The translations under genes were made by a program, and so were the position numbers. Positions 1 to 64,000 of a DNA stretch of 64,000 nt are shown piece by piece. The stretch spans positions 7,865-71,864 of the IMG/VR virus record IMGVR_UViG_3300005466_000027, one strand, 5' to 3'. The notes below the pieces were generated by a model. It saw only the letters and a list, made by a program, of their open reading frames with translations. It was not told the DNA's origin and did no database searches. Within the stretch, counting starts at the first letter, position 1, and every line of letters begins with the position of its first letter. This DNA comes from a virus.

Positions 1-2
1 CA

Positions 3-488
3 ACCATTGGGCATGGAGGCACAACCTCGGTGGTGGACACGTCGATCCGCAAAAGCACACTGCGCTGGCTTCACCGGGAAGACCCGCGGCTCCAGTGGCT
101 CTACCTGCGCATCGAGCACATCGTTGGGGACTTCAACGCCAAGTATTTCGGGCTCGATCTTGCGGCCCAAGCCGGGGGATTCACCGATGTCCAGTTCACC
201 GAATACCATGGTGAAAGCAATCAGCGCTACGATTGGCATGAGGATTGCAACTGGAAAGGCACAACGCCGTTCGACCGCAAACTTTCCTTGGTGATCCAAC
301 TTTCGTTGCCCAGTGAGTATCAAGGGGGCCGGTTGGAGCTACACAATGACCCGCTCCCAGATCATCTGTTCCGCGATCAGGGGGATATCATCATTTTCCC
401 ATCGTTCAACCGCCATCGGGTAACACCTGTCACCTCCGGCGACCGATACTCTCTCGTCACTTGGATTCACGGCCCACGCCTCCGGTAA
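3..488 (+). CDS. 2OG-Fe(II) oxygenase (prolyl-hydroxylase-like), 5' truncated by window edge
   Basis: YDWHED (HxD), RKLSLVIQL, YQGG, IFPSFNRHRVTPVTSGDRYSLVTW motifs; frame stays open to the left edge. Confidence 0.9.
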   Translation, partial: TIGHGGTTSVVDTSIRKSTLRWLHREDPRLQWLYLRIEHIVGDFNAKYFGLDLAAQAGGFTDVQFTEYHGESNQRYDWHEDCNWKGTTPFDRKLSLVIQLSLPSEYQGGRLELHNDPLPDHLFRDQGDIIIFPSFNRHRVTPVTSGDRYSLVTWIHGPRLR

Positions 489-493
489 TCGCT

Positions 494-718
494 ATGCACT
501 ACTCCGACCAAAAACCCACCAACGCCGATGGCGACAGCGCCGGTCAACTTCTCGCCTTCAACCGGGATACCCGTCGCTGGTACACCGTGGGCTGGAACGT
601 GGTGGACGGCAAGCGTTGGTCAGACTGGGAAAAACTGCCAGAGGCACCAGCAGAGCGGGAGGAAGAGGTTACTCCGGCTGAGCCCGCGCCCGAGCAACCC
701 GAGGCTCCGACGCAGTAG
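494..718 (+). CDS. hypothetical protein
   Basis: ATG at 494 just after upstream stop; W-rich core, acidic/Pro tail. Confidence 0.6.
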   Translation: MHYSDQKPTNADGDSAGQLLAFNRDTRRWYTVGWNVVDGKRWSDWEKLPEAPAEREEEVTPAEPAPEQPEAPTQ

Positions 719-733
719 GCTGAAAAATACCTG

Positions 734-762
734 TTGACAGACAGAAGGTAAACGGATAGAAA
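734..762 (+). promoter_or_regulatory. sigma70-like promoter upstream of capsid gene
   Basis: TTGACA (734-739), 17 bp, TAGAAA (757-762), A-rich upstream. Confidence 0.6.
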
Positions 763-945
763 CGTAAGCGACCTTAAAGACCGCTGATGTCTTGGTCGGA
801 CGTTGGCAGCGATGCCGGTGCTTTATCCCGGTTTGGCCCATCCTCCAAGACGCCCTTGGAGAATTAAATCGTTCGCGCATTCGCGCTGCAACGACCACTC
901 CACCGAAACCACTCCCTCACGGGACCATTCCATTCTTTTTTAATC

Positions 946-2196
946 ATGCCTGCTCAAAATTTCGCCGCTTGCGCCACTATCTCGCAGCGGTTCCTCGTCG
1001 AATCCGGTCGTATCGGGCCGGAAGCTTATACCCGCGGTCGTGAAGCCGATCCGCTCTGGCTCGGCCTCATCGGTCAGAAGCCGTGGCACGACAACATGGG
1101 ATACATCATCTCGAACACGGTCTACCAGCGCTCGGGTCTGACCACGCCGCCGTCCTGGCAGACGATGCAGCAGTCCGATGGTGGCAACGTCAACGGCTGC
1201 GTGCCGCCGCTCACCGTTATCAGCAACTCCACCACGACCCAGCAGTACTACCGTCAGTGGATTTCGCTGGAGAGCGATCCGCTCTGCTTGATGGACATCG
1301 TGACGAGCAACGAGCCCCGCCGCGCCATCCAAGGCTTCATCGACAACCTGATGAGCAACGCCAACTACGTGCGCAAGGAGCGTGTTCGTTCCGAGTACGA
1401 GCGCATTTCCAAGCACAAGGTGGTCATCGCCCCCGGCCTGCCGGAAGACTCCACCGCCTTCCCGCTGGTGCAACCCACCAGCCCGGTGACGGGCGGCGTC
1501 CTGCGCCACTTCTATCGTCAGCTCCAGCGTGAATCCGATGGCACCTCCGGTGTGACCAAGGTTGCCACTGGCGACCGCGGCGACCAGAAGTTCATCTTCA
1601 CGAGTTCGGGCGAAACCATCGAGAACATCGTCAAGGGTGACGAGACGATCCGCAATGACTTCCGCTGGTCGTCCCGTGTGGACGAGCTGCTCGGTTCCTG
1701 GAGCGCCCCACGCATTGCGTATGGCGGCTTCATCATGTGCGAGGAGAGCTTCCCGCCCCGCTACAACTGGAACGGCGATTTCGTCCGTGTGCCGGAATAC
1801 ACCGCGCAGGCCACGACCATCGGCAGTAAGCTGGAAATCAACCCGGCCTGGAACAACGCCCAGTTCGAAGTCAGCTACATCTTCCACCCGGATGTGATGA
1901 TTTCGCGTGTGCCGAACCAGAAACAGAGCTTCGGCGATGTGACCTACGGCCCGCTCAACTACTCGCTGGATTTCCGTTGGGTGAACCAATGGGACCGCAA
2001 TTGTAATCCGGATAACCTTGTTGGTTGGTTCCGCGCCATCGGTATTCATGCCTCGGAGCCAGTCTTCCCGCAATTCGGTTACGCGCTCATGGCACTCCGG
2101 TGCGATGTCGCCCTGAACCTCGTGCCGTGTGGCTCTGGGTCGGGTTACGCCTCCAGCTTCTCGGTCTACAGCGGCCCAGACAGTTCGCTTCAGTAA
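946..2196 (+). CDS. probable major capsid protein (416 aa)
   Basis: Size, strongly biased codon usage, own promoter and long leader, followed by strong hairpin; no diagnostic motif, so call is from context. Confidence 0.7.
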   Translation: MPAQNFAACATISQRFLVESGRIGPEAYTRGREADPLWLGLIGQKPWHDNMGYIISNTVYQRSGLTTPPSWQTMQQSDGGNVNGCVPPLTVISNSTTTQQYYRQWISLESDPLCLMDIVTSNEPRRAIQGFIDNLMSNANYVRKERVRSEYERISKHKVVIAPGLPEDSTAFPLVQPTSPVTGGVLRHFYRQLQRESDGTSGVTKVATGDRGDQKFIFTSSGETIENIVKGDETIRNDFRWSSRVDELLGSWSAPRIAYGGFIMCEESFPPRYNWNGDFVRVPEYTAQATTIGSKLEINPAWNNAQFEVSYIFHPDVMISRVPNQKQSFGDVTYGPLNYSLDFRWVNQWDRNCNPDNLVGWFRAIGIHASEPVFPQFGYALMALRCDVALNLVPCGSGSGYASSFSVYSGPDSSLQ

Positions 2197-2212
2197 TCCT
2201 CGTCGCCATAAA

Positions 2213-2250
2213 CCCCTGCGCCGGATTCCCCGGCGCGGGGGAATGGCTTT
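2213..2250 (+). terminator. GC-rich hairpin / probable terminator or stabiliser after capsid gene
   Basis: CCCCTGCGCCGG-attcc-CCGGCGCGGGGG, T-rich tract a few nt downstream. Confidence 0.65.
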
Positions 2251-2265
2251 TCCAATTTTCATTTT

Positions 2266-2583
2266 ATGGTCAAACCAAAAGCAGCTCTCGTTATCAAGGT
2301 GGGCGACAAAGGTGGTGAGCCCGATCACGACGAAACGTATTTCAGCGCTCCCGAAGGTATGGACATGGAGGGCAAGAAGCCTGGCGACACGATTGAGTTC
2401 GTCGGGGAAGCCCGTATCGAGGAGGACGGCAAACTCTGTCTCAAGAAAATGAACGGCATGGATGTCCCCGGTGCCGGTGAAGCCCAGAAAATGGGCGACG
2501 GCGAAAAGGACTCCTACAAAGGTGGATTCGCCAATGCCGTGATGCCGCCGAAGGAAGACGATCTTGAGGAGGGGGCCGCGTAA
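2266..2583 (+). CDS. hypothetical acidic protein
   Basis: ORF in structural operon, 1-nt overlap with next gene. Confidence 0.65.
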   Translation: MVKPKAALVIKVGDKGGEPDHDETYFSAPEGMDMEGKKPGDTIEFVGEARIEEDGKLCLKKMNGMDVPGAGEAQKMGDGEKDSYKGGFANAVMPPKEDDLEEGAA

Positions 2584-2888
2584 TGACACCTGGGCAACTC
2601 GGAGCTGACCTCGACGGTAAGTCAGCTACGCCTGCGACGGGCAAAGAAATGCTCCTTGCGCTCATCTTGGGTGCAGTCCAATCCACCGCATCCTCGACTA
2701 ATGGAACCGGGTCTACCGGCAGCGGACTTCCCTACGGGGCCGACGAGCAGGACATCACCAATGTGGCTGCGGGGCCATCCGTGATCGTCTACAAGAAGGC
2801 AGGCGTGACCCTCAAAACACGTACCTTTACCTACACCAATGGCGGGGGGTCCAGCACGGACGTTCTGATTAAAACGGTAGATAGCTAA
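2583..2888 (+). CDS. hypothetical virion-associated protein
   Basis: G/T/S-rich; C-terminal YKKAGVTLKTRTFTY beta-rich segment. Confidence 0.6.
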   Translation: MTPGQLGADLDGKSATPATGKEMLLALILGAVQSTASSTNGTGSTGSGLPYGADEQDITNVAAGPSVIVYKKAGVTLKTRTFTYTNGGGSSTDVLIKTVDS

Positions 2889-2891
2889 ATT

Positions 2892-3431
2892 ATGCTGGCT
2901 CCAGTTATCGGCGGATTTGTTAATATCCCACCAGGTGGGGATGGCGCAAGCGCGGTTCAGTCCCTTGTGTGGACCTGGGCCAACGGGAATCTGACAGACC
3001 CGGTGGCAGGTACTTTCACCACCGACAGCAATTATTACGATGGAACTTCGCAGATATATCTGAGCGAAATTCCCAAAGGAGGTGGCCCGAACGTGGCCGT
3101 TGCGCTCACTCAGCTCACCGGCACTTGTCAGGTTTTCTTCGTAAATAACACTACGGGGAAAATTTATTCGTATACGGCACCAACGATTGTGGGGACCGTA
3201 GACTACCTTAATTTGAGTTCGCTCAACGCGCGAGGCGTCGAACATGTGATGTGGAGCGGGGATTATTCTTTGGTAGTCGTTCCAGCTCCATCTCTTTTGG
3301 ACGTTTTGACCAAGGATTCCATCACGCCAGTGTCGGATGGGACGTACACCGTGGGAATCGGCGGCTCTCAAAATGGAACTATTACTACTCGCAACGGCGT
3401 CATTACTGCAGTGCAGGAAGCACAACCCTAA
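2892..3431 (+). CDS. probable virion fibre/decoration protein
   Basis: G/T/V-rich; C-terminal DGTYTVG...GTITTRNGVITAV resembles fibre-type ends. Confidence 0.55.
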   Translation: MLAPVIGGFVNIPPGGDGASAVQSLVWTWANGNLTDPVAGTFTTDSNYYDGTSQIYLSEIPKGGGPNVAVALTQLTGTCQVFFVNNTTGKIYSYTAPTIVGTVDYLNLSSLNARGVEHVMWSGDYSLVVVPAPSLLDVLTKDSITPVSDGTYTVGIGGSQNGTITTRNGVITAVQEAQP

Positions 3432-3433
3432 AT

Positions 3434-3754
3434 ATGAACATCGAACAAACCCAACTCGGACTTCTCTACGCAGAACAAGTCGCTGAGTATCAACGCCGCG
3501 ATGCGGAGCTTGCCGACGCGCAGGCTCAACTCTCCGCTACAGCGGCTCAGGTGCGTGACCTCGAATCTCAAGTCAACGCGTTACAAAACTCCAACGCGAG
3601 CTTGAACAACGACCTGGACACGACTGCGGTGCAACGCGACGCACTGCAGGAGCAGGTAAATTCGCTGTCTCAGCGCGATTCCGCCCTCAGCGCCACGCTC
3701 GAAAACCTCCAAGCTGATTTCGACGCCTACAAAGCAGCGCATCCTGAGTCCTAA
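3434..3754 (+). CDS. coiled-coil protein
   Basis: Heptad L/V pattern across most of the protein; ATG at 3434. Confidence 0.65.
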   Translation: MNIEQTQLGLLYAEQVAEYQRRDAELADAQAQLSATAAQVRDLESQVNALQNSNASLNNDLDTTAVQRDALQEQVNSLSQRDSALSATLENLQADFDAYKAAHPES

Positions 3755-3809
3755 TCTCTGCTGGCTTTGTGGGCGTGGGTGCGGGTAAACTTTACCTCAT
3801 CTTTTACCA

Positions 3810-4232
3810 ATGATGAAGTCCCTGCTTTATATCGAGGATGACCCGATGGAGGCTGAAGTCATTCAGCGGCTCTACCAGACAGTGCGGGTCAAGTTCCATG
3901 ATGAGGTGGACTTTCGGGTAGCCAAATCATGGGAGGACGGGTTGGCGTCGGTTGAGTCAGGACAACCTGATGTGGTGATCCTGGACCTCGTGCTACCACC
4001 CACCGTGGACACCGAGAGAGCGATCCAGAATATCGAAAGAGTTTGGAAGTTGTGGCCACCAATTCTCGTGCTCACCGGCAACACCTATGACTTGACTTTA
4101 CGCCGCCGTTGCATCTTGGCCGGGGCCGACGATTTCATGGTAAAACCCGACGCACGGCACGGTGGCTGCGAGCTGCTCTGTGAACGCGTCTACAGCGCTT
4201 ATTTAAGGAGGCTGCGTGGATCGGGAGCCTGA
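3810..4232 (+). CDS. stand-alone response regulator receiver (CheY-like) domain
   Basis: IEDD acidic pocket, PDVVILDLVLP phospho-acceptor, PILVLTG, AGADDFMVKP. Confidence 0.92.
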   Translation: MMKSLLYIEDDPMEAEVIQRLYQTVRVKFHDEVDFRVAKSWEDGLASVESGQPDVVILDLVLPPTVDTERAIQNIERVWKLWPPILVLTGNTYDLTLRRRCILAGADDFMVKPDARHGGCELLCERVYSAYLRRLRGSGA

Positions 4233-4500
4233 TTTCCATGTGCCCAAGGCACCGGAAACTCCTACCAGCCTGCTCAGCCTGCAAATCCCCATCAGCGCTG
4301 CGTGGGCGATCTTCTCCACGCTGCTCTTTGGTGGGCTCTGGACGAGCTGGCAGCTCTGGGATTTGAAGCAGAGCATCAAAGACGGCACGAACGACCGCTG
4401 GAAGAAATCCCACATGCGCGAGTGGTCCAGCCGATTTCAACAGCAGAACCCCACAGTTAAAGTCCCGAGTGTCGATCAGGTGGTGAAAGACCTGGACTGA
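4216..4500 (+). CDS. single-TM membrane protein (holin/antiholin-like candidate)
   Basis: One hydrophobic segment; lies in lysis cassette. Confidence 0.5.
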   Translation: MDREPDFHVPKAPETPTSLLSLQIPISAAWAIFSTLLFGGLWTSWQLWDLKQSIKDGTNDRWKKSHMREWSSRFQQQNPTVKVPSVDQVVKDLD

Positions 4501-4543
4501 TTAAACCTTGTCAACGGTGTGTGGGTATGCTGTAGTGCTTGAC

Positions 4544-4690
4544 ATGGCTGAAAACCCCGCTCAACACATTCAGCGATTTCTGGAGTTGGAGACTCTTCGA
4601 TTTTCCTGCACCCCGATCTTCTGGTGCGTCTTGGATGGTGTGTTCATTATGCAGCTGATGGACGCCCGTGAGATGACGGTAGCCGGTTGA
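4544..4690 (+). CDS. small hypothetical protein
   Basis: Fills gap between neighbours; ATG at 4544. Confidence 0.35.
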   Translation: MAENPAQHIQRFLELETLRFSCTPIFWCVLDGVFIMQLMDAREMTVAG

Positions 4691-4693
4691 CTT

Positions 4694-4975
4694 ATGAAAT
4701 CCCTCCCTCTCTTCGCCCTGCTCTTCTGCTCCTGCGTCACCACCAATAAACCTGCCGCGCATTTTGCCGTCACAGCTCCAACCCGTACCAGCGTTACGCG
4801 GGCTGCCGAGGCAGCGCATGAGGCACAAGTGGCGAGTGAGCGCAGTAGCGTTCACATTCGGGAATCCCAAGCAGCGAGTGAGCGGAGCAGTGCCCACATC
4901 AAGGTGTTCAAGTCGGACGCAGAGCGGATCGACTACAAAGCCAGCCGCGCTCTCCGAATCTTGGACCATCCATGA
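4694..4975 (+). CDS. putative lipoprotein (spanin-like candidate)
   Basis: MKSLPLFALLFCSC lipobox-like signal; internal repeat QVASERSSVHI/QAASERSSAHI. Confidence 0.55.
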   Translation: MKSLPLFALLFCSCVTTNKPAAHFAVTAPTRTSVTRAAEAAHEAQVASERSSVHIRESQAASERSSAHIKVFKSDAERIDYKASRALRILDHP

Positions 4976-5562
4976 GATACTTCTTTTGCCTCTTCCTGCT
5001 GCTTGGCACACCCTTGCTCGCCAAATCGCTGCCCAAAGCTGCACCAGCGCCACCGGCTGCCGCCCCTATGGCACCTCAGCGAACGGTGCAACAGGACTTG
5101 GAGCTACGGGATTGGATCGTAGGCATCCAGACTACCGCGCAGGACGAGATGAAGCGTGCGGACGCCGCGGAAGCCGAAGCCAAGATTTCCCGTGAAAAAG
5201 CCACTCTCGCGGAAGCCGAGGCCAAGGCGTCTCGCGATCAAAGCGCCATCTCGGAGTCGAAATCCCTCGATGCCCAAAAACAGTTGACCGAGGTACAGGC
5301 GAAATACAACGGGGTGGAGGATGAGCGGAACAAGGCCATCGCTGAGCGCGATGCTGAGCACAAGGGGCGGGCGGCAGCGGAGGCCCATGTCAGCAAGATT
5401 AAAACATATCTCGGTTTTGCACTCGGCGGGTTGCTGGCCTTCGCCGCGTTCTCCCTGCTTTCGCAGTTTCCTCTCCCACCGCCACTCAGTTTCTATGTTC
5501 GTATTGGCGGCCCAGTGCTGGCCTTCGGACTCGGATGGCTGATCGTCGCTCGATTTGTGTAA
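4972..5562 (+). CDS. signal peptide + coiled coil + two C-terminal TM segments (spanin-like candidate)
   Basis: Hydrophobic N-terminus, long A/E/K/R helix, hydrophobic C-terminal hairpin; adjacent to lysin. Confidence 0.55.
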   Translation: MRYFFCLFLLLGTPLLAKSLPKAAPAPPAAAPMAPQRTVQQDLELRDWIVGIQTTAQDEMKRADAAEAEAKISREKATLAEAEAKASRDQSAISESKSLDAQKQLTEVQAKYNGVEDERNKAIAERDAEHKGRAAAEAHVSKIKTYLGFALGGLLAFAAFSLLSQFPLPPPLSFYVRIGGPVLAFGLGWLIVARFV

Positions 5563-5574
5563 TACGAAAATCCT

Positions 5575-6567
5575 ATGACCAACATCCCGCTCATCACGTG
5601 GTTCCAGCGCCAATGGTTGCTGATCGTTCTGTTCTTCATCACGAATTGGCTATGCCTCACGGAAATCCATTTCAGTTTCCTCGGTAAGTGGGTAGTCGAT
5701 CCCCAACTTGGCGGAATCTGGCGACCGGCGACCCCATTGGAGTTTTGCGGCCCTTTACTGTGGGCGATTCCTTATGGTATTGCGGCTTACCTGCTGGCCC
5801 TGTTGAGCATTCATCTCCATTACCGGCAGACCCTCGACGCCGATACCCACAACGAGACGTACCTGAACGACTGGCGGGCCTGCACCTCTTCTCAGCGTGT
5901 CTATGTCGCCGCAGCTATCCGTATCGGAATCTTCATCGGGTTCTGCATTCTCCTTTCCAATCTGGCCAAAGCTGCGGTGCCCAACGTCGATCAGGACAGC
6001 CGGTGGCAGGCTGCCACGGTCAACCCCAAGGCGCGCATCGCTCTGGACGTGGCTGTGGCCCAGTACCAGCGCAATGAATGGCGCTACCAGCAGATTGCCA
6101 ACATGCGGCCAGGCACTGTTCCTCCGCAGGTTCTCTTTTGCCTCCATATGCGAGAGAGCGACTGCAATTTCAAGTGTTCCCCGGCCCAGGGCGATTCGCT
6201 CCAGCATCGGTCGATCCATGTCCCCAAAGGGCGCATCCCGGACAAGGAGCCCCCTTATACTTTCGAACAAGCGGCAATTGACAGCTATTTCAACGTGGAC
6301 CGGCTGGACCTGCAGAACTGGAAAACGACCAAGGGTACACTCGATGCCATCACAGCTTTCAACGGCTGGGGACCGGAATACCGCGGATACCCCTCGGGGT
6401 ATACGTGGGCCGGAACATCCGTTTATCGCGGTGGGAAGTTCGTAGCCGATGGGCACTGGAGTCCGATTACTTGGGATCAGCAGTTGGGGTGTGCCGCCAT
6501 TCTGAAGGCGATGCAGGCGAAAGGCATCGAGGTGTCGCCGCTGCCGTGGCCTAGGGCGGTAAAGTAA
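5575..6567 (+). CDS. endolysin (lysozyme-like, COG5526-type) with N-terminal multi-TM region
   Basis: HMRES, FNGWG..YRG.PSGYTWAGT..Y.GGKFVADG...DQQLGCAAILKAM; three hydrophobic segments in first ~130 aa. Confidence 0.8.
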   Translation: MTNIPLITWFQRQWLLIVLFFITNWLCLTEIHFSFLGKWVVDPQLGGIWRPATPLEFCGPLLWAIPYGIAAYLLALLSIHLHYRQTLDADTHNETYLNDWRACTSSQRVYVAAAIRIGIFIGFCILLSNLAKAAVPNVDQDSRWQAATVNPKARIALDVAVAQYQRNEWRYQQIANMRPGTVPPQVLFCLHMRESDCNFKCSPAQGDSLQHRSIHVPKGRIPDKEPPYTFEQAAIDSYFNVDRLDLQNWKTTKGTLDAITAFNGWGPEYRGYPSGYTWAGTSVYRGGKFVADGHWSPITWDQQLGCAAILKAMQAKGIEVSPLPWPRAVK

Positions 6568-7030
6568 GGCACGGTTTGATCCTGACAATGCTCCGGTCCA
6601 CTTTCTGGGCATAGCGAACACAGTTGCCCGTGCCTCCCGGTGAGCCATCCCACACAGCAATAAGCGTTTCGCATTTGTCCACCATCCACTCGTTGCGCTT
6701 CTGCATTTTGGCCGGTGAGTATTCGCCAGGGCAGACAATCACCACCTCGAAAGCTTTGGCGAGCAGTGCTCTATACTCTTTCTGTGACTGAGCTGGCCAC
6801 TGCGACTCCTGACCTCTGAATGGCACGGCAGCGAGAAAAGGGATGCCGAGCTGGACACAGATTTTCGCGGCCCACTGATCGACGCCGAGAGCCATACCGG
6901 AGATGGCAAAATCCGGTTTGAGCGTGAGAAGTTCCTCCTCAATGCACCAGCATACCCAGCGATATTTCGGGTTCGGGGTGTGATAGCCGCCGAGCTTGTT
7001 CGGGCGGTGGCCGGTGAACGCGACGCTCAT
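6551..7030 (-). CDS. SLOG superfamily YspA/DUF1273-like protein
   Basis: VAFTGHRP, ISGMALGVDQWAA, MQKRNEWMVD, AVWDGSPGGTGNCV. Confidence 0.9.
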   Translation of the reverse strand: MSVAFTGHRPNKLGGYHTPNPKYRWVCWCIEEELLTLKPDFAISGMALGVDQWAAKICVQLGIPFLAAVPFRGQESQWPAQSQKEYRALLAKAFEVVIVCPGEYSPAKMQKRNEWMVDKCETLIAVWDGSPGGTGNCVRYAQKVDRSIVRIKPCLTLPP

Positions 7031-7323
7031 ACATTGGGGTTGTGGTCAGGAACTCCGGCCCGAAACTCCTTTTTGCGGTCCTCGTAGAACGAGTTGCTGG
7101 CGGCAAACCTTCTGCCAGTTTTGGTTTCGAAAACAGGGACTCTCCCAAACGAATACATCCAAGTTCCAAGGTGAATATCAATCCGGCCTTTCCAACAAAG
7201 GTGGACGCCGAAAGACAAATCCCACCCTTCGTGTTTTGTGGTCCAGAGCCATCGGAAGCCGATAAATCGGAACTGTGGGATACTCGGTTTTGCCTGCCTT
7301 TTGACTCGCTCGGTAATGTCCAT
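7027..7323 (-). CDS. hypothetical protein
   Basis: ATGA-coupled to neighbour. Confidence 0.55.
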   Translation of the reverse strand: MDITERVKRQAKPSIPQFRFIGFRWLWTTKHEGWDLSFGVHLCWKGRIDIHLGTWMYSFGRVPVFETKTGRRFAASNSFYEDRKKEFRAGVPDHNPNV

Positions 7324-7325
7324 AA

Positions 7326-7715
7326 TTAAAACGGTTCATCTACAATCGCGCTCATCCACAGCTTGCCATAGCGTTCCCGGTTGCCTTTGGCGATGTTCTC
7401 GCTCATGGGGAGCACCTGGAGATTGTCCATCGTGTAGCCGAGCCACGTTTTAATCCGGTCGATGTGGTGTTCCAGGGAGTTGTATTTATTCTTGATGAGG
7501 AACTCAGTCAGCCACTCCTCGGTTAAGTCGAAGGGCACTTTTTTCCGTTTTGCCCGGTCGCGCAGGATACACAGTTTCGCTTTGACTGGGTTCGCTGTAC
7601 GCCACTGCCGCTTTTTGCATTTGCTGCAGAACCCCCCATCTTTCTTGGCACGCGGGTTGCGGCAGAATTTAGTGAGGCACTTGTCTGGGCGTCGGCGGGG
7701 GGTGGTCATTTTCAA
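7326..7715 (-). CDS. HNH-like endonuclease
   Basis: Cys-rich N-terminus; RAKRKKVPFDLT; HIDRIKTWLGYTMDNLQVL...N. Confidence 0.7.
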   Translation of the reverse strand: MKMTTPRRRPDKCLTKFCRNPRAKKDGGFCSKCKKRQWRTANPVKAKLCILRDRAKRKKVPFDLTEEWLTEFLIKNKYNSLEHHIDRIKTWLGYTMDNLQVLPMSENIAKGNRERYGKLWMSAIVDEPF

Positions 7716-8167
7716 TACCCCAGCGCCATTCCGCTACGGATGCAGTGTTCGGCGTTGCGGCAAACTTCCACTGACCCTGCACCATCGAAGAAAATTCGAA
7801 TGGGGTTCCCGATGAACAGGAAAGGCTTTTCGGCAGGTGGGTGCAGGACGGTTGGACCGGAGTATGGTGGGGCATCGCTCCAGTTATCCCGAAACCGGCG
7901 AGCGCTGAAGCAGCACATGCTTCCGGCAACCCCGACCATGCCGAAGAAGTTCGTAATCTCGAACATCCGGTGAGAGCAGTCGATGACCGACTCGTCATAC
8001 TTCATTCGGGACTCGACCAAACCTACTTCCTCAGCGCCGAAATTATCCGTCACCCAGATGCCACCGAAAAAGCGACCGTGCGAGTTGTGTTCGCTCTCAC
8101 TGTAGGTAAAACGCCGCACCATCATCGGGTCAACGTGTGGCAGTGTTTCTGCGTTGTAAGTCTTCAT
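7712..8167 (-). CDS. hypothetical protein
   Basis: ATGA-coupled on both sides. Confidence 0.55.
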   Translation of the reverse strand: MKTYNAETLPHVDPMMVRRFTYSESEHNSHGRFFGGIWVTDNFGAEEVGLVESRMKYDESVIDCSHRMFEITNFFGMVGVAGSMCCFSARRFRDNWSDAPPYSGPTVLHPPAEKPFLFIGNPIRIFFDGAGSVEVCRNAEHCIRSGMALGY

Positions 8168-9537
8168 TTCTTCCGGTAGCTCTCCAGCAGTTGCAAAGCC
8201 GCGATCAACCGGCTCTCGTTTTCGGCCTTTGTCTCTAGTGCCGCGGCTACGGCATCGTCCACCGTGCCTGGGATCATTAGCCGGTAGACCTTGATAATCT
8301 GCTTCTGCCCCCGCCTGGCGAGACGGGCGATCATCTGTTCGTAGAGTTCACGCGAATAGGTCAGCGTGATCCAGAGCATCACATGCGAGCCATATTGGAA
8401 ATTAAGGCCGTGGCCGACACTCGCGGGGTGGGCGACCAGTAGTGGCACTTTACCGGCGTTCCACAGGTCGATGAGAGCCTGCTGTTCCTTCTGCGTCTTG
8501 GCATCGGCGAAAAACTTTGCCTGGGGAAACTGCGACCGGATGCGCGATTGTTCGTGCTGAAAGATCGTGGCGACGAGTATGGGGTGCCTCTCGTGCTTCA
8601 CGATCCGCGCCATCTCGTCGAACTTCAAATTGTGGACCGGATGCACTTCACGTTCCTCATCGTAGACGTGGCCACTGGTGAACTGGAGCAGCTTCGTTAC
8701 GAGTGCCGCGGAGTTGGCCACGTTGAGCGTTTTGTCCTTACGCAGTTCCATCACCAATTCCTTCTCCAGTTTTTTATATTTCGCCTCCAGTTCAGCGGTG
8801 AATTTAATCTCTTTGTCCTCAATCTCGGTATCGGGTATGTCCAACCAATCGGAAGATTTGAGAGTAACGGTGATGTCGGAGATTTTCTCCTCCAGTTTGT
8901 CCTCGGTGTCGTGCTTCGGCATCCACGGTTTGAACGGTGTGGCTGGAGCGAAGAAATATCTTTTTTTAAATTCAAGGAAATTACTACCCAACCGTTGTCC
9001 TCCATCGACCAGCCGTACTTGGGCGAAAATGTCCACCCACGAGTTGGGTATCGGTGTGCCAGTGAGCCCGATGTGCCGCGTCACACGGGGGACGTTGCGT
9101 CGATAATGGTTGACCCGTTTGCTGCCAGGATTCTTGGCCTTGGTCAGCTCATCGAAGATAACCACGTCGAAGGGCACCCCTGCCTTGCCACGGCGCTTAA
9201 CCAGTGACACCAGTGTATTCACTCCGTCCCAGTTGATCGTGTAGAGGTGAGCACGGCCTTCCAGGAAGTCCCGTTGCCCCTGTGGCTCGCGCAGGTTGGC
9301 AACTCGCATCCAAGGGAACCACGTTTTCACTTCGCTGGGCCAGGTAAGCAGGGCGACCCGCAATGGTGCGACGATCAACGCTGAAACCGCTTCACCTGAA
9401 CGGAATAAGTCATCGAGGTGGTGAAGGCACACCGCGGTCTTGCCAATGCCCATGCCGACAAAGGCGAGAGCGTCGTTTGTGGATCGTAATTGATCCAGCA
9501 TAATCCGCTGTGGCTCGTCTGGCGTGAAAAGGGGCAT
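8164..9537 (-). CDS. SNF2-family helicase
   Basis: GMGIGKT, IVAPLRVA, VIFDELT, GLTGTP, HPASVGHGLNFQ, QMIARLARRGQ. Confidence 0.95.
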   Translation of the reverse strand: MPLFTPDEPQRIMLDQLRSTNDALAFVGMGIGKTAVCLHHLDDLFRSGEAVSALIVAPLRVALLTWPSEVKTWFPWMRVANLREPQGQRDFLEGRAHLYTINWDGVNTLVSLVKRRGKAGVPFDVVIFDELTKAKNPGSKRVNHYRRNVPRVTRHIGLTGTPIPNSWVDIFAQVRLVDGGQRLGSNFLEFKKRYFFAPATPFKPWMPKHDTEDKLEEKISDITVTLKSSDWLDIPDTEIEDKEIKFTAELEAKYKKLEKELVMELRKDKTLNVANSAALVTKLLQFTSGHVYDEEREVHPVHNLKFDEMARIVKHERHPILVATIFQHEQSRIRSQFPQAKFFADAKTQKEQQALIDLWNAGKVPLLVAHPASVGHGLNFQYGSHVMLWITLTYSRELYEQMIARLARRGQKQIIKVYRLMIPGTVDDAVAAALETKAENESRLIAALQLLESYRKK

Positions 9538-9543
9538 CGGATA

Positions 9544-9945
9544 TTATACCCCCTCCAGACCGAGCGCGCGGACGAGAGCCAGCACTTTTTGCCGGGCGGT
9601 TGCCTTCACGCACCTCACCCATTCCTCTGCACACAAGTCGCTTCCACCGACCAGCCATCCGTTGCGTGTGACTTTGCGAAGGCCCAGTGCGATGACTAGC
9701 TGCTGCGCGTAACTTCGGCACTGCTCATCCGACAGCTTCGCTTCAAGACCGGCGATGGCGTCGAGGGATGAGGTGTAGTCTAGCGTAGACCGCTTCCCGC
9801 GATGAAATTCGCCCCTCGGGTCAAACCATCCAGTAGCTGGTTGCGGGCCTCCTCCGTAGCTTGGCTCTACGCCCTGTTGAAAGCGCCACCCCGCCCACTT
9901 AGCCAGTCGCACGTTGATTTCTTGGTCAGTCATTTGTGCACTCAT
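9544..9945 (-). CDS. hypothetical phage protein
   Basis: EIN..LA..GW / DYTSSLDA / ATARQK pattern common in small phage proteins. Confidence 0.6.
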   Translation of the reverse strand: MSAQMTDQEINVRLAKWAGWRFQQGVEPSYGGGPQPATGWFDPRGEFHRGKRSTLDYTSSLDAIAGLEAKLSDEQCRSYAQQLVIALGLRKVTRNGWLVGGSDLCAEEWVRCVKATARQKVLALVRALGLEGV

Positions 9946-10308
9946 TTAGGCTCCTTTCGCTTCTACCTGCTGGCTCCTTAGGGCTTCCAGCGCGACCCTG
10001 GCTGTATCCAATTCACGAAGCAGGTTCGCCTCCGCGTCCCAGTGTTTATTCAGCCGCGCTACAACTTGGTTATGTTTGACGGTGGCCTCCATGATTCGAA
10101 CATCGAGGGGGCGCTGTTGTTCAAGCCATTCGTTATGCTCACGAGCAACCTTACCGGCTTCGGCTTCAGTAAATTGGCTGCCTTCGTCGTTGCTCCAGCA
10201 GACATTCCCGTCGGCTCCTTCGATCCATCCCCAACGATTACCGCTTGTGCTCGTGTGGCGATTGGTCATGCACGACCACTTGCGCGTGTTATGTGGAACA
10301 TCCTTCAT
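9946..10308 (-). CDS. hypothetical protein
   Basis: Abutting genes in operon. Confidence 0.55.
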   Translation of the reverse strand: MKDVPHNTRKWSCMTNRHTSTSGNRWGWIEGADGNVCWSNDEGSQFTEAEAGKVAREHNEWLEQQRPLDVRIMEATVKHNQVVARLNKHWDAEANLLRELDTARVALEALRSQQVEAKGA

Positions 10309-10655
10309 TCAGTTTCCTTTCCGGTGAGGATTTCGGCCAGTTCGGCGTTATACTCCGCTGCGTATTCGCTCCATCGGCTGCTATTGAGCAACGAGATGAG
10401 CGTGCGGTCGCGCTGCTGAACCGCCAACTCAAGCGCCTTGATGAGAGCGGACCGATCTTCAATTGCCTCCAAAACCGTTTTAGCCATGCAGTCAGGGCAC
10501 AGGTTTTCCGCGTCTATATCTCCCCACTCACATCCGTCCTTAAGCCCGAGAGTGCAGCCACAGGCGGGGCATGCTGGTTCAGATTTGTCGAATGCGGTTG
10601 CTGTAGCAGCCTCACAACGCGCCTTCATGTCGGCCAGGATCGTTTCGAGGGTCAT
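10305..10655 (-). CDS. hypothetical Zn-ribbon protein
   Basis: CPACG...LCPDC; ATGA overlaps. Confidence 0.55.
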   Translation of the reverse strand: MTLETILADMKARCEAATATAFDKSEPACPACGCTLGLKDGCEWGDIDAENLCPDCMAKTVLEAIEDRSALIKALELAVQQRDRTLISLLNSSRWSEYAAEYNAELAEILTGKETE

Positions 10656-10843
10656 TTTGTTTCCTCCGTAACCCAAGTGCGGATTGGGTAGATTTGATGG
10701 TCGCCGCCGAAGCCGTTCTCTTCCAGCATCCGACATACTGTCTCGGCTTGCGCTCGTGATCCGTGTGTGTCGGTAGATTCGTTTTCGGTGTTACCGAGAT
10801 TCACCGGGCCTTTCGGCCATTTAGCGTGAGATACGTAGGTCAT
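10652..10843 (-). CDS. hypothetical protein
   Basis: ATGA overlaps both sides. Confidence 0.55.
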   Translation of the reverse strand: MTYVSHAKWPKGPVNLGNTENESTDTHGSRAQAETVCRMLEENGFGGDHQIYPIRTWVTEETK

Positions 10844-11613
10844 TTTGTTCCTTTCAGCAACGCCTCTGCGCTGTCCCGATGTGGCATTAGTTCGTCGTCA
10901 ATTGCGGCCAGAACCGTGTTCGTCTGACCGTTGTCGAGCGTCGCCTCCAATGGCCCGCGACCATTCAGCACAACATCACGCAGAGAGTCAGCAGCTTTCA
11001 CCAGCGCCTCCACGACCTCACGCCAAGGCTGGGATGGGTCGTTAGCCCAAGGCGGGATGTTCAAAAACCCCTCTAACGTTTCCGCCAAGTAGAAGTTTCC
11101 AATAGGCAGTTTATTCACTTCCTTGTGAACCTCGCAGGCCGCCTTAATTGCTGTATACATCCGCGCGTTATCGGCTTCCAGCGTGCCAGCCTTTCCCGCC
11201 CAGACTGCGATTTCCTTAATAGCTGCGTCCCGCTCCGCTTTCACCTTTGCGAGTTCGGCAAGAGCGGCGTCGCGCTCGGTGCTAGCCTTTTCTTTTGCTT
11301 CTGCCCATCGCACCTGGTTATCAAACGTGAGCTTCTGTAGCCGGTCTGCGGCAGCCAGCTTGGTGACGCATTCTTTGTATTCGTTCTTCCACGCGTCCCG
11401 ATCCTTCTCGCACTCCGCGAGCCTGTCGCGTGCGGCGGTTAGTTCGGTCTGCACGGCATGCAGTGCGTTCTCAACATGGTTGTAGGCGTTCTCCATTGCG
11501 TTGAGGGCTTGTGGCATACTGCCTCCTCGTAACTGGTGCTCACGAGCTTGGTTGAACCAGTATCCAGCTGTTTCAACTAGGTGCGTTCGTTTTGGCGTAG
11601 GTATCTCGCTCAT
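10840..11613 (-). CDS. coiled-coil hypothetical protein
   Basis: ERDAA-type helical repeats; ATGA overlaps. Confidence 0.6.
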   Translation of the reverse strand: MSEIPTPKRTHLVETAGYWFNQAREHQLRGGSMPQALNAMENAYNHVENALHAVQTELTAARDRLAECEKDRDAWKNEYKECVTKLAAADRLQKLTFDNQVRWAEAKEKASTERDAALAELAKVKAERDAAIKEIAVWAGKAGTLEADNARMYTAIKAACEVHKEVNKLPIGNFYLAETLEGFLNIPPWANDPSQPWREVVEALVKAADSLRDVVLNGRGPLEATLDNGQTNTVLAAIDDELMPHRDSAEALLKGTK

Positions 11614-12386
11614 TTGGAAGCCTCCATTGCTGCGGTGCTAGGTTCGTGGAGACGAATCCAGACGCCCCCCATTTCGGTGACTGGCTGGAATCGTGTCCAG
11701 CCCCACTGACCTTCAGGTGCGAAGTAACTGCCATCCGTGCCAGAATAGAAGATCGTCACAGGAATCGGCGCGCTGTCTTCGTCTTCATTCCACCACCAAT
11801 AAAGCCCCTGATCATTTGGCGGTTCTTTTGTCCACTGCATCGCCCCGTCCGCTTTCAACTTCTCCACCTGCGCTGTTAGGTCGGCGATTTGGGCGTGGAG
11901 TGAGTCGCGTTCGAACATGGCGGCAGCCACAAGCTTAGGAACCTTAATGCAGAGAACGTCCTCCACCAACCCGCCGTCGTCCTGCGTTTTGGCTGCGTCT
12001 CCAAACATCTCTCCGATTTGGTTGAGAAGTCCGTGGTAGTAGTCTTCGTTACGAGAATGAAATGCCGCTGTATCGGTCCACGCATTGCGTTCATTAGTCA
12101 GCCTCTCCACCTCGGCTTTGCGCTCGGTATCGGACTCGGCGACTTGGTCGGTGAGAGCATCGGCGATGACTTCCTGAAGTGACACGGCTTGGCCTCGGTT
12201 GCTTTTCTGGATGTATAGGCGCATCGCATTTAGCGCCCGCTGTTGGATTGAGGTGGTCATAACGTCATCAGAGATAATGGATTGAAGCGCCCCGCAGCAC
12301 GGAGTGGAGCCAACGCCGTTCTCGTAGATGGTGCCGCAGGCATCGCATTTCGTCTTCCAAGACCCTATTAGTGGTTTAATGGTCAT
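11610..12386 (-). CDS. mosaic hypothetical protein
   Basis: N-terminal CxxC/CC, coiled coil, C-terminal WTKEPP...GLYWW module. Confidence 0.6.
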   Translation of the reverse strand: MTIKPLIGSWKTKCDACGTIYENGVGSTPCCGALQSIISDDVMTTSIQQRALNAMRLYIQKSNRGQAVSLQEVIADALTDQVAESDTERKAEVERLTNERNAWTDTAAFHSRNEDYYHGLLNQIGEMFGDAAKTQDDGGLVEDVLCIKVPKLVAAAMFERDSLHAQIADLTAQVEKLKADGAMQWTKEPPNDQGLYWWWNEDEDSAPIPVTIFYSGTDGSYFAPEGQWGWTRFQPVTEMGGVWIRLHEPSTAAMEASK

Positions 12387-12477
12387 AGGTTATTCCTTGT
12401 TCTCGGTTGCAGCGACGGCCTGCGCGAGCGCGAGGCAGTCGGCTACGGGTTTGTCGAAGCCTTCGGGGTTCATGGGT

Positions 12478-12915
12478 TTAAAAATCGTCTAGGGTGAGTG
12501 GGCCTCGGCTGGGTGCTCCTCCATGTCCATTAGGACAGGTGATACCAGATGGGGTCGAAAACTGACGATCACCACAAACGCTGCAGAAGGCCGTTTCCTT
12601 TTTCTTGGTATCGGGCTCTGCCCCATGCATCATCGCATTGACCATCACTCTCCCGGCTTCCACCGTGTCTGCCACGCACACCGGCACACCCTGTCTCTTG
12701 ATTTTGTCAATCTCGACTGCCTGGGCCGCGGTGGGTTTTTGACCGGCTCTTTTAAACTCGACGAAAAAGACTTCGCCCTTTGGGGTTATGAACAGACGAT
12801 CCGGCACACTGCGGCGGCTGGGGCTGGTGAACTTGTAACAAAGACAGCCTAAGTCGCGAGCGTAGGAGCACACGTTGCTTTCGATGACTTTCTCTAGGGG
12901 GCCGGTGGGCTTCAT
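12478..12915 (-). CDS. VRR-NUC domain nuclease with C-terminal Zn-ribbon
   Basis: EKVIE...KFTSP...VPDRL....G..FFVEFKR..QKPT..Q; CSVC...CPNGH; ends PLTLDDF. Confidence 0.9.
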   Translation of the reverse strand: MKPTGPLEKVIESNVCSYARDLGCLCYKFTSPSRRSVPDRLFITPKGEVFFVEFKRAGQKPTAAQAVEIDKIKRQGVPVCVADTVEAGRVMVNAMMHGAEPDTKKKETAFCSVCGDRQFSTPSGITCPNGHGGAPSRGPLTLDDF

Positions 12916-13124
12916 CGGTCGTCTTTCCTTACTGGAAGCGCAATAGCCGACGGGCGGCGCTTAATCTCGAACATCTGAATCAGTGCGTGCGCTCCGGCCA
13001 TCATATCTGAATGGCTTTCGGGGTACGCTAAGTCTGGACGCCACTGTTTGTGGCCCGCCAGAAAGGTTTCGATCAGGTCATTTGCGAGTGCTTGATTATT
13101 GTCACCGAGAGTGGGTTTTGGCAT
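12912..13124 (-). CDS. hypothetical protein
   Basis: Downstream of promoter-like element; ATGA overlap. Confidence 0.55.
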   Translation of the reverse strand: MPKPTLGDNNQALANDLIETFLAGHKQWRPDLAYPESHSDMMAGAHALIQMFEIKRRPSAIALPVRKDDR

Positions 13125-13141
13125 ACTTCGTTAATCTCACG

Positions 13142-13173
13142 TCTTGCTGAAAACGTCAACAACTATTTTCGAC
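13142..13173 (-). promoter_or_regulatory. leftward promoter-like element, copy 1 of a 32-bp pair
   Basis: Contains TTGACG; 27/32 identical to 20053-20084. Confidence 0.55.
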
Positions 13174-13537
13174 GATTCAACCTGGCATTGGTTTTCTGCA
13201 GGCATCCGAGGCAGTAAATCCGTGTTTCCAGTTGTGGGCTCTCGCACATCACGCAAACGTGGTCGGCCTGCCTGCGGTGAAAAGTGGTCATGCCGTGGTT
13301 GACTTTGCTTTTGCGGACGTGGGGAACCTTCTCGAACTGCTGTCCTTTCTGCAGGGTGCCACTGGGCACAATAGCCATGAAGACTTGACGTGAGAGGTTC
13401 TCCCGAAGCTGGTATTTTTGCTCCTGCGCTTCCTTCATCTTGACGTGGCAGGCGGCGACACCGTGAACACACAAGCCGTGGAAAGCGATGATCGCTACAT
13501 CGTAGCGCCGGGTGTCTGGTTGAAAGTCGTAGTCCAT
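13163..13537 (-). CDS. hypothetical protein with C-terminal CxxC...CxxC
   Basis: ATG at 13537; CVMC...CLGC. Confidence 0.5.
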   Translation of the reverse strand: MDYDFQPDTRRYDVAIIAFHGLCVHGVAACHVKMKEAQEQKYQLRENLSRQVFMAIVPSGTLQKGQQFEKVPHVRKSKVNHGMTTFHRRQADHVCVMCESPQLETRIYCLGCLQKTNARLNRRK

Positions 13538-13541
13538 AATG

Positions 13542-14375
13542 TCAATCCTTTTTATAGAAGGGCACGAGCGCCCCCTCAGCCGCAATCGGGAGCCCCTCAG
13601 CCCAAGCGGGTAAATCGGTGAGTAACTTGACAAACTCCTCGGGGGTTTGCGTGGGTCGGGAATAAGCAAGAGCTTGATCGTGAATAAGGGCACAGATTTC
13701 GTATCCACCGTCTTCGGCGTTTTGTGCTCCGTTGCACATGATGTCTGCGGCGACGGCCTGCGTGGCATTTTCCGCCCACACCCCGCCCCAAATACCTGAA
13801 TTGTGTCCCCATGTCACGCCTTTGAGGTTCTGGTAAAAGCTGACCGCTGTGGTCCCTTCGAACTTGCCTGGAACGATCCGGGGCAGTGGATAAGCAAGCT
13901 TACGACCACTGGGCAACCGCATGAGGAGGAACTCGATACCCCCAGTCGTGATGACTTTGAATGAGATGTGCGGGCCTGCGGAGAAAACCTCACCCTTGTG
14001 CAGCACCGCGGCTTTGGCCGCGTCATCCAGATCACCCCAGAAATCGACTACTTTGCTGTGCTTCTTGCGCCATGCCTTGATGGCCTTGAACTCCAACCCC
14101 TCGGGCAGATCGTAATTGCTTGGGGGTTTCTTGCAGGAATCGCGGAATTTCGGGGCACCAAGTCCGAAGCCCGCGCCCAAAATTAGACCCTTCCCAACAA
14201 ACCGTTGAGGGAACTTGTTCACCTCTTTTTCCGGTATGCCGTAGACGAATGCAGCCATGCGCTTATAACGGTCAACGCCTTGCTTGTATTCTTCCAGCGC
14301 GTCCTCTTGGCCAGCCAGCCAGCATACGATACGAGCCTCGATGGCTGCGAAATCAGCATCATGCAGAAAGCTCAT
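13542..14375 (-). CDS. family A DNA polymerase, C-terminal part (motifs A, B, C)
   Basis: DFAAIEARIVCWLAG (A), RFVGKGLILGAGFG (B), ENATQAVAAD, LIHDQ (C). Confidence 0.92.
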   Translation of the reverse strand: MSFLHDADFAAIEARIVCWLAGQEDALEEYKQGVDRYKRMAAFVYGIPEKEVNKFPQRFVGKGLILGAGFGLGAPKFRDSCKKPPSNYDLPEGLEFKAIKAWRKKHSKVVDFWGDLDDAAKAAVLHKGEVFSAGPHISFKVITTGGIEFLLMRLPSGRKLAYPLPRIVPGKFEGTTAVSFYQNLKGVTWGHNSGIWGGVWAENATQAVAADIMCNGAQNAEDGGYEICALIHDQALAYSRPTQTPEEFVKLLTDLPAWAEGLPIAAEGALVPFYKKD

Positions 14376-14623
14376 AAGAAAGTCTCTCCAGAAGAAATAA
14401 CATCCTCAATTTTATAAGCGCCGTTGGGGTAATGTTTGATGCCGTGTTTTGTGCACAAGGTCACCCACCCACAGGGATTTGCTGGGTAAACGTAATCGGT
14501 GGGTTCGCCGCAAAATTCGTGGTACGCCAGCCCATTCCGAACTTGCATAACCAAGACTTCACACGTAGGGGAAATGGGTTGACTCAGCCAGTTTTTTGAT
14601 TTGTAGGGAAGAGGAGGAATCAT
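14372..14623 (-). CDS. 83-aa Cys/His protein between the two polymerase halves
   Basis: ATGA overlap at both ends; HEFC...C...LCTKH; visibly more AT-rich. Confidence 0.6.
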   Translation of the reverse strand: MIPPLPYKSKNWLSQPISPTCEVLVMQVRNGLAYHEFCGEPTDYVYPANPCGWVTLCTKHGIKHYPNGAYKIEDVISSGETFL

Positions 14624-15801
14624 TGCGCGTCCTCCACAAAGTGTCTGATACAGCTCGAAATCACCTGCAGCGGTGGCCCGTAAACCAACTCCACCATATC
14701 CCTTGACATACCTGCACAGATGTCACGGTAAGCCTCCTCGCTATTATCAATAGTAGGGCGCTTCATATTTTGAAATTGCACCAGGGAATTTGTCGATCTA
14801 CCCGTGGTAGCTCCATGGTGATTCAGCATCCCCCGTATCCGATTATCCCCCGGCCCCACACACGCGAGCATGGTCTGCACTTTCTTGATGGCAGCGTAGC
14901 TCACGGATGCCCGCAGAGCGAGTGCCTCGCGAACCACACATGGAACGTATCCACCACTTTCGTCTTCAAGAAAAGTTTCCACCGTAGCCGCCTGCAAATC
15001 GCCGTACGGGTATCCCGCCGTCTGCGCCCAAGCGAGCACCTTCGCTCCCTGCGTAAACTCCAAGCCCGTCAGATCTTTAAACTTCTTCGACACGATTTCC
15101 GTTTCCTCGTCGATCAGCTTTTGCGCATGACGCAGAGCTGGTATATTCACCGTTACGCCGCGGGCGTTGATAATCTCATGCAAGGTGTAGTTGCGGTTGT
15201 TGATCGGATCATCGAAGTAGGCCAGGCGACGCGCCACCTCCTGCTCCGCACGCACGTCCTGACGGCAGTAGTCCACAAAGCGCATGAAGTCTTCGGGGTC
15301 GTCCTCCGGGTGAATCCGACGCACGGGCACACCATCAGGGTTTTTCTTGGTCGGCTTCTTCGCGGGCTGCATCATGGAGAATTTCTTGATGAGCCGCTTG
15401 CCGTCTTTGTCCTTGATGACGGTGCCGAGAAACTCGCTGAGCTTTTCCAGTTTGGCCGGGAGAGCTGCACGACGGGCAAGGGACATGGTGCAGCGGAAGC
15501 GCTCGATGGCTGGTGGCCGTATGCCCCAGGTTTTCCACATCAGCGCTTGGCTCATCGCGTACTCAAATTGTGCATTGTGGGCGACCACTAACACGCTGGG
15601 GTCTTCCAGCGCATCCCAGTAAGGATCGAGCTTGGCCAGCTCTGCATCCGGCATGCTCCTCCACCACGCTACGGGTTCTTCGTTGTCAAAGGCCATCGCA
15701 CAGCACAGAATCTCTGTGGATTTGTCAAGGCTATATCGGTAGCCTCCGACTTCGGTGATGTCGGCTTGACTGAAGGACTCGTAGTCGAGGTGAAGGTGCA
15801 T
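14620..15801 (-). CDS. family A DNA polymerase, N-terminal part (3'-5' exonuclease + thumb)
   Basis: LDYES (ExoI), AHNAQFE (ExoII), YCRQDVRAE (ExoIII), INARGV, HGATTGR...QFQNM. Confidence 0.92.
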   Translation of the reverse strand: MHLHLDYESFSQADITEVGGYRYSLDKSTEILCCAMAFDNEEPVAWWRSMPDAELAKLDPYWDALEDPSVLVVAHNAQFEYAMSQALMWKTWGIRPPAIERFRCTMSLARRAALPAKLEKLSEFLGTVIKDKDGKRLIKKFSMMQPAKKPTKKNPDGVPVRRIHPEDDPEDFMRFVDYCRQDVRAEQEVARRLAYFDDPINNRNYTLHEIINARGVTVNIPALRHAQKLIDEETEIVSKKFKDLTGLEFTQGAKVLAWAQTAGYPYGDLQAATVETFLEDESGGYVPCVVREALALRASVSYAAIKKVQTMLACVGPGDNRIRGMLNHHGATTGRSTNSLVQFQNMKRPTIDNSEEAYRDICAGMSRDMVELVYGPPLQVISSCIRHFVEDAQ

Positions 15802-15812
15802 GTATGCGGGAA

Positions 15813-16097
15813 TCAGCGGGAGTAATCCCGTTTCTCGTCGAGCAGAAGACGCATGTAGCAATCTGGGCAAACATGCCCAAGGGTAGGTCTGTTACCTACC
15901 GCGAACCACACTGCGGTGTTCTGGCATCCTGGTGTCAGACATGGATAACGTGTGTCCTTATTCGCTGCCACCACCTCACTCCTCGGCAGCGAAGGGACGC
16001 AGGTGCAAGGCTGCCCCGCTTCCACGTCCCGCGCACAGAAGTGGCAAGGACGGGATTTGGGACGCGGATCGCGGTCGATGTAGTAGGCGTGGTCCAC
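15813..16097 (-). CDS. Cys-rich hypothetical protein
   Basis: CHFC, CTC, C...C, CPDC. Confidence 0.5.
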   Translation of the reverse strand: MDHAYYIDRDPRPKSRPCHFCARDVEAGQPCTCVPSLPRSEVVAANKDTRYPCLTPGCQNTAVWFAVGNRPTLGHVCPDCYMRLLLDEKRDYSR

Positions 16098-16100
16098 GGC

Positions 16101-16703
16101 CTAGTAATCGTCAGTGCTGGTGGGTGCCTTGCCGCGATTGGAGCGGCGGCTGGTGGTGGATGCTTCATCACCATCCCCGCTGATGGCGTCGAACTCGTCT
16201 TCGACGTTGACCTTACCCGCGCCAAAGCTCTCGCCATCTTTGAGGAACTGGACAGCACGCAGTTCCGCGTTGACGCGCTTGCCCCACTTATTGTTCTGCA
16301 CCCAGAGGCGGATGGTGGCGTTGACGTAGCACCCGGCGTAGACTTTGCCGTCTTCCTCGGTAATCGGATTCAGGTCGTGATCGACGACCGCGGGACGGGT
16401 TTTGCGGCTGGCCGGAATGAAGAACTTCCCGTCGCCATAGCCTTCCAGCTCCAGCTTTTCGTTGCCGCCACGGAGACAGCGTTTGAAGCTGATTTTCTTC
16501 TTGAACTCGTCGAGAGCGAGCCGGTCAATCATGGCGTCGATGTGGTCGAGGAGTTTGCCGTGCTCCTCGGTGTCGAGAAGGAAGGTCGCGGAGAACTTCG
16601 GTTCCTGGCCTTCCTCCATGGCGTGAGGCTTGAACAGGTGAGGGAAGGACAGCCGAACATTCGGCAGTTTGATGATGGCGGGATCGGTGGCTTTGGTGGT
16701 CAT
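16101..16703 (-). CDS. DUF2815 family single-stranded DNA-binding protein
   Basis: VRLSFPHLFKP, KFSATFLL, VYAGCYVNA, LRAVQFLKDGESFG, acidic tail. Confidence 0.92.
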   Translation of the reverse strand: MTTKATDPAIIKLPNVRLSFPHLFKPHAMEEGQEPKFSATFLLDTEEHGKLLDHIDAMIDRLALDEFKKKISFKRCLRGGNEKLELEGYGDGKFFIPASRKTRPAVVDHDLNPITEEDGKVYAGCYVNATIRLWVQNNKWGKRVNAELRAVQFLKDGESFGAGKVNVEDEFDAISGDGDEASTTSRRSNRGKAPTSTDDY

Positions 16704-16817
16704 GTTGGTTTTGGTTGCGCCTAGCGTCGGGATCACATCCCGCCTTTCGGCATTTTCTTGCCAGCGCGGAGGCGCTGACGGTTTTGTTGAAGGACAGCGT
16801 GAATCGCTGGCCCAGAT

Positions 16818-17078
16818 TTATTGGTGGTCGGTGCTGGGGGTTTCATTGGGGAGAACTTTGATGCGGATTTTGTGATCGCCGCTGAAAGGTGCTTGCTCGT
16901 ATCGCTCCACCAAGTCCTTACTGAGAAGTTTTTTCACAACAGCAGTGCATCGTTTGTGATTGTCGCTGCGGAAATAATACGCATTAGGCCGGAACCGGCC
17001 CATGTAAGGCATATAATATACGACAGCTCCAGCCTTCATTGCGTCGTAAAGTTCCTGCTCTGTCTTGGGTAATTTCAT
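16818..17078 (-). CDS. hypothetical protein
   Basis: ATGA-coupled to DUF2800 gene. Confidence 0.55.
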   Translation of the reverse strand: MKLPKTEQELYDAMKAGAVVYYMPYMGRFRPNAYYFRSDNHKRCTAVVKKLLSKDLVERYEQAPFSGDHKIRIKVLPNETPSTDHQ

Positions 17079-18259
17079 AGATTTTCAAACTCCAGTTTCG
17101 GATCAATGCCACCAAACGCTGGTCGCTTATCCGCCTCCGGCGCGATGGTCGGCTTGCCTTCCGCACGGCCTACGAGGTTGAGCAGGTCGAGGGTGAGCGC
17201 TTTTTTACCGAGCAACTTTTCCGCTCCACCAGGGCTGACGACAGACCGCTCATACACTTCGTTCTCGCGCAGGTGGGTGTGTTCCAAGAGCAGCTTGGCC
17301 GCTTTCTCTTCATCGGTCCAATAGCGGTTGCCCTGACGACCCTGCACCAGCTTGAATCCCGGCACCACGCCGCCGTTCTTCATGTGCTCCAGAGCATATT
17401 CACGGACGTCGTCCACCCACTGCTTGATGGCATCGCCGTGCGTGAGCACAGCCGCCAGTTGCTCCACGGTGACCGCCTTGACCGGAGGAAAGTGCATTGG
17501 TCCACGATCCACCTTGGCCAGCACTTTCACGTCACGGGTGAAGTCCTTGGTGCGCGCTGTGCAGAACCCCTTGGCGGGGCAGAACCGGCACGCTTTGTCG
17601 CTGGGCTGGAACTCGGTTTCACCGTCAGCCAAGATCAGCTCAGCGGCGACTGTCACCTGTTTGGTGAATTCCAGAATCTCGCCCCAAGTGGTGTCCCAGA
17701 CATGGAATGGGAAATCCTCCGCACCGCGGCCCCGCGGCTGGTAAATGTGGATCGTCACCGGGGAGCCCATCAGCTTGCCCAACGGGATTTCTGTGGCACC
17801 CAGCACCGTGTCCAGTGCAGACCGCGCGTAGATGGCACCCTGAAGATTCTCAAAAGGATCGACGATGACGCCTTGACCATATTTTAGATCAATGACGTGT
17901 GTGTGCCCGTTAGAAATGGTCAGCACGTCCACTTTGCCGTTGCGTTCGGGCATATACCACAAGGGGAATTTGCGCTCGATGAAGGGTTTGCCTCCCAGCT
18001 CTTGGACGTATTCCCAATAGTCCCAGGCGTGCCGACGCATTTCCTTGGTGATAAGTGTTGGGCACTCGGCGGGATTCGGTTCGCGGTTCTCCAGCATAGC
18101 CGCTGCAACCTCGTGGGCGGTGCTTCCTTCCAAGTTCCACACCGTGTCATCGGGTGGCAGTTTGTCAGCGTTCTCCAGAATGAATCGCGGGCTGGCCGTA
18201 CAAGTGACCCACCGTGCGGCGGCAGACGGGTTCAAGTCGAGACGGGGAGTGGATTTCAT
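17075..18259 (-). CDS. DUF2800 family PD-(D/E)xK (Cas4-like) nuclease
   Basis: PSAAARWVTC, EGSTAHE, VD....VIDLKYG, IYQPR, CRFCPAKGFC, PGFKLVQGR..R.W. Confidence 0.92.
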   Translation of the reverse strand: MKSTPRLDLNPSAAARWVTCTASPRFILENADKLPPDDTVWNLEGSTAHEVAAAMLENREPNPAECPTLITKEMRRHAWDYWEYVQELGGKPFIERKFPLWYMPERNGKVDVLTISNGHTHVIDLKYGQGVIVDPFENLQGAIYARSALDTVLGATEIPLGKLMGSPVTIHIYQPRGRGAEDFPFHVWDTTWGEILEFTKQVTVAAELILADGETEFQPSDKACRFCPAKGFCTARTKDFTRDVKVLAKVDRGPMHFPPVKAVTVEQLAAVLTHGDAIKQWVDDVREYALEHMKNGGVVPGFKLVQGRQGNRYWTDEEKAAKLLLEHTHLRENEVYERSVVSPGGAEKLLGKKALTLDLLNLVGRAEGKPTIAPEADKRPAFGGIDPKLEFENL

Positions 18260-18784
18260 TTAAAGGAGACGGAGAAAGGCTTCACGCTCACTACGCGCCC
18301 CAGCGAGGGCGTTGTGGGGATTCGGTTCCTTCGGCAGCCCCAGAGCCGTGCAGATGCCCTCGTGGCTCAAAGACCGGCCCAGCTTGGCGAAAGCCACGGA
18401 GTGCAGATCGAGAGTGCGGTAGCCGAAGGGGAATTTCCGGCCATCGCCGCCGAAATATGGATTACTGATGAAGTCGTGGAGCACCTCGATAAACAGGAGG
18501 TCGAGATGGCCGATGTTGTGCCCAGCCAGAAGTCTGTCTGGGAATTTTGCCGACCACTGCTCGAAGGCTAAATACAGATCATGCGGAAACTGCTTTTTAC
18601 CGGGCTGCACATTCTCTCCCTTGAACCCATTAATCTCTAGCGCCACCGGGTCGACTACCGAGGTGGAGTAGACGGAACATTCACCATAAAACTCTTCACC
18701 GCTGTCGTAGTCCACCGCACCGAGAGAAAGCATGCAGTGTTTCTTCGGGTCTGTGCCCGTGGTTTCAATATCAAGGACGATCAT
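18260..18784 (-). CDS. DEDDh (DnaQ-like) 3'-5' exonuclease
   Basis: LDIETTG, AGHNIGHLD, TLDL, HNALAGA (last Asp replaced by Gly). Confidence 0.85.
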   Translation of the reverse strand: MIVLDIETTGTDPKKHCMLSLGAVDYDSGEEFYGECSVYSTSVVDPVALEINGFKGENVQPGKKQFPHDLYLAFEQWSAKFPDRLLAGHNIGHLDLLFIEVLHDFISNPYFGGDGRKFPFGYRTLDLHSVAFAKLGRSLSHEGICTALGLPKEPNPHNALAGARSEREAFLRLL

Positions 18785-18789
18785 AATTT

Positions 18790-19200
18790 TGGGTTTGGAA
18801 AGTAGCCGGTCATTACGCTGGCCGGAAAGCGGAGACGTGCTGTGTTCAACTGCCCGTTATTATGAGTCACGTCTGACTCATTTTTACATTTACCTGCGAC
18901 TGCGATTGCTCGCATTTCGGCTTGTGGCAGCACTTGGCCCACGGGCTTAGCGGGGCGCGGTTCTCAAGGTAGCCGGTCTTTGCTCTGGGCCGGGACAAGG
19001 CATCGCGTTTTACGAGATGATGCTTTCTCGCTCCCAGGGCCGTACAACTCCGGCTCAAGAAGGTTTGTATTCGCCACGGTTTCCGAGAGCTGGAATACCT
19101 CAACTCTGGAGTATTTCTTCTGCACTGGGTGGAGCAGTGAGAATCCGGTAACGCACTCATGGCTTACGCGCGCCTTGCGGCACTGGTGGACAAAACGGTT
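18790..19200 (-). ncRNA. candidate ~410-nt structured RNA / long leader
   Basis: No credible ORF in an otherwise packed operon; many hairpins, several with GNRA loops on minus strand. Confidence 0.55.
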
Positions 19201-19201
19201 T

Positions 19202-19579
19202 TTACATCGTCAGCGCTTCGATGTCGCGGGCGAAGGCGACATGATTGGCCGCGGGGATGTCGGCGCACTTGGTGCCGCCGTGCTTAGCGATGATCTTCTT
19301 CACATCCTCACCCATACCCGCCTCCACGGCGGGAGCGATGATGGCTTTCAGTTCCTCGGTGGTCTTGCCCTTGACAGCCGGTTCGGCAGGCTTCTCCGGC
19401 TCGGAAGGCGGGGTGCTGGTGGGTTCGGTCGGTGGGCGACCGCGGCCACGCTTGGGCGCGGCTTCACCGGCTGGCGGCGTAGCGGGGGACTCCGGGGTAT
19501 TGTCGGTGGCAGCGCCGCCGAGGTCTTCAAGGATGGCTGCGATGGCGACGGAAATGGCGTCGATGGTGGATTTCTTCAT
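19202..19579 (-). CDS. small replication-module protein (AT-hook-like linker + C-terminal helical domain)
   Basis: PKRGRGRP; C-terminal VKKIIAKHGGTKCADIP domain typical upstream of DUF2800 genes. Confidence 0.7.
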   Translation of the reverse strand: MKKSTIDAISVAIAAILEDLGGAATDNTPESPATPPAGEAAPKRGRGRPPTEPTSTPPSEPEKPAEPAVKGKTTEELKAIIAPAVEAGMGEDVKKIIAKHGGTKCADIPAANHVAFARDIEALTM

Positions 19580-19643
19580 GTGTTTGGTTTTTGTGTTTTT
19601 GGTTGGCCTTACGGCGTAATCCTCCGGTGGTCGGAGAAAGTGG

Positions 19644-20030
19644 TTAAGGTTCGACAGATGCAGTTTTACTAAACTCCATGGCCGCAAAAGCGAGTTCCCG
19701 CCACACAGCCAGGGTGTAGCTCAAACGTGAATTTTCGTCAGGCCACTTTCGGTTGTTGTCGAAAGCAAAAGCAAATTTCTGAGCCGCTTTCATCAGCTTC
19801 TCCTGCGAGGCCAAATTAGTCCGTAGGTTGTTCTGTGCTATGGCAAGCTCAACGTCTTTGATGAAAGCGGCGTGAGCTTGTGGGGGGATATCGGCCAACT
19901 TCGTGCCGCCATGCTTTACTGTTAGCTCTTTAACTTTTTCCCCTTGTCCTGATTCCGCTAACGGGCGAATAAGCTCACGAAGTTCGGATTCAATTTTATC
20001 TGATGGGGCATTGAGAGATTGGGATTTCAT
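19644..20030 (-). CDS. protein whose N-terminal domain is paralogous to 19202-19579 C-terminus
   Basis: GEKVKELTVKHGGTKLADIP..HAAF..D. Confidence 0.65.
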   Translation of the reverse strand: MKSQSLNAPSDKIESELRELIRPLAESGQGEKVKELTVKHGGTKLADIPPQAHAAFIKDVELAIAQNNLRTNLASQEKLMKAAQKFAFAFDNNRKWPDENSRLSYTLAVWRELAFAAMEFSKTASVEP

Positions 20031-20052
20031 AATCTTTTTGTAGTTAACCCTA

Positions 20053-20084
20053 TCTTGCTGAAAATAACAAGAACTATTTTCAAC
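20053..20084 (-). promoter_or_regulatory. leftward promoter-like element, copy 2
   Basis: 27/32 identical to 13142-13173. Confidence 0.5.
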
Positions 20085-22732
20085 TAACCGCAAATTAATT
20101 CCATGCAAAGATTTTTCAGTCCTTTCTTGACACGCTCACCAGCCACGTCACCGACCGTGCTTTCGTCCACACCGCTGCGGCACCAGAGGTAGTGACGGTC
20201 CTGGCCGAAGGAATATCGTCCCACTTGGCGAAATCCCTCTTCGCGCAGGACGTGGGCCAGTTGTTGAGCGGTGACACGGGAGAGGTTCTCTTCGATGTGC
20301 AGCACATCCAAAATTGCCTTGGCGGAAACGATGTCGTACTGGATCAGCGGATAATCGCCTTCCAGGAGCAAGCGGCGCACCGCGGCAGCTACGTCGCTGG
20401 CGGAATCGTTGATGAGGTCTTGAACGTATTTCGTCCGCGGAGCGTGGCCATCGGCGGCGAAGGAGTCGGAGATGTTCCAGTCAGCGAAATAGCTGCGCAG
20501 GGCTCCAGGCTGTTCACGAAGCAGTTTGTAGAGCGGGGGAAAATAATTCTCACCGAGAGCCTGCACTTGGGCTTTGCTCTGCAATGGGCTCTTTACTACG
20601 AAGTAGCGCCGGTCGCCGGGTTGAAGGGCCAGAGCGTCGTGGTGGTTTGAAAAGAGAAGGTAATTGCTGATGTTGCGCACCTCGCGCGTGTCCCGAAATT
20701 TCTGGTTGACACTCACAAAATCATTGGTGATGAGCGGCTTCAAGGCATTCATCACCTCGTACTTGTTCGTCCCGGCTACACGGACTTCCTCCAGCACCAC
20801 AACCTGATGGCCGAAGCTCCATTCATTGTATCCGCTTTTGATCGAGTCGCCGGAAATAATCTTGACGTGTTCGCCGCCTAATATGGCCTTCGCCGCCTCT
20901 GCCAAGTAGGTTTTCCCAGCCCCCTCGACGGATTGGATGAGAATGGCCCAACGGATTTTTCTTCCAGGGGTCTGAACAAGGCTCGCGAAGTAATCGACGA
21001 TGGTTCGGCGGTAGTCAGGTTCCGCGATAAGATTTCGCAGATGACCTTGAAAGATTTCCCCCGCTGCATGGGCGTGCTCCGGGGTAAGATCGGGGTAAGT
21101 AGGGCAATAAGTGTTGACATACTTTCGCCCGCCACTGACGAAAAACACTTCAGTTGGCTGGGATGGATCGTAGGCGTAGTCATAGACCGTGGGAATCTTC
21201 AGGTGGTTGAGCGCGTAATCCGAAGGCGAGACGATAGGTTGAGAAAGGGATTTGGGGGAAACAGGTATACCGGCATTGCGCAAATCTTCTTCCTGGGGCA
21301 AGAGCCAGCGACCGTAAGCAGCGTTGAAAGCTTCCGCCTTGTAGCGCTCTCCCGTGCGGTGCCGGTAGTAGTCCTGCACGGTCGTCACGTAACACACGCC
21401 ACGCGCCCAGAGGGGTTCGCGTTTGCTGGTCGATTCCTGCTGCTCCTGCGTGCGAATCTGCTGCCGGTAATTGGTGATGGCCTTGCGAACGGACGTGGGG
21501 GACATCGGATACGCGAAGCGCTTCTTCACGTTGGTGACGATGTGGTTGATGAGGATGTCTTCCTGCGTCGCGGAGAGGAGGGGAGCAGCGATGATCTTGC
21601 GCGGACCTTCCTCGGTCAAAGCGCTCACCGTGTCCACTTCTTCGATCCACCGGATGAGAGCGGAAAAAGTGGTTTCCTTGACCTTCTTTGCATCCCACCC
21701 AGCAATCTCCGCGGCGCGCAGGAGGGACCGCACGGTGACGGGCAACCGGCCTACCGGCGTGGGCCGCAGGCTCTCCCAGATTTTCCGGGTTTCCTTTTCA
21801 CCTCCATACTTTTGCCCGGTGGCGCTCCACTCGTCGAAGAGAGCCAATGCCTCATCTTCCATCGTGTGGCCGAATTGATGCTTCAGCGCGGCAGCGCAGT
21901 TGAGCCACTCGGGGCGGCTGCAATCACTGTCGATGGCTTCCAGGGCTTCCTTGGCCGTGGCGAAGGTGATTTCCGGCAACGGTGCGCGGAGGAACTCCAA
22001 GGCGTCGATGCTGGCGGCTTCCGTTGAACGGGGTGTATGTGAGTTGGCGCCGTTTTTGTCAACCGTATCTTCCTCAGTGGCGTCGGCATCACCGAGTTCA
22101 TCCCGGCCCAAATCCCGGCCTTCAGCGAAGGTGAGCAACGGATGGTCTTCGTCCGTTGAATCCGAAAACATCACCGGCAAATACATCGGCTGCACCGCCA
22201 CCATGCTCTCACGTGTCACCGAGGGCAACCCCAGCATATCCGCCACCGTCTGTACTGCCTTGGGGTAGTCGGCTACTGGGATGCGGTGCGCTCCCACCAC
22301 GATCCGCATTCGGGGCTTGGCGTGCGTGTGGGACGCCGTGAGGTAGGCAGCGAAGTTGAGCCCGTGGAGAGCCGTGTGCAGGATACGTGGGTCTTTGAAA
22401 AAGGGTGCCGCGGGGTAGCGCCCTGTCTCGACCCACTTGCCGTCGCGCTGTTCTTTCTCCGGGTCGATGTCGAGAAAGATTAGGTTGCAGTGCGTCGCCT
22501 CGGTGTAGACACGCTTGGAAGGCGAAGCCCGGAAGCAGGCAGGCACGAAGTAGGGCACCTGCTTGATTTCATCCCGTCGCTTTTGATCCAAGGCGATAAA
22601 GTCGGCGTGTCGAATCGCAAGCGTGGGGCACACCCGGAACTTTTCCACGACTTCGCGGAAGGTGGTTGCCGTGCTGGCGCTGACTTGACCGGAGACAGAT
22701 TGACCCTGGAAATAGCGGGGAGAAGTGGACAT
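20084..22732 (-). CDS. primase-helicase (primase, PriCT-2, SF3/D5-like NTPase, C-terminal winged-helix-like domain)
   Basis: IFLDID, TASH...RMRIV, W....ALKH...FDEWS...KY, VEGAGKT, VLEEV, FSNH..AL...DRRY. Confidence 0.92.
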   Translation of the reverse strand: MSTSPRYFQGQSVSGQVSASTATTFREVVEKFRVCPTLAIRHADFIALDQKRRDEIKQVPYFVPACFRASPSKRVYTEATHCNLIFLDIDPEKEQRDGKWVETGRYPAAPFFKDPRILHTALHGLNFAAYLTASHTHAKPRMRIVVGAHRIPVADYPKAVQTVADMLGLPSVTRESMVAVQPMYLPVMFSDSTDEDHPLLTFAEGRDLGRDELGDADATEEDTVDKNGANSHTPRSTEAASIDALEFLRAPLPEITFATAKEALEAIDSDCSRPEWLNCAAALKHQFGHTMEDEALALFDEWSATGQKYGGEKETRKIWESLRPTPVGRLPVTVRSLLRAAEIAGWDAKKVKETTFSALIRWIEEVDTVSALTEEGPRKIIAAPLLSATQEDILINHIVTNVKKRFAYPMSPTSVRKAITNYRQQIRTQEQQESTSKREPLWARGVCYVTTVQDYYRHRTGERYKAEAFNAAYGRWLLPQEEDLRNAGIPVSPKSLSQPIVSPSDYALNHLKIPTVYDYAYDPSQPTEVFFVSGGRKYVNTYCPTYPDLTPEHAHAAGEIFQGHLRNLIAEPDYRRTIVDYFASLVQTPGRKIRWAILIQSVEGAGKTYLAEAAKAILGGEHVKIISGDSIKSGYNEWSFGHQVVVLEEVRVAGTNKYEVMNALKPLITNDFVSVNQKFRDTREVRNISNYLLFSNHHDALALQPGDRRYFVVKSPLQSKAQVQALGENYFPPLYKLLREQPGALRSYFADWNISDSFAADGHAPRTKYVQDLINDSASDVAAAVRRLLLEGDYPLIQYDIVSAKAILDVLHIEENLSRVTAQQLAHVLREEGFRQVGRYSFGQDRHYLWCRSGVDESTVGDVAGERVKKGLKNLCMELICG

Positions 22733-22741
22733 GCTGGAAAG

Positions 22742-22990
22742 TTAAGCGACCCCCAGATGACTCGGTTCCATGACACGGTGAACGGTCATGCCTTCGAACG
22801 TGCGGATACCTTTCAACGCTGCATCTGTCGGTCCAGAAGCAAACCGTAAATACTGCTCAGCATAAGCCGTGAGTGCCTTGTCCTCTTCTTCCCCCAAGTA
22901 CAGTGCTGTTGGTCGCACCAGGCCGTTCGCCATCGCGCGGTCAACGGCCACACGGATGCACTTCGAAATGGTGTCTGGGGTGACGTTCAA
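22742..22990 (-). CDS. hypothetical protein (start uncertain, TTG)
   Basis: PTALYLG...TFEGMTVHRV; coupled to upstream stop. Confidence 0.5.
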   Translation of the reverse strand: MNVTPDTISKCIRVAVDRAMANGLVRPTALYLGEEEDKALTAYAEQYLRFASGPTDAALKGIRTFEGMTVHRVMEPSHLGVA

Positions 22991-23205
22991 AAGTCCTCCA
23001 TGGTTAGGGGCTTCGGCTTCAATTCCGCTGCGATTGCTTCCCGGATTGCACCACGGATGGACGAGGCAAAATATGCACGAGTTCCGATTCTGATGTGCCA
23101 AGTCTGGGTAGCATCATCCGCGGCAATATGGATTGACTCGAACGAATCATCCTCCAGCGCTCCGGCCATCTCCACCAATCCCTTCATCAGTTCTTCATCG
23201 GTCAT
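22987..23205 (-). CDS. hypothetical protein ending PLTMEDF
   Basis: ATG 2 nt after upstream stop. Confidence 0.6.
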   Translation of the reverse strand: MTDEELMKGLVEMAGALEDDSFESIHIAADDATQTWHIRIGTRAYFASSIRGAIREAIAAELKPKPLTMEDF

Positions 23206-23207
23206 CG

Positions 23208-23402
23208 TTAAAAGTCCTCCAGCGTGTAGACTTTGTTCCTGCGGGCCGACTCCACTGCCGCCAGGCATCGCTTGGCCTGTTGATACCCTTGGCAGCGGAA
23301 CTCGCTGATGATGCCGTTGATGCTCGGGAGAGGATAACGGTCGGCCAAGGCCGAGATGATCTGGGGTTCGGTGATGCACCGATACTTGGGATGCTGGATC
23401 AT
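23208..23402 (-). CDS. hypothetical protein ending VYTLEDF
   Basis: ATGA overlap with upstream gene. Confidence 0.6.
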   Translation of the reverse strand: MIQHPKYRCITEPQIISALADRYPLPSINGIISEFRCQGYQQAKRCLAAVESARRNKVYTLEDF

Positions 23403-23683
23403 TTGGTGCGAGTAATCTCCGTGTAGTTCTTGAGTTTCCACACACACTCTCCGACGTAGGCATCGTTCAGACGCATAACGGTGGAGTAGCAGTTGTGGTA
23501 GTGTGAGCGGGGAAAAGTGATTGTGCTACGCGGCCCCATATCGTGGATGCAGCGGCGGATCGGACCCCATCTCGACGGCTGCAACTTGTCCTTGGGCTTC
23601 GCGTGTTTTTTGAACAGTCTTCGAAGAGAGTGCAGTTCTTCTGTGATTACGGCGATTCGGCTTTTGATCTGAAGCGGGGTCAT
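23399..23683 (-). CDS. basic hypothetical protein, possible DNA-binding
   Basis: ATGA overlaps both sides. Confidence 0.55.
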   Translation of the reverse strand: MTPLQIKSRIAVITEELHSLRRLFKKHAKPKDKLQPSRWGPIRRCIHDMGPRSTITFPRSHYHNCYSTVMRLNDAYVGECVWKLKNYTEITRTK

Positions 23684-23859
23684 TTGGTGCGGCGGCTCCA
23701 ATGAGGTTGTCCAGCTTTCCCTCCATCTCTGCGGCACCGTTCTCCGATGGTTGCCTTACAGTCAGGGCATGGACGTGAAAGAGCGAAGGTTCGAATTTTT
23801 TTCCGTTCAGCCGGTGTTGCCCGGTCGTAGGTGGTCAGGGAGGATGGTCGTGTTGCCAT
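23680..23859 (-). CDS. 59-aa Zn-finger protein (not in ORF track)
   Basis: Hand-translated: ...RPCPDCKATIGERC...QPHWSRRTK. Confidence 0.6.
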   Translation of the reverse strand: MATRPSSLTTYDRATPAERKKIRTFALSRPCPDCKATIGERCRRDGGKAGQPHWSRRTK

Positions 23860-23930
23860 ACTGATAATTTTGTCAGGCCGTAGCCCGAAAGTAAAAATGC
23901 GTAGTCGAGGGGTAAAAAAAACCGACTGCC

Positions 23931-24164
23931 CTACACCGGCAGCAGGCTATCCAGTGATACGCGGAGCGCGGAGGCAATGCGGATCAGCTTGTCCAGCCGT
24001 GGCTCTTGCGTGCCGCTTTCCAGGCGGCTGATAGCAGCCCCCGCGTCATCGCCGGAGAGGCCGATGGCGTGAGCCAGTTCAAGCTGGGTCATGTGGGCTT
24101 TGGCGCGGGCGCGGGCGACACGTTCGCCGACGTACTCCGCGGCACTGAGGTTGGGGCTGGGCAT
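23931..24164 (-). CDS. XRE-family HTH regulator
   Basis: RARAKAHMTQLELAHAIG...ISRLESG...P.LDKLIRIASALRVSLDSL; TTGACA upstream. Confidence 0.9.
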   Translation of the reverse strand: MPSPNLSAAEYVGERVARARAKAHMTQLELAHAIGLSGDDAGAAISRLESGTQEPRLDKLIRIASALRVSLDSLLPV

Positions 24165-24173
24165 GGACAGAGG

Positions 24174-24638
24174 CTACGCTGGAGGTGTTGAATGTGTCAA
24201 GAGGCGTTCTTCGATTTTATGAGATTTGTAAGCGCCAAACCCTCTTTTAATGTCCCGAATACGGGAACACCTGTTGCACATCCACGGGTTTCCTTCTTTC
24301 GCTAAAAGGGTTTGTTGCTTGATGATTTGATATCCCCCACAGGAGCATTTCAGCACCCAGTAATGACGGTATGTGCCATTGCGTTTTTTATTGGCTTTGG
24401 ATTTTTCACCTCGGTGGACGGAACCAAAAAAACCTACACAGACGCCTTGCCCACGTTTCCTTCCAACAAGATCAGGTAAACCCGGAAATCGAGGTTCCAT
24501 CGGGAATGGGTCTGCACTCCACAAACCATCGCTCAGGTGATCTAAGTGCTCTACATTACAAACTGGTCCCGGCATGACTTGAAGTGCTGCCAGCCGATCT
24601 ACTCCTCCAACGCAATTTTCGATACTGGATGTTTTCAT
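24174..24638 (-). CDS. hypothetical protein with homing-endonuclease-like N-terminal-type Zn motif
   Basis: DLVGRKRG...WVLKCSCG...C..C. Confidence 0.5.
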   Translation of the reverse strand: MKTSSIENCVGGVDRLAALQVMPGPVCNVEHLDHLSDGLWSADPFPMEPRFPGLPDLVGRKRGQGVCVGFFGSVHRGEKSKANKKRNGTYRHYWVLKCSCGGYQIIKQQTLLAKEGNPWMCNRCSRIRDIKRGFGAYKSHKIEERLLTHSTPPA

Positions 24639-24862
24639 GCTCCCATTTTATCAGCGATGGACTCCACCTCTTCGATCCTGCCGCTCAACAGTTTCGCCTC
24701 GAAAGGCAGCTCAGCGAGGAATGGTGCGAGCTGTGTCCGGATGTCCGGTGGCATCGACAGGGCTTTCTTGCGCAGCCAGACTATGCGGCTGGCCACGTTG
24801 CAGACCAGTGCTGGCGCGTGACGGGCAAACGCTTCGCTCGGTGTCCAAGGGTGACCGTTCAT
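24635..24862 (-). CDS. hypothetical protein
   Basis: ATGA-coupled. Confidence 0.5.
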   Translation of the reverse strand: MNGHPWTPSEAFARHAPALVCNVASRIVWLRKKALSMPPDIRTQLAPFLAELPFEAKLLSGRIEEVESIADKMGA

Positions 24863-24869
24863 ATACTTC

Positions 24870-25019
24870 TCAGTTTCCCCACCACAGGCAATAGGTGATC
24901 CAGCCGAGCGTAAAGACAGCGGCAGCCAGGATCAGCCATTGACGGCGGCTGCGGGCGCGCTGTTCGCGCTGCAATCGGGCGTCGGCGGATTCGGTGTAGA
25001 TGGGCGCGTGGTGGTTCAT
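24870..25019 (-). CDS. 49-aa single-TM protein (not in ORF track)
   Basis: MNHHAPIY...RRQWLILAAAVFTLGWITYCLWWGN; ATGA overlap. Confidence 0.55.
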   Translation of the reverse strand: MNHHAPIYTESADARLQREQRARSRRQWLILAAAVFTLGWITYCLWWGN

Positions 25020-25222
25020 GTGGTTTCGATGAGTTCAATTGGACGCCATTCTCCGTGTCCCTCTTCATCCTGCCACCACTGATGGAGCATCCAAGCGTGA
25101 TAGCATTCCGAAGGGTAATACGGGGCGTCGTCGCAATATGTGACGTTGATTACTGGGTCTTTTGGCTCAGATCGGAACACCGATTTCCACGCCAAACGCA
25201 TCGTTGGTTTCTTGGGTGTCAT
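25016..25222 (-). CDS. hypothetical protein
   Basis: LHQWW....GEWRPI small phage protein pattern. Confidence 0.55.
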   Translation of the reverse strand: MTPKKPTMRLAWKSVFRSEPKDPVINVTYCDDAPYYPSECYHAWMLHQWWQDEEGHGEWRPIELIETT

Positions 25223-25770
25223 GGTTGCACCTCCTCTGTGTTCTGATTACCGCCGCATTCCCGTTCATGGAAATCGACCACAGCCTGGAATGGGTGTGTC
25301 GTGGGGCGCGTGATGGGTCGGCGGCAGCAACCGACATCACCTTGAGCAATCACGAGGGTGAAGGCCGTTTCGGAGCAGGGTTCCCAAATTCCTCCGTAGC
25401 ACCATTCGTCTCCGTGGCGGATGGCTTCACCTACCTCCAGCATCCGGTATTCCGGTTGTGGAGGCTCTGGGCGCGTGACAGGCAATTCCACCACGGCATC
25501 TAATTTCTCCTTGAGCTTTTCCACGATCCGAAATTCATCTTCAGTCGTGCCGAGCCGGGAAAGTTTTTCCCGCATGGCGGGTGAGAGGATTTTCTCGACC
25601 ACTCGGAGCTGATACAAGCTCTGCAGCGCTTCCACGATTCCCGAGGCATGGGTGGCCTGCGTGAGCAGGATCGGAGCGCGAAGCGGGTCTGTAGAGAGGA
25701 AGCTGATAGCGGTGGCCCGTAGTTCGCTTTCGAGTTGCTGGGCCAAGGCGATGAGTTTTTGGGTGGTCAT
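25219..25770 (-). CDS. mosaic hypothetical protein
   Basis: YRMLEVGEAIRHGDE module; ATGA overlap. Confidence 0.55.
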   Translation of the reverse strand: MTTQKLIALAQQLESELRATAISFLSTDPLRAPILLTQATHASGIVEALQSLYQLRVVEKILSPAMREKLSRLGTTEDEFRIVEKLKEKLDAVVELPVTRPEPPQPEYRMLEVGEAIRHGDEWCYGGIWEPCSETAFTLVIAQGDVGCCRRPITRPTTHPFQAVVDFHERECGGNQNTEEVQP

Positions 25771-25800
25771 AGATTTTTCTCTTTTGGGCGCGTGGTAGGT

Positions 25801-26112
25801 TTATCTCTGCACCTCTTTGGACGCGGCGAGCGCGGCGCGGGCCGCATGTAGGTCCACAGTGACACCTTCGCCAGTGTGATGACCGCAAGAAATTGAGTCA
25901 ACATGCGCGATGAAATCGGCTTCCGCTTTCTTGATCTGCCCCAGGCTCATACAGCCTTTATGTGATTCTTTTCGTGTGATGTATGCAAGGCACTGTTCCA
26001 GCGCTGTGTGCAACTTCTCCACTTCGGCTAGTGCGGCACCATATTCAACGTAGGTTCCATCGCTGTGAACGCGAGTCACCCCACCTTGTGTTTCGTATCG
26101 TGTCATTTTCAT
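25801..26112 (-). CDS. hypothetical protein
   Basis: MTRY...DGTYVEY; ends ARAALAA. Confidence 0.55.
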   Translation of the reverse strand: MKMTRYETQGGVTRVHSDGTYVEYGAALAEVEKLHTALEQCLAYITRKESHKGCMSLGQIKKAEADFIAHVDSISCGHHTGEGVTVDLHAARAALAASKEVQR

Positions 26113-26210
26113 AAAATAGAGTTTTGATGTTCTGCAGATGGCCGGGGCGCGTGGTCTGACAACGTGGCTTGGCAGCCGGTCAGGGCCACGAACCCCGGCG
26201 TTTTTCCGCA

Positions 26211-26861
26211 TCACTGGAAAAGGTATATGGGGCAAAGTTGATCCATCAGCTCAACCCCTGGAGAACCTGCGGCACGGAGAGCCTCAATACCAGTTTCAGC
26301 GCAAAGGCTAAGCACTTCATCGCGGGCGGCGGCGGCGGCGTAGACGGCGTCGGCGGCGGCGGCGTAGGCGTCGGCGGCGTCGGCGGCGTAGGCGGCGGCC
26401 CTCGCCACTTTCTTAGCTTCGACCACAGCTTCAATAGTGCCTTCCCGCTCACACTTCGAAGCTGAGGCTTCCAATTTTTCACGATAGGATGCGTTCCCTT
26501 TCATGGAAGCCGCTGCACGTAGGGCGCGTGGCATGATTTGCCGGATTGTTTGTTCCAGTAGGACTGCTCGAAATACTGTCACGTCCAGTTGATCGGCGCT
26601 ACCGAGCTGGGCAACCGCAATGCGTCGCATCCCCTTGGCGCGTGCTGTGTTGGAAGACCATTTCGAATCGTTGAGGCGGATTTTGAATTTACGGACGGCG
26701 GGGTGAACGCATGCCGGTTCGTCCCCGTGAGGTTGACCCAGAGCGTAGCAAACTGCGGCTTCGACGCACATTTTGCCTGGGATGGGTTTACCGACGCCAT
26801 GCACAAGGCCAGCGTCTACGGTAGTGAGAACTTTTTGAGCGATTTCAAGGGTGATGTTCAT
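26211..26861 (-). CDS. hypothetical protein with Ala-rich AAYAAD repeats
   Basis: MCVEAAV..ALG..HGDEP.CV...IRLND; Ala tract. Confidence 0.7.
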   Translation of the reverse strand: MNITLEIAQKVLTTVDAGLVHGVGKPIPGKMCVEAAVCYALGQPHGDEPACVHPAVRKFKIRLNDSKWSSNTARAKGMRRIAVAQLGSADQLDVTVFRAVLLEQTIRQIMPRALRAAASMKGNASYREKLEASASKCEREGTIEAVVEAKKVARAAAYAADAADAYAAAADAVYAAAAARDEVLSLCAETGIEALRAAGSPGVELMDQLCPIYLFQ

Positions 26862-26910
26862 AAGTGGATTGGTGATGCTGAGTTATTTGTTTTTAATCTG
26901 GAGAAGCGTT

Positions 26911-26960
26911 ACCCCCGGCCCGCGGGCGACTGTGGCCGTTTAAAGGCCGGGGGTAGTTTT
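26911..26960. terminator. long GC hairpin
   Basis: TACCCCCGGCC ... GGCCGGGGGTA inverted repeat followed by T-tract on + strand. Confidence 0.45.
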
Positions 26961-26984
26961 TCCACTTCTCACGGTGAAAGGGGG

Positions 26985-27140
26985 TTAAAGGATTTCCCGC
27001 AATTCAGTGCGGCGGAAAGCGTGATGAGTGAAAGCGCGCTTCATTGCGCATGCTTCTTGGTGTGTGAGCGGGGAACGGTTGAGCTGTGTCTCCTGCCCAT
27101 TGTCGCAGCGGATGGAGTAAAGATTGAAAAAGCGTTTCAT
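26985..27140 (-). CDS. 51-aa hypothetical protein (not in ORF track)
   Basis: MKRFFNLYSIRCDNG...LREIL; preceded by ACCACGCGCC motif. Confidence 0.5.
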   Translation of the reverse strand: MKRFFNLYSIRCDNGQETQLNRSPLTHQEACAMKRAFTHHAFRRTELREIL

Positions 27141-27161
27141 GGCTGGCGCGTGGTGGGTGAT

Positions 27162-27515
27162 TTAAAGCGCTTCGGACGCAACTTCCGCTTCCACTACACG
27201 GCGGTATGGGTCTCCCCACGGTTGACCGTCACGGCCAAAATCAATACCGCTGAGAGAGCCTACAGCCACGCCGTTCTCGTCACGGCAGAGGCATTCCCAC
27301 AGTGCCCGCGGTTCCTCATCGGAGAAATCGCTGGAGTCTGTGGTCTGGTCAATCGACCACTCGAAAGAGAACCCGCGTTCCCGCGCTTCCTTTTCCGCCT
27401 GGGCGAGAGAAGCGGCGCAACGTGCGCGTCCCTGCTCTGGTGTTTCAGTCTTTAGATCATAACTGTATCCAGCGTGTTCGTAAAAGAATTGCTCTGCTGT
27501 GGTGGTAGTTTTCAT
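27162..27515 (-). CDS. acidic early hypothetical protein
   Basis: FFYEHAGYSY...SLSGID...YRRVVEAE. Confidence 0.65.
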   Translation of the reverse strand: MKTTTTAEQFFYEHAGYSYDLKTETPEQGRARCAASLAQAEKEARERGFSFEWSIDQTTDSSDFSDEEPRALWECLCRDENGVAVGSLSGIDFGRDGQPWGDPYRRVVEAEVASEAL

Positions 27516-27631
27516 ATTGTGAGAAGTGTTAATGGTTTGTTTGGTCGCCTTACGGCGCTTTTGGCCTGCTCTCTTCAGTTGCCAGTGGCCAGCCTGGGCA
27601 AGACACGCTCTGGGAAGCGTGTTTCGGCTGT

Positions 27632-28483
27632 TTACGCGAGGACAGGGGCAAGGCGCTCCACTTCGGCCCAGGTGATGCGATGGCAGCCTGCCACGATCCC
27701 GTGTTCGTTAATCGCGTCCAACTGGTAAGGCCCGACTGGGCAGGTTTCCCCGTTGCGATGCCAGTTTTTGTGAGTGCGGGCGAAGCGATAGGCCTCGCGA
27801 GCGTCATGGAGCGGTACGCGAGCGCCGAGAGTAGAGACAAGCTCCTCGCCCTCCACACGGAAGGCTGTGGGGAAAAGACGGGGGTTGAAATACTCCCCTG
27901 TTTCCCCGCGGAGCCATGCGGCGTAGCCTGCCTCTTGCTCCAATCGGGCAGCAAGCTCCCGTTTCGCTTCAGCCTTGGCGCGTGCCGCTTCAGCGCGTTG
28001 CGTGGCCAGCTTCAATCGCTCGATTGTCTTTTCGTCCACTTTGCGGCGCAGGCCGAAAAACTCGTTTACCTTGGCCGCGGACTCCAGCCACTTCGATTGT
28101 TCGGCGCGGTATTGGTCCTTGTTGCGCGCTTTCTCGATTTTCGCGGCGAAGTAGGCAGCCCGCTTGACGGCATAGTCGAAAAGCTCTTTCCCGCCGATGT
28201 CGGAAAGGGAACTGCCCATATTGATTCCCCCGATGTGGAACACGGTCATACCGCTGACCGCTTGACGCAGCTGCCCTTGATGCTTACTCGTCGTCACGCT
28301 GTAGCTGGTGTCGTTGATGACGACGGCAGCTTTGCCTTTGTGTTCAATGTGGCGGGCGATGGCCGTGCCATAGGAAAGAAAGGCGTCGCCGTTGAAGGAC
28401 ATGGCCGATGGGGCTTCGCCACGGGGCGCGCCCTTGTGGGCCCAGACATGTGCGATTTCATTAGAGGTAAATTTCGTTTTCAT
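27632..28483 (-). CDS. early hypothetical protein
   Basis: 283 aa with own promoter; SYGTAIA, YSVTTSKHQ, TLGARVP, AGCHRI. Confidence 0.75.
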   Translation of the reverse strand: MKTKFTSNEIAHVWAHKGAPRGEAPSAMSFNGDAFLSYGTAIARHIEHKGKAAVVINDTSYSVTTSKHQGQLRQAVSGMTVFHIGGINMGSSLSDIGGKELFDYAVKRAAYFAAKIEKARNKDQYRAEQSKWLESAAKVNEFFGLRRKVDEKTIERLKLATQRAEAARAKAEAKRELAARLEQEAGYAAWLRGETGEYFNPRLFPTAFRVEGEELVSTLGARVPLHDAREAYRFARTHKNWHRNGETCPVGPYQLDAINEHGIVAGCHRITWAEVERLAPVLA

Positions 28484-28536
28484 TTTAGTAGGTGATGCGG
28501 AGTTGCCTTGCGGCAGGTTTTAATTGTTGAGGCTGC

Positions 28537-28565
28537 AGGTTAATTCAGTTTGTTGGAAACGTCAA
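28537..28565 (-). promoter_or_regulatory. early sigma70-like promoter
   Basis: TTGACG-17bp-TAACCT on minus strand. Confidence 0.65.
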
Positions 28566-28572
28566 GAGGAGA

Positions 28573-28785
28573 TTACAGATTTTTTTTGTTCGGTTGGGCG
28601 CGTGGTGGGTGGATCGTGACAAGCACCATGTGTTTGTGGATACCGTCGCGTTTAATCAAGGCAACGGTTGCCGGATGGCAGTAGCCGAGCGTCGCATATT
28701 TGCCTGTCGCTTTGAGCTTGGCGCGGATTTCGGTTTGCCCGTCTGTGGTGATGAAGCGCAAAGCTTCCTTAGGTTTGGTAATCAT
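28573..28785 (-). CDS. hypothetical protein
   Basis: ATG directly after ACCACGCGCC motif. Confidence 0.5.
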   Translation of the reverse strand: MITKPKEALRFITTDGQTEIRAKLKATGKYATLGYCHPATVALIKRDGIHKHMVLVTIHPPRAQPNKKNL

Positions 28786-28795
28786 GGCGCGTGGT

Positions 28796-29029
28796 CTACC
28801 GTTCAATCAGTGCGGCGCACTCCAGAGCGTGAAAGACGCACTCACCAAATTCGTGTGCAGCCTCTTGCCAAGACAGCCCGCCGCGGATTTGCGCGCCATA
28901 TTGGACGGCGAAAGAGCGTTTGCCTGACTGGTGGATCGAAACGGGGTGTTGACCGGGAATTTCGTGTGTGGTGATGAGGGTCGATTTCGTTTTCATGTGA
29001 TGCGGGATGAGGGTCGATTTCGTTTTCAT
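28796..29029 (-). CDS. hypothetical protein with duplicated N-terminus
   Basis: MKTKSTLIPHH-MKTKSTLI; FAVQYG.Q....L...AA.EFG.C..HAL.C. Confidence 0.6.
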   Translation of the reverse strand: MKTKSTLIPHHMKTKSTLITTHEIPGQHPVSIHQSGKRSFAVQYGAQIRGGLSWQEAAHEFGECVFHALECAALIER

Positions 29030-29038
29030 GTGATGCGG
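28973..29038. repeat. perfect 33-bp tandem duplication
   Basis: GATGAGGGTCGATTTCGTTTTCATGTGATGCGG x2. Confidence 0.95.
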
Positions 29039-29059
29039 AAAGAGTTGAGAGGCAGGGTT

Positions 29060-29554
29060 TCAGACCAATCCCAAGAGCACAGTGCCGTCAGCCGCATATA
29101 CTGTCACGTTGCCGTGATCGTTGACTGTTTTGTAATCCGCACTTTGGTCCCTATCGGGGTTTTCGTAGTGCTCCAGTTCGTCGATTTCGTCATGGGATGG
29201 CCAGTAGCCGATGTCTGCGCCGTCTCCCGGATGTGCTCCGAAATAACAGTAGGGCGGGGCAAAGGTGCCCAGAGCATCGGGCAAAGCCTCGTTGACCAGT
29301 TCTTGTGCGATGTCTTCTTTATCTGGGTCGATTTCGCTGCCATCGGGGGAGAAGCAATCCTGTGCTTCCCCGATGAGGGAATTGAGGTTGTCACGTTGGG
29401 CGAAGTTTTCCGGGAGGGAAAAGTAATTGCCGTTGCGGTTGACCTGCCATTCCAGTTCGGAGAGGAAAGTCGGAAGCAAGTCTTCTGTGCGAAGGGTGGC
29501 AGCGGAGATGCTGCCAAGTGATGCGGGTTTGATCGTGATGGATTGAGGAGTCAT
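29060..29554 (-). CDS. acidic early hypothetical protein
   Basis: SISAATLRTEDL...APPYCYFGAHPGDGADIGYW...VNDHGNVT. Confidence 0.7.
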   Translation of the reverse strand: MTPQSITIKPASLGSISAATLRTEDLLPTFLSELEWQVNRNGNYFSLPENFAQRDNLNSLIGEAQDCFSPDGSEIDPDKEDIAQELVNEALPDALGTFAPPYCYFGAHPGDGADIGYWPSHDEIDELEHYENPDRDQSADYKTVNDHGNVTVYAADGTVLLGLV

Positions 29555-29662
29555 AGTGTGATGCGGAGTTTTAAGGTTTGTGGGTCAGAGCGGCTGTTTT
29601 TCTTAGCGCTCACTACCGCCCCCGCGTTACGGGGGCGATGTGTGAATGCCTTTAAGCGAAGG

Positions 29663-29881
29663 CTAGTTGGCAGCGTCAGCCAAATTAAACGCTGTCCACT
29701 TGTCCACGCTGGGGAGAGCACTGCGGGGAACTCGTACGACTGTCCCATCCGCTTTAGTAATCCATGCAAAACGCACGGACCAGCGAACCATTTTCGCGCC
29801 GCCGAGAGAGGCGCAAATAAGCGGGAACGCGAGAACGGCATGTTCCGGGGCTGTGTATTGTCCGTAAGAGGTAGTGGTCAT
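29663..29881 (-). CDS. hypothetical protein
   Basis: First ORF after promoter at 29922-29950. Confidence 0.5.
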   Translation of the reverse strand: MTTTSYGQYTAPEHAVLAFPLICASLGGAKMVRWSVRFAWITKADGTVVRVPRSALPSVDKWTAFNLADAAN

Positions 29882-29921
29882 AATGTGATGTGGATTTTAA
29901 GGTTTTCTGGTCTACGCAAGG

Positions 29922-29960
29922 AAGTTACTCCCACTTGTTGCATTCGTCAAGAGAAGATTT
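29922..29960 (-). promoter_or_regulatory. early promoter, repeat copy 1
   Basis: TTGACG-17bp-TAACTT; 30 bp identical to 31250-31279. Confidence 0.7.
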
Positions 29961-30727
29961 CAAAAATTCCATTGCTCTGCCATGGCGAGCGCAATTCCTG
30001 AGTAGGTGACAGCCCGCACGGAAGCGCGGTCGTCGGAAGGAGAAAGTCGGTTCTGCCCGCTGTCGGTTTGGTTGGACCAGCGTGGGCGGATTAATCCTGG
30101 TTCGCCTCCACACGCGAGGCAGCCTTTAGAGAACATATAGCGCGCTGTCTCTCCAGTTCCGGTTGTTCCACATGGGCACACTGCACGGGGCGGGTAGTGT
30201 TTAGCCGGATCAATCTTGAGCGGGGGCAGCCCTTTGAGCCAAAGACACGTGGCCTTGCTGGCATCTTCCCCAAACTGGTATGGCTGGATAATTTGACGAC
30301 CGGGCAGCTTGTTTGGCAGCGCCGGATGGGTGTTCATGTGCCCGATGGGGTTTTCGATGCAGATACGGGGCACTGGGGCTGCCCACAGCGCCAGGAAAAA
30401 CTCCACTGCTTTCTCCCGTGCCTCCCGGCGTGCCTGTCCGGTCAATGTGCCCGGTTTCACTTTCTGGTGATACCCTACGCCGGGATACTTGGTGTAGTCA
30501 GGATCGCGAAAAGCCCATGCCGCACAAGTGGCCAAGTAGTCACAAGGGGGATGAGCAATCAGTAAATCCCAGTTGTCCCATCTGATGGCTCGCAACACAT
30601 CGCAGCGGTAATGGTATTCCGATTTGTCCGCAGAGGGGAGCAGGTCACAACTCCACGCGTCGTGTCCCTTGGCACGGAAAGCACGGCGCACTACCCCACT
30701 GCACTCGCAAGCTATGAGCACTTTCAC
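29960..30727 (-). CDS. phage C5 DNA cytosine methyltransferase-like protein
   Basis: VLIACECSG, WSCDL, DLLIAHPPC, IENP, QPYQFG...K.TCLW, R.VTY.GIA.AMAEQW. Confidence 0.85.
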   Translation of the reverse strand: MKVLIACECSGVVRRAFRAKGHDAWSCDLLPSADKSEYHYRCDVLRAIRWDNWDLLIAHPPCDYLATCAAWAFRDPDYTKYPGVGYHQKVKPGTLTGQARREAREKAVEFFLALWAAPVPRICIENPIGHMNTHPALPNKLPGRQIIQPYQFGEDASKATCLWLKGLPPLKIDPAKHYPPRAVCPCGTTGTGETARYMFSKGCLACGGEPGLIRPRWSNQTDSGQNRLSPSDDRASVRAVTYSGIALAMAEQWNF

Positions 30728-30966
30728 AGTTCAATTTCCTTTCCAGCATTATCCCATGCGCGGCCATTGTAGGAAATCGTGGCAACGGTTTTTCCCGTGG
30801 TCAGGTCAACCACGGTCACTTTGGGGGACTCGCGACCACCTAGACACTGTTCGTCGCGTAGCTGGCACCACGCGTCAGAGGCTTCGCGGATCGAAGCAAC
30901 GGCCACAACATGGCGTTTCGAGCCAAAGCGGACGGCGTATTGAGGGGATGGGGAAAGCGTGTTCAT
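30724..30966 (-). CDS. hypothetical protein
   Basis: ATISYNGRAW motif; GTGA overlap. Confidence 0.6.
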   Translation of the reverse strand: MNTLSPSPQYAVRFGSKRHVVAVASIREASDAWCQLRDEQCLGGRESPKVTVVDLTTGKTVATISYNGRAWDNAGKEIEL

Positions 30967-30975
30967 GGTGCGTGA

Positions 30976-31233
30976 TTAATCCAAGTTCCACGTTTTTAGT
31001 TCCAGCACTTCACGAACGAGGCACCCGTTTTCCATGTGGCGGGCGTGCATACGCTTTTCGTGCTGCTCTTTGGCGGAAGCGTTGGCGTAGGATTGTTTTG
31101 GCTCGATTGCCGGGAGCATCTCTTCGGGGAGTGCTTTTGCCTTTTCCACGGCTGCGTTGAAATCGGTTACACCACGAATCCAGACAGTTTTTGTCCGTGT
31201 GTCCCACAGTTTGCAGATGACGATGAAATTCAT
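30976..31233 (-). CDS. hypothetical protein
   Basis: Near-leaderless after promoter copy 2. Confidence 0.55.
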   Translation of the reverse strand: MNFIVICKLWDTRTKTVWIRGVTDFNAAVEKAKALPEEMLPAIEPKQSYANASAKEQHEKRMHARHMENGCLVREVLELKTWNLD

Positions 31234-31241
31234 ATGGGGTG

Positions 31242-31279
31242 AGCATACTCCACTTGTTGCATTCGTCAAGAGAAGATTT
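31242..31279 (-). promoter_or_regulatory. early promoter, repeat copy 2
   Basis: TTGACG-16bp-TATGCT. Confidence 0.7.
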
Positions 31280-31296
31280 TCCCTTTTTCCGTGGGG

Positions 31297-31872
31297 TCAG
31301 GTAAATGCCGGATCATCCATCAATGCGTTTTTCGCTTTTGCAGCGTGCTTTAACTCCACGGGGTCGGAGAGCTTATCCAATTTGAGTTTGTAACGGATTT
31401 GCTGGCCAGCGGCATAAACCTCTAATCGGGATACACCCAGCCTTGCTGCAATACGACGGGCTGGCCAGCGCTGAATTTTGTAGGAGAGAACCGCGCGCTC
31501 CAATGGGGTCATAAAGGTTTCTCGGGCTGCCTCTGGAACAGGTTGACCGGATTCGACCAATATGTCAGTTCCCAGATTCGAGAGATTATTCCCCACACGC
31601 TCCCTCATTCGAGCCACAATTGCGGCTGTCGGTTGTGGAGGTAGGCATGTCCAGAGATTGCAGCGAAGCCCCTCAACGCTGTGTAGGCCGATGGGACGCA
31701 TGCCTAAAGCCCGCAGAGACTTGGCCAAGCCTTGAGCAGTTATTAGGGCACCATCTTTTTCCAGGAATCGTAAAAGTGTTACGGCGTCGAGTATATCATA
31801 CTGAACGAGAGGGGTTTCTGCTGCTAAACGGTGTTCTTGGATTGCGCCGCGAATGGATAATTCTGAATGCAT
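31297..31872 (-). CDS. primase C-terminal-domain paralog fused to LuxR/sigma4-like HTH
   Basis: PLVQYDI...ITAQGLA..LR..G..P.G......R.NLW aligns with primase C-terminus; MTPLERAVL...RIAARLGVS...V......IRYKL. Confidence 0.75.
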   Translation of the reverse strand: MHSELSIRGAIQEHRLAAETPLVQYDILDAVTLLRFLEKDGALITAQGLAKSLRALGMRPIGLHSVEGLRCNLWTCLPPQPTAAIVARMRERVGNNLSNLGTDILVESGQPVPEAARETFMTPLERAVLSYKIQRWPARRIAARLGVSRLEVYAAGQQIRYKLKLDKLSDPVELKHAAKAKNALMDDPAFT

Positions 31873-32166
31873 ATGCCCAGTGCCTATACCACCTTTTCCT
31901 TATCGCACAAGGACAGATGTAGAGATTATTAAAAAAACGTATAATAGTATAAAGGGAATAGAGTAAGGGGAAATCGCATCTAGGAGGCAGGAGAGACTTT
32001 TTAAAGAAAAATATGGACAGCAGGGATTCAGTGCAGCGGGGCTGCTCCGATTTCGGGTTTTGAGCGTTTGCACGGCTAGCGCTGGATCAGTGGGCGCAGC
32101 CCCATGGTGCTTTGGAGTGTGAGGGCCACACTTGACTATACTTTTCAGGTATGCTCGAATGCCCAC

Positions 32167-32370
32167 ATGCCAAAGGCTAAGCCTCTTCCTGATGATCCTG
32201 TAGCGCGTGAAAAGGTGTTGCGGGCTCGCCGGTCAGCCGTGGAGCGGGTAAATAAGTGGAGAAAGCGCCACCCGGAAGCAGCTCGAATTTACACCTATGC
32301 GGCTCAAATGCGTTTCCTGGCATCCAAAAAAGCGAAAGCCCGTTTGCAGGCATTAAATTTGTTAGCTTAA
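32167..32370 (+). CDS. small basic hypothetical protein
   Basis: K/R-rich helix, KWRKRHPE. Confidence 0.45.
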   Translation: MPKAKPLPDDPVAREKVLRARRSAVERVNKWRKRHPEAARIYTYAAQMRFLASKKAKARLQALNLLA

Positions 32371-32379
32371 GCACTTTTT

Positions 32380-33100
32380 CCGTGGTGTCGCTTTTCCTCT
32401 GTAGGATGGTGCAACGCAAAGACGCTCAGCACGCGTCAAAACGAACTGCCCGCTGTCCCCTACCAGCTCGTCACCTTCAAAACGAATTTCGGGCACCAGG
32501 ATGGCTCGAATTTCGCCCACCCTGTGGAACAGATCGACCAAACACACTTTTGCGCTGTGGAACGAAATCGCGATGCTGTGGAACACTGATAGATACAGGG
32601 TTCTACGTTATTTGACATTCGGGTGTATTTCGTATAGTGCAAATGGTTGTGGTTGAGGGAGTTACGATAACGTTATACTCTCAGTATCATATGAAATGGG
32701 AATGACCCGCCTCTGTGGGATTGCTGAAGGGGTGGTGGGGTGGCACCCGGTAGGCGGGGAAACCGACCCCGCGTGATCGCGTAATAGGGGTCTCACGGGA
32801 TTTTCCTAAAATTTGACTTTTTCTAGTAATTATAATTCAGCCCGAACCACCTATTTCCGACACCACGAATTACCCGCACGCCGACGCACCCGCACGCCGA
32901 CATCAGCTATTTCCCGCGCACCCGCACACCAAAATAACTCCTCCCCCCCCGATCCACCAATCATCCAACCACCCTCACACCGGCCACACGAATTTCTTGA
33001 CGTGCCCCGTCGAACCTGATACACGCGCCAGCGCATGCTGAGAACCCAATCCCGAGTCTACTTCATCGCCCTGCTCACGCTGGAATATCTGCGCGGCTAA
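32380..33100. other. non-coding divergence region (candidate origin or genome terminus)
   Basis: No credible ORFs; CTGTGGAAC x3, ACCCGCACGCCGAC x2, AT-rich patches, G-rich to C-rich switch. Confidence 0.5.
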
Positions 33101-33110
33101 AAGATTTGTA

Positions 33111-33139
33111 TTGACGGAAACGTCAAAGAGGAGTAGTTG
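33111..33139 (+). promoter_or_regulatory. rightward promoter with palindromic -35
   Basis: TTGACG-gaaa-CGTCAA; 17 bp to TAGTTG; ATG 8 nt later. Confidence 0.6.
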
Positions 33140-33147
33140 TCGCAGAT

Positions 33148-33525
33148 ATGGCGAACAACTACACATCAGATGGTAAATTCATTATCGACGCTTCCGGCAA
33201 GCAGTGGCCGGTTGATGTGGCGCATTTAATGCCACTTCCAAACGGGCTCCAATTCCATACCATTGCCGGTGGTGGGTATTCACTGCTTTTCGCTGGACCT
33301 GATGGCGAATGGAGTTGCGAGCAGTACGACACTGACACCCACTGGCTAGCCCGCGCACCCCTGCCGCCCGTGCCGAAGCCGAAGACTCAGGCGGAGTTGG
33401 ATGAAGAGGCATACCACGCCTACATGCTTCCAATCGTAAACAAGGCTCACGGGATTCCATACCAATCGGTCTGGAACGCAGCACTCGCCTACGAGCGCAA
33501 CCGCACCGCTGCTACGCCACAATGA
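33148..33525 (+). CDS. hypothetical protein
   Basis: First ORF of rightward arm. Confidence 0.6.
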   Translation: MANNYTSDGKFIIDASGKQWPVDVAHLMPLPNGLQFHTIAGGGYSLLFAGPDGEWSCEQYDTDTHWLARAPLPPVPKPKTQAELDEEAYHAYMLPIVNKAHGIPYQSVWNAALAYERNRTAATPQ

Positions 33526-33734
33526 AAACCGCGCTCTACATCGAGGATGGTGTCACTCAGATCATCCTCACCCCCGAATCGGATTGGGAAAGAGTAATCC
33601 TGGCCGACGTGGACAAACGCCCAGTAACATTCTTCCGTGGTGAATTCTATTCCTGCAGAGGTGGATGGGATCGCCACGGCAGCGGCACCGAATCACTCAT
33701 CATCCGCATGGCTGAATCGAAGGAGGAACTGTGA
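33522..33734 (+). CDS. hypothetical protein
   Basis: MKTALYIEDGVTQIILTPE..E; CRGGW.R. Confidence 0.6.
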   Translation: MKTALYIEDGVTQIILTPESDWERVILADVDKRPVTFFRGEFYSCRGGWDRHGSGTESLIIRMAESKEEL

Positions 33735-34015
33735 TGAAAACTCCTGACACCTCTTCACCAGCATTTCCCGGACTATACAGCACCCCCGGATATGGTTGCG
33801 CCCGCCGCACCGCCGATGGAGAACTGGAGGAACACACCACCGGCATGACCCTGCGCGACTACTTCGCGGCCAAAGCGCTGCAAGGTATGATGGCAAACAA
33901 CAATGTCGCGTTGGTCGATTGCCTCACTGGCAGCCCCGAAGACATTCAGGCTATTGCCAAGACCGCGTATGCCCTGTCGGACGCGATGCTCGCTCAACGG
34001 GAGAAATTGGGATGA
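33731..34015 (+). CDS. conserved small phage protein
   Basis: PAFP...GMTLRDYFAAKALQG...AY.LSDAML..R. Confidence 0.8.
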   Translation: MMKTPDTSSPAFPGLYSTPGYGCARRTADGELEEHTTGMTLRDYFAAKALQGMMANNNVALVDCLTGSPEDIQAIAKTAYALSDAMLAQREKLG

Positions 34016-34230
34016 ACTGCGATTACTGCGGAACTTTTCACTACGACACCCGCTGCCCGAGCTGCGGAGCGCCTGTCACGCGGTCAGTCACCGCCGATCA
34101 AGTTCAAGGTGACGAGACGATCCGCCAAGACTTCCGCTGGTCATGGTCAGGTGGATTGCCTCAGATCATGGGGCTGAAGGTCGGTGGGTTCTCCATTATG
34201 CCACCATCCACCAAGCTCACGGGCGTATGA
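34012..34230 (+). CDS. 72-aa Zn-ribbon protein carrying a capsid-derived segment
   Basis: CDYC...CPSCG then VQGDETIRQDFRWS; ATGA overlaps both sides. Confidence 0.7.
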   Translation: MNCDYCGTFHYDTRCPSCGAPVTRSVTADQVQGDETIRQDFRWSWSGGLPQIMGLKVGGFSIMPPSTKLTGV

Positions 34231-34469
34231 CCACCTCCACCATCCTCCTCTCCCTCGTCCCGGTTTACCTTCTCGCTGGATGGCTCACCATGGTTTTCGA
34301 CACGGCCATTGGCAGTCACTCCAGCGCGGAACAACGCTTCGCTATTTTTCTGCTGTGGCCGTTCATGCTCGGAGCGCTGTTTCTGGTCTACATCTTTCGC
34401 AATCTGTGGGTGCTACTGGACAACGCGGCCACTCGCCTCGGAAATAAACTGAAGAGGAAAGACCCGTGA
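34227..34469 (+). CDS. two-TM membrane protein
   Basis: Two hydrophobic segments, LLWP motif. Confidence 0.6.
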   Translation: MTTSTILLSLVPVYLLAGWLTMVFDTAIGSHSSAEQRFAIFLLWPFMLGALFLVYIFRNLWVLLDNAATRLGNKLKRKDP

Positions 34470-35014
34470 TCGAGTTCAACCGCATCTTCACCGGAGGCAT
34501 GGAGCTGTGTCCCCCGGTCGTCCCCGGACTGGCCTTCGTGCATGCCTGCAAAACGTGTCACCGGCAGCTCTGCGGCCAACCCCGCCCTGCTGACCCGGAC
34601 TACCTTTACCGTGAGCACAACGGAGAGCTTTTCCTGAACTTGATCGACCCAGACAAGCCTCTTTTCAGCCTCCCTCTTTTCGAGCATGCCCTCGACTGGA
34701 TGACCCAACGCCACCGCAACGGCGAGGATGTAGTCATCCACTGTGACCAGGGCAACAGCCGCAGCCGGTCCCTCGCGTTGCTCCTCTGCGCCCGCCTCGG
34801 GTTCGTCACCGCGGACTCGCTCCAGCTCGCTGCATTCGAGTTCGCCAACAAAACAGGCTACGCTTTCACACCCGGTCGAGGCATCACGATCTTCATGGAG
34901 CAGAATTGGGAAGCGCTTATGGGCAGGGAAACCCCGAGAGAACGCTCGCAGCGGGAAGCAATAGATGCGCTAGTAAGGAGATTTGGTCCGCGTCTTCTCG
35001 CTGCCGGAGAATAG
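34466..35014 (+). CDS. dual-specificity/tyrosine phosphatase-like protein
   Basis: VVIHCDQGNSRS (CX5R) with upstream LNLID. Confidence 0.8.
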   Translation: MIEFNRIFTGGMELCPPVVPGLAFVHACKTCHRQLCGQPRPADPDYLYREHNGELFLNLIDPDKPLFSLPLFEHALDWMTQRHRNGEDVVIHCDQGNSRSRSLALLLCARLGFVTADSLQLAAFEFANKTGYAFTPGRGITIFMEQNWEALMGRETPRERSQREAIDALVRRFGPRLLAAGE

Positions 35015-35120
35015 TTTTTATGACCACACCCGTTCCCCTGCTCATCTCCGCCAAGACTATGAACACACATTACGAACTCATCGGCCTCACCGCCTTCGAC
35101 ACCCAGAAAGGGAAACGGGA

Positions 35121-35354
35121 GTGAGCACCTCTCGATACATTCGCAACTGCATCCGATGGTTCTTTCTTTGCATCTTCCACCCGCTGAAGACACGTCACGA
35201 ATTGGACCAATACAATTTCTGGTTCCAGCAGACACAGGATGCCTTTGACCGGGCCAAGGCTGCGAAAACACAGAAAGAATTTCTCTTGGCCAAGTCACAG
35301 TTCCAGCTTGCCGAACGCCGCTACTGGAAGCACTCCAAATACATCTGCCCATGA
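35121..35354 (+). CDS. hypothetical protein (GTG start uncertain)
   Basis: ATGA-coupled to next gene. Confidence 0.45.
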   Translation: MSTSRYIRNCIRWFFLCIFHPLKTRHELDQYNFWFQQTQDAFDRAKAAKTQKEFLLAKSQFQLAERRYWKHSKYICP

Positions 35355-35650
35355 CCACAGAAACTTGCAAAAACTGCTGGTGGTGGAGCAGACCGGACGC
35401 GGAAGCAACCCTCGGCCAGTGCCGATGCCATGCGCCTTCCACTGTCGAGACAGACTGCAACGCCGCTTTTTCAGGCAGAGCACAGCAAACGCTATGGCCG
35501 GTGACGGAGGCGATTGACTGGTGCGGGGACTTCCGGCACAACGTGAGCTGCGATGCACCGAGCCTCCAGGCATGGAAAGATGCACAGATTGACCAAACCT
35601 ATCAGTTTCTCAGTGACTTCGTGAAAACCAGAATCGAGTTGGCACCATGA
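35351..35650 (+). CDS. Cys-rich small phage protein
   Basis: CKNCWWW...CRCHAP...WP......WCGDF. Confidence 0.65.
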   Translation: MTTETCKNCWWWSRPDAEATLGQCRCHAPSTVETDCNAAFSGRAQQTLWPVTEAIDWCGDFRHNVSCDAPSLQAWKDAQIDQTYQFLSDFVKTRIELAP

Positions 35651-35838
35651 CCGATCACCTCATCAACATCGCTTGGAAGGCATCCAGAGTTCTCGATCAG
35701 TTGGAGCCACCTAAAGACGGCTGTGGTCCGACCGGAATTATCGGGCCGCGGGGATTTTATCCAGCGGGTGAGTCCTACGAAAAAGACCTTGTTGAGTCTA
35801 TCCAATCCATGCTCACGCGCATCTCCCAGTACCTATGA
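35647..35838 (+). CDS. hypothetical protein
   Basis: ATGA overlaps. Confidence 0.5.
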   Translation: MTDHLINIAWKASRVLDQLEPPKDGCGPTGIIGPRGFYPAGESYEKDLVESIQSMLTRISQYL

Positions 35839-36236
35839 AACTCCCCCTTATCTTCATCCTCCTGCTCCTCGCCACCACGCTACACGCCGACGACTGGTCA
35901 TCCGCTATGCTCGCTCGTCTCGATGCCGAGCAGCGGACTAGCGAAATCGCCTTTGCCAAGTCCGACTTCAAGGCACTCCTGCAGAGCCAGCGCAGGCTCA
36001 ACGTCATCCGTCGCCAGGCTAGCAACCACCGACAGATCGACACTCTCGCACCCGTCCAGCAAAACGCCTACTACAAGCGGCTGGAGTCACGCGACGAATA
36101 CGCTATCAAGTGGCTGGCCATCGCCCTCTACGCTCTCGAAGCGGCGTCGGCTCAGATCGACCGTGAAGAACTCGCGGCGATACAGCGTGAGCAGCTTTAC
36201 CTGCTGCGGGACATCGATAACCTGATTGCACGATGA
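35835..36236 (+). CDS. secreted helical protein
   Basis: Signal peptide MKLPLIFILLLLATTLHA. Confidence 0.6.
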   Translation: MKLPLIFILLLLATTLHADDWSSAMLARLDAEQRTSEIAFAKSDFKALLQSQRRLNVIRRQASNHRQIDTLAPVQQNAYYKRLESRDEYAIKWLAIALYALEAASAQIDREELAAIQREQLYLLRDIDNLIAR

Positions 36237-36517
36237 GCACACCAACTGAGCCGGAGAAGGCTTACATTCGAACAAAGCAATTCGAGTTCACCTCTCGAAA
36301 GCAATGCGACCATTTGGAGGCCATTGTGCAGCTTATCGCACCCAAACTGGAAGAAGTCGGAGTGCAGGTGATCTACAAAAACATTCCAGACCTTCATGCG
36401 AACCCGATGCGCTTGAAACCATTTCTGCTGATAATCGGTGAAGCGCAGCCGCTCTTGCGATTCGCGGATGGTGGTGTGCTCCTCAAAAGTGAAACTTCGC
36501 CGGAGAGAAAAGAGTAA
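36233..36517 (+). CDS. hypothetical protein (paralog of 55893-56096)
   Basis: GVQVIYKNI.....NPMR. Confidence 0.55.
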   Translation: MSTPTEPEKAYIRTKQFEFTSRKQCDHLEAIVQLIAPKLEEVGVQVIYKNIPDLHANPMRLKPFLLIIGEAQPLLRFADGGVLLKSETSPERKE

Positions 36518-36550
36518 GGCCACCCCGTTAACGACGCACGATCAACCCGT

Positions 36551-36778
36551 ATGAATACTCTTTCTCTTCTTGCTGTAGGCGCGCTCGGATCCACAGGCGG
36601 TTTGGTCGGTCTTCTCGTCTACGTGGCCATCGCCGCGGTTGTGGTGTGGGGCATCATCGCGCTGGTCAAGTGGAGTGGCATCGTCATACCGCAGCCGGTC
36701 TACATCATCCTCGTGTGCCTGGCGTGCATCTTCCTGATCCTCTTGATTGCGCGTGCATTTGGTGTGCTGGCGGGGTAA
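36551..36778 (+). CDS. two-TM small membrane protein
   Basis: Hydrophobic hairpin with central IPQP. Confidence 0.7.
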   Translation: MNTLSLLAVGALGSTGGLVGLLVYVAIAAVVVWGIIALVKWSGIVIPQPVYIILVCLACIFLILLIARAFGVLAG

Positions 36779-36834
36779 AAGTTCTTGACGGATTCGTATA
36801 GATTACGATACGTTTCGAGCAGTTCTTTGAATCT

Positions 36835-36907
36835 TGAATTGAGCGTGGAGAGCCTCTGCTGGGTATGACTCAGCTTCTCTGGCGGGTAAGACGCCGCGTT
36901 CAATTCA
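36835..36907 (+). ncRNA. candidate three-way-junction RNA
   Basis: 12-bp closing stem TGAATTGAGCGT/GCGTTCAATTCA, two internal hairpins; downstream of TTGACG at 36785. Confidence 0.45.
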
Positions 36908-36916
36908 GTCTTCAAT

Positions 36917-37027
36917 GAAGCAGGTGGACAAATTGGTAAAGTCGGCTCAGACGAGTAGCTGGTGCGCTGACGGGTTGATCGCCGTCAGTTCCCAGTCCTG
37001 CAGGTTCAACTCCTGCCCTGCTTCCCC
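36917..37027 (+). ncRNA. tRNA-like RNA lacking a normal anticodon loop, with giant variable arm
   Basis: Acceptor GAAGCAGG/CCTGCTTC, D arm GAC-AAATTGGTAAA-GTC, T arm GCAGG-TTCAACT-CCTGC. Confidence 0.7.
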
Positions 37028-37033
37028 TTTTAA

Positions 37034-37226
37034 TTTTTGTTGGTGGCGGCTTCCCACGGGCGGTGCAATTCCGCAGACTGTCTACTGAGGGAATACCTGC
37101 TTGAAATGGCGTCTGTGGCAATACGGTAGGCGGGCAAGTGCTCGTGCCAGTCCCTTTGGCGGGTGTTGGAGTGAGAAGTCGTGTTTTTCGACCGAGGCTG
37201 CTCAGCCATCCCGCCACCAACAAAAA
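37034..37226 (+). ncRNA. candidate 193-nt multibranched RNA
   Basis: Perfect 16-bp closing inverted repeat; internal T-loop-like and GNRA hairpins. Confidence 0.55.
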
Positions 37227-37336
37227 CGGTTGACGACCTCAGCAGTAATGATATCGTTCCGTTCTGTGATTTTCTCGCCGCGACCCCGATTCTGATACCA
37301 CCCCGCTCTGCACCTGTTCAGAGCGGTGTATCAACT

Positions 37337-37414
37337 CGCGTCGTGGGCTAATCTGGCTAAGCCGTCTGCCCTGGGAGCAGGACAATGTGCGTTCGAATCG
37401 CACCGACGCGACCA
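37337..37414 (+). tRNA. tRNA-Pro(UGG) with encoded CCA
   Basis: Full cloverleaf; C1:G72, A73, anticodon TGG, G37; atypical C33. Confidence 0.9.
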
Positions 37415-37574
37415 CTTTTCAATCCCCCTCACTGTTGCGACGGTGGGGTTTTTACCACCCGCCCGATGAGGGCGATTCCAAGGCCACCTGTCACCGGGTG
37501 GTCTTGTTCTTTTTTGCACGGATTGCTTTACGCTGTTGACTATTGACAACGGATGTGGTTTGACTGTCAGGCAA

Positions 37575-38363
37575 ATGCCATCCTCGACATCACGAGTCGT
37601 TCCCCGCTCCAAGGATAATTTTACGTGGACTGGCGGCTGGGTGACGACGACCCCCCAGCAGGCCAAGAGCATTGCCACGCGCTACGGTGGCGCACCGGCC
37701 AACCCGAATCTCAAGACGGACGCGGAGGTGGCCAACATGGGTGCTGCCGCACAGACCAAGGCCGATGCCGACATGGGCACCGCGGCCAACACCGCGCAGA
37801 ATGAACAGAATCTCGCCGCCGCCGAGACGCGGGGCAACATCGCTGCCGCGGGCACCATGCTCCCGGCTGGCACGACCAACGAGGTGCAGCCTGGTCAGGT
37901 AGCCGGTGCCACGGTGCCCGTTGCAGCTCCGACGACCGTTGTCGCCCCCGGTGGCCCAGTGGTCAACCCGAACACGGGCAACACCGCCGCCCAGCAAGCC
38001 GAGCAGAACTGGATGGATCGCGGGGGCAGCGTGGCCACCATGCACCGCGCGCAAGTCGCTCAAGGCCGACGCCCTGCCATCGACGCCCGCGCTACACCGG
38101 CTTGGCAGGATGCCGGTCAGTCGGCATCGGATCAAATCCGCAGTGGGTTCGGCAGCGGTCCCGGTCAGGAAGGGCACAACCCGTTTCCTGCATCCGACTT
38201 CGGCAATGCCGGGAGCGCCGTATGGGCAGCGATGACCGACAAATTCAACCAGTTGAACCAGAGCAAGGCTCGTCTGCGGCAATCGCTTGCCCCGGCATCC
38301 GCTCCCACCCCGCAGTTTAGCGCCGGTTCCTCGGCAGAGGATTCCACCGCTTTCGGCAGCTAA
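37575..38363 (+). CDS. probable DNA ejection/internal virion protein
   Basis: A/G/Q/T-rich low complexity; first of three genes of increasing size. Confidence 0.5.
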   Translation: MPSSTSRVVPRSKDNFTWTGGWVTTTPQQAKSIATRYGGAPANPNLKTDAEVANMGAAAQTKADADMGTAANTAQNEQNLAAAETRGNIAAAGTMLPAGTTNEVQPGQVAGATVPVAAPTTVVAPGGPVVNPNTGNTAAQQAEQNWMDRGGSVATMHRAQVAQGRRPAIDARATPAWQDAGQSASDQIRSGFGSGPGQEGHNPFPASDFGNAGSAVWAAMTDKFNQLNQSKARLRQSLAPASAPTPQFSAGSSAEDSTAFGS

Positions 38364-38368
38364 TTTTT

Positions 38369-39760
38369 ATGCCCTCCCGCGCCCGTATCGTGCCAAGAAT
38401 GTATCAGGGACTTGGCCGCACTGTCCCCGGCGCGACCTATGGATTCCACAACCCCCAGCAGGACGATCTGCGCGGGGCGCAAGCCCTGGAAGGCGATTAC
38501 CGGGATGCCTTGGTCCAGGAACACCATGCGGCGGATGAGCGCTACCGGCAGATGCACGCCGAACTGGAGCTGGCCAAGCTGCGCCGCGAACTGGCCCACG
38601 ACGAGGCCAAGACACAGCGCCGGATCAAGTATGAGGCCATGATGGAGAAGGCGGTGCCGGAGCTTTACGCCATCGACCCCGCCGACCCGCAGGCCGTGCA
38701 GAAGCGAGCCCAATTTGCCCAGCGTTGGCCACAGCTTTTTCACAAGGAAAACGATGTCCCCGGCATCACCTCGGAGTTTGAACAGCATACCCGGCTCTCG
38801 GGTGAAGCTGAGCGGCAGCGTAATGCGGTCCAAGCGAAGAAGGAAGCGGCGGAACAACGTGCTGCGGATATCAAAGAGCGGATGGAGCAACGTGAGCGCG
38901 ATAAGCAGGAGGCCGAGGATCGCCGCAAGAAGGATGTGCAGGAGCGCGAAAGCCAGCGCAAACAGGATTTGCGCGAAAATCATCTCGGCTACGCCCGTGG
39001 GAAATACGATACTGCTGAAGAGGAGTCCACCATCCTCGGCAAGCGGATCACCGAGAACCAAGGATACATCGACGCTATCAAGGGACAGTTAAAACCAAAT
39101 GAACAGCCAAGCGTTGACCAGCAAAAGCAGTTGGACCTTTTGGTGAAGAGTCAGGACCAGTTGAAGGCTGAAAAAGCACGGCACGATTCCAAGATGAAAG
39201 GGCTCGTAGCTCAGTTTCCGGAGCTGGACCCAGCCTACGTGCCCAAGGAGAAATCCGAAACGGCTACTGCTTCGGGTACCGGCTCACCCGCTGCCATCGA
39301 CACCGCGCAGCCGGATGTCTCCGCGATCCAGGGTACCACCCCTCTCGCCCGAGGGACGGCCACACCGAGCGGCGAGATGGATTTGAGCGGTTCCACCAAT
39401 GGCACTGCTACGCCGCCGCCCGAAGCCGGGGATGCGGTGGTGCCGGATACCGGGGGAGAAGACTCCGTGGCGAACTTGTCTAGGGCTACGCCGCCACCCG
39501 CCGCTGCGCCTGTTGCCGTTCCGCTGCCCACCGGAGAGGACGCTGTTCCGAATCTCGCTGCGGTCGCACCGGCTGCCGTAGCGCCTGTTGCCGCTGTCCC
39601 GCCGCCGCCCGCCGCCGCTGTGCCCCCTGTTGCCGAGCCGCACCCCTACGAGGGCATGCGGGTGAAGCAGAAAAGCACCGGCAAGTATGGTACGTTCAAG
39701 AATGGTCAATTTATCTCCGAGGAAGAGGAGCAAAATCAGGATCAGCCAACACCCGAGTAA
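38369..39760 (+). CDS. probable ejection protein (coiled coil + Pro/Ala-rich linker)
   Basis: Long charged helix, PAAVP repeats, terminal small beta module. Confidence 0.55.
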   Translation: MPSRARIVPRMYQGLGRTVPGATYGFHNPQQDDLRGAQALEGDYRDALVQEHHAADERYRQMHAELELAKLRRELAHDEAKTQRRIKYEAMMEKAVPELYAIDPADPQAVQKRAQFAQRWPQLFHKENDVPGITSEFEQHTRLSGEAERQRNAVQAKKEAAEQRAADIKERMEQRERDKQEAEDRRKKDVQERESQRKQDLRENHLGYARGKYDTAEEESTILGKRITENQGYIDAIKGQLKPNEQPSVDQQKQLDLLVKSQDQLKAEKARHDSKMKGLVAQFPELDPAYVPKEKSETATASGTGSPAAIDTAQPDVSAIQGTTPLARGTATPSGEMDLSGSTNGTATPPPEAGDAVVPDTGGEDSVANLSRATPPPAAAPVAVPLPTGEDAVPNLAAVAPAAVAPVAAVPPPPAAAVPPVAEPHPYEGMRVKQKSTGKYGTFKNGQFISEEEEQNQDQPTPE

Positions 39761-42700
39761 ATGGCCTACGACCTCACCGATTTTGAACCGGAGCAGGCGT
39801 CTCCGGTCGCGGTCAAGTCGCCCATCTCGAAATCCCGTCAAGACCTGAGTGATTTCGAGCCGGTGGAGACACCCGCTGAACCGACCGCGGCTGAACCCGC
39901 GGAGCAGGCTGCGCAGGCGACAGTTCCTCCTGTGCAACCCGCCATCACCAACGACCCTTTCGCCGCGTTCAATGCCAAGCTGGAAAATTCTCCCGTGGCC
40001 AGGATGCCGGAGGTGAACTTGCCCGCGCAGTCCGCTGTCCCGGATGTCACTCGCCCCATTCAGCCGGTGCCGCAGGTAACGCCGGAAGACACGCTGCCGG
40101 TGGCCAAGGACGTGCCCAGCCGGGGCGTGTTTGTCAACGAGACGCCGACGCTCATCAGCAATATCCGCGAAGGTAAATTCGAAGACGCGGCGGCACTGGC
40201 CAAGGAAAACGCGATGGGTTCCAAACCGATGCGATTCCTCTTCGGGCCCACCGAAGCTCAGAGGATCGCGGAGGCGGTTCCCGTGACCAAGGAGGATGGC
40301 ATCACCAGCTACGAGTACAAACCGGCCAGCACGGATGCTGTGGAGAAGCTGGGTGCGGTCGGGGCGGCACGTCGTTCCATCGCGTCCCTGGAGCGCGGCA
40401 TCCCGGTGACGGAGTTGGATCAGAAGGTGGAAAGCGAGATGATGAAGGACGACCCCAGCGACAGCACGTTGAAGTCCATCGGCAAGGGGCTCTATAATGC
40501 GGTCCTCAGAACGACCGTGAGCCTTTCCGATCCGACGATGGCTCTTATCCCGGAATCGAAGCTGGTCAGCGGTGCGTTTACGCTCGATATGGCCAACAGC
40601 GCCAAGGAACAAATTCAGAAAGGGCTGGAAGCGGACAACCCTCGGGAAGCGGTCGAAGGATTGCTCGGGGGCGTCATCACCTTGGGCATGGCTGGGGTGT
40701 CGGGGAGCCATACGCTCAAGCCGACCAAGGCCGACATCATCGAGCACATGGACAAGGTGCCGGATGAACTGTTGCACGAAGCCAACAAAGAACTGAAGTC
40801 CAGCGACCCGGATGTGGCCAGCGCGGCGGGGGCCGAGTTGATGAAACGGGCTGCCGACTTTGGTCAAGAGTTGGACGCCACGCTCAAGCGATTGCCTGGC
40901 GATGTGCAGGAGAAGGTCAATGGTATTCTGCAGAAACAGCTCCGGGGTGAAGAACTAACCAACAACGAGCGTGCCACGCTGTTGCAGGTGCGGTCCTACG
41001 CTTCGCGGCTGCAGCAGGATAAGACCAACGACGAATTTACTTCTGGAACGCCAGCACGAACAGCGCCGACGCAGCAAGTAGCGCCAGCAGAACCAGTAGG
41101 AACTGGGGGGCAGTCAGTGAGTCCACGTAATGAACCTGCGCCTGTTGTAGACGCGAGTCAACAAGGCGGCAGTGTAGCGGCGTCTGCCAAGGCTAAAGCG
41201 GAGGCAGCGACACAACCGCTGCGGGAAGTCGCAGCAGCCGTCCAAGAGACATTACCGCTCGCCGCTCAAGCAGCCAAGGAACAGGCGGATTTGCTGGCCA
41301 AACGGGCGCAGGAGCAGGCTGCGGCTGCAGAATCAACTTCACCGCCGCCCGCCGTCGAACCTCCGGCATCGGGCCAACAGGAACCGCCACTCTCCGGGGA
41401 AGAAAGGCCCCCGGCTGCCACGGTCGCTCCTGTCATGGAAGGGGCGGCGGCGAAGCCTGTCACACAGGGCACCAAGATCGTAGGCCCGGTCCTGCAGGTC
41501 GATGGTAAAACCTATGCCGAGGGCAAAATTGGGCAGCATCACAAAGACATCGTAGCTGAGGCGATTGACAACTATTTCAAGGCTAACCCGGATGCCGAGG
41601 AAGTGCCACGGTTCGATCACCGATTCAAGGACGACCAAGGCAACATCCACGACCGGGAGAGCGGCTGGGAGCTGGCCAAGAGTGCCAACCAGATTCCACC
41701 GGAAACGGCGAACGCAGTTGAAGCGCTGGCAAGCTCCAGTGGTGACAGACCGCAGCTTCACGCCGATCACTTGGTTGAAGGAGAATCCAGCTTGACGGAA
41801 ACAGCAAACAATGGAGAAGCTGCTGGAATGACCAAAAAACCTTTTGAGGTAGATGAATCTCTTGTGATGAACTCACCACACACTGGAGATGACACGATTG
41901 TGAATTTTCGAGGAGTCCAAGGAGATAATGCAGTGGTGTGGACCGGGAGAAGTCAGATGATGGTGCCTCTGGAGTGGCTTCGCCGTGAAGGCGAGCCCCT
42001 TCAGAAAAAAGAAACCCCTTCTTCACAGGCTCAACTACCTGCTGACGCCCCACATCCATCTACATCTGAGGGCAAAACGGAAGTAGCCGAGAAGGATTTT
42101 CCTAAAACAAAAGCAGACATCATTGAGGAACTTCTCGGTCCAGAGCCAAGCTACTTTGAAGGACAGATGAAGCAGAAAGAATCCGCCAAACAATACGCTA
42201 AATTTTCCAAACAGGAACTGGCTGAGAGACTACAAAATAAGAGGGATTTTGAGAAAAAAAGTAAGGAATTAAGTCAGCGGATGATGTCCGTCGCTCCAGA
42301 GGTTTCTGCGCGCTTGGACGCTGCGGGAGGTAAATGGCGTGCAGAGGCCAACCAGATCGCAGAAGAACATGGTTTTGGTGAACGGTGGAGAGGGATGACC
42401 GACAACTCACGGGGGGAGGAAGCTGCTCGTCTTTCCAGTTTTTTGGCCGATTACGGATTTGATAAGCTGAAAAAGGAGCCTCCTGATGAACCTGTATCTT
42501 CGAAAGAGCCGATTACCGTGGAACGACCAGTGGTTGCACCGAATGAGCCTGTGGAGCGGCCACCGGCTGCGGATGCCGCTGCGACCGAGGCTTCCGTGGC
42601 GAAAGGCTCCCTTCTCGATAAATTAGAGTCCCTGCTGACCGAAGAGGAGCCGCCCGCCGCCGCGAAGGAAGCTCCGCAATCCCCCGCACAGAAGCGGGTG

Positions 42701-45700
42701 GCCGATATTCAGCGGGACATCGAAAATAACGCGGGTGCCGAGCCCGCATGGCTGCGGCGGCGTAAAAAAGACCTCAAAGAAGCCCAAAAAGCGCTGTCTG
42801 AGGAGAAAACGGCTGCTCCGGTGACGGACGAAACCACGCCCGAATCTGCTTCTGTGGATCCAGAAAAACGCGAAATTTGGCAGAAAACACGCGCAGAAGT
42901 GGAGAAAGAAGGCGGTTCCAAGGCACGTCACCGCTTGGAAGTGCGGGAAGCGGTCAAACGGGGCGAAGATGTGCCTTTGGAGACGCTGGAGGACTATTCC
43001 GGCTCCAACTGGGCTGACAAAATGCGCCGGGAAAAGTATGGCGAAAAAGTCAGTGACACCCTATTCGAACGCATCCTTGAATCTTTGAAGGATGAGAGTG
43101 GAAATCTTCATTTTGACCCGCTGTTCATCAAGAGCGTGGGCAAACCGGCGTTGCGCGGAGCGGTCAAGATCATCCGCGAAGGTGTGGAAGCCGGTAAATT
43201 GGCCAAGGATTTGATGGAGGATGTCGTTGCCTACATCAAAAAAAACTCACCCGACGCCGATGAAGCTAAGGCCCGTGAATTTTTCCAGCCGGTGATTGAT
43301 GAAGTGCTGGGCGAAAAACCCGCACCGACTGAAGAAGCTGCACCCGCCGCCGAGTCGCCTACACCTCCTGCCGAACCGCCGACGCAGACCGAACCCCGCA
43401 TGGTGGATGAGGGTGGACGCAGGCTCACCTCGACCAAGAATGAGATTGTCGATCAGGAACGCCAGCGCCGCGGAGAACCGCCGATCCTGTCCGAAGCGAA
43501 AAAGTCTCTTGGTAATACGTGGGATGAGGCGATGGACGAGTTTGCCAAAAACCCGGACGCTGGCACATCGCTGGTCGATGACCTGAACAAAAATCCTCGC
43601 GCCATCACGGCGAAAGAGGAAGCAATTTTGCTGCGGGAAAAGGTGGACGTGATGAACGATTTGACCAAGGCCACGGAAATGGCGTTGAACGCGAGCGCTG
43701 ATCCGGCAGATCGGGTGGAAGCGCGCGTGCGCAGTGCCGTGCTGATGGATCAGCTCAACAGCATCGACGAGGCCACACGTAAAGCGGGCACCGAGTGGGG
43801 CCGCACCGGACGTTTCCGTCAAATGCTCGCCGCCGAGGACTATTCGTTATCCCGCATGCTGCAGAAATCGGAGCTGGCCAAGCAGCGTCCGCTGACACCC
43901 GAGGAACAGGCTCAAGTCCAGAAAATGAGCGAGCGTATTGCATCGCTGGAAAAGCAGCTTGCCGATTACGAGGCGAATCACGCTCAGGAAATCGAGCATA
44001 TTCGTAACGAGGAAGCGGACAAGGCCATCCAACGGATGGTGTCCAAGCCCGAGACTCCCGCAGACGCCTACACCCGTGGTGTCCTTGAAAAGATTCAGGT
44101 AGGGTTGAAGAGTCAGGCGGATAAAGCCCGCGCTCGTATTCGCGCACGCCTTGGAAAAGCGTCCGCAGGTGTTGACCCCACCGTGATTTACGACGTAGCC
44201 GTGATTGGAGCTGAGAAGCTATTTAGCACTGGGTTGGATTTCGCTCGTTGGGGGTCGGAGATGCTCTCGGATTTAGGCGAGTCGATGAAGGAGTATCTGA
44301 CCGAAGATACTTTCAAAAAATCGCAGGAGATTAACGACAAGGCGATTGCGAAAGGTGCCCCGAAATCCGTCCGGGAGAAGATCAAACCCAAGGCTCCGAA
44401 GACACCCAAAACCGACGAGGAACAGCGTCAGAACACCGTCAACCGCATCGCGGAGAAGCGGAAGAACGGTGCGCGCGAAGCCATCGGCGGTTCCATCCAA
44501 CAGCTTGCCGAAAGTTTCGTGCGCAGCGGCATCCATGAGCGGGAACCACTGATCGACGTCGTGCATGCGGCGGTGAAAGAAGCACTGCCCGAGGCAAGCC
44601 GCAAGGACATCCGGGATGCCATCAGCGGCTACGGTGATTACAAGGAATTAAGCAAGGATGAAGCCAAAGTGATTCTGCGCGATCTGAAAGGTCAGATGCA
44701 ACAGGTGTCAAAACTGGAGGACATGCTCAAGACAGGCAAACTCCCTGCGCGCACCGGCATCGAACGGCGCACCCAGAGCGCGGAAGAACGGCAGTTGCTT
44801 AAGGAGGTTAACAAAGTCAAAAAGGAATTGGGGTTGGAGTCCACCGACCCTACCCAGCTCAAGGGCGCGCTCGACGCGGCCAAGACCCGAACCCGCAATC
44901 GCATTGAAGATTTGCAGCGCGCCATCGAGAAAAAGGAGAAAATTCCCAAGGCTGAGTCTGCTTTGAAAGAGGATGCGGAGCTGCGTGATTTGAAAGCCCG
45001 GAAAGACGCAGTGCAGAAAGAGTATGACGCTATGTTCGGTAAAGCCAAGCCGACCGCGGAAGAGATTGCCGCTGACAAAGCGCAGCAGGCGGTAGATCGG
45101 GCTGCCGCCGCGCTGGACCGGCAACAGCGCATCAACAGTGGGGAGCTTAAACCGGAGGCTAATGAGCGGGCGCAGCCGTTGAGCGCGCTGGAGAAGGAAC
45201 TCCGCGACCGCACGGAAGAACTGCGCGCGGCCAAGCGCAAGGCAGATGCTTACAAGAGCCCGGAGTCCCTCGCCGCCGAGAAAGCGCAGAAGGGCGTGGA
45301 CGCCGCCGCAGCCGCCGTGGATCGCTGGGACCAGATTTTGAAGGGCGAACTGGAGCGCACTCCGGGCGCACCGAAGGAGCCGCTGTCCAATCTGGAGGAG
45401 GAACTGCGCGCCCAGGCCGACGCCATGCGCAAGGCGGCGGATGAGCTGCGCCGCCAACCGAAGTCGGAGGATGCCAAACGTACGGCGGCGGAAGATGCCC
45501 AGATCAAGGCTTTGGAGAAATCCGTGGCCGAGTATGAGCGGCGTATCAAGGAGATGGATTTTTCATTCAAGGGCGCGAACCAAGGACGACCCGAGGTGGA
45601 GCGCGTAGCCAAGGTGCGTGCCGCCCGCGACGCGGCGAAAAAGGCTTACGAGGACTTGAAGAAGGCTCAGACGCCGCAGAAAACGCCGGAGGAAATTGCT

Positions 45701-47302
45701 TTGGCTGCTTACAAAGCACGTACGAAGTCTCGTATCGACGAGTTGAATGATCGGACCAAGCGCGGGGATTTTTCCAAGAAAGTGCGCAAGCCTGTGGAGC
45801 TGGACGCCGAGGGCGTGAAGCTCCGCGCGGAAGCGGCTCGGGCCAAGTTGGAGTTTGATCGTGCGGTCTACAAGGACAAACAGAAGAACATGCCCACGTC
45901 GGAGCGGATTCTCGATTACATCCCGAAGATCGCCCGAGCGAACCTGCTCTCCAATCCTGTCACATTGGCTAAGCTCACCGCCGCGGCAATGTGGCGGTTG
46001 GGGGCGAGTCCGTTTGAAGAAGCGATTGGGGGTGCTCTCGGCAAATTGCCTTACGTCAGCGAAATTGCTGCCCGCGCGCCACGCGAAGGTGGGTTCAACA
46101 CCAAAGCCGAGGCCAAGGCGTTGACCGATGCGTGGATGAAAGGGATGAAGGATGCCAAGGATAAACTGCTCAAGGGAGAGACGGACTTGGATGTGACCGG
46201 AGAAAAGCGCAGCGTCATCCCTCATCACTGGTTGGATGTCTTCGGCAATATGCACGGTGCTTTGAAAGCCCCGGTGGTTCGCGCCGAGTTCGCCCGGTCC
46301 TTTGAAAAGCGCACGGCCCATGCCGCGGCCAACGGGGTGGACATCACCGATCCTGCGGTGCAAGTTCGCATCGGATTGGAAGCCTACCGCGATTCGCAGC
46401 GCGCTATTTTTCAGAACGACAATCGCGTGGTGCAGATTTGGAATACGGCGATGCGCGGACTGGAGCAGCCATCAAAGACGACGGGGCGTGTTTCACTGGG
46501 AAATAAAGCGCTCCAGGCTGTCGCCAAGACCATCTTCCCCATCGTAAAGATTCCTACCAATATCGTTGCGGAAGCCTTTCAGTATTCGCTCGGGTCACTG
46601 TCGTCGTTGGGGAGATTAGGCGAAATCGCTTGGAGAGGTATGAAGGAGAACGAAAGACAAACTGGAGCAAAACAGCTTGGGAAAGCTTTTGCTGAAGGGA
46701 TCAAAACTCTCAAACCCGAAGAGGCTGACCTCATCATGCGGGAGATGAAAAAAGGCGCGTTCGGTTTCGCCGTAATGCTGCTCGGTTTTCTCGCGTCTCA
46801 GTCGGTCGGCGGTTTTTACCAGCCAGGGCAGCGCCGAAAAGAGGACGACGTGAAACCCGGTACAGTCCGAATCGGTAACATTGACATTCCGTCGTACCTC
46901 CTGCATAACCCGATGGTTGACCAGCTTCAAGTGGGGGCCACGATTGGCCGTGTGGCCAACTCCCGGCTGCGCAAGAAGGATCGCGAGACGCAGGGGTATC
47001 CTGCAGGTGCCGTTGCCGCCGCCCTTGGACTGATCGAAGAGGTTCCCTTCGCCACGGGTGCCGAGCAACTGCACAAGGTCTTCACTCCGAATGAGCGTGC
47101 CGAATACTTTGGGGAGCTGGCACGTTCCCGTGTCGAGCCTCAGTTCATCCAGTGGATGGCCCAGCAGGGCGACCGTGCATCCTATCTGCCGCCATCGGAG
47201 ATTCGTCAGCGCAAGCCGGAAAGCTTGAAGGAAGAGATGGAGATGGGTATTCCGGGGCTGCGGCAGAACGTGCCGCTCAAACGAAAAAGATCATGGCGCT
47301 AA
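39761..47302 (+). CDS. giant 2513-aa probable ejection / polyvalent internal virion protein
   Basis: Size, N-terminal DLxDFEP repeats, helical repeats, C-terminal FPIVKIPTN + hydrophobic segment typical of podoviral ejection proteins. Confidence 0.65.
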   Translation: MAYDLTDFEPEQASPVAVKSPISKSRQDLSDFEPVETPAEPTAAEPAEQAAQATVPPVQPAITNDPFAAFNAKLENSPVARMPEVNLPAQSAVPDVTRPIQPVPQVTPEDTLPVAKDVPSRGVFVNETPTLISNIREGKFEDAAALAKENAMGSKPMRFLFGPTEAQRIAEAVPVTKEDGITSYEYKPASTDAVEKLGAVGAARRSIASLERGIPVTELDQKVESEMMKDDPSDSTLKSIGKGLYNAVLRTTVSLSDPTMALIPESKLVSGAFTLDMANSAKEQIQKGLEADNPREAVEGLLGGVITLGMAGVSGSHTLKPTKADIIEHMDKVPDELLHEANKELKSSDPDVASAAGAELMKRAADFGQELDATLKRLPGDVQEKVNGILQKQLRGEELTNNERATLLQVRSYASRLQQDKTNDEFTSGTPARTAPTQQVAPAEPVGTGGQSVSPRNEPAPVVDASQQGGSVAASAKAKAEAATQPLREVAAAVQETLPLAAQAAKEQADLLAKRAQEQAAAAESTSPPPAVEPPASGQQEPPLSGEERPPAATVAPVMEGAAAKPVTQGTKIVGPVLQVDGKTYAEGKIGQHHKDIVAEAIDNYFKANPDAEEVPRFDHRFKDDQGNIHDRESGWELAKSANQIPPETANAVEALASSSGDRPQLHADHLVEGESSLTETANNGEAAGMTKKPFEVDESLVMNSPHTGDDTIVNFRGVQGDNAVVWTGRSQMMVPLEWLRREGEPLQKKETPSSQAQLPADAPHPSTSEGKTEVAEKDFPKTKADIIEELLGPEPSYFEGQMKQKESAKQYAKFSKQELAERLQNKRDFEKKSKELSQRMMSVAPEVSARLDAAGGKWRAEANQIAEEHGFGERWRGMTDNSRGEEAARLSSFLADYGFDKLKKEPPDEPVSSKEPITVERPVVAPNEPVERPPAADAAATEASVAKGSLLDKLESLLTEEEPPAAAKEAPQSPAQKRVADIQRDIENNAGAEPAWLRRRKKDLKEAQKALSEEKTAAPVTDETTPESASVDPEKREIWQKTRAEVEKEGGSKARHRLEVREAVKRGEDVPLETLEDYSGSNWADKMRREKYGEKVSDTLFERILESLKDESGNLHFDPLFIKSVGKPALRGAVKIIREGVEAGKLAKDLMEDVVAYIKKNSPDADEAKAREFFQPVIDEVLGEKPAPTEEAAPAAESPTPPAEPPTQTEPRMVDEGGRRLTSTKNEIVDQERQRRGEPPILSEAKKSLGNTWDEAMDEFAKNPDAGTSLVDDLNKNPRAITAKEEAILLREKVDVMNDLTKATEMALNASADPADRVEARVRSAVLMDQLNSIDEATRKAGTEWGRTGRFRQMLAAEDYSLSRMLQKSELAKQRPLTPEEQAQVQKMSERIASLEKQLADYEANHAQEIEHIRNEEADKAIQRMVSKPETPADAYTRGVLEKIQVGLKSQADKARARIRARLGKASAGVDPTVIYDVAVIGAEKLFSTGLDFARWGSEMLSDLGESMKEYLTEDTFKKSQEINDKAIAKGAPKSVREKIKPKAPKTPKTDEEQRQNTVNRIAEKRKNGAREAIGGSIQQLAESFVRSGIHEREPLIDVVHAAVKEALPEASRKDIRDAISGYGDYKELSKDEAKVILRDLKGQMQQVSKLEDMLKTGKLPARTGIERRTQSAEERQLLKEVNKVKKELGLESTDPTQLKGALDAAKTRTRNRIEDLQRAIEKKEKIPKAESALKEDAELRDLKARKDAVQKEYDAMFGKAKPTAEEIAADKAQQAVDRAAAALDRQQRINSGELKPEANERAQPLSALEKELRDRTEELRAAKRKADAYKSPESLAAEKAQKGVDAAAAAVDRWDQILKGELERTPGAPKEPLSNLEEELRAQADAMRKAADELRRQPKSEDAKRTAAEDAQIKALEKSVAEYERRIKEMDFSFKGANQGRPEVERVAKVRAARDAAKKAYEDLKKAQTPQKTPEEIALAAYKARTKSRIDELNDRTKRGDFSKKVRKPVELDAEGVKLRAEAARAKLEFDRAVYKDKQKNMPTSERILDYIPKIARANLLSNPVTLAKLTAAAMWRLGASPFEEAIGGALGKLPYVSEIAARAPREGGFNTKAEAKALTDAWMKGMKDAKDKLLKGETDLDVTGEKRSVIPHHWLDVFGNMHGALKAPVVRAEFARSFEKRTAHAAANGVDITDPAVQVRIGLEAYRDSQRAIFQNDNRVVQIWNTAMRGLEQPSKTTGRVSLGNKALQAVAKTIFPIVKIPTNIVAEAFQYSLGSLSSLGRLGEIAWRGMKENERQTGAKQLGKAFAEGIKTLKPEEADLIMREMKKGAFGFAVMLLGFLASQSVGGFYQPGQRRKEDDVKPGTVRIGNIDIPSYLLHNPMVDQLQVGATIGRVANSRLRKKDRETQGYPAGAVAAALGLIEEVPFATGAEQLHKVFTPNERAEYFGELARSRVEPQFIQWMAQQGDRASYLPPSEIRQRKPESLKEEMEMGIPGLRQNVPLKRKRSWR

Positions 47303-48525
47303 TTCCTCGCACGGCTCTGGTGATAGATCATGGGCTTTTCCAGCCGTTGGCCCATGCTCTTACTCGCTACTACGAGAAGGTGCTCTATTTTCGCCCGTGG
47401 GTGAGCAGCTTTTCTCACCCGGATTCGTTCTACATCGGGACAGGCTATGACTCGTTCGAGAGGATCGAGGAAGTGGAGCCCTACTTCGACGACAAGTTGG
47501 TGACGTGGGTGTTCCCGGATTTACATTTCCCAGGGCTTCAGAAATGGCTGCGCGATCAGGGGCGGCAGGTGTGGGGCGCAGGAGATGGAGAAAAGCTGGA
47601 GCTGGACCGCGGCGAGACAAAAGAGCTGATGGAGTCCATCGGCCTTCCGGTCAAACCGTGGGCGTGTGTGGTCGGCATGATGGAACTTCGTGAGCTTTTG
47701 AAGACGCACGAAGATGTTTTTGTCAAGGTGAGTAAACTGCGCGGGCTCACCGAGACTTTTTGTTCCCCGTCTTACGATCTGGTAAAGCCCAAGCTCGACG
47801 CCATCCAAGCAGACCTTGGCGGGCGTGCCGAAGTGCAGGAGTTCATCGTGGAGTCCCCGGTGCCGGACGCCACGGAGGTAGGGTATGATGGATATTTTGT
47901 AGGGGGATTTCCACAAACCGCGCTTTACGGGATTGAGGTGAAGGACTGTTGCTACGCGGGTCGAGTGAAGCCATACGCCTCGCTCCCGAAAGAAGTGTTG
48001 GAGGTGAACCGTAAGCTGGCCCCAGTGATGAAGAAACTCGGTTATCGAGGATTTTTCTCGACGGAGATTCGCGTGGGCAAAGACAAAAAGCCCTACCTGA
48101 TTGACCTGACCTGTCGCCACGCGTCACCCGCGGGTGAGTCTATTTTGGAGGTATCCGAGAATCTTGGTGACATCATCGAAAGTGGGTCGAAAAGCAAGTT
48201 GGTGGACATGAAACCCGCAGGGAAGTTCGTCTGCCAAACCATGCTCTGCTCCGATTTCGTCAAAAGCCACTGGCTGCCCATCGAAATCCCCAAAGAGATT
48301 CGTCAGCACGTCCACCTCTACCATTCGTGCATGGTGGAGGGCGTAGAATACGTGGTGCCCATTGATGAAGACATGCCGCAGCTCGGCAGCGTGACAGCGT
48401 GTGCAGCCACACCGGAAGAAGCTTCGAAGCTTTGTCAGAAATACGTCGGAGAAATCAAGGCATTCGGGCTCAAGGACAACTCGGATAAACTGGAGCAGGC
48501 CATCGTGGACTTGCAGAAAGCGTGA
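47293..48525 (+). CDS. ATP-grasp ligase (PurD/GARS-like)
   Basis: LELDR...K..M..IGLP, VFVK, FIVE, EVGYDG, GYRGFFSTE, YLIDLTCR. Confidence 0.8.
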   Translation: MALIPRTALVIDHGLFQPLAHALTRYYEKVLYFRPWVSSFSHPDSFYIGTGYDSFERIEEVEPYFDDKLVTWVFPDLHFPGLQKWLRDQGRQVWGAGDGEKLELDRGETKELMESIGLPVKPWACVVGMMELRELLKTHEDVFVKVSKLRGLTETFCSPSYDLVKPKLDAIQADLGGRAEVQEFIVESPVPDATEVGYDGYFVGGFPQTALYGIEVKDCCYAGRVKPYASLPKEVLEVNRKLAPVMKKLGYRGFFSTEIRVGKDKKPYLIDLTCRHASPAGESILEVSENLGDIIESGSKSKLVDMKPAGKFVCQTMLCSDFVKSHWLPIEIPKEIRQHVHLYHSCMVEGVEYVVPIDEDMPQLGSVTACAATPEEASKLCQKYVGEIKAFGLKDNSDKLEQAIVDLQKA

Positions 48526-48920
48526 ACATTATTGGCTACACAGTTCCGAAGGAGGATGTGCGCTGCGCGCAAGTGGGTGACTGGTCCTATGGGGACAAAA
48601 CCATCGAAGTCAAGGCGGCTATTTTAGGTGACTGGCGTTATGAGTTGCTCGTGCAAGTCCATGAGTTGGTGGAGGCGGCGCTGTGCAAACATCGAGGCAT
48701 CACGGACGAGCAAGTGACTGCGTTCGATGCGAAATTTGAAGCGGAGCGGGAGAACGGTCTGCACTCACCTGAAGCAGAAGATGGGGATGATCCGCGCGCT
48801 CCCTACCGTAAGGAGCATTTCACAGCCACCAACATCGAACGGCAACTCGCAGCCGAGCTTGACGTGGACTGGGCGGAATACGAAAAAGCGATTGACTCAG
48901 TATACGCGACTCGCGTATAG
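48522..48920 (+). CDS. possible zincin-like metalloprotein
   Basis: VHELVE ... PYRKEHFTATNIE. Confidence 0.55.
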   Translation: MNIIGYTVPKEDVRCAQVGDWSYGDKTIEVKAAILGDWRYELLVQVHELVEAALCKHRGITDEQVTAFDAKFEAERENGLHSPEAEDGDDPRAPYRKEHFTATNIERQLAAELDVDWAEYEKAIDSVYATRV

Positions 48921-48921
48921 G
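48892..48921 (+). promoter_or_regulatory. promoter with perfect palindromic operator
   Basis: TTGACT-18bp-TATAGG overlapping TATACGCGA-C-TCGCGTATA (48901-48919). Confidence 0.7.
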
Positions 48922-48928
48922 TGGGAGA

Positions 48929-49636
48929 ATGAAAACCAAAAATAGCTCGAAGGGGGCAAAATCAAAATCTACAAAAAAGCATGCTGGGGTGAAGCCGACG
49001 CTCGTGGCGTTCCTCTTGGATCGAACAGGTTCAATGAGTGCGTGCTGTGACGAGACCATCAGCGGTTTCAACGGGTACATCGACTCTCTTTTGGAGAAAA
49101 AAGAAAGTAAGGGGATGCGTTTTACTCTCACGCAGTTTGATTCCCAAGGTATCGACGTTCTGCACAATTGCGTGACCTTGGAGAAGGTAGACAAACTTAA
49201 TTCAGACACATATCGCCCACGCGCTATGACGCCGCTCTACGATGCTATCGGGAAAACGATCCGAGCCACCGAGGCAGAGGCGAAAGGGAAATACAACGTC
49301 CTTTTTGTGACCCTCACGGATGGCGCTGAAAATGCGTCAACCGAGTGGAACTCTGAGAGTGTGAAGTCGCTTATCAAGGAAAAGGAGGATAAGGACCACT
49401 GGACGTTTGCATATATCGGCGTCGGTTTGAACGGCTTCGCAGCTACCCAAGCAGTGTCCAAGGGCACGGCTGGGCACAGCAACGTGCTTCAGTCCGATCA
49501 CAAAGATACGAAGGCAGCATATACCCGAATGGCCACAGCGACGGTTCATTATATGGCTTGTGTCGGACCTTCTGGCCCGTGCGGTCCCAAGGGTAAACCA
49601 GGTCCAGTTGCAAAACTCTGGGATGGGAAATCGTAA
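48929..49636 (+). CDS. von Willebrand factor A domain protein
   Basis: LLDRTGSM, TPLYDAIG, LTDG.EN.S.E, WTFAYIG. Confidence 0.9.
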   Translation: MKTKNSSKGAKSKSTKKHAGVKPTLVAFLLDRTGSMSACCDETISGFNGYIDSLLEKKESKGMRFTLTQFDSQGIDVLHNCVTLEKVDKLNSDTYRPRAMTPLYDAIGKTIRATEAEAKGKYNVLFVTLTDGAENASTEWNSESVKSLIKEKEDKDHWTFAYIGVGLNGFAATQAVSKGTAGHSNVLQSDHKDTKAAYTRMATATVHYMACVGPSGPCGPKGKPGPVAKLWDGKS

Positions 49637-49838
49637 ATACAGTGAGCAACTTAAACAGTGGCGTGGTAACCGACCACAATCGGTTGCTGCGAACCTGCTG
49701 GACGTTTCTTTGCGGACATACCAGAACTGGGAGCAGGGAAGAAACGAACCACCGACATTGGTGCGAGACAGCATTTTTTCCTGCATGAAAAGAATCGAGA
49801 CCACGAGTCAATATGCTAAAACTGGCAAATCCATTTGA
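49623..49838 (+). CDS. XRE-family HTH protein
   Basis: LKQWR...Q..AANLLDVSLRTYQNWEQGRNEP. Confidence 0.85.
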   Translation: MGNRKYSEQLKQWRGNRPQSVAANLLDVSLRTYQNWEQGRNEPPTLVRDSIFSCMKRIETTSQYAKTGKSI

Positions 49839-50451
49839 AACACCCCCAGGCTATTTCCGTTTTCCGCGGCACGTCGATCAGCCGATAACGGAAAAAAACC
49901 TCATCTATGGTGGTGACATCGTGGACCTCGTGTCGAAGGTCGCGGAGTTTCGCATCGCCAACGGTATGCCCATCGGTGGGTTGGAAGCGGAGGTGCAGGA
50001 TTGGTTGTGTCGGAATGCCGGTGCCGCCTGCAAACCCGCGGCACCTGCTAGACTGGATCAAACAGTAAAGATCAGCGGTATTGCAGTATTGCGCTTTTTG
50101 AACGCGATGGCTGCATGGGTGGTCAACGGTGGCACTGTGGAGCAGGAGGAAGCCGAACGTCGCGCCGAAACTTGTTCAGGCTGCCGTTTCAATCGCCACG
50201 TCGAGGATGCTGCGTGCCTGGGCTGCGCAGGGGTGGCAGCAAAGGTGATGCAGATTATTGGTAATAGGCACACAAGGGTTGACGATTCTCTAAAGTTCTG
50301 TGGATTTTGCGGATGTTCTCTACTCGTCGTCCCCTTCGTGCCTCTTGACATCCTCAACCGCTCCCACGCCAATTCCGATTTTCCCGATGACACCGGGCAA
50401 GTGGACAAAGACGGCAACCTCATTCCGTGCTGGAGGAAAGCAGGCGCATGA
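49813..50451 (+). CDS. Cys-rich conserved hypothetical protein
   Basis: RRAETCSGC..N, CLGC, CGFCGC, CWRK. Confidence 0.7.
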   Translation: MLKLANPFETPPGYFRFPRHVDQPITEKNLIYGGDIVDLVSKVAEFRIANGMPIGGLEAEVQDWLCRNAGAACKPAAPARLDQTVKISGIAVLRFLNAMAAWVVNGGTVEQEEAERRAETCSGCRFNRHVEDAACLGCAGVAAKVMQIIGNRHTRVDDSLKFCGFCGCSLLVVPFVPLDILNRSHANSDFPDDTGQVDKDGNLIPCWRKAGA

Positions 50452-51026
50452 AAAAGCCCACCGACCCAGCGCGGCAGCCACCCTCCAGCATCGAGAACCC
50501 GGAGAAGCACAACGCTTACATGATGTTCCTTTCGGGTTGGTCGGCGGAAGAAATTGCCGAGCGCTGCGAACTCTCTTTCGACATGGTGCGCCAGTGGGTG
50601 ACGCGCGGAGAATGGGTGCAACATCGCAAACAGTTGAACGAGCTGCACACGGAGAAAAATCCCGTGCTGCAACAACCCATACCGAAAGCCGTGGCCAACG
50701 CGCGCAAGGGCGAGCTGAAGCAGAGATTCGTGGAGACGATGGGCGAAATTGCCGCAGAGGACGTGAGCCACTGGAAAGACCTTGATCCGCAGGAACGTCT
50801 CGCTGTTGCCACGGACATCGTGGCTCTCGCCGGTCATCACCGCAAGACGTTCGATCTGGACAAGGAAGACACGGCGCAAGAGAAGGGCCACATCAGTTTG
50901 ACCTTCTTGACGCAGAGCAGTCAGCCAGGATTCGTGAAGCTCTTGGAGCCGGAGAAGGTGAAGGAAATTGAGGAGCAGCCGCCTCAACCGCCACCCAAGA
51001 AAGTTTACACTCTCGACGACTTTTAG
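50448..51026 (+). CDS. terminase small subunit-like HTH protein
   Basis: MFLSGWSAEEIAE......VRQW..R..W N-terminal HTH; ends KKVYTLDDF. Confidence 0.6.
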   Translation: MKKPTDPARQPPSSIENPEKHNAYMMFLSGWSAEEIAERCELSFDMVRQWVTRGEWVQHRKQLNELHTEKNPVLQQPIPKAVANARKGELKQRFVETMGEIAAEDVSHWKDLDPQERLAVATDIVALAGHHRKTFDLDKEDTAQEKGHISLTFLTQSSQPGFVKLLEPEKVKEIEEQPPQPPPKKVYTLDDF

Positions 51027-51072
51027 AAAATAATCGTTGACGACGTAAAACGGGACGGGTAGACCGTAGCGC

Positions 51073-51216
51073 ATGACCGTTTACACCGCCTTCCGCTGCC
51101 CGAGCGATTTGCTCAAGGCAATCAAGGCGAAGGCCAAGACCCAGCGCCGCTCGTTGAGCAACTACATCGTCTGCATCATCGAGAAGGAAGTGAAGAAAGA
51201 AAAAACCCAAAAATGA
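51073..51216 (+). CDS. 47-aa ribbon-helix-helix (Arc-like) regulator (not in ORF track)
   Basis: TAFRCPSDLLKAIKAKAKTQRRSLSNYI; promoter TTGACG-17bp-TAGACC directly upstream. Confidence 0.75.
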   Translation: MTVYTAFRCPSDLLKAIKAKAKTQRRSLSNYIVCIIEKEVKKEKTQK

Positions 51217-52019
51217 AATCCTATTTCGTCTTCGACGTTGAGTCTATCGGTCTACACGGCGAGGGTTTTGCGGTGGCTGGGGGCGTCTATCTTGAGAACG
51301 GTGCTGCGCAGTGGGAATTTTGTTTTGCGAGTCCAACAGATCAAGCTGAAGGGGAGGACTCGGATCGCCACTGGGTAAAAGACAATGTGCCTATGATGGA
51401 GGAGACGCACCGCTCTCTCAGAAAAATGCGTGATGCTTTTTGGGGTGAATGGGTGAGGGCGAAAAAAGACGGAGCCATTATGGCCGCGGAGTGCCCTTGG
51501 CCGGTAGAAGCGGGATTTTTGTCTCAGTGCATAGCGGATGATGTCGATGCCCGGAAGTGGGACGGCCCATATCCCTTCATGGAGATTGCCAGTTTTCTTG
51601 CGGCTGCGGGGATGGACCCGATGGCGACCTACCCAAGAACACCCTCGGAGCAACCAGCTCATCACCCGCTCAAGGATGCACGCCAGTCGGCACGGCTTCT
51701 TTCTGAGGCGCTTGCGAGGATTCGCATCGCCGAAGAAAACGAAAAAGACCAGCCTTTGGTATGCCGGGTAGAAGGCGATCAACTCGTGGCTCGGATTGGC
51801 ATTGATGTTTTGGCTTTTGCTTCTCGCCCTGAAAATGGCGGGAAACTGGAAGACTGCGATGTTGAGTCCGGGAGAGAGCGTGAGTTTGCAAAGGACGTGG
51901 CCAACGAGATGATGCGTGATTTCGGGGAAGGCCCATTCCCATTTCCAGATTTTTTAGATGACATGATTGTCGCGGCATCCGACCACGGCAGTGCCGCCCT
52001 GAAGTGGAAGAAAAACTGA
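51213..52019 (+). CDS. DEDDh 3'-5' exonuclease-like domain plus C-terminal extra domain
   Basis: VFDVES.G, WVKDNVP, HHPLKDARQS. Confidence 0.75.
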   Translation: MKSYFVFDVESIGLHGEGFAVAGGVYLENGAAQWEFCFASPTDQAEGEDSDRHWVKDNVPMMEETHRSLRKMRDAFWGEWVRAKKDGAIMAAECPWPVEAGFLSQCIADDVDARKWDGPYPFMEIASFLAAAGMDPMATYPRTPSEQPAHHPLKDARQSARLLSEALARIRIAEENEKDQPLVCRVEGDQLVARIGIDVLAFASRPENGGKLEDCDVESGREREFAKDVANEMMRDFGEGPFPFPDFLDDMIVAASDHGSAALKWKKN

Positions 52020-52021
52020 TT

Positions 52022-52561
52022 ATGCCCCACCGACCACCCAACGGATCATCTGACCGCGAGCTGAACGGCAACGTCCATCAGTCGATGCGGATTGGTGAGC
52101 GCAAGCGTGACCCTCTCGCTCCGAAGAAGCACAACATCGTCATCGAGACGGAGCCGGGAAAGTATTCCATCATCGGCCAGTCGGAAGAACCTTTGGAAAT
52201 GCTCCGGCTTCAGTACCAAGCGAGACATGCCATCGCGCACCAAGATGTCAAGATGGCGATTGTCGATGAGGATAGCGTGATCGAGCAGCACTGGGACGAC
52301 TATCGGCCCGCGGCGTTTCAAGACCCCGATACGCCCATCACGCCGGAGAACCAGGCTGTGCGTGATCGTTGGGTGCAGAACATCATTCAGTGGCTCCTGC
52401 CGCCCACCATCGCCGCGAAGCTCGGTCAGCCGGGGGCCAACGAGGAAGCTCAAAAAGCTTTGGCTGAGATGAAGGTGGAGATTTCGGTCAGCCCCACGGG
52501 ATGTGGTGTGCTGATGTTCCGTGATGGGGAGCCCTTCGCTGCTTGGTGCTGCACGCAATGA
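52022..52561 (+). CDS. hypothetical protein
   Basis: In operon, ATGA overlap. Confidence 0.6.
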   Translation: MPHRPPNGSSDRELNGNVHQSMRIGERKRDPLAPKKHNIVIETEPGKYSIIGQSEEPLEMLRLQYQARHAIAHQDVKMAIVDEDSVIEQHWDDYRPAAFQDPDTPITPENQAVRDRWVQNIIQWLLPPTIAAKLGQPGANEEAQKALAEMKVEISVSPTGCGVLMFRDGEPFAAWCCTQ

Positions 52562-53283
52562 GCACGACTATCTTTATCCGCTCCTACCGTGCTGACCGTT
52601 TTTGGCTCGAATACTGCCTCCGGTCGCTGGAGAAGTTCGCCAAGGGATTTGACGAAATCGTAGTGTCGCTGCCTGTCGGTGACGAACCTCATTTCGATCA
52701 ATACAATTTCCGTGGAGCCAAGGGTATTTGGTATCACGATCCGAAGTGCAGCGGCTACGTTTCGCAGCAGATAAATAAGATCGAAGCGGATCACTATTGT
52801 TCTGCGGATTACATCCTTTTCCTCGACAGCGATTGCTTCATTGAAAGCGAGCTTCGACCGGAGATGTTCTTCTCCGCAGGTAAGCCCATCATGCTCTTAC
52901 GCCACTGGGACTCCTTGACCGGCGACGTGAAGCAATGGAAGGATATTACGGAGGGCATCGTGGGATTCACGCCCATGTTCGAAGCGATGGCGTGTCCTGG
53001 ATTGATCTACAATCGAGTCACGCTGCAACGACTTCGCGCTCATATCGAGCACACTCACAAAAAGAGCATCCGTGAATACGCTCTGACGATTCAGGCCGAC
53101 CGCATGAGTGAGTTCAATGCTCTCGGCGCTATCGCTCACCGCTTCCAGCCTTTCCTCTACGACTTCCGTATTGCTGCTCCAGCCGATGACGGATTTCCTC
53201 GGAACATCCGGCAGCAGTGGAGCTACAAAGAGGGTGGTGTCCAGAATCATCTGGATGAATATGAGAGGATTTTGGCCCGATGA
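52558..53283 (+). CDS. GT-A fold glycosyltransferase-like protein
   Basis: IFIRSY..D..L..CL.S, GY..QQ..K, YILFLDSDC (DxD), SEFNALG. Confidence 0.75.
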   Translation: MSTTIFIRSYRADRFWLEYCLRSLEKFAKGFDEIVVSLPVGDEPHFDQYNFRGAKGIWYHDPKCSGYVSQQINKIEADHYCSADYILFLDSDCFIESELRPEMFFSAGKPIMLLRHWDSLTGDVKQWKDITEGIVGFTPMFEAMACPGLIYNRVTLQRLRAHIEHTHKKSIREYALTIQADRMSEFNALGAIAHRFQPFLYDFRIAAPADDGFPRNIRQQWSYKEGGVQNHLDEYERILAR

Positions 53284-53933
53284 ACCACATCACGCTGACC
53301 ATTCACACTTTCCCCGACGCCAACCCCACGGTTCGTCGCCACTGGCCCTACTACGAGAAGGCGGGTGCGGACAAGATCATTCTCATCACGACGAACGATG
53401 GCGGGTGTGAAGTGCCTCCCGGCGTTACGCATGAGATGATCGGTCCATCGCTCTATATCAGGGGCCGTCATTTACCCTCCCGCTTGCTTCGCACTTTCGA
53501 GCATCTCATCTCTTTCACCAAGAGCGACTGGTTTGCCGTGGCCGAGTACGACACGCTCTGGTTCAAGCCAATTCCTCGTGATCTGCCCCTCGGTCTGACC
53601 AGCCACCTCGCGGGCGGCAAGATGCCAGGATCGCATTGCAATTTCTTCTGCCACAACCCTTGGATCGTTGACCGCGATACTGCCTGCAAGATCGTTGACA
53701 CAGGCAACGAGATTCTGCACAGCGGCAACTTCGATCCCAGCCCGGATTTGTTCATCGGCCATGTCGCGGAAGTAGCGGGTATCAAGGTCCACACTGACAT
53801 CCTGAAAAGTTACTCACGCAACACGATTCACGCTCCGTGGGATGACGAAGCTCTGGCTGCGATCCGCGCTGGGGCGGTGTGCGTGCATGGCGTGAAAACT
53901 CCCGATGTTTTTCAGAAATTAACTGCTCTATGA
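53280..53933 (+). CDS. glycosyltransferase-like protein
   Basis: VAEYD (ExD), SPDLFIG, terminal VHGVK shared with the other GT paralogs. Confidence 0.55.
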   Translation: MNHITLTIHTFPDANPTVRRHWPYYEKAGADKIILITTNDGGCEVPPGVTHEMIGPSLYIRGRHLPSRLLRTFEHLISFTKSDWFAVAEYDTLWFKPIPRDLPLGLTSHLAGGKMPGSHCNFFCHNPWIVDRDTACKIVDTGNEILHSGNFDPSPDLFIGHVAEVAGIKVHTDILKSYSRNTIHAPWDDEALAAIRAGAVCVHGVKTPDVFQKLTAL

Positions 53934-54142
53934 ATATCGTTCGACATGATAGAGAGTGCTTGATTTGTGAAGCACTCGTTCGCGAAATCGGAAGGGCGCA
54001 ACGCTGGAGCGCGATTGAGGAAGCGTGGTCTGCGCTGCTTCACGTTCGACAGATGGGAGAAAATCTGAGACAGGAAGAGGAAAATATCAATTGTGTGGCT
54101 GGTGGGTACCAATCGCCGACGACAGGAAAAACTGAGTTATGA
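53930..54142 (+). CDS. hypothetical insert ORF
   Basis: ATGA overlaps both sides. Confidence 0.45.
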   Translation: MNIVRHDRECLICEALVREIGRAQRWSAIEEAWSALLHVRQMGENLRQEEENINCVAGGYQSPTTGKTEL

Positions 54143-54696
54143 GCCACACCTTCAAACAGATCGCCTCTACGGACCACTTCGGTCCTTGGCACAGCAATTA
54201 CATGGAGTTCTACGAGCGCCTGTTCCGTAGCGTCGATCACGGCTCCGTCTTGGAAATAGGCTGTGATGGTGGAGGGGGAATCCTGAGCTACGCGGAGTGG
54301 TTCTCGCGTCAAGCGGGCATCATGCTGCCGCGACAACTCATCTCCTGCGACATCTCGCCGCGCCCCGAATCACTGGATGCCAACAAGCAGATCACCCACT
54401 ACCAGGGTAATGCTTACGATGGCGACTTCATCCGAGACGTGATTGAAAAGCATGGTCCTTACGCCGTGATGGTGGAGGACGGTCCACACACCCTTGGTTC
54501 ACAGCAGTTTTTCGTGCAGCACTATCCGCCCATGCTGACAAAGAACGGCATTGCCATCGTGGAAGACATCCAGCACCCCGAGCACATCACAGAGCTTTAC
54601 CGCCGACTGCCGGAGGGGTTCGTGGGGTATGCTGTGGACTTGCGCCTAGCGGATTCGCGCTACGATAGTTTGCTCTTTGTCATCCATCGCAAATGA
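54139..54696 (+). CDS. class I SAM-dependent O-methyltransferase
   Basis: H.Y..FY, VLEIGCDGGG, CDI, VEDGPH, GIAIVEDI. Confidence 0.85.
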   Translation: MSHTFKQIASTDHFGPWHSNYMEFYERLFRSVDHGSVLEIGCDGGGGILSYAEWFSRQAGIMLPRQLISCDISPRPESLDANKQITHYQGNAYDGDFIRDVIEKHGPYAVMVEDGPHTLGSQQFFVQHYPPMLTKNGIAIVEDIQHPEHITELYRRLPEGFVGYAVDLRLADSRYDSLLFVIHRK

Positions 54697-54905
54697 ATTT
54701 AGTGCTCGAACGATCAGATTCCTTCTCTCTGGATCACGTCCCGATGTGGAGGATCACACCTCCTAAGTGGAGTAAGCTCATTTGGGGTCCATTTTGTTAC
54801 TCTAAACGAGCTGCGTATCGAGCATGGCTGGCGGCTTGCATTGGGGACGATGCTAAGATGTATCAAGCGGCAAATTCGGATATCCCGAAGGCACTTCACA
54901 AATGA
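54693..54905 (+). CDS. hypothetical insert ORF
   Basis: ATGA overlaps. Confidence 0.45.
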   Translation: MNLVLERSDSFSLDHVPMWRITPPKWSKLIWGPFCYSKRAAYRAWLAACIGDDAKMYQAANSDIPKALHK

Positions 54906-55150
54906 CCCTTCTTTGGAACAAAGCTGGTGATCGGTTTCAGATGTCCACGGGAAATATGTGGATAAGCGTGGCTATCCGAAAACTTGCTTCGGATTCTCCG
55001 TTGATCGGAAACATAGATGACTGGTACGGTGTGCCTAAAAACGATCCTTTTAGGTGGCGCGAAGGTGGGTGTGAGCACCTTGAAGATTTTTGCGTTTTGT
55101 GGGATACGCGCGTCACTTCAATTTTACCGGAGCTTGCTGGTTTCCCATGA
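54902..55150 (+). CDS. hypothetical insert ORF
   Basis: ATGA overlaps. Confidence 0.45.
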   Translation: MTLLWNKAGDRFQMSTGNMWISVAIRKLASDSPLIGNIDDWYGVPKNDPFRWREGGCEHLEDFCVLWDTRVTSILPELAGFP

Positions 55151-55896
55151 ACTACTTCAGCGGCCCATCGCACCTCGGTGACGCAACGTGGACACTCCAC
55201 GCATTGCGCAAGATCGGTGGTGGGCACCACTTCTACACGCCGGAGGAATACCACTGGCAGCTTCGTGACTTGATCGCGGGCACCATGATTACGCTGCACC
55301 CACACGAGAACATCCCGGAGGATGCCAAGTGCTCGTGGATCGGTTGCCAGCGCTTCCAGAATCAAGGTGTGGTGTGGAGCAATGGCCCGGATGTGGTGGA
55401 CTTCCTGATGCGTTGGAACAACTGCATGTGCCGCGAGAATGGCGTCGAGCCGCGTTTCAATGATCGTTGGTCGATGCTGGCTGACTGGCCCGCAATTCAG
55501 ATACCTGCCGATGATGGTGGTGGCTTTGACGTGCTGGTTGTCAACTGTCCTCCACGCTCTGGCCAGTGCCTACGCTGGGATCAGGGGGAGATGGACGAAC
55601 TGATTCAGGAGATTGGCAAGAGATATGACACGGTTGTAACGAACCCTACCACGGCAACGAGTGTTCGGCAGATTACCCGTTCCCTCTCCCAGATCGGGAA
55701 TCTCCATCTCCAAGCGCAGTTCACTGTGGCCATCGCGAGCGGGGCGCACTGGGGCTGTCACTCGGTGTGGTCGCAGGAGAAACCCCTTTATCTTTTCTTG
55801 GACGATCCACTGCGACTTGATTACGGGCGGCAGATTCCGCATCACGGCCTTGTGAGCGGAATGCGGCAACAACTTATTTCGGAGGGATGGTTATGA
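55147..55896 (+). CDS. GT-B (GT9-like) glycosyltransferase-like protein
   Basis: N-terminal HLGD...LH.LR; SLSQIG...VAIASG..W. Confidence 0.55.
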   Translation: MNYFSGPSHLGDATWTLHALRKIGGGHHFYTPEEYHWQLRDLIAGTMITLHPHENIPEDAKCSWIGCQRFQNQGVVWSNGPDVVDFLMRWNNCMCRENGVEPRFNDRWSMLADWPAIQIPADDGGGFDVLVVNCPPRSGQCLRWDQGEMDELIQEIGKRYDTVVTNPTTATSVRQITRSLSQIGNLHLQAQFTVAIASGAHWGCHSVWSQEKPLYLFLDDPLRLDYGRQIPHHGLVSGMRQQLISEGWL

Positions 55897-56096
55897 ACGG
55901 AAAAATGCCACAAGCAAAAAGCGTTTCGATATGCCTTTACGACTTGATGGAAAACCACAACAAGTGTTTGGGCGAGGCTATGACTAAATTGTCGGAATTG
56001 TCCGGGGTGAGGATCGTCTACAGCAATGTCCGAAGTGACGACGTAAATCCTGACAGGATGATTGGGACGTTCACCATATTTTCTGATGACTTATAA
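55893..56096 (+). CDS. hypothetical insert ORF (paralog of 36233-36517)
   Basis: GVRIVYSNV.....NPDR. Confidence 0.45.
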   Translation: MNGKMPQAKSVSICLYDLMENHNKCLGEAMTKLSELSGVRIVYSNVRSDDVNPDRMIGTFTIFSDDL

Positions 56097-56616
56097 GGAA
56101 CATCTCACCGCCGCCATGACCCAGCTCGCACAAGACGAGCGAGTGTGTTTCGTCGGCTACAATGTCAAGTATGGCCGTGCTGCTGGGACGCTGAAAGACG
56201 TGAACGAATCACAACTGATGGAAATGCCACTCGCCGAGAATTTGATGATGGGTGCAGCCATCGGTATGTCGCTGGATGGGCGAATCCCAGTGGTCTATTT
56301 CGAGAGGATGGATTTCGTCCTATGTGCATTGGATTCCATTGTCAATCACTTGGCAAAGTTGAAGGAACTCAGTGAAGGTATTCACCATCCAGCGTGCATC
56401 ATTCGCTGCGTTGTCGGCAACTCAGTGTCGCCGTTGTTCACGGGTGCGACCCATACCCAAAACTTTTCCAAGGCAATGCGTGAAATGGTGTCCTTCCCGG
56501 TGAAGGAGCTTCACGTCAAAGGCCAGATCGCGACGGAGTATGCGGCTGCCTATCGCAGCGCGAAAGCGGGGATTTCGACGATGCTAATTGATATGAAAGA
56601 CTCGTGGGACACATGA
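56086..56616 (+). CDS. TPP-dependent enzyme, E1-beta/transketolase pyrimidine-binding domain
   Basis: EMPLAENLMMGAAIGMSL.G..PVV....DF, GATHTQ. Confidence 0.9.
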   Translation: MTYKEHLTAAMTQLAQDERVCFVGYNVKYGRAAGTLKDVNESQLMEMPLAENLMMGAAIGMSLDGRIPVVYFERMDFVLCALDSIVNHLAKLKELSEGIHHPACIIRCVVGNSVSPLFTGATHTQNFSKAMREMVSFPVKELHVKGQIATEYAAAYRSAKAGISTMLIDMKDSWDT

Positions 56617-57605
56617 TTGCAGCCCTGATGACCGCAGTGAACGCACCTCTTCGAATTTGCGAGGTGGACACCCTGCCGCTGGAATATGGCCAGGTGCGCG
56701 TCAAGTTGATTGCCAGCGGCATCTGCGGCGCACAGCTTCAGGAGTTACGTGGTGAGAAGACCGCGCCCCTGCCACGTCTCATTGGCCATGAGGGCGTTGG
56801 CGAAGTGCTGGAATGCGGTCCTCACGTCTCTACAGTCAAGCGTGGTGACAAGGTGGTGCTGCATTGGAGAAAAGGTGCAGGGATTGAAAGTGACTTCCCC
56901 AAATACCGATACAACGGTCAGACCTTTAGCAGTGGTAAGGTGACGACCTTCGCCAGCGAAGTCGTGGTTTCGGAGAATCGCTGCACCGAGGTGCCCAAGG
57001 ACACGAACGACAAGCTTTGCGCGCTGCTCGGCTGCGGCTTGTCTACAGCCCTCGGCACCATCGAGCACGAGGTGAACCTTCTGATGGGGCAGACCGTGCT
57101 CATCATCGGCTGCGGTGGGCTGGGTATGAATCTGATTTTCGCAGCTAAGCTGCGCCACGCATCAGCCATCGCTGTGATTGACGTGGGGGAGAGCAAAAGC
57201 GCTCTCGCTCGGATGCTCGGAGCCACTCGCTTCAGCACGGAATTGAGCAGCGTCGCCGAACAGTTTGACGTGGTGATCGACACCACAGGCAACACGGAAG
57301 CGCAGGAGCAGGGTATCCAGCGCGTCGCGGATTCTGGCAAGTTCATCATGGTGGGCCAACCTCAATCTGATGTGCGGATCATCGGGGCGCGTCACCTGTT
57401 CGGTGGTGAAGGCAAAACAATTAAAGCGACCCAGGGTGGCGGTTTTCGACCGGAGCACGATATCCCGAGATACATGGCTATGAATGTGTCAGGCATGCTC
57501 AACCCGGTCGGCATCGTCTCGCACAAATTTCGTCTGGAAGAAATCAACGAAGCCATCGAAAAAGTGAAGCGCGGCGAAGCTGGCCGCGTGCTGATTGTAC
57601 CATGA
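56613..57605 (+). CDS. Zn-dependent medium-chain dehydrogenase/reductase
   Basis: SGICG, GHEGVG.V..CG..V..VK.GD.V, LLGCG, IGCGGLG. Confidence 0.92.
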   Translation: MIAALMTAVNAPLRICEVDTLPLEYGQVRVKLIASGICGAQLQELRGEKTAPLPRLIGHEGVGEVLECGPHVSTVKRGDKVVLHWRKGAGIESDFPKYRYNGQTFSSGKVTTFASEVVVSENRCTEVPKDTNDKLCALLGCGLSTALGTIEHEVNLLMGQTVLIIGCGGLGMNLIFAAKLRHASAIAVIDVGESKSALARMLGATRFSTELSSVAEQFDVVIDTTGNTEAQEQGIQRVADSGKFIMVGQPQSDVRIIGARHLFGGEGKTIKATQGGGFRPEHDIPRYMAMNVSGMLNPVGIVSHKFRLEEINEAIEKVKRGEAGRVLIVP

Positions 57606-57796
57606 ATACCTGTGACACATGCAAGTGGTGGAGTGAAGATGAGGTTTTTCCATCTAAGCGAAAGATGTGTTCGAACCCAAAGATGATCCCTCCGTATAGG
57701 GATGGCCCCGATGAAGATGGCTGGACAGTTGACCTTTCTTTTTACGCCATGTTTACCGGCCCGAAATTCGGTTGTATTCACCACGAACCGAAATGA
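57602..57796 (+). CDS. small Cys-rich insert ORF
   Basis: CDTCKWW...C...FGCIHHE. Confidence 0.6.
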   Translation: MNTCDTCKWWSEDEVFPSKRKMCSNPKMIPPYRDGPDEDGWTVDLSFYAMFTGPKFGCIHHEPK

Positions 57797-58407
57797 CTTC
57801 TGAACAACTGACAGCCACGGAAGACGAAATTGCTGCACTCTGGAACGCCGGAGAGCTGCCCTACCTCACCCACCTCGAAGGCAGCAAGGATGGCAAATAT
57901 GAGCGGTTCATGTGCGACTTTTTCCACTCCAGCGTCAGGCCGACTGATTGGGTTGTTGCCAGCCACCGCTGCCACTTCGCCTACACGCTGCACGGTGGCA
58001 TTGATTTGGTGGAGCAGGTGAAGCGCGGACGCAGCATGTTTCTCTACCGCGAGAAGTTTCTCAACAGTGCTATCGTGGCCGGGGTTGCCCCGATTGCCGT
58101 TGGCATGGCGCTGTCCATTCAACAGCGGGGTGGCAGTGAGCGCGTCTTCGCATTTGGTGGAGACGGTTGCGAGGATCACGGGCATTGGATGGAGTCGGTG
58201 GTCTACTCGTGGCAGAAAAATTTGCCCCTCACTTGGGTCATCACGGACAACGACTCCTCGTGTGGCGTGAGCAAAGAGAAGCGCCGTGGAAGCAGCCTGG
58301 ACATACCATGGCCACCGAACGTGATCCGTGTGCAGTATGAACCAAAATACCCTCACGCTGGAAGCGGAGTGCCGATGACCCTCAAACGGAAGGAGCCAAG
58401 ACTGTGA
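57793..58407 (+). CDS. TPP-dependent enzyme, E1-alpha-like subunit
   Basis: SHRCH, SAIVAG..PIAVG.A, GDG...G...E.......LP...VITDN. Confidence 0.9.
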   Translation: MTSEQLTATEDEIAALWNAGELPYLTHLEGSKDGKYERFMCDFFHSSVRPTDWVVASHRCHFAYTLHGGIDLVEQVKRGRSMFLYREKFLNSAIVAGVAPIAVGMALSIQQRGGSERVFAFGGDGCEDHGHWMESVVYSWQKNLPLTWVITDNDSSCGVSKEKRRGSSLDIPWPPNVIRVQYEPKYPHAGSGVPMTLKRKEPRL

Positions 58408-58922
58408 GAACACCACCAGAGATTAGGTTTTGGCGGTTTGTAAATAAGGAATATCCTCCACCACTACACTGTCCTGAAATTGGAAACTGCTGGATGTGGA
58501 CAGGAGGTACGATCGGGTTAGGGTATGCAGGATTTAACATTGGGGGAGATAAACGAATTGTCGCGCACCGTTTTAGTTATAAAATGCACTTTGGTGAAAT
58601 ACCTGTCGGCATGGATATTTGTCACAAGTGCGACAACCCAAAATGCGTCCGACCAGATCATTTATTTCCGGGGACCGCTAAAGACAATGTAAGGGACTGC
58701 ATGTCTAAGAAACGAATGAAGTTTCAGAAGAGCCCAGAAGTATTCCTACAGGGGGTAAAAATGATTAGAAAGTTCACGGATACACAAGTATTTAAGATAA
58801 GGCGGTTGAGGGCGAGACACTCCGTTCCGTGTTCTAGAATTTCAAAATGGCTAAAGGTGAACGAAGAGACGATCAGGCTAATGACTATTGGTGCAACCTA
58901 TAAGCATGCTCCATTTCCATGA
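58404..58922 (+). CDS. HNH homing endonuclease
   Basis: CWMWTG, AHRFSY, CHKCDNPKCVRPDHL.PGT.KDN..D; AT-rich. Confidence 0.92.
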   Translation: MRTPPEIRFWRFVNKEYPPPLHCPEIGNCWMWTGGTIGLGYAGFNIGGDKRIVAHRFSYKMHFGEIPVGMDICHKCDNPKCVRPDHLFPGTAKDNVRDCMSKKRMKFQKSPEVFLQGVKMIRKFTDTQVFKIRRLRARHSVPCSRISKWLKVNEETIRLMTIGATYKHAPFP

Positions 58923-59485
58923 GTAAATTCTATTCAGAGTATGGAGAGGATCGCTGGATTGCCGAAAACGTTGTATTGCCAGAGAAATCATTCTACCTTG
59001 ACCTCGGGTGCGCCTGGCCCTTCCTCAATTCGAATACAGCGTTTCTCCGCGACCGGGGGTGGGACGGCGCGAACATCGACGGTAACGCTTCCTACGAGCC
59101 GAACTGGAGCGGTGTTGGCACGTTCACGAATTGCGTGATCGGGGATGGTAGGGTAGCTCGTTTTATTACTGAAGGGGTACCCGAGTTGAGTCGTATCGCG
59201 CCTGCTCCTGCGCTACCCAGCGAGATCGTCAAAACGCGTAGACTTGATGAATTGCTCGAATACTCGCCGCGCGTCGATTTCATCAGCGTAGATTTAGAGG
59301 GTGGAGAGTATGACGCACTACAGACTTTCGACTGGGAAAAAAATCGCCCAGTCTGTATTGTCGCTGAATATGCTACGTGGCACCCTGATGGTGTCGTAGA
59401 GGACTTCCGGGTGAAGGAGATGCTGGAGGCGATGGGTTATCGTGAGCGCTACCGGACCAAAGCGAACCTGATTTTCACACTGTGA
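58919..59485 (+). CDS. FkbM-family methyltransferase
   Basis: YSEYGED, YLDLG, SNT......W.G..ID, DFISVDLEG.E. Confidence 0.88.
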   Translation: MSKFYSEYGEDRWIAENVVLPEKSFYLDLGCAWPFLNSNTAFLRDRGWDGANIDGNASYEPNWSGVGTFTNCVIGDGRVARFITEGVPELSRIAPAPALPSEIVKTRRLDELLEYSPRVDFISVDLEGGEYDALQTFDWEKNRPVCIVAEYATWHPDGVVEDFRVKEMLEAMGYRERYRTKANLIFTL

Positions 59486-60246
59486 TCTGCGTCTTCTCAT
59501 TCTGCGATACCGACCGTGCGATGGCACTTGAGCTTGCGCGCCACATCGAATGCCTTGGCGGTGTCAAGACTCACAAGTGCATTCTGCTCAATCCGACCGG
59601 CACCAAATCCGCTGACATCGCCGCACACCTGCAAGACTCGTTCGGGGTCTTTAAGCACGTAGAATATAAACCCCTGTTGAACGGGTGGCCGGATGGCCCC
59701 AACCAGTGTTTCGCGGTCGCCGCGGAAACTGTGTTCGCCTCCGGCTGGAAAGAGCCGTGGCTCTGGATGGAAGCCGATTGCGTCGTGACCCACCCCCAAT
59801 GGCTGGACCAGATTGAAGGCGAGCATCGCTACTGCGGACAACCCATTCTTGGGGCGTTCGAGAACACCTTTGGGTTGGACGGCAAAGTGGTCAGTCAACA
59901 CGTCACGGGAGTAGCCGTCTATCCGTGGGACTGGTGGAAAACGTGCGCCCCGCTGCGTTCCCTCGTGGATGCCACGGCGACTTACCGAGCTGCGGGGAAT
60001 TGCCCACCGGCTTTTGACGTTTACCTGGCTCCCTACACCGTGCCGAAGTGCGCCACTGGCACCACCATGCGTCACTACTGGAAGAGTCACTCCTACCGGG
60101 AAGTAGACGGGGAAGTGCGCTGTGAGTTCAAGGTCAACTACGGCGGCTCCCCGGTGGTGGACGTGAGCGCGGCGCTCATCCACGGTTGCAAGGACTACAG
60201 CTTGCTGGACATCGTGCAGAAGCGTCTCTGTGCGGTTCTAAGTTGA
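59482..60246 (+). CDS. GT-A glycosyltransferase-like protein
   Basis: GWPDGPN, WLWMEADC, HVTGVAVYP, AFD, IHGCKD. Confidence 0.65.
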   Translation: MICVFSFCDTDRAMALELARHIECLGGVKTHKCILLNPTGTKSADIAAHLQDSFGVFKHVEYKPLLNGWPDGPNQCFAVAAETVFASGWKEPWLWMEADCVVTHPQWLDQIEGEHRYCGQPILGAFENTFGLDGKVVSQHVTGVAVYPWDWWKTCAPLRSLVDATATYRAAGNCPPAFDVYLAPYTVPKCATGTTMRHYWKSHSYREVDGEVRCEFKVNYGGSPVVDVSAALIHGCKDYSLLDIVQKRLCAVLS

Positions 60247-60286
60247 CATTTTCTACAAACATAATTACCTAACCCCGTTAAACAAA

Positions 60287-61747
60287 ATGCTCGTAGTCCT
60301 CCCCACTCACAACGGCGACCGGAATCTAGCGGTCAACCTCTGCGCGCACATTGCGCGGATGGGCGGTGTCCAGAACCACGAGTGTCTGATCGTCACTCCG
60401 CAGGAAACGAATCTCGCTGGCATCGAAGATGTGTTGCGAGGCGTGTTCGGCAAGCTCTACGTCCATCGCTACGTGGAGACGATGAAGGGATGGCCCTACG
60501 GCGCGAACGAGGCGGCAGCCGTGGCCATGATCCACGTCTACAATTCGCCCGAGCTGCAGTATCACTACCTGATGCTGGAGCCGGATTGCGTGCCGACCAC
60601 GAAATTCTGGCTGGACATGATCGACATGGACTACCGCCGCTGTGGTCAGCCGGTGCTGGGCGTCCGTATCCCCACCGTGGAGATTGCCACGGGGCGGCAG
60701 GTGGGGAATCACGTCGTCGGTGTGGCCGTTTACCCGAACAACTTTGCCCAGCTCTGCCCGCTCGTCCGCAATCTGATCGACATGACGAGCCAGTATCGCG
60801 CGCAGAACTCCATGCCGATGCCCTGGGACGCGTATTTTGGCCCCTACACCTCGCGCATGACCGCGGAGACGACGCTCATCCAGCACTTGGCTCGTGTGCG
60901 TCACCAATCGCCTACCGGCGAGATTCGCTGGGACTGCCCTTCGCTCGATCATGCCATGGGCCAGGTGAACAAACAGGCGGTTCTCGTCCACGGTTCCAAA
61001 GACCCCGCTTTCCTTACCACCCTCACCGGAGAAATTGCTCATGCCCCTCAACAAATCCGAAATGAACCAGCCAGGATCGAAAATGCGCGGCCTGTCGAAA
61101 AAGAAGCTCTACGCGAAAGTAGTCAGCCGTCACGGAGCGCTGGCAGCCAAGAACACGGCAGTCGCCCCGAAGAAAAGCAACAGCAGGAAGTAGACGGATT
61201 CCCGGTGCTGGACGGCGGGTATGCCGCAAACCCCAAGGTCCGGGCTCGGCAGATGCGGGAGAAAGAGGAACTGCGCAAGCAGTATGGCGTCGCCTACCCC
61301 ATCGACACTGCGCCCTTCCGCCGCGCCATCTATTTCCACGTCGAACTGCCTTGGCCGAAGCTCAAGCAGTATGCCGCGCGACTGGAGGTGCCCATTTTCA
61401 AGCAGAAAAAGGAAGCTCTGGTGAATGCAGTGGTGGCCAAGGAAATCGAGCAGGGCAAAGAGGAATGGACGAAGGGACTGAAAAAGCCGGAGCCCCCGAA
61501 GGAGGTTGCACTCGACACCCCGGTGGAGCTGATGCCCCCGGTGCCGACTGGCTCGTTCGCCCTTTCCAACTCCAACAACGGTGCCCATTTTCACCCATCG
61601 CTGAACGTCCAATACGACGTGAAAGATAAAGACGGAAACCACATCTCGACTCAGAATGCCGTTCCCAAGAGCGAGACTACCATCAGCGATGAGCGTGCCG
61701 CGCGGATGCGCCAGATGCTCAAGGAACGGAATCTTTTAACCGCCTAA
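60287..61747 (+). CDS. GT-A glycosyltransferase-like protein with long C-terminal extension
   Basis: GWPYGAN, YLMLEPDC, HVVGVAVYP, PWD, VHGSKD; paralog of upstream gene. Confidence 0.65.
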   Translation: MLVVLPTHNGDRNLAVNLCAHIARMGGVQNHECLIVTPQETNLAGIEDVLRGVFGKLYVHRYVETMKGWPYGANEAAAVAMIHVYNSPELQYHYLMLEPDCVPTTKFWLDMIDMDYRRCGQPVLGVRIPTVEIATGRQVGNHVVGVAVYPNNFAQLCPLVRNLIDMTSQYRAQNSMPMPWDAYFGPYTSRMTAETTLIQHLARVRHQSPTGEIRWDCPSLDHAMGQVNKQAVLVHGSKDPAFLTTLTGEIAHAPQQIRNEPARIENARPVEKEALRESSQPSRSAGSQEHGSRPEEKQQQEVDGFPVLDGGYAANPKVRARQMREKEELRKQYGVAYPIDTAPFRRAIYFHVELPWPKLKQYAARLEVPIFKQKKEALVNAVVAKEIEQGKEEWTKGLKKPEPPKEVALDTPVELMPPVPTGSFALSNSNNGAHFHPSLNVQYDVKDKDGNHISTQNAVPKSETTISDERAARMRQMLKERNLLTA

Positions 61748-61751
61748 CATC

Positions 61752-64000
61752 ATGCCTTGGACTGGATCATACGACATCCCCACAATCTCCAACGGGGATG
61801 GTGAAAAACCGGAACTGCCCGAATCCCGTGTGCGCGACGGGTGGCAGGGGCATGCCATATTTCGCAAACTGGAATACGACGACCGCGACGCAGAAGTGGC
61901 TCGCGCGAACATTGATTACCAGATCGACGGTGGATTGCCCTATTCGGTCGATGTGATGAAGAATGCGGGGCGTGGGGAAGACGCCAACGTGAACTTCCGG
62001 GAAGCCCGTGCGGAAGATGACCTGGCCCAGACGCCGTTCATCGAGATGACGACGATCAGTCCGACCCTCTGGCGTATCTCGGTCAACAGCGGCGGCAGTG
62101 ATGACGACCGCACTTCGTGGGGGCGCACGATGTCCGACCATTTCACCCGGATGGTGCGCCGTTGGGACGATTTCGATTACTACCGCATCAAGCTTTCCCA
62201 GCAGTTCACCCGGCACGGAGCCGGATTCGCTTACTGGGAGGACGAAATCGACTGGCGCTGGCGGGCAGACGGGCTGAACGCTTTCAAATTGCCGCGCAAT
62301 ACCGAGAGCCGTGCCAGCGCGATCCCCTACTGCGTGTGCAAACGCAGCATGTCCGTCACAGAGCTGTACGCCTTCATCAAAAAAGAAGAAGTAGCCAAGG
62401 AAGTTGGCCGGTGGAACGTCGAAGCGGTCAAGACTGCGTTGCGCTACGCCGCGGTGTCCAATTCCCGGCCTCTCTACAGCTACGCATGGGAAGATTTCCA
62501 GAGGGAAATCAAGGAGAACGACGTGGAGTTTGGTGTGCGCGCCGAACAGGTGCAGCTCTACCACGAGTGGGTGATCGAATACGACGGCACCGTGTCCCAC
62601 TACATCGGTTTGCAAGACGGCATCGCCATGCTGGACGACAAAATCGAGAAACCCTCCAGCGACAGCAACCGGAACAGCGACGCCAAGAGCAACATGATCG
62701 GCAATGGGTTCCTCTACGCCCACCGCTGCCGGTTCCCTTCATTCAGTTCGGCCATCATCCCGTTTTACTACGCCATTGGCACCCATGCCACGGTGCATAC
62801 GATCCGCGGCCAGGGCGAGATGAACTTTGGTCCCATTTCCATCTCCAACCGGGCGATGTGCAACCTGATCGACTGTGCCAAGGCATCGAGCATGATTCTT
62901 TTGCAGGCGGAATCTCCCGCGGACGCGGAGAACACCGCTTACATCCAGATGGGGGGATTTATGATCCTCTCCGGGCACACCAAGGTCCAGCCTAACGCTA
63001 TGCCGGATGTGTCCGGTCGGCTGTTGCCGGTGCTGAACGAGATGCGCGGGCTGCGGCAGCAGGTGAGCCCTAATTCCGCCGCGCAGCCGCCGCAGACGGG
63101 CAAATCCAAGCAGCCGGAAACCAAATACGGCATTCAGGCCAAGCAGAATCGCGGGGGAGCGCTGAGCAGTGCGATGCTCACCCAGTGGTTCGGCCCTTTC
63201 GGTCGCCTGGGCCGGGAGATGCTCCGTCGCGTGCTCAACCCGAATCTCAAGGAGAACATGCCCGGTGGGAAAGAGGCATTTGAGTTCCGGCTGGCTTGCA
63301 TGAAAGATGGTGTCCCGGCTCACATTCTCAAAGACTTCAGCAATTTCGATGTGGACGCTGTACGCGTCATTGGCAACGGCTCACCGGAGCAGCGTCAGTA
63401 TGCGGCGGAACAAGTGCTCGCGCTGTCCGACAAGGGGTTCGACGAATATGGCAAGCGCAAGGCGCTCTTGGACGCCACGCAGGCCATCCCAGGTGTCGAT
63501 TGGCAGGCCGCGCAGGATTACGTTGGGCCGTTGGAACCCCGCAAACCGATTGACGATCAAATCGCCAATGCGGAGAACTCGCTGTTTACACTGGGGGCGC
63601 AGGCCAAGGTGACAGGCGAGCAAAATCACTGGGTTCACTGCCAGGTCCATGAACAGCTCGTCACGCAGTTTGTGGAAGCCTTCAACCAAGGCCAGATCGA
63701 CGGTCAAAAACTGGTCAGCGTTCTCAAGCCAGCCTTGGCCAACATGCTTGACCACTCTGAAATTCTCTCCAAGGAAAAAGCTTTTGAGAAGGAGAGCGCA
63801 CAAGTGCGCAAGTTCATCCAGAATAACAACGGCGTGTTGGAGCAGCAGGAGAACAAGCTGATCGCGCAAATGCAGCGCCAGCAGCAGGAGATGCAGCAAC
63901 AGCAAGGTGGTGAGATGAGCCCCGAAGCTCAGCAGAAGATGCAGCTCCACCAGATCGAACTGCAAAAACGGCAGGACGAACTGGCGATGCGCCGTGAAGA
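61752..64000 (+). CDS. probable portal protein, 3' truncated (not in ORF track)
   Basis: Hand-read start MPWTGSYDIP...; appears open to window end; FTRHGAGFAYW and Q/M-rich C-terminal helix resemble P22-like portals. Confidence 0.7.
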   Translation, partial: MPWTGSYDIPTISNGDGEKPELPESRVRDGWQGHAIFRKLEYDDRDAEVARANIDYQIDGGLPYSVDVMKNAGRGEDANVNFREARAEDDLAQTPFIEMTTISPTLWRISVNSGGSDDDRTSWGRTMSDHFTRMVRRWDDFDYYRIKLSQQFTRHGAGFAYWEDEIDWRWRADGLNAFKLPRNTESRASAIPYCVCKRSMSVTELYAFIKKEEVAKEVGRWNVEAVKTALRYAAVSNSRPLYSYAWEDFQREIKENDVEFGVRAEQVQLYHEWVIEYDGTVSHYIGLQDGIAMLDDKIEKPSSDSNRNSDAKSNMIGNGFLYAHRCRFPSFSSAIIPFYYAIGTHATVHTIRGQGEMNFGPISISNRAMCNLIDCAKASSMILLQAESPADAENTAYIQMGGFMILSGHTKVQPNAMPDVSGRLLPVLNEMRGLRQQVSPNSAAQPPQTGKSKQPETKYGIQAKQNRGGALSSAMLTQWFGPFGRLGREMLRRVLNPNLKENMPGGKEAFEFRLACMKDGVPAHILKDFSNFDVDAVRVIGNGSPEQRQYAAEQVLALSDKGFDEYGKRKALLDATQAIPGVDWQAAQDYVGPLEPRKPIDDQIANAENSLFTLGAQAKVTGEQNHWVHCQVHEQLVTQFVEAFNQGQIDGQKLVSVLKPALANMLDHSEILSKEKAFEKESAQVRKFIQNNNGVLEQQENKLIAQMQRQQQEMQQQQGGEMSPEAQQKMQLHQIELQKRQDELAMRRE

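Follow-up and report, generated by a model that had tools for sequence, protein, structure and literature searches.

We propose that P0001, the 191-residue product of a minus-strand gene at positions 31297-31872 (stop codon included), is an early regulator that binds specific DNA sequences in the central control region between the two divergent arms of its phage and is possibly docked on the replisome by its C-terminal tail; we assign this reading a probability of about one half. The gene was analysed within a window of 64,000 nucleotides (bases 7865-71864) of a 71,864-bp IMG/VR virus record that carries direct terminal repeats and is rated complete, and all positions given here are those of the window. 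The regulatory part of the proposal rests on the fold and sequence of a C-terminal HTH domain, the basic character of both folded domains, the position of the gene at the head of its operon and a conserved AT-rich block upstream of it. It also draws on the fast turnover of the regulator and on HTH-plus-tail proteins with varied N-terminal parts, as in modular transcription factors. The docking part is suggested by a plain form of the tail, which ends 5 of the 726 ORFs in the window and changes in concert genome by genome, and by the tails of T7, which dock on the polymerase.

Domain architecture of P0001 and its paralogy with the primase-helicase

The AF2 model of P0001 (six sequences; pLDDT 80.5) contains two folded domains, a flexible linker and a disordered end. 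Residues 1-97 (31582-31872, minus strand, like every part of the gene) form a winged helix, residues 98-117 (31522-31581) the linker, with pLDDT below 50 for residues 101-117, and residues 118-184 (31321-31521) a four-helix HTH domain of the GerE/LuxR type. The protein closes with a conserved acidic-aromatic tail (residues 183-191, ALMDDPAFT; 31300-31326), which the model places on neither domain and whose residues 188-191 are disordered (pLDDT <50). Homologues begin at the same residue as P0001, and both folded parts are basic, with an average net charge of +3.7 for the N-domain and +6.5 for the HTH part despite the acidic tail. This combination of winged helix and HTH was absent from the family libraries searched (Pfam, PHROGs and NCBIfam), and NCBIfam held nothing above its cut-offs for the P0001 family. 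A protein atlas gave no usable match by features; its weak structural neighbours (TM 0.38-0.50), primase-helicase clusters among them, are leads only.

Sequence comparison revealed that the N-domain is a copy of the C-terminal domain (CTD) of the phage's own primase-helicase, in agreement with the original prediction. Residues 3-105 of P0001 aligned with residues 777-880 of the primase-helicase in a single BLASTP comparison, with 34 of 105 positions identical (32%; E = 9e-11). The paralogous winged helix lies at 20093-20404 on the minus strand, within the coding sequence at 20084-22732, and encloses the stretch of about 20130-20360 that the prediction had named. That coding sequence specifies 882 residues with Pfam matches to PriCT_2 (E = 1.5e-14) and DUF5906 (E = 5.4e-15), and its helicase part resembles a solved structure named 'Primase' (6k9c, E = 1.9e-12). 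A profile built from 19 members of the family, run on 59 IMG/VR primase loci, matched the last ~100 residues of the primase ORF in 24 of them (E = 6e-15 to 7.5e-4), and a six-member profile run against 1.84 billion representatives found one 874-residue primase (P0032, residues 777-873, E = 8.6e-6). Because the family profiles also find primase C-termini, the match between the two proteins is not due to chance and the paralogy is real.

Folded alone (22 sequences; pLDDT 88.6, pTM 0.79), the N-domain adopts a winged-helix fold extended by one more helix at its C-terminus (helices at residues 4-17, 30-39, 46-55 and 82-94; strands at 27-29, 59-66 and 69-75). Seven of its nine best rows in BFVD were proteins named helicase, primase, primase-polymerase or VapE, matched at their ends, and the other two were unnamed. 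The best match (E = 9.8e-5, TMq 0.66, rmsd 2.9 over 96 columns) was A0A0N6WGA9, a 144-residue 'Helicase' of Salmonella phage 37; an 803-residue Prim_Pol protein (TMq 0.69, rmsd 2.2, 90 columns) and the primase-polymerase of Burkholderia phage AH2 (TMq 0.66) were also recovered. Judged from these models, the fold is specifically the winged helix that ends phage PrimPol-helicases, which bears out the originally predicted domain assignment at the structural level. A0A0N6WGA9 is a protein of a cultured phage; it is too short to include a LuxR-type domain as well, and its size suggests that this phage, too, may have the primase end domain as a separate protein.

Solved structures related to the N-domain were generic winged helices (best Foldseek E = 0.018, PadR-type; best VIA Z 6.8), and its top structural neighbours include the protein-binding winged helices of ESCRT-II, cullin, kleisin and Stn1 and the RPA2 winged helix. 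No solved P4 alpha or SaPI Rep CTD was among the listed PDB fold matches, the primase CTD sequence retrieved nothing from solved chains at E ≤ 10, and no Pfam model for a primase-helicase C-terminal winged helix was matched. By sequence and fold, the N-domain resembles the CTDs of PrimPol/SF3 enzymes (D5-like, NrS-1-like, SaPI PriRep and P4 alpha-type); unlike them, it is free-standing, basic, faster evolving and fused to an HTH.

The charge of the two kinds of domain is opposite. Primase CTDs are acidic to neutral (mean net charge -1.9; pI 5.2-7.1 in 16 of 16 sequences), whereas free-standing copies are basic (mean +3.7; pI >8.5 in 18 of 20). The primase CTD is as conserved as the enzyme that carries it (50-88% identity versus 55-85% for the whole enzyme). 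When 23 regulator domains were placed on a tree with 33 primase CTDs, a single branch (100/100) separated the two kinds, and branches were longer among the regulators.

The C-terminal domain matched GerE/LuxR factors throughout a search of 48,161 solved chains, whose best 20 rows were all of the LuxR/NarL/FixJ type (Z 7.3-10.4). The highest score was that of 3clo (Z 10.4, rmsd 2.7, 68 aligned residues), while QscR (Z 9.7, rmsd 1.6, 63 residues), TraR, NarL and GerE (Z 9.5) all matched at Z 9-10; Foldseek placed GerE 6jqs on the domain with TMt 0.79 and rmsd 2.0. The likeness to these factors, which extends over 61-68 residues at Z 9-10.4 and rmsd 1.6-2.7, is matched at the profile level, where the family recovered the solved chains of StyR (4.9e-4), NarL (5.6e-4), FixJ (3.5e-3) and sigma-H (3.5e-3). 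The Pfam hits on the domain were sub-threshold (HTH_23, E = 0.016; Sigma70_r4_2, E = 0.15), and the NCBIfam NarL equivalog reached only 17.5 bits on the relative P0012, with an ECF sigma model likewise sub-threshold (E = 0.06). The Pfam GerE model PF00196 gave no match at E ≤ 1 on P0001 or in a six-frame search of the genome, so the domain is classed as a divergent GerE/LuxR member by fold and profile, not by a curated cut-off.

P0001 differs from GerE/LuxR factors in that its family falls below the Pfam and NCBIfam cut-offs, its input domain is a primase-derived winged helix in place of a receiver or autoinducer-binding domain, and an acidic-aromatic tail is added. The original prediction had described the HTH as LuxR/sigma4-like; the LuxR half of that description holds, while the sigma-4 half does not, SigF scoring Z 6.5, below the LuxR rows. 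Membership of the sigma-70 family was rejected, since the N-domain is an alpha/beta winged helix, no helical sigma-2 domain is present and the sigma scores are sub-threshold. Positions of the recognition helix, read by eye from the NarL alignment, carry the small or uncharged residues VYAAGQQ, which is unusual for a DNA reader.

Genome setting, control region and turnover of the regulator

Genes lie on the minus strand from 7326 to 31872 and on the plus strand from 33148 onward, and transcription therefore diverges from the central 1.27-kb stretch between them. The 72-kb phage is virulent-looking, with two divergently transcribed arms. The P0001 gene heads the minus-strand run, a leftward replication operon that also encodes a DNA methyltransferase (29960-30727; phrog_757, E = 8e-50), the primase-helicase, an SSB, two exonucleases, one helicase and a family-A DNA polymerase in two ORFs. 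The split polymerase occupies 13542-14375 and 14620-15870 (minus strand), which correspond to phrog_17 positions 667-990 and 1011-1226 and are separated by a gap of ~245 bp. A perfect 33-bp tandem duplication at 28973-29038 repeats the start of a minus-strand ORF (MKTKSTLI...), and the neighbouring gene at 27632-28483 begins with a similar MKTK... stretch. Five large rightward ORFs, including one of 2513 residues (39761-47302, plus strand), gave no PHROG match at E ≤ 1e-4; the group's virion module is uncharted.

The central region (31873-33147) contains no long ORF. The original prediction had placed the P0001 gene beside a non-coding region; the gene does lie at the edge of the central region, but the region is not wholly non-coding, as it holds a 67-residue basic ORF (32167-32370, plus strand) with a syntenic, weakly similar ORF in the relative L003 (1698-1892, minus strand). 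A promoter-like block (TTGACT..., 32134-32162) that is conserved in L003 ends about at the start codon of this ORF, which suggests that its message is leaderless or near-leaderless. No Rfam family was found in 31000-34000 at E ≤ 1.

An AT-rich block upstream of the P0001 gene (31912-31955, minus strand; GC 28-35%) is conserved in L003 and partly in another relative, L006. It lies 40 nt upstream of the start codon, contains the 16-mer AATCTCTACATCTGTC (31912-31927), which recurs once only and with three mismatches, and includes a weak sigma-70-like pair (TTTATA-17-AATAAT). We predict that this block is probably the promoter and 5′ leader of the P0001 gene; promoter-like matches near the gene are not commoner than in shuffled sequence (2 versus 2.2).

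Two clusters of direct repeats occur further into the region. Three copies of CTGTGGAAC (32522-32584, plus strand), spaced by 33 and 21 bp, are candidate binding sites: three of the four exact copies in the window fall within these 63 bp, against 0.48 expected per window, and they are not conserved in L003. Located ~650 bp from either start codon, they fit an origin as well as an operator. Three C-rich repeats resembling CGCACCCGCACGCCGAC (32869-32935, plus strand) stand beside an AT-rich stretch (32800-32859, GC 32%), and similar G-rich repeats lie upstream of the homologue in L006, although a G-rich pattern search, its pattern being too strict, gave no link between the window and L006. A G-rich block of ~30 nt at 32727-32756 is near-identical in L003. 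In a motif search CCTCCTAG occurred once, and AAACGAAATCG was rejected as a site because it is the coding start of minus-strand genes. The short repeats of the control region differ between relatives, as the regulators do.

Database searches revealed that the P0001 family is rare, with about 14 full-length clusters among 1.84 billion representatives. A word-indexed search gave five family clusters at 90% identity, and the family profile gave 39 matches, of which 14 were full-length (E ≤ 8e-39); the other 25 comprised three N-domain-only proteins, three fragments, one primase and, for the rest, the HTH part only. Three of the full-length members (P0012, P0018 and P0019) are ~290 residues long and carry an added N-terminal segment that looks HTH-like by eye. 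GenBank phage records matched neither the DNA of 28000-36000 nor, by tblastn, P0001, and 185,579 species genomes (one per species) held no member of the regulator family; the sole primase relative there was distant (26%) and came from an alphaproteobacterial MAG. A scan of IMG/VR with six family sequences found none, the same scan with 19 sequences found one genome (3300009174_000006), and a metagenome scan found three loci, two of which were the same phage.

The fusion is scarce among related phages: besides the genome of the window, a full-length member was present, within the DNA fetched, in one of 59 primase-bearing IMG/VR loci, again 3300009174_000006, which indicates that P0001 is not a fixed part of the replication module. 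This 53,170-bp contig (L007/L045) has its primase gene split over both ends and is for that reason taken to be circularly permuted and probably a complete genome. Its gene order, with ~6 kb between regulator and primase, is that of the window. The primases of the two genomes are sisters (85% identical), whereas their regulators are 38% identical and belong to different subclades, and the upstream repeats differ. Compared with the replication enzymes, the regulator changes far more quickly, as regulators that determine specificity do.

A conserved tail shared with other phage proteins

Every member of the P0001 family ends in a conserved acidic-aromatic peptide. In the alignment of 19 sequences, 14 end in ...[DEK]DPAF followed by at least one residue, two in ...DDF or ...EDF and three in ...DPADY or ...NPEDY. 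The plain form is represented within the family by P0016 (...PLTMEDF) and P0013 (...SQDDF), and P0017-P0019 and P0023 end in ...DY; P0023, an N-domain-only relative, has a tail as well. Under a strict T7-type definition, with an aromatic last residue, P0001 itself falls outside the class, as it ends in ...DDPAFT with F next to last. The DPAF tail may resemble the conserved C-terminal peptide of FtsZ.

The plain ending [LMVT][DE][DE][FY] is commoner on window ORFs (5 of 726) than chance would give: 100 shuffles gave a mean of 0.02 and a maximum of 1, and 0.13 were expected from its internal frequency. Its carriers are a T7-type SSB (16101-16736, minus strand; ...TSTDDY; Enc34_ssDNA-bd, E = 8e-39), a VRR-NUC-like endonuclease (12478-12915, minus strand; ...LTLDDF; phrog_93, E = 2e-26), two small genes immediately upstream of the primase gene and an ORF in the right arm. 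The small genes, both on the minus strand, encode 79 residues ending in ...VYTLEDF (23208-23447) and ~72 residues ending in ...PLTMEDF (22987-23205, with the internal ATG placed by eye). The right-arm ORF (50427-51026, plus strand) encodes 199 residues ending in ...VYTLDDF and matches phrog_4151, a 'DNA binding protein' (E = 4e-5). The tail of P0001 is a variant of the peptide on these five ORFs. P0016 shares its last seven residues with the small window protein that ends at 22990, which ties the regulator tail to the plain class.

Among relatives whose primases are 58-62% identical, an ending of the plain type recurs and is uniform within a genome: NLDDY on three proteins in L008, NLDEY, NLDEF or NVDDY on four in L009, NYLDEY on two in L010 and a single case in L012, while L011 lacks it. 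Among the more distant primase loci (L013-L065 without L045), the ending was present on one ORF only, in L023. A receptor common to all these tails would account for their changing together within a genome. In L009 the counterpart of the window's methyltransferase (4265-5155, plus strand) ends in ...TNLDEY, and the window's own enzyme has no tail.

The DPAFx variant occurs only on HTH proteins, of three architectures, whatever the plain tail of the genome. Since it is restricted to HTH proteins and has a residue after the aromatic one, it may have a partner other than that of the SSB-type tails. Two further proteins (L006 13527-14108 and L008 746-1297) combine a LuxR-like HTH and a ...DPAFx tail with different N-terminal parts, so that an HTH-plus-tail module is seen to be shuffled among these phages. 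The ~290-residue P0012, P0018 and P0019 likewise join the HTH and tail to another N-terminal part.

The closest known counterpart is phage T7, in which the acidic, aromatic-ended tails of gp2.5 (SSB) and gp4 (helicase-primase) are reported to dock on the polymerase (PMC5686142, PMC12339929), and a DTDF peptide to mimic the gp4 tail (PMC12339929). The tails described here are likewise disordered and acidic, with an aromatic last or next-to-last residue, and the window phage has a T7/Enc34-type SSB and a family-A polymerase. Unlike in T7, at least five further ORFs are tailed, a nuclease and small proteins included, in addition to the L009 methyltransferase homologue; unlike T7 gp4, the primase-helicase of the window has no tail, and that of P0001 is DDPAF plus one residue.

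Proposed role and alternative readings

Under our proposal, P0001 would be made early, as the first leftward gene from the central control region. Its HTH would bind specific sites in this 1.3-kb region, most likely as a dimer, since GerE-type domains bind DNA as dimers, and the bound protein would set transcription of its own replication operon, of the rightward operon or of both, with the winged helix giving a second nucleic-acid contact. The tail might dock P0001 on a part of the replisome to which the SSB, the endonuclease and the three small proteins would bind through their own tails; alternatively, it might cover the basic surface of P0001 itself until DNA or a partner is present. A complex prediction of P0001 with primase-helicase residues 540-882, run without controls, scored 0.00 in both runs (mark 0.32) and speaks neither for nor against binding.

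A wider version of this proposal, which we advance tentatively and consider rather unlikely, is a clade-wide tail network in which one short acidic-aromatic peptide would address many otherwise unrelated proteins (the SSB, a nuclease, a methyltransferase homologue, the small proteins beside the primase gene and HTH regulators) and P0001 would be the transcription arm, plugged into the replisome so that expression from the control region follows replication, a T4-late logic built from T7-like parts. In T4, the small late-transcription factors gp33 and gp55 are held on the sliding clamp through tails at their C-termini. They serve here as a working analogy only, in that a kind of tail common to transcription and replication proteins would make transcription follow replication; there is no sequence or fold relation, and no clamp was identified in the window phage. 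The replication-transcription coupler offered in the original prediction thus stays open, with the tail as an independent hint.

We consider it unlikely that P0001 is a replication accessory, the initiator, loader or copy-number brake of the original prediction, that binds the central repeats as an origin and recruits or restrains the primase-helicase or polymerase through its winged helix or tail. The descent of the N-domain from the primase-helicase CTD would suit this role, as the CTD winged helices of SaPI Rep proteins are reported to bind origin iterons (PMC9371898). Also consistent with it are direct repeats that are clustered and spaced by helical turns (33 and 21 bp), the C-rich repeats beside an AT-rich stretch, the place of the gene in the replication operon and a kind of tail common to the SSB. 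Against it, the cumulative GC-skew minimum lies near 14-16 kb of the window, not at 32-33 kb, and most related primase loci lack the protein. The C-terminal domain is moreover of the GerE type, and to our knowledge such domains are almost always transcription factors.

The specific form of this idea in the original prediction, an origin-binding mimic of the primase end, is not supported. The two kinds of domain form separate clades and are opposite in charge, and covariation between regulator and primase CTD within genomes was not found in the one genome pair available: the primase CTD of 3300009174_000006 scores 47 bits (39%) against the window regulator and 29 bits (24%) against the regulator of its own genome. 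Origin binding by the primase CTD of this phage is itself an assumption, and a doubtful one because that domain is acidic and conserved, unlike origin-specificity domains such as the SaPI Rep CTDs, which are reported to diverge (PMC9371898).

A role as a protein-protein adaptor, with the winged helix holding a protein ligand, possibly the acidic-aromatic tails, and not DNA, seems to us improbable. P0001 could in that case hold promoter DNA with its HTH and link it to replication proteins that bear tails, or form head-to-tail chains through its own tail. The high conservation and non-basic charge of the primase CTD would suit an adaptor, as would the many protein-binding winged helices among the structural neighbours of the N-domain and the tail on the N-domain-only P0023. 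The free-standing copy has nonetheless turned basic, and the AF2 monomer shows no tail docked on the winged helix.

An immunity repressor of the lysogeny type, in a temperate phage, would likewise be an HTH protein that evolves fast and sits where transcription diverges, but we regard it as very improbable: the complete 71,864-bp record gave no match to a tyrosine integrase (the control search was positive in 14 of 14 genomes), the family is absent from the 185,579 species genomes, and the gene heads the replication operon and does not stand alone. The decoy for host defences that sense the primase-helicase, as originally suggested, has paralogy alone in its favour and is hardly credible for a copy that diverged anciently (~25-39% identity, separate clade), has the opposite charge and is fused to a DNA-binding domain.

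Collectively, we regard P0001 as probably a gene regulator wired to DNA replication, in which the input domain of a transcription factor has been recruited from a replication enzyme. The tails point to a multi-protein docking-tail network in uncultured soil phages of ~45-72 kb. If the tail does not link P0001 to the replisome, the protein still founds an undescribed regulator family and marks a variable control module. If it does, P0001 would be a compact case of replication-coupled transcription outside T4 and would generalise the two-tail system of T7.

What the first reader, a model, noticed from the sequence alone, without database searches (positions are those of the whole stretch)
34012..34230. 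Small Zn-finger protein displaying a copied segment of the phage's own capsid protein: candidate capsid decoy
Seen: 34108-34142 matches capsid-gene 1636-1670 at 33/35 nt and in frame (VQGDETIRQDFRWS vs VKGDETIRNDFRWS), with weaker similarity continuing to GGFSIM vs GGFIM. It is fused behind CxxC-CxxC and translationally coupled on both sides, in an operon of small non-structural genes 32 kb from the capsid gene. Established: several defences sense capsid peptides (Lit/Gol peptide, CapRel, PifA). Inference: a self-derived mimic that titrates a capsid-sensing immune protein, modulates assembly or interferes with competing phages.
Basis: partly seen in the sequence, partly recalled or inferred. 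Interest (0 to 1): 0.85.

Follow-up and report, generated by a model that had tools for sequence, protein, structure and literature searches.

The report
Zinc-ribbon mini-protein carrying own-capsid peptide
A small accessory gene of an uncultured soil phage really does carry an in-frame 35-letter copy of the phage's own head-shell gene, probably pasted in by recombination, and it may imitate that piece of the shell, but its two known relatives lack the copy and nothing yet shows what it does.

Summary
Window 34108-34142 matches 1636-1670 at 33/35 nt, both in frame (0 of 100 shuffles). It stands in two assemblies and in a contig from a second study.

946-2196 is the major capsid protein (MCP): the model matches HK97-fold capsids, best N4, although Pfam and PHROGs see nothing.

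34012-34230 is a real gene. It is ATGA-coupled on both sides, and its zinc ribbon is under purifying selection (dN/dS about 0.11 against the one relative with DNA).

The tail is fast-evolving. The copied peptide is the start of the MCP clade's most conserved motif (IRxDFRWS), and it includes a tetrapeptide (GDET) found only in this phage's allele among 32 MCPs.

The only two relatives (of about 15 billion proteins) show no detectable MCP likeness by profile methods. They keep only a marginal collinear motif pattern.

Best reading: a short ectopic gene-conversion tract in the variable tail of a zinc-ribbon protein paired with a small membrane protein. It may act as an MCP-peptide mimic (about 45%) or be a near-neutral scar (about 40%). 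An immune decoy is untested.

This scan has noted zinc-ribbon proteins carrying own-capsid pieces on other DNA before.

The parts
34012..34230 (+). Gene for the 72-aa protein: an N-terminal four-cysteine zinc ribbon plus a tail of about 47 aa that carries the capsid-derived peptide.
   Evidence: ORF and translation. GGGAG lies 6-7 nt before the ATG, and ATGA overlaps occur at both ends. Two relatives, P0033 and P0034. ESM Atlas model of this exact sequence has pLDDT 0.30.
34012..34086 (+). Zinc-ribbon module (codons 1-25, with CxxC at residues 3-6 and 15-18), the constant part of the family.
   Evidence: About 88% nt identity to L082. 7 synonymous against 4 non-synonymous differences, dN 0.071, dS 0.646. 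Pfam Zn_ribbon_3 E 3.3e-4, 20.5 bits, below the cut-off of 27. 22 further proteins of an exhaustive search match only this module.
34108..34142 (+). Recipient copy of the capsid-gene tract (residues 33-44, GDETIRQDFRWS). With flanks, 34102-34143 agrees at 36/42 nt.
   Evidence: 33/35 nt, in frame.
946..2196 (+). Major capsid protein gene (416 aa, HK97 fold).
   Evidence: Foldseek against PDB gives N4, Moo19, DEV and other capsids at probability 1.00. 31 relatives at 34-90% identity. No Pfam or PHROG hit.
1636..1670 (+). Donor tract in the capsid gene (residues 231-242). It starts the conserved IRxDFRWS..ELLG..GGF..PP stretch of the A domain, after helix 222-230.
   Evidence: Conservation. Secondary structure, and pLDDT below 50 for residues 239-251.
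34227..34469 (+). ATGA-coupled gene for an 80-aa protein with two hydrophobic segments. It is the partner in a recurring two-gene module.
   Evidence: Hydropathy, and the same arrangement in L082 (303-479) and L131 (5222-5407). Unalignable between the window and L082.
33731..34015 (+). Upstream coupled gene (94 aa, phrog_2201, unknown function).
34466..35014 (+). Downstream coupled gene (182 aa) with a Cys-phosphatase-like HCDQGNSR motif. It is the conserved neighbour used as a synteny marker.
   Evidence: Weak Pfam DSPc hit. Relatives at 85% and 79% identity lie on the contigs that hold P0034 and P0033.

Best explanation
SHOWN:
- 34012-34230 is a genuine accessory gene in a translationally coupled operon of small genes. 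The phage is a complete 71.9-kb uncultured phage with direct terminal repeats.
- Its product has a constant N-terminal zinc ribbon, under purifying selection, and a tail of about 47 residues that changes fast and is poorly modelled.
- The gene is always followed, with an ATGA overlap, by a small protein with two hydrophobic segments.
- In this lineage, 35 nt (36 of 42 with flanks) of the phage's own HK97-fold capsid gene stand in frame in the middle of the tail.
- The protein therefore carries 12 residues of the capsid A domain. These are the allele-specific GDET plus the start of the clade-wide IRxDFRWS signature.

INFERRED:
- The tract was copied from the capsid gene into the small gene, because the motif is ancestral in all capsid relatives.
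- The copying was a short non-reciprocal recombination (gene conversion or template switch).
- It was probably seeded by an R-x-D-[FL]-R motif that the small family already had at that place.
- If the tail drifts freely, the copy arose after the split from the relative L082.

MOST LIKELY FUNCTION (about 45%):
- The zinc ribbon is the anchoring module, working with the membrane partner.
- The tail is a displayed peptide that imitates this capsid segment and competes for whatever reads it. That could be a neighbouring capsid subunit, an assembly factor, or a host or rival-phage protein that recognises the capsid.
- Which partner is not known.
For: The copy is real and non-random. It is in two assemblies and a second study.

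Capsid identity.

Real gene:
- Coupling and Shine-Dalgarno sequence.
- Zinc ribbon: 25 codons, 7 synonymous and 4 non-synonymous differences, dN/dS about 0.11 against L082.

Fast tail:
- The small protein is 51-55% identical to its relatives, while the neighbouring 182-aa protein on the same contigs is 79-85% identical.
- The middle of the ORF and the membrane-protein ORF are unalignable, between blocks of about 88% nt identity.
- The C-terminal 16 codons have dN/dS about 1.

Direction and own allele:
- IRxDFRWS is conserved in 30 of 32 aligned capsid proteins, fully or with single conservative changes.
- GDET occurs in 1 of 32.

Youth, or else constraint: 2 of 35 nt differ, whereas dS between this phage and L082 is 0.65-0.69.

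In register with a family motif: ours RQDFR, P0033 RMDLR, P0034 RHTFH or YDFRE.

Collinear motif test:
- The pattern D[LF]R..G[GV]F..PP was taken from the two relatives.
- In the phage's own six-frame ORF set it hits 2 of 798 segments: the capsid protein and the small ORF itself.
- In other loci it hits 26 of 1797. Of these, 22 are capsid homologues, 1 is L082's small ORF, and 3 belong to one unrelated family.

Two-gene module in 3 of 3 loci with DNA.

The same architecture (zinc ribbon plus own-capsid piece) was noted by this scan in several other genomes. These are unchecked AI notes.
Against: - Both known relatives (2 of 2) show no significant likeness to the capsid region by hhalign. Their best hits lie elsewhere, at E 0.15 and 0.12.
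- An HMM of capsid residues 226-272 ranks them 1098 and 1879 of 6572 reported hits. The family's function therefore does not obviously need the capsid peptide.
- Shuffle tests of the relatives' tails against the capsid region are marginal and depend on the gap penalty. P0033 gives p 0.016-0.106 and P0034 gives 0.03-0.72, with 500 shuffles each.
- The motif pattern was chosen after I had seen the capsid sequence.
- The tail evolves at about the neutral rate where it can be aligned. It resembles the unconstrained linker of zinc-ribbon-plus-membrane proteins, so any insert might be tolerated.
- The gene is sporadic. There are 31 capsid relatives, at least 5 of them on contigs of 68 kb or more, but only 2 relatives of the small ORF.
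- 5 of 5 more distant complete or near-complete relatives lack the small ORF.
- No expression data exist.
Confidence: 0.45

Rival explanations
1. Near-neutral recombination scar. The 35-nt tract is an accidental short gene-conversion or template-switch product in an unconstrained linker-like tail. The protein's function, whatever the zinc ribbon and membrane partner do, is indifferent to it.
For: - Relatives lack the segment.
- The tail and the next ORF are hypervariable, between blocks of about 88% identity.
- dN/dS is about 1 in the alignable tail end.
- The tract is little diverged (2/35).
- The gene is sporadic.
- The phage encodes a PD-(D/E)XK/DUF2800 exonuclease, an SNF2-type helicase and other DNA enzymes. 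Whether these promote short-homology exchange is my inference.
Against: - A random insert reproduces the donor's reading frame and strand only 1 time in 6 (my arithmetic).
- The tract falls on the capsid clade's signature motif and in register with the family's own R-x-D-[FL]-R.
- All 33 identical positions are kept, and both differences sit in the one codon that also varies among capsid proteins.
- The allele is present in a second study.
Confidence: 0.4
2. Immune decoy. The early-made mini-protein binds and titrates a host protein that senses this capsid segment, without setting it off.
For: - Direct sensing of a major capsid protein by a defence protein is established for CapRel (PMC9712102 from the search listing; PMC11578894 abstract read).
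- Fusions of fragments of essential viral genes to a binding domain were proposed as decoys in Bodo saltans virus (PMC5871332, passage read).
- Own-allele GDET.
- Position in an operon of small accessory genes in a hypervariable spot.
Against: - No host, sensor or expression data.
- In the known cases binding of the trigger activates the sensor, so an early-made copy could as well set off abortive infection.
- Relatives lack the segment.
- The copied stretch is only 12-14 residues and lies in a region modelled with low confidence.
Confidence: 0.12
3. Assembly modulator or interference factor. The displayed peptide occupies the site on capsid subunits, or on scaffold, protease or decoration proteins, that normally binds residues 231-242. 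This would delay the phage's own assembly or poison the heads of co-infecting relatives that share the invariant IRxDFRWS.
For: - The motif is nearly invariant across the clade, down to capsid proteins about 26-29% identical, as expected of a contact element.
- It is poorly modelled in the monomer.
- Mimicry of an assembly partner is known for SaPI1 CpmB against the 80alpha scaffold. This is recalled; the paper was named in a scan note and I did not read it.
Against: - The position of residues 231-242 in an assembled shell was not determined.
- Early expression with a membrane partner is an odd place for a head-assembly factor.
- Relatives lack the peptide.
Confidence: 0.15
4. Nucleic-acid-level element. 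The shared 35 nt is a common RNA or DNA site (for a regulator, a small RNA or a nuclease) rather than a shared peptide.
For: The small-ORF copy lies in a hairpin with z-score -2.9; 0 of 200 shuffles fold as well.
Against: - The capsid copy folds differently and not better than shuffles: z -0.64, 48 of 200.
- No Rfam family in 31800-37700 apart from the tRNA.
- Both copies are sense and in frame, which a nucleic-acid site does not require.
Confidence: 0.03

Closest known systems
HK97-fold major capsid proteins of N4-like podophages (PDB 9e99, 9lbz; also Moo19 9d7z, DEV 9bgn)
   Same: The 416-aa donor protein has this fold. Foldseek E is 4.5e-11 to 1e-9, probability 1.00, over about 400 aligned columns.
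   Different: Only 10-11% sequence identity. No Pfam or PHROG family matches and there is no tblastn match in 50,697 phage records. No N4-type virion RNA polymerase or other N4 hallmark was identified here.
Bodo saltans virus ankyrin-repeat genes that carry fragments of essential viral genes, proposed as decoys (PMC5871332, passage read)
   Same: A fragment of the virus's own essential gene is fused to a small binding-type module in an accessory gene, in a fast-changing part of the genome.
   Different: That is a giant eukaryotic virus with ankyrin repeats and catalytic-domain fragments. Here it is a phage with a zinc ribbon and a 12-residue capsid peptide. The function is untested in both.
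Capsid-sensing defences (CapRel-SJ46 and the capsid proteins of SECphi27/Bas phages: PMC9712102 from the listing, PMC11578894 abstract read; Lit/Gol of T4 and PifA/T7 recalled)
   Same: They show that a short surface of a major capsid protein can be what a host protein reads. That is the premise of a decoy.
   Different: No phage-encoded capsid decoy is described in those papers as far as I saw (abstract and listing only). Here no sensor, host or binding is known.
Zinc-ribbon domains (Pfam PF13248, PF13240, PF12773) at the N-terminus of membrane proteins
   Same: Two CxxC knuckles in about 25 residues. The nearest ESM Atlas models are zinc ribbon plus transmembrane proteins. Here the membrane part is a separate, coupled gene.
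   Different: Scores are below the Pfam cut-offs (20.5 against 27 bits). The tail carries a capsid-gene tract.
Earlier notes of this scan: small zinc-ribbon accessory proteins with pieces of the phage's own capsid protein (e1-6032448, e1-6133767, e1-5594744, e1-5788327)
   Same: The same architecture as described in those notes: a zinc-binding module plus a short copy of the capsid's conserved motif, in a rare and fast-changing gene.
   Different: They are on other genomes, and I checked none of them. Here the copy is a short DNA tract with little divergence rather than an old diverged copy.

Membership tests
HK97-fold major capsid protein (for 946-2196) | HK97 fold: N-arm, E-loop, long spine helix, P and A domains. 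| tested here: met
   AF2 model pLDDT 69, pTM 0.67, with a long helix at residues 124-154. 271 PDB chains match at E<=0.001, and the top hits are all phage capsid proteins.
HK97-fold major capsid protein (for 946-2196) | Match to a curated capsid sequence family. | tested here: not met
   0 Pfam and 0 PHROG families at E<=0.1. This lowers no claim about the fold; the clade is simply undescribed.
Zinc ribbon (PF13248/PF13240/PF12773) | Two CxxC knuckles about 8-12 residues apart. | tested here: met
   C3-C6 and C15-C18 are invariant in 3 of 3 family members.
Zinc ribbon (PF13248/PF13240/PF12773) | Score over Pfam's gathering threshold. | tested here: not met
   Best score is 20.5 bits against a cut-off of 27. 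Metal binding was not tested.
Diversity-generating retroelement (template and variable repeat) | A reverse transcriptase gene in the element, and mismatches confined to template adenines. | tested here: not met
   No RVT_1 match in the 71.9-kb genome at E<=0.1. The two mismatches are A/C and T/A.
Capsid-derived trigger or decoy of a capsid-sensing defence (CapRel, Lit/Gol, PifA type) | Direct binding of the peptide to a host sensor, with an effect on defence. | not testable with these tools
   The host is unknown and no sensor has been identified.
Self-derived fragment fusion ('decoy fusion' as proposed for Bodo saltans virus) | An accessory gene that joins a fragment of the virus's own essential gene to a separate small module. 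| tested here: met
   Zinc ribbon (codons 1-25) plus the capsid tract (codons 33-44). This is architecture only; the function is untested in both cases.
Conserved capsid-mimic family (the segment kept, or tracking each phage's own capsid) | Relatives carry a segment like their own capsid protein. | tested here: inconclusive
   Two relatives have no significant profile match but share collinear D[LF]R..G[GV]F..PP motifs and marginal shuffle tests. Their own capsid genes are not on the contigs.

The most novel reading that the evidence does not exclude
The gene belongs to an undescribed two-gene phage module: a zinc-ribbon protein with a display tail, plus a small membrane protein. In this reading the whole tail is an old copy of the capsid protein's signature stretch (about residues 228-270). 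Recurrent gene conversion against the phage's own capsid gene keeps it in step with that gene. The phage would then make, early in infection, a membrane-tethered imitation of the most conserved surface of its own shell protein. The imitation would intercept a capsid-recognising factor, either a host immune sensor or a rival phage or satellite. Together with the similar cases noted elsewhere in this scan, this would be a general and unrecognised class of phage self-mimic.
Probability: 0.2. Interest if true: 0.85.

Novelty: new variant of a known kind. Interest (0 to 1): 0.5.

Why it matters
If the copied peptide is functional, this would be a natural case of a phage imitating its own capsid protein. 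The design is simple to test: 72 residues with a 12-residue insert.

It would bear on how capsid-sensing immunity is countered, or on how head assembly is timed. No phage example turned up in my two literature searches.

If the tract is neutral, it is still a clean, datable example of a very short ectopic gene-conversion tract between a structural gene and an accessory gene 32 kb apart. It would show how phage accessory genes pick up new sequence.

In either case the capsid protein itself belongs to a clade that no curated family covers.

Tried and rejected
- Chance match: rejected.
- Assembly chimera: rejected.
- DGR: rejected. No reverse transcriptase, and the mismatches are not adenine-specific.
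- Binding of the small protein to the capsid protein: complex prediction with alignments A1 and A2 gave no verdict (score 0.00, controls not run). This is no evidence either way.
- Expression: no RNA holder was listed among 3 runs, so nothing can be said.
- Runs X2 and X3 hold only small shares. Apart from the 151-nt X2 contig they add nothing.
- Relatives in phage GenBank records: no match for the capsid protein. For the small protein, 5 records matched, all at E 0.5-0.9.
- IMG/VR scan with the small-protein alignment: 36 pattern hits, 0 confirmed.
- 5 more distant IMG/VR relatives (capsid about 34-37% identical): 0 of 5 have the small ORF. In 5 of 5, only the capsid gene itself matched a capsid query, so no capsid-piece genes were detected.
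- Regex scan of 125 held loci for the ribbon: only L082.
- Likeness of the relatives' tails to the capsid protein: hhalign and HMM negative, Smith-Waterman shuffles marginal. Left as inconclusive.
- P0053's tail (QDF...W.G) looked like ours, but its 91%-identical IMG/VR homologue L131 has the motifs in another order. I do not use it as evidence for an ancestral motif.
- The hits L132, L133 and L134 are spurious or unrelated.
- L131's record is a 27%-complete fragment without a capsid gene of this clade.
- The ESM Atlas gave only generic zinc-ribbon neighbours, all under 0.9.
- No sigma-70-like promoter excess in 31800-37600: 3 found against 3.0 expected.
- Literature: searches (phrases 'capsid mimic', 'capsid decoy', 'capsid protein mimic', 'capsid fragment', 'capsid-like peptide', 'decoy capsid', and capsid+decoy+phage+anti-defense+mimic) listed no phage-encoded capsid self-mimic. 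I read listings only, so this is not proof of absence. Supplements were not consulted.

Full report
**Where the window lies.** The window is bases 7865-71864 of a 71,864-bp virus record with direct terminal repeats, estimated complete. GC is 56%. Leftward genes at about 4.5-31.9 kb encode an SNF2-type helicase, a DNA polymerase, a DUF2800/PD-(D/E)XK exonuclease and a primase. A rightward operon of small genes runs from about 33.1 kb to two strong terminator-like hairpins after a tRNA-Pro at 37.3-37.5 kb. Most structural genes match no PHROG.

**The observation.**
- 34108-34142 and 1636-1670 agree at 33 of 35 nt. Both start at a first codon position.
- Only these two copies exist at 3 mismatches or fewer, and 0 of 100 shuffles give two.
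- A self-blastn finds just two intragenomic repeats at E<0.01, and this is one of them.
- With flanks, 14 codons agree at 36 of 42 nt and 12 of 14 residues.
- Both core differences are in one codon (Gln CAA against Asn AAT).
- The ORF overlaps its neighbours by ATGA at both ends and has GGGAG before its ATG.
- An independent contig of run X1, which may be the source sample, carries the whole stretch unchanged. A 151-nt contig from another study (X2) spans 34032-34176 with 2 other letters. The chimera is therefore in the DNA, not in one assembly.

**The donor is the capsid gene.** Pfam, PHROGs and tblastn against 50,697 phage records see nothing for the 416-aa protein. A model built on 32 sequences has pLDDT 69 and pTM 0.67. 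It matches HK97-fold capsid proteins: phage N4 9e99_B at E 4.5e-11 and probability 1.00, then Moo19, B2, DEV and others, with 271 chains at E<=0.001. There are 31 relatives at 34-90% identity, and 98 more distant ones in IMG/VR, of which 80 were kept at 40% or less.

**Where the copied residues lie.** Residues 231-242 follow helix 222-230 of what, by the usual HK97 topology (my knowledge), is the A domain. Residues 239-251 are modelled below pLDDT 50.
- The stretch IRxDFRWS..ELLG..GGF..PP is the best-kept signature of the clade.
- It is recognisable even in capsid proteins about 26-29% identical.
- The four residues before it vary. GDET occurs in this phage alone among 32.
- The small ORF therefore carries this phage's own allele, and the capsid gene is the likelier donor.

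**The recipient is a real, rare gene.**
- Only two relatives were found among 5.8 billion clustered proteins: P0033 (67 aa) and P0034 (71 aa).
- An exhaustive profile search of 1.84 billion representatives found one full-length cluster. It also found 22 proteins that match the zinc ribbon alone and have unrelated tails.
- The neighbouring 182-aa Cys-phosphatase-like protein has relatives of 85% and 79% identity on the same two short contigs. The small protein is only 55% and 51% identical to its relatives there.

**Comparison with L082.** I obtained the DNA of P0033's contig as L082.
- The ribbon is about 88% identical to the window, and so is the phosphatase-like gene. The middle of the small ORF and the whole next ORF cannot be aligned.
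- Ribbon: 7 synonymous and 4 non-synonymous changes in 25 codons, dN/dS about 0.11.
- Last 16 codons: dN/dS about 1.
- Phosphatase-like gene: about 0.21, with dS 0.69.
- So the ribbon is under purifying selection, and the tail drifts or diversifies.

**Age of the tract.** If the tail is free to change, 2 differences in 35 nt make the tract several-fold younger than the split from L082. Otherwise it is older and is being conserved or refreshed. This is my estimate.

**A two-gene module.** In the window, in L082 and in a distant IMG/VR fragment (L131, GC 43%), the ribbon gene is followed by a gene for a 58-80-aa protein with two hydrophobic segments, again with an ATGA overlap. These membrane proteins share no detectable sequence. 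The nearest ESM Atlas models are zinc-ribbon-plus-transmembrane proteins. The pair thus looks like a split form of that architecture, with the tail in the place of the linker.

**Do relatives carry capsid sequence?**
- By profile methods, no. Against the capsid profile, hhalign gives 89.8% and E 1.8e-6 for our protein. It gives only E 0.15 and 0.12, at other places, for P0033 and P0034.
- An HMM of capsid 226-272 ranks our protein directly after the capsid hits (rank 85 of 6572 reported hits, E 8e-4). It ranks the relatives at 1098 and 1879 of the same 6572.
- Shuffle tests are marginal.
- Yet all three proteins have R-x-[DT]-[FL]-[RH] where our tract lies, followed by G[GV]F and PP.
- That pattern, taken from the two relatives, hits only the capsid protein and the small ORF among 798 ORF segments of the own genome. 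Elsewhere it hits 26 of 1797: 22 capsid homologues, L082's small ORF, and 3 members of one unrelated family.
- I chose the pattern after seeing the capsid sequence, so I count it as suggestive only.
- It fits a tail that already resembled the capsid at this spot, which would explain how so short a tract could be converted in frame.

**What it is not.**
- It is not a DGR: there is no reverse transcriptase, and the mismatches are not adenine-specific.
- It is not a known RNA.
- The hairpin around the small-ORF copy (z -2.9) has no counterpart at the capsid copy.
- The complex prediction gave no verdict.

**Reading.**
- Shown: a real accessory gene carries an in-frame, little-diverged copy of its phage's own capsid signature.
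- Inferred: direction, mechanism and age.
- Function: I put about 45% on some use of the likeness (a displayed peptide mimic on a zinc-ribbon anchor working with the membrane partner), about 40% on a near-neutral scar, and within the former about 12% on an immune decoy and 15% on assembly or interference.
- A published parallel is the decoy-fusion hypothesis for Bodo saltans virus (PMC5871332, passage read).
- Capsid sensing by CapRel is established (PMC9712102 from the listing; PMC11578894 abstract).
- This scan has noted zinc-ribbon proteins with own-capsid pieces in several other genomes. Those notes are unchecked and come from the same kind of reader. They raise my prior only a little.

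Noticed in passing
window 31297-31872 (-) and 20084-22732 (-): The 191-aa ORF beside the non-coding region is a paralogue of the primase C-terminus: 32% identity over 105 aa, E 6e-8, primase residues 780-883. The third case it names (19644-20030) gave no blastp hit at E<1e-3.
   Followed up: partly
window about 32520-32680; L085 about 1680-1840: A conserved non-coding element lies upstream of the rightward operon. It has three GTGGAAC repeats followed by TTGACA and an AT-rich box. It is about 80-90% identical to a metagenome contig whose phosphatase-like protein is only 45% identical. It is probably the operon's promoter and operator region. It reads as a spurious ORF in both.
   Followed up: partly
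window 34087-34469 against L082 180-479: A hypervariable block (the tail of the zinc-ribbon gene plus the whole membrane-protein gene) is embedded between blocks of about 88% nt identity. This suggests a hotspot of diversification or cassette exchange.
   Followed up: partly
window 34466-35014 (+): A 182-aa protein with an HCDQGNSR (CX5R) motif and a weak DSPc hit, so a Cys-phosphatase-like accessory protein. It has 43 loci of relatives in JGI metagenomes, mostly at 30-35% identity.
   Followed up: partly
window 29931-29960 and 31250-31279; 28973-29038: An exact 30-nt repeat at two intergenic places 1.3 kb apart, with a 73% third copy at 28546, and an exact 33-nt tandem duplication. They may be promoter- or terminator-like punctuation of the leftward early genes.
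   Followed up: no
window 946-2196 and IMG/VR loci L002-L081: The capsid protein belongs to a sizeable clade: 31 close and 98 distant relatives, many on 65-80-kb contigs. No Pfam or PHROG model covers it.
   Followed up: partly
window 39761-47302 (+): A 2513-aa ORF with no PHROG match at E<0.001.
   Followed up: no
L132 5064-5195, L133 4926-5081, P0053 C-terminus: The peptide string WNGTERRL turns up in off-frame or tiny ORFs of two unrelated IMG/VR contigs and in P0053. This may be a shared nucleotide element rather than a protein.
   Followed up: no
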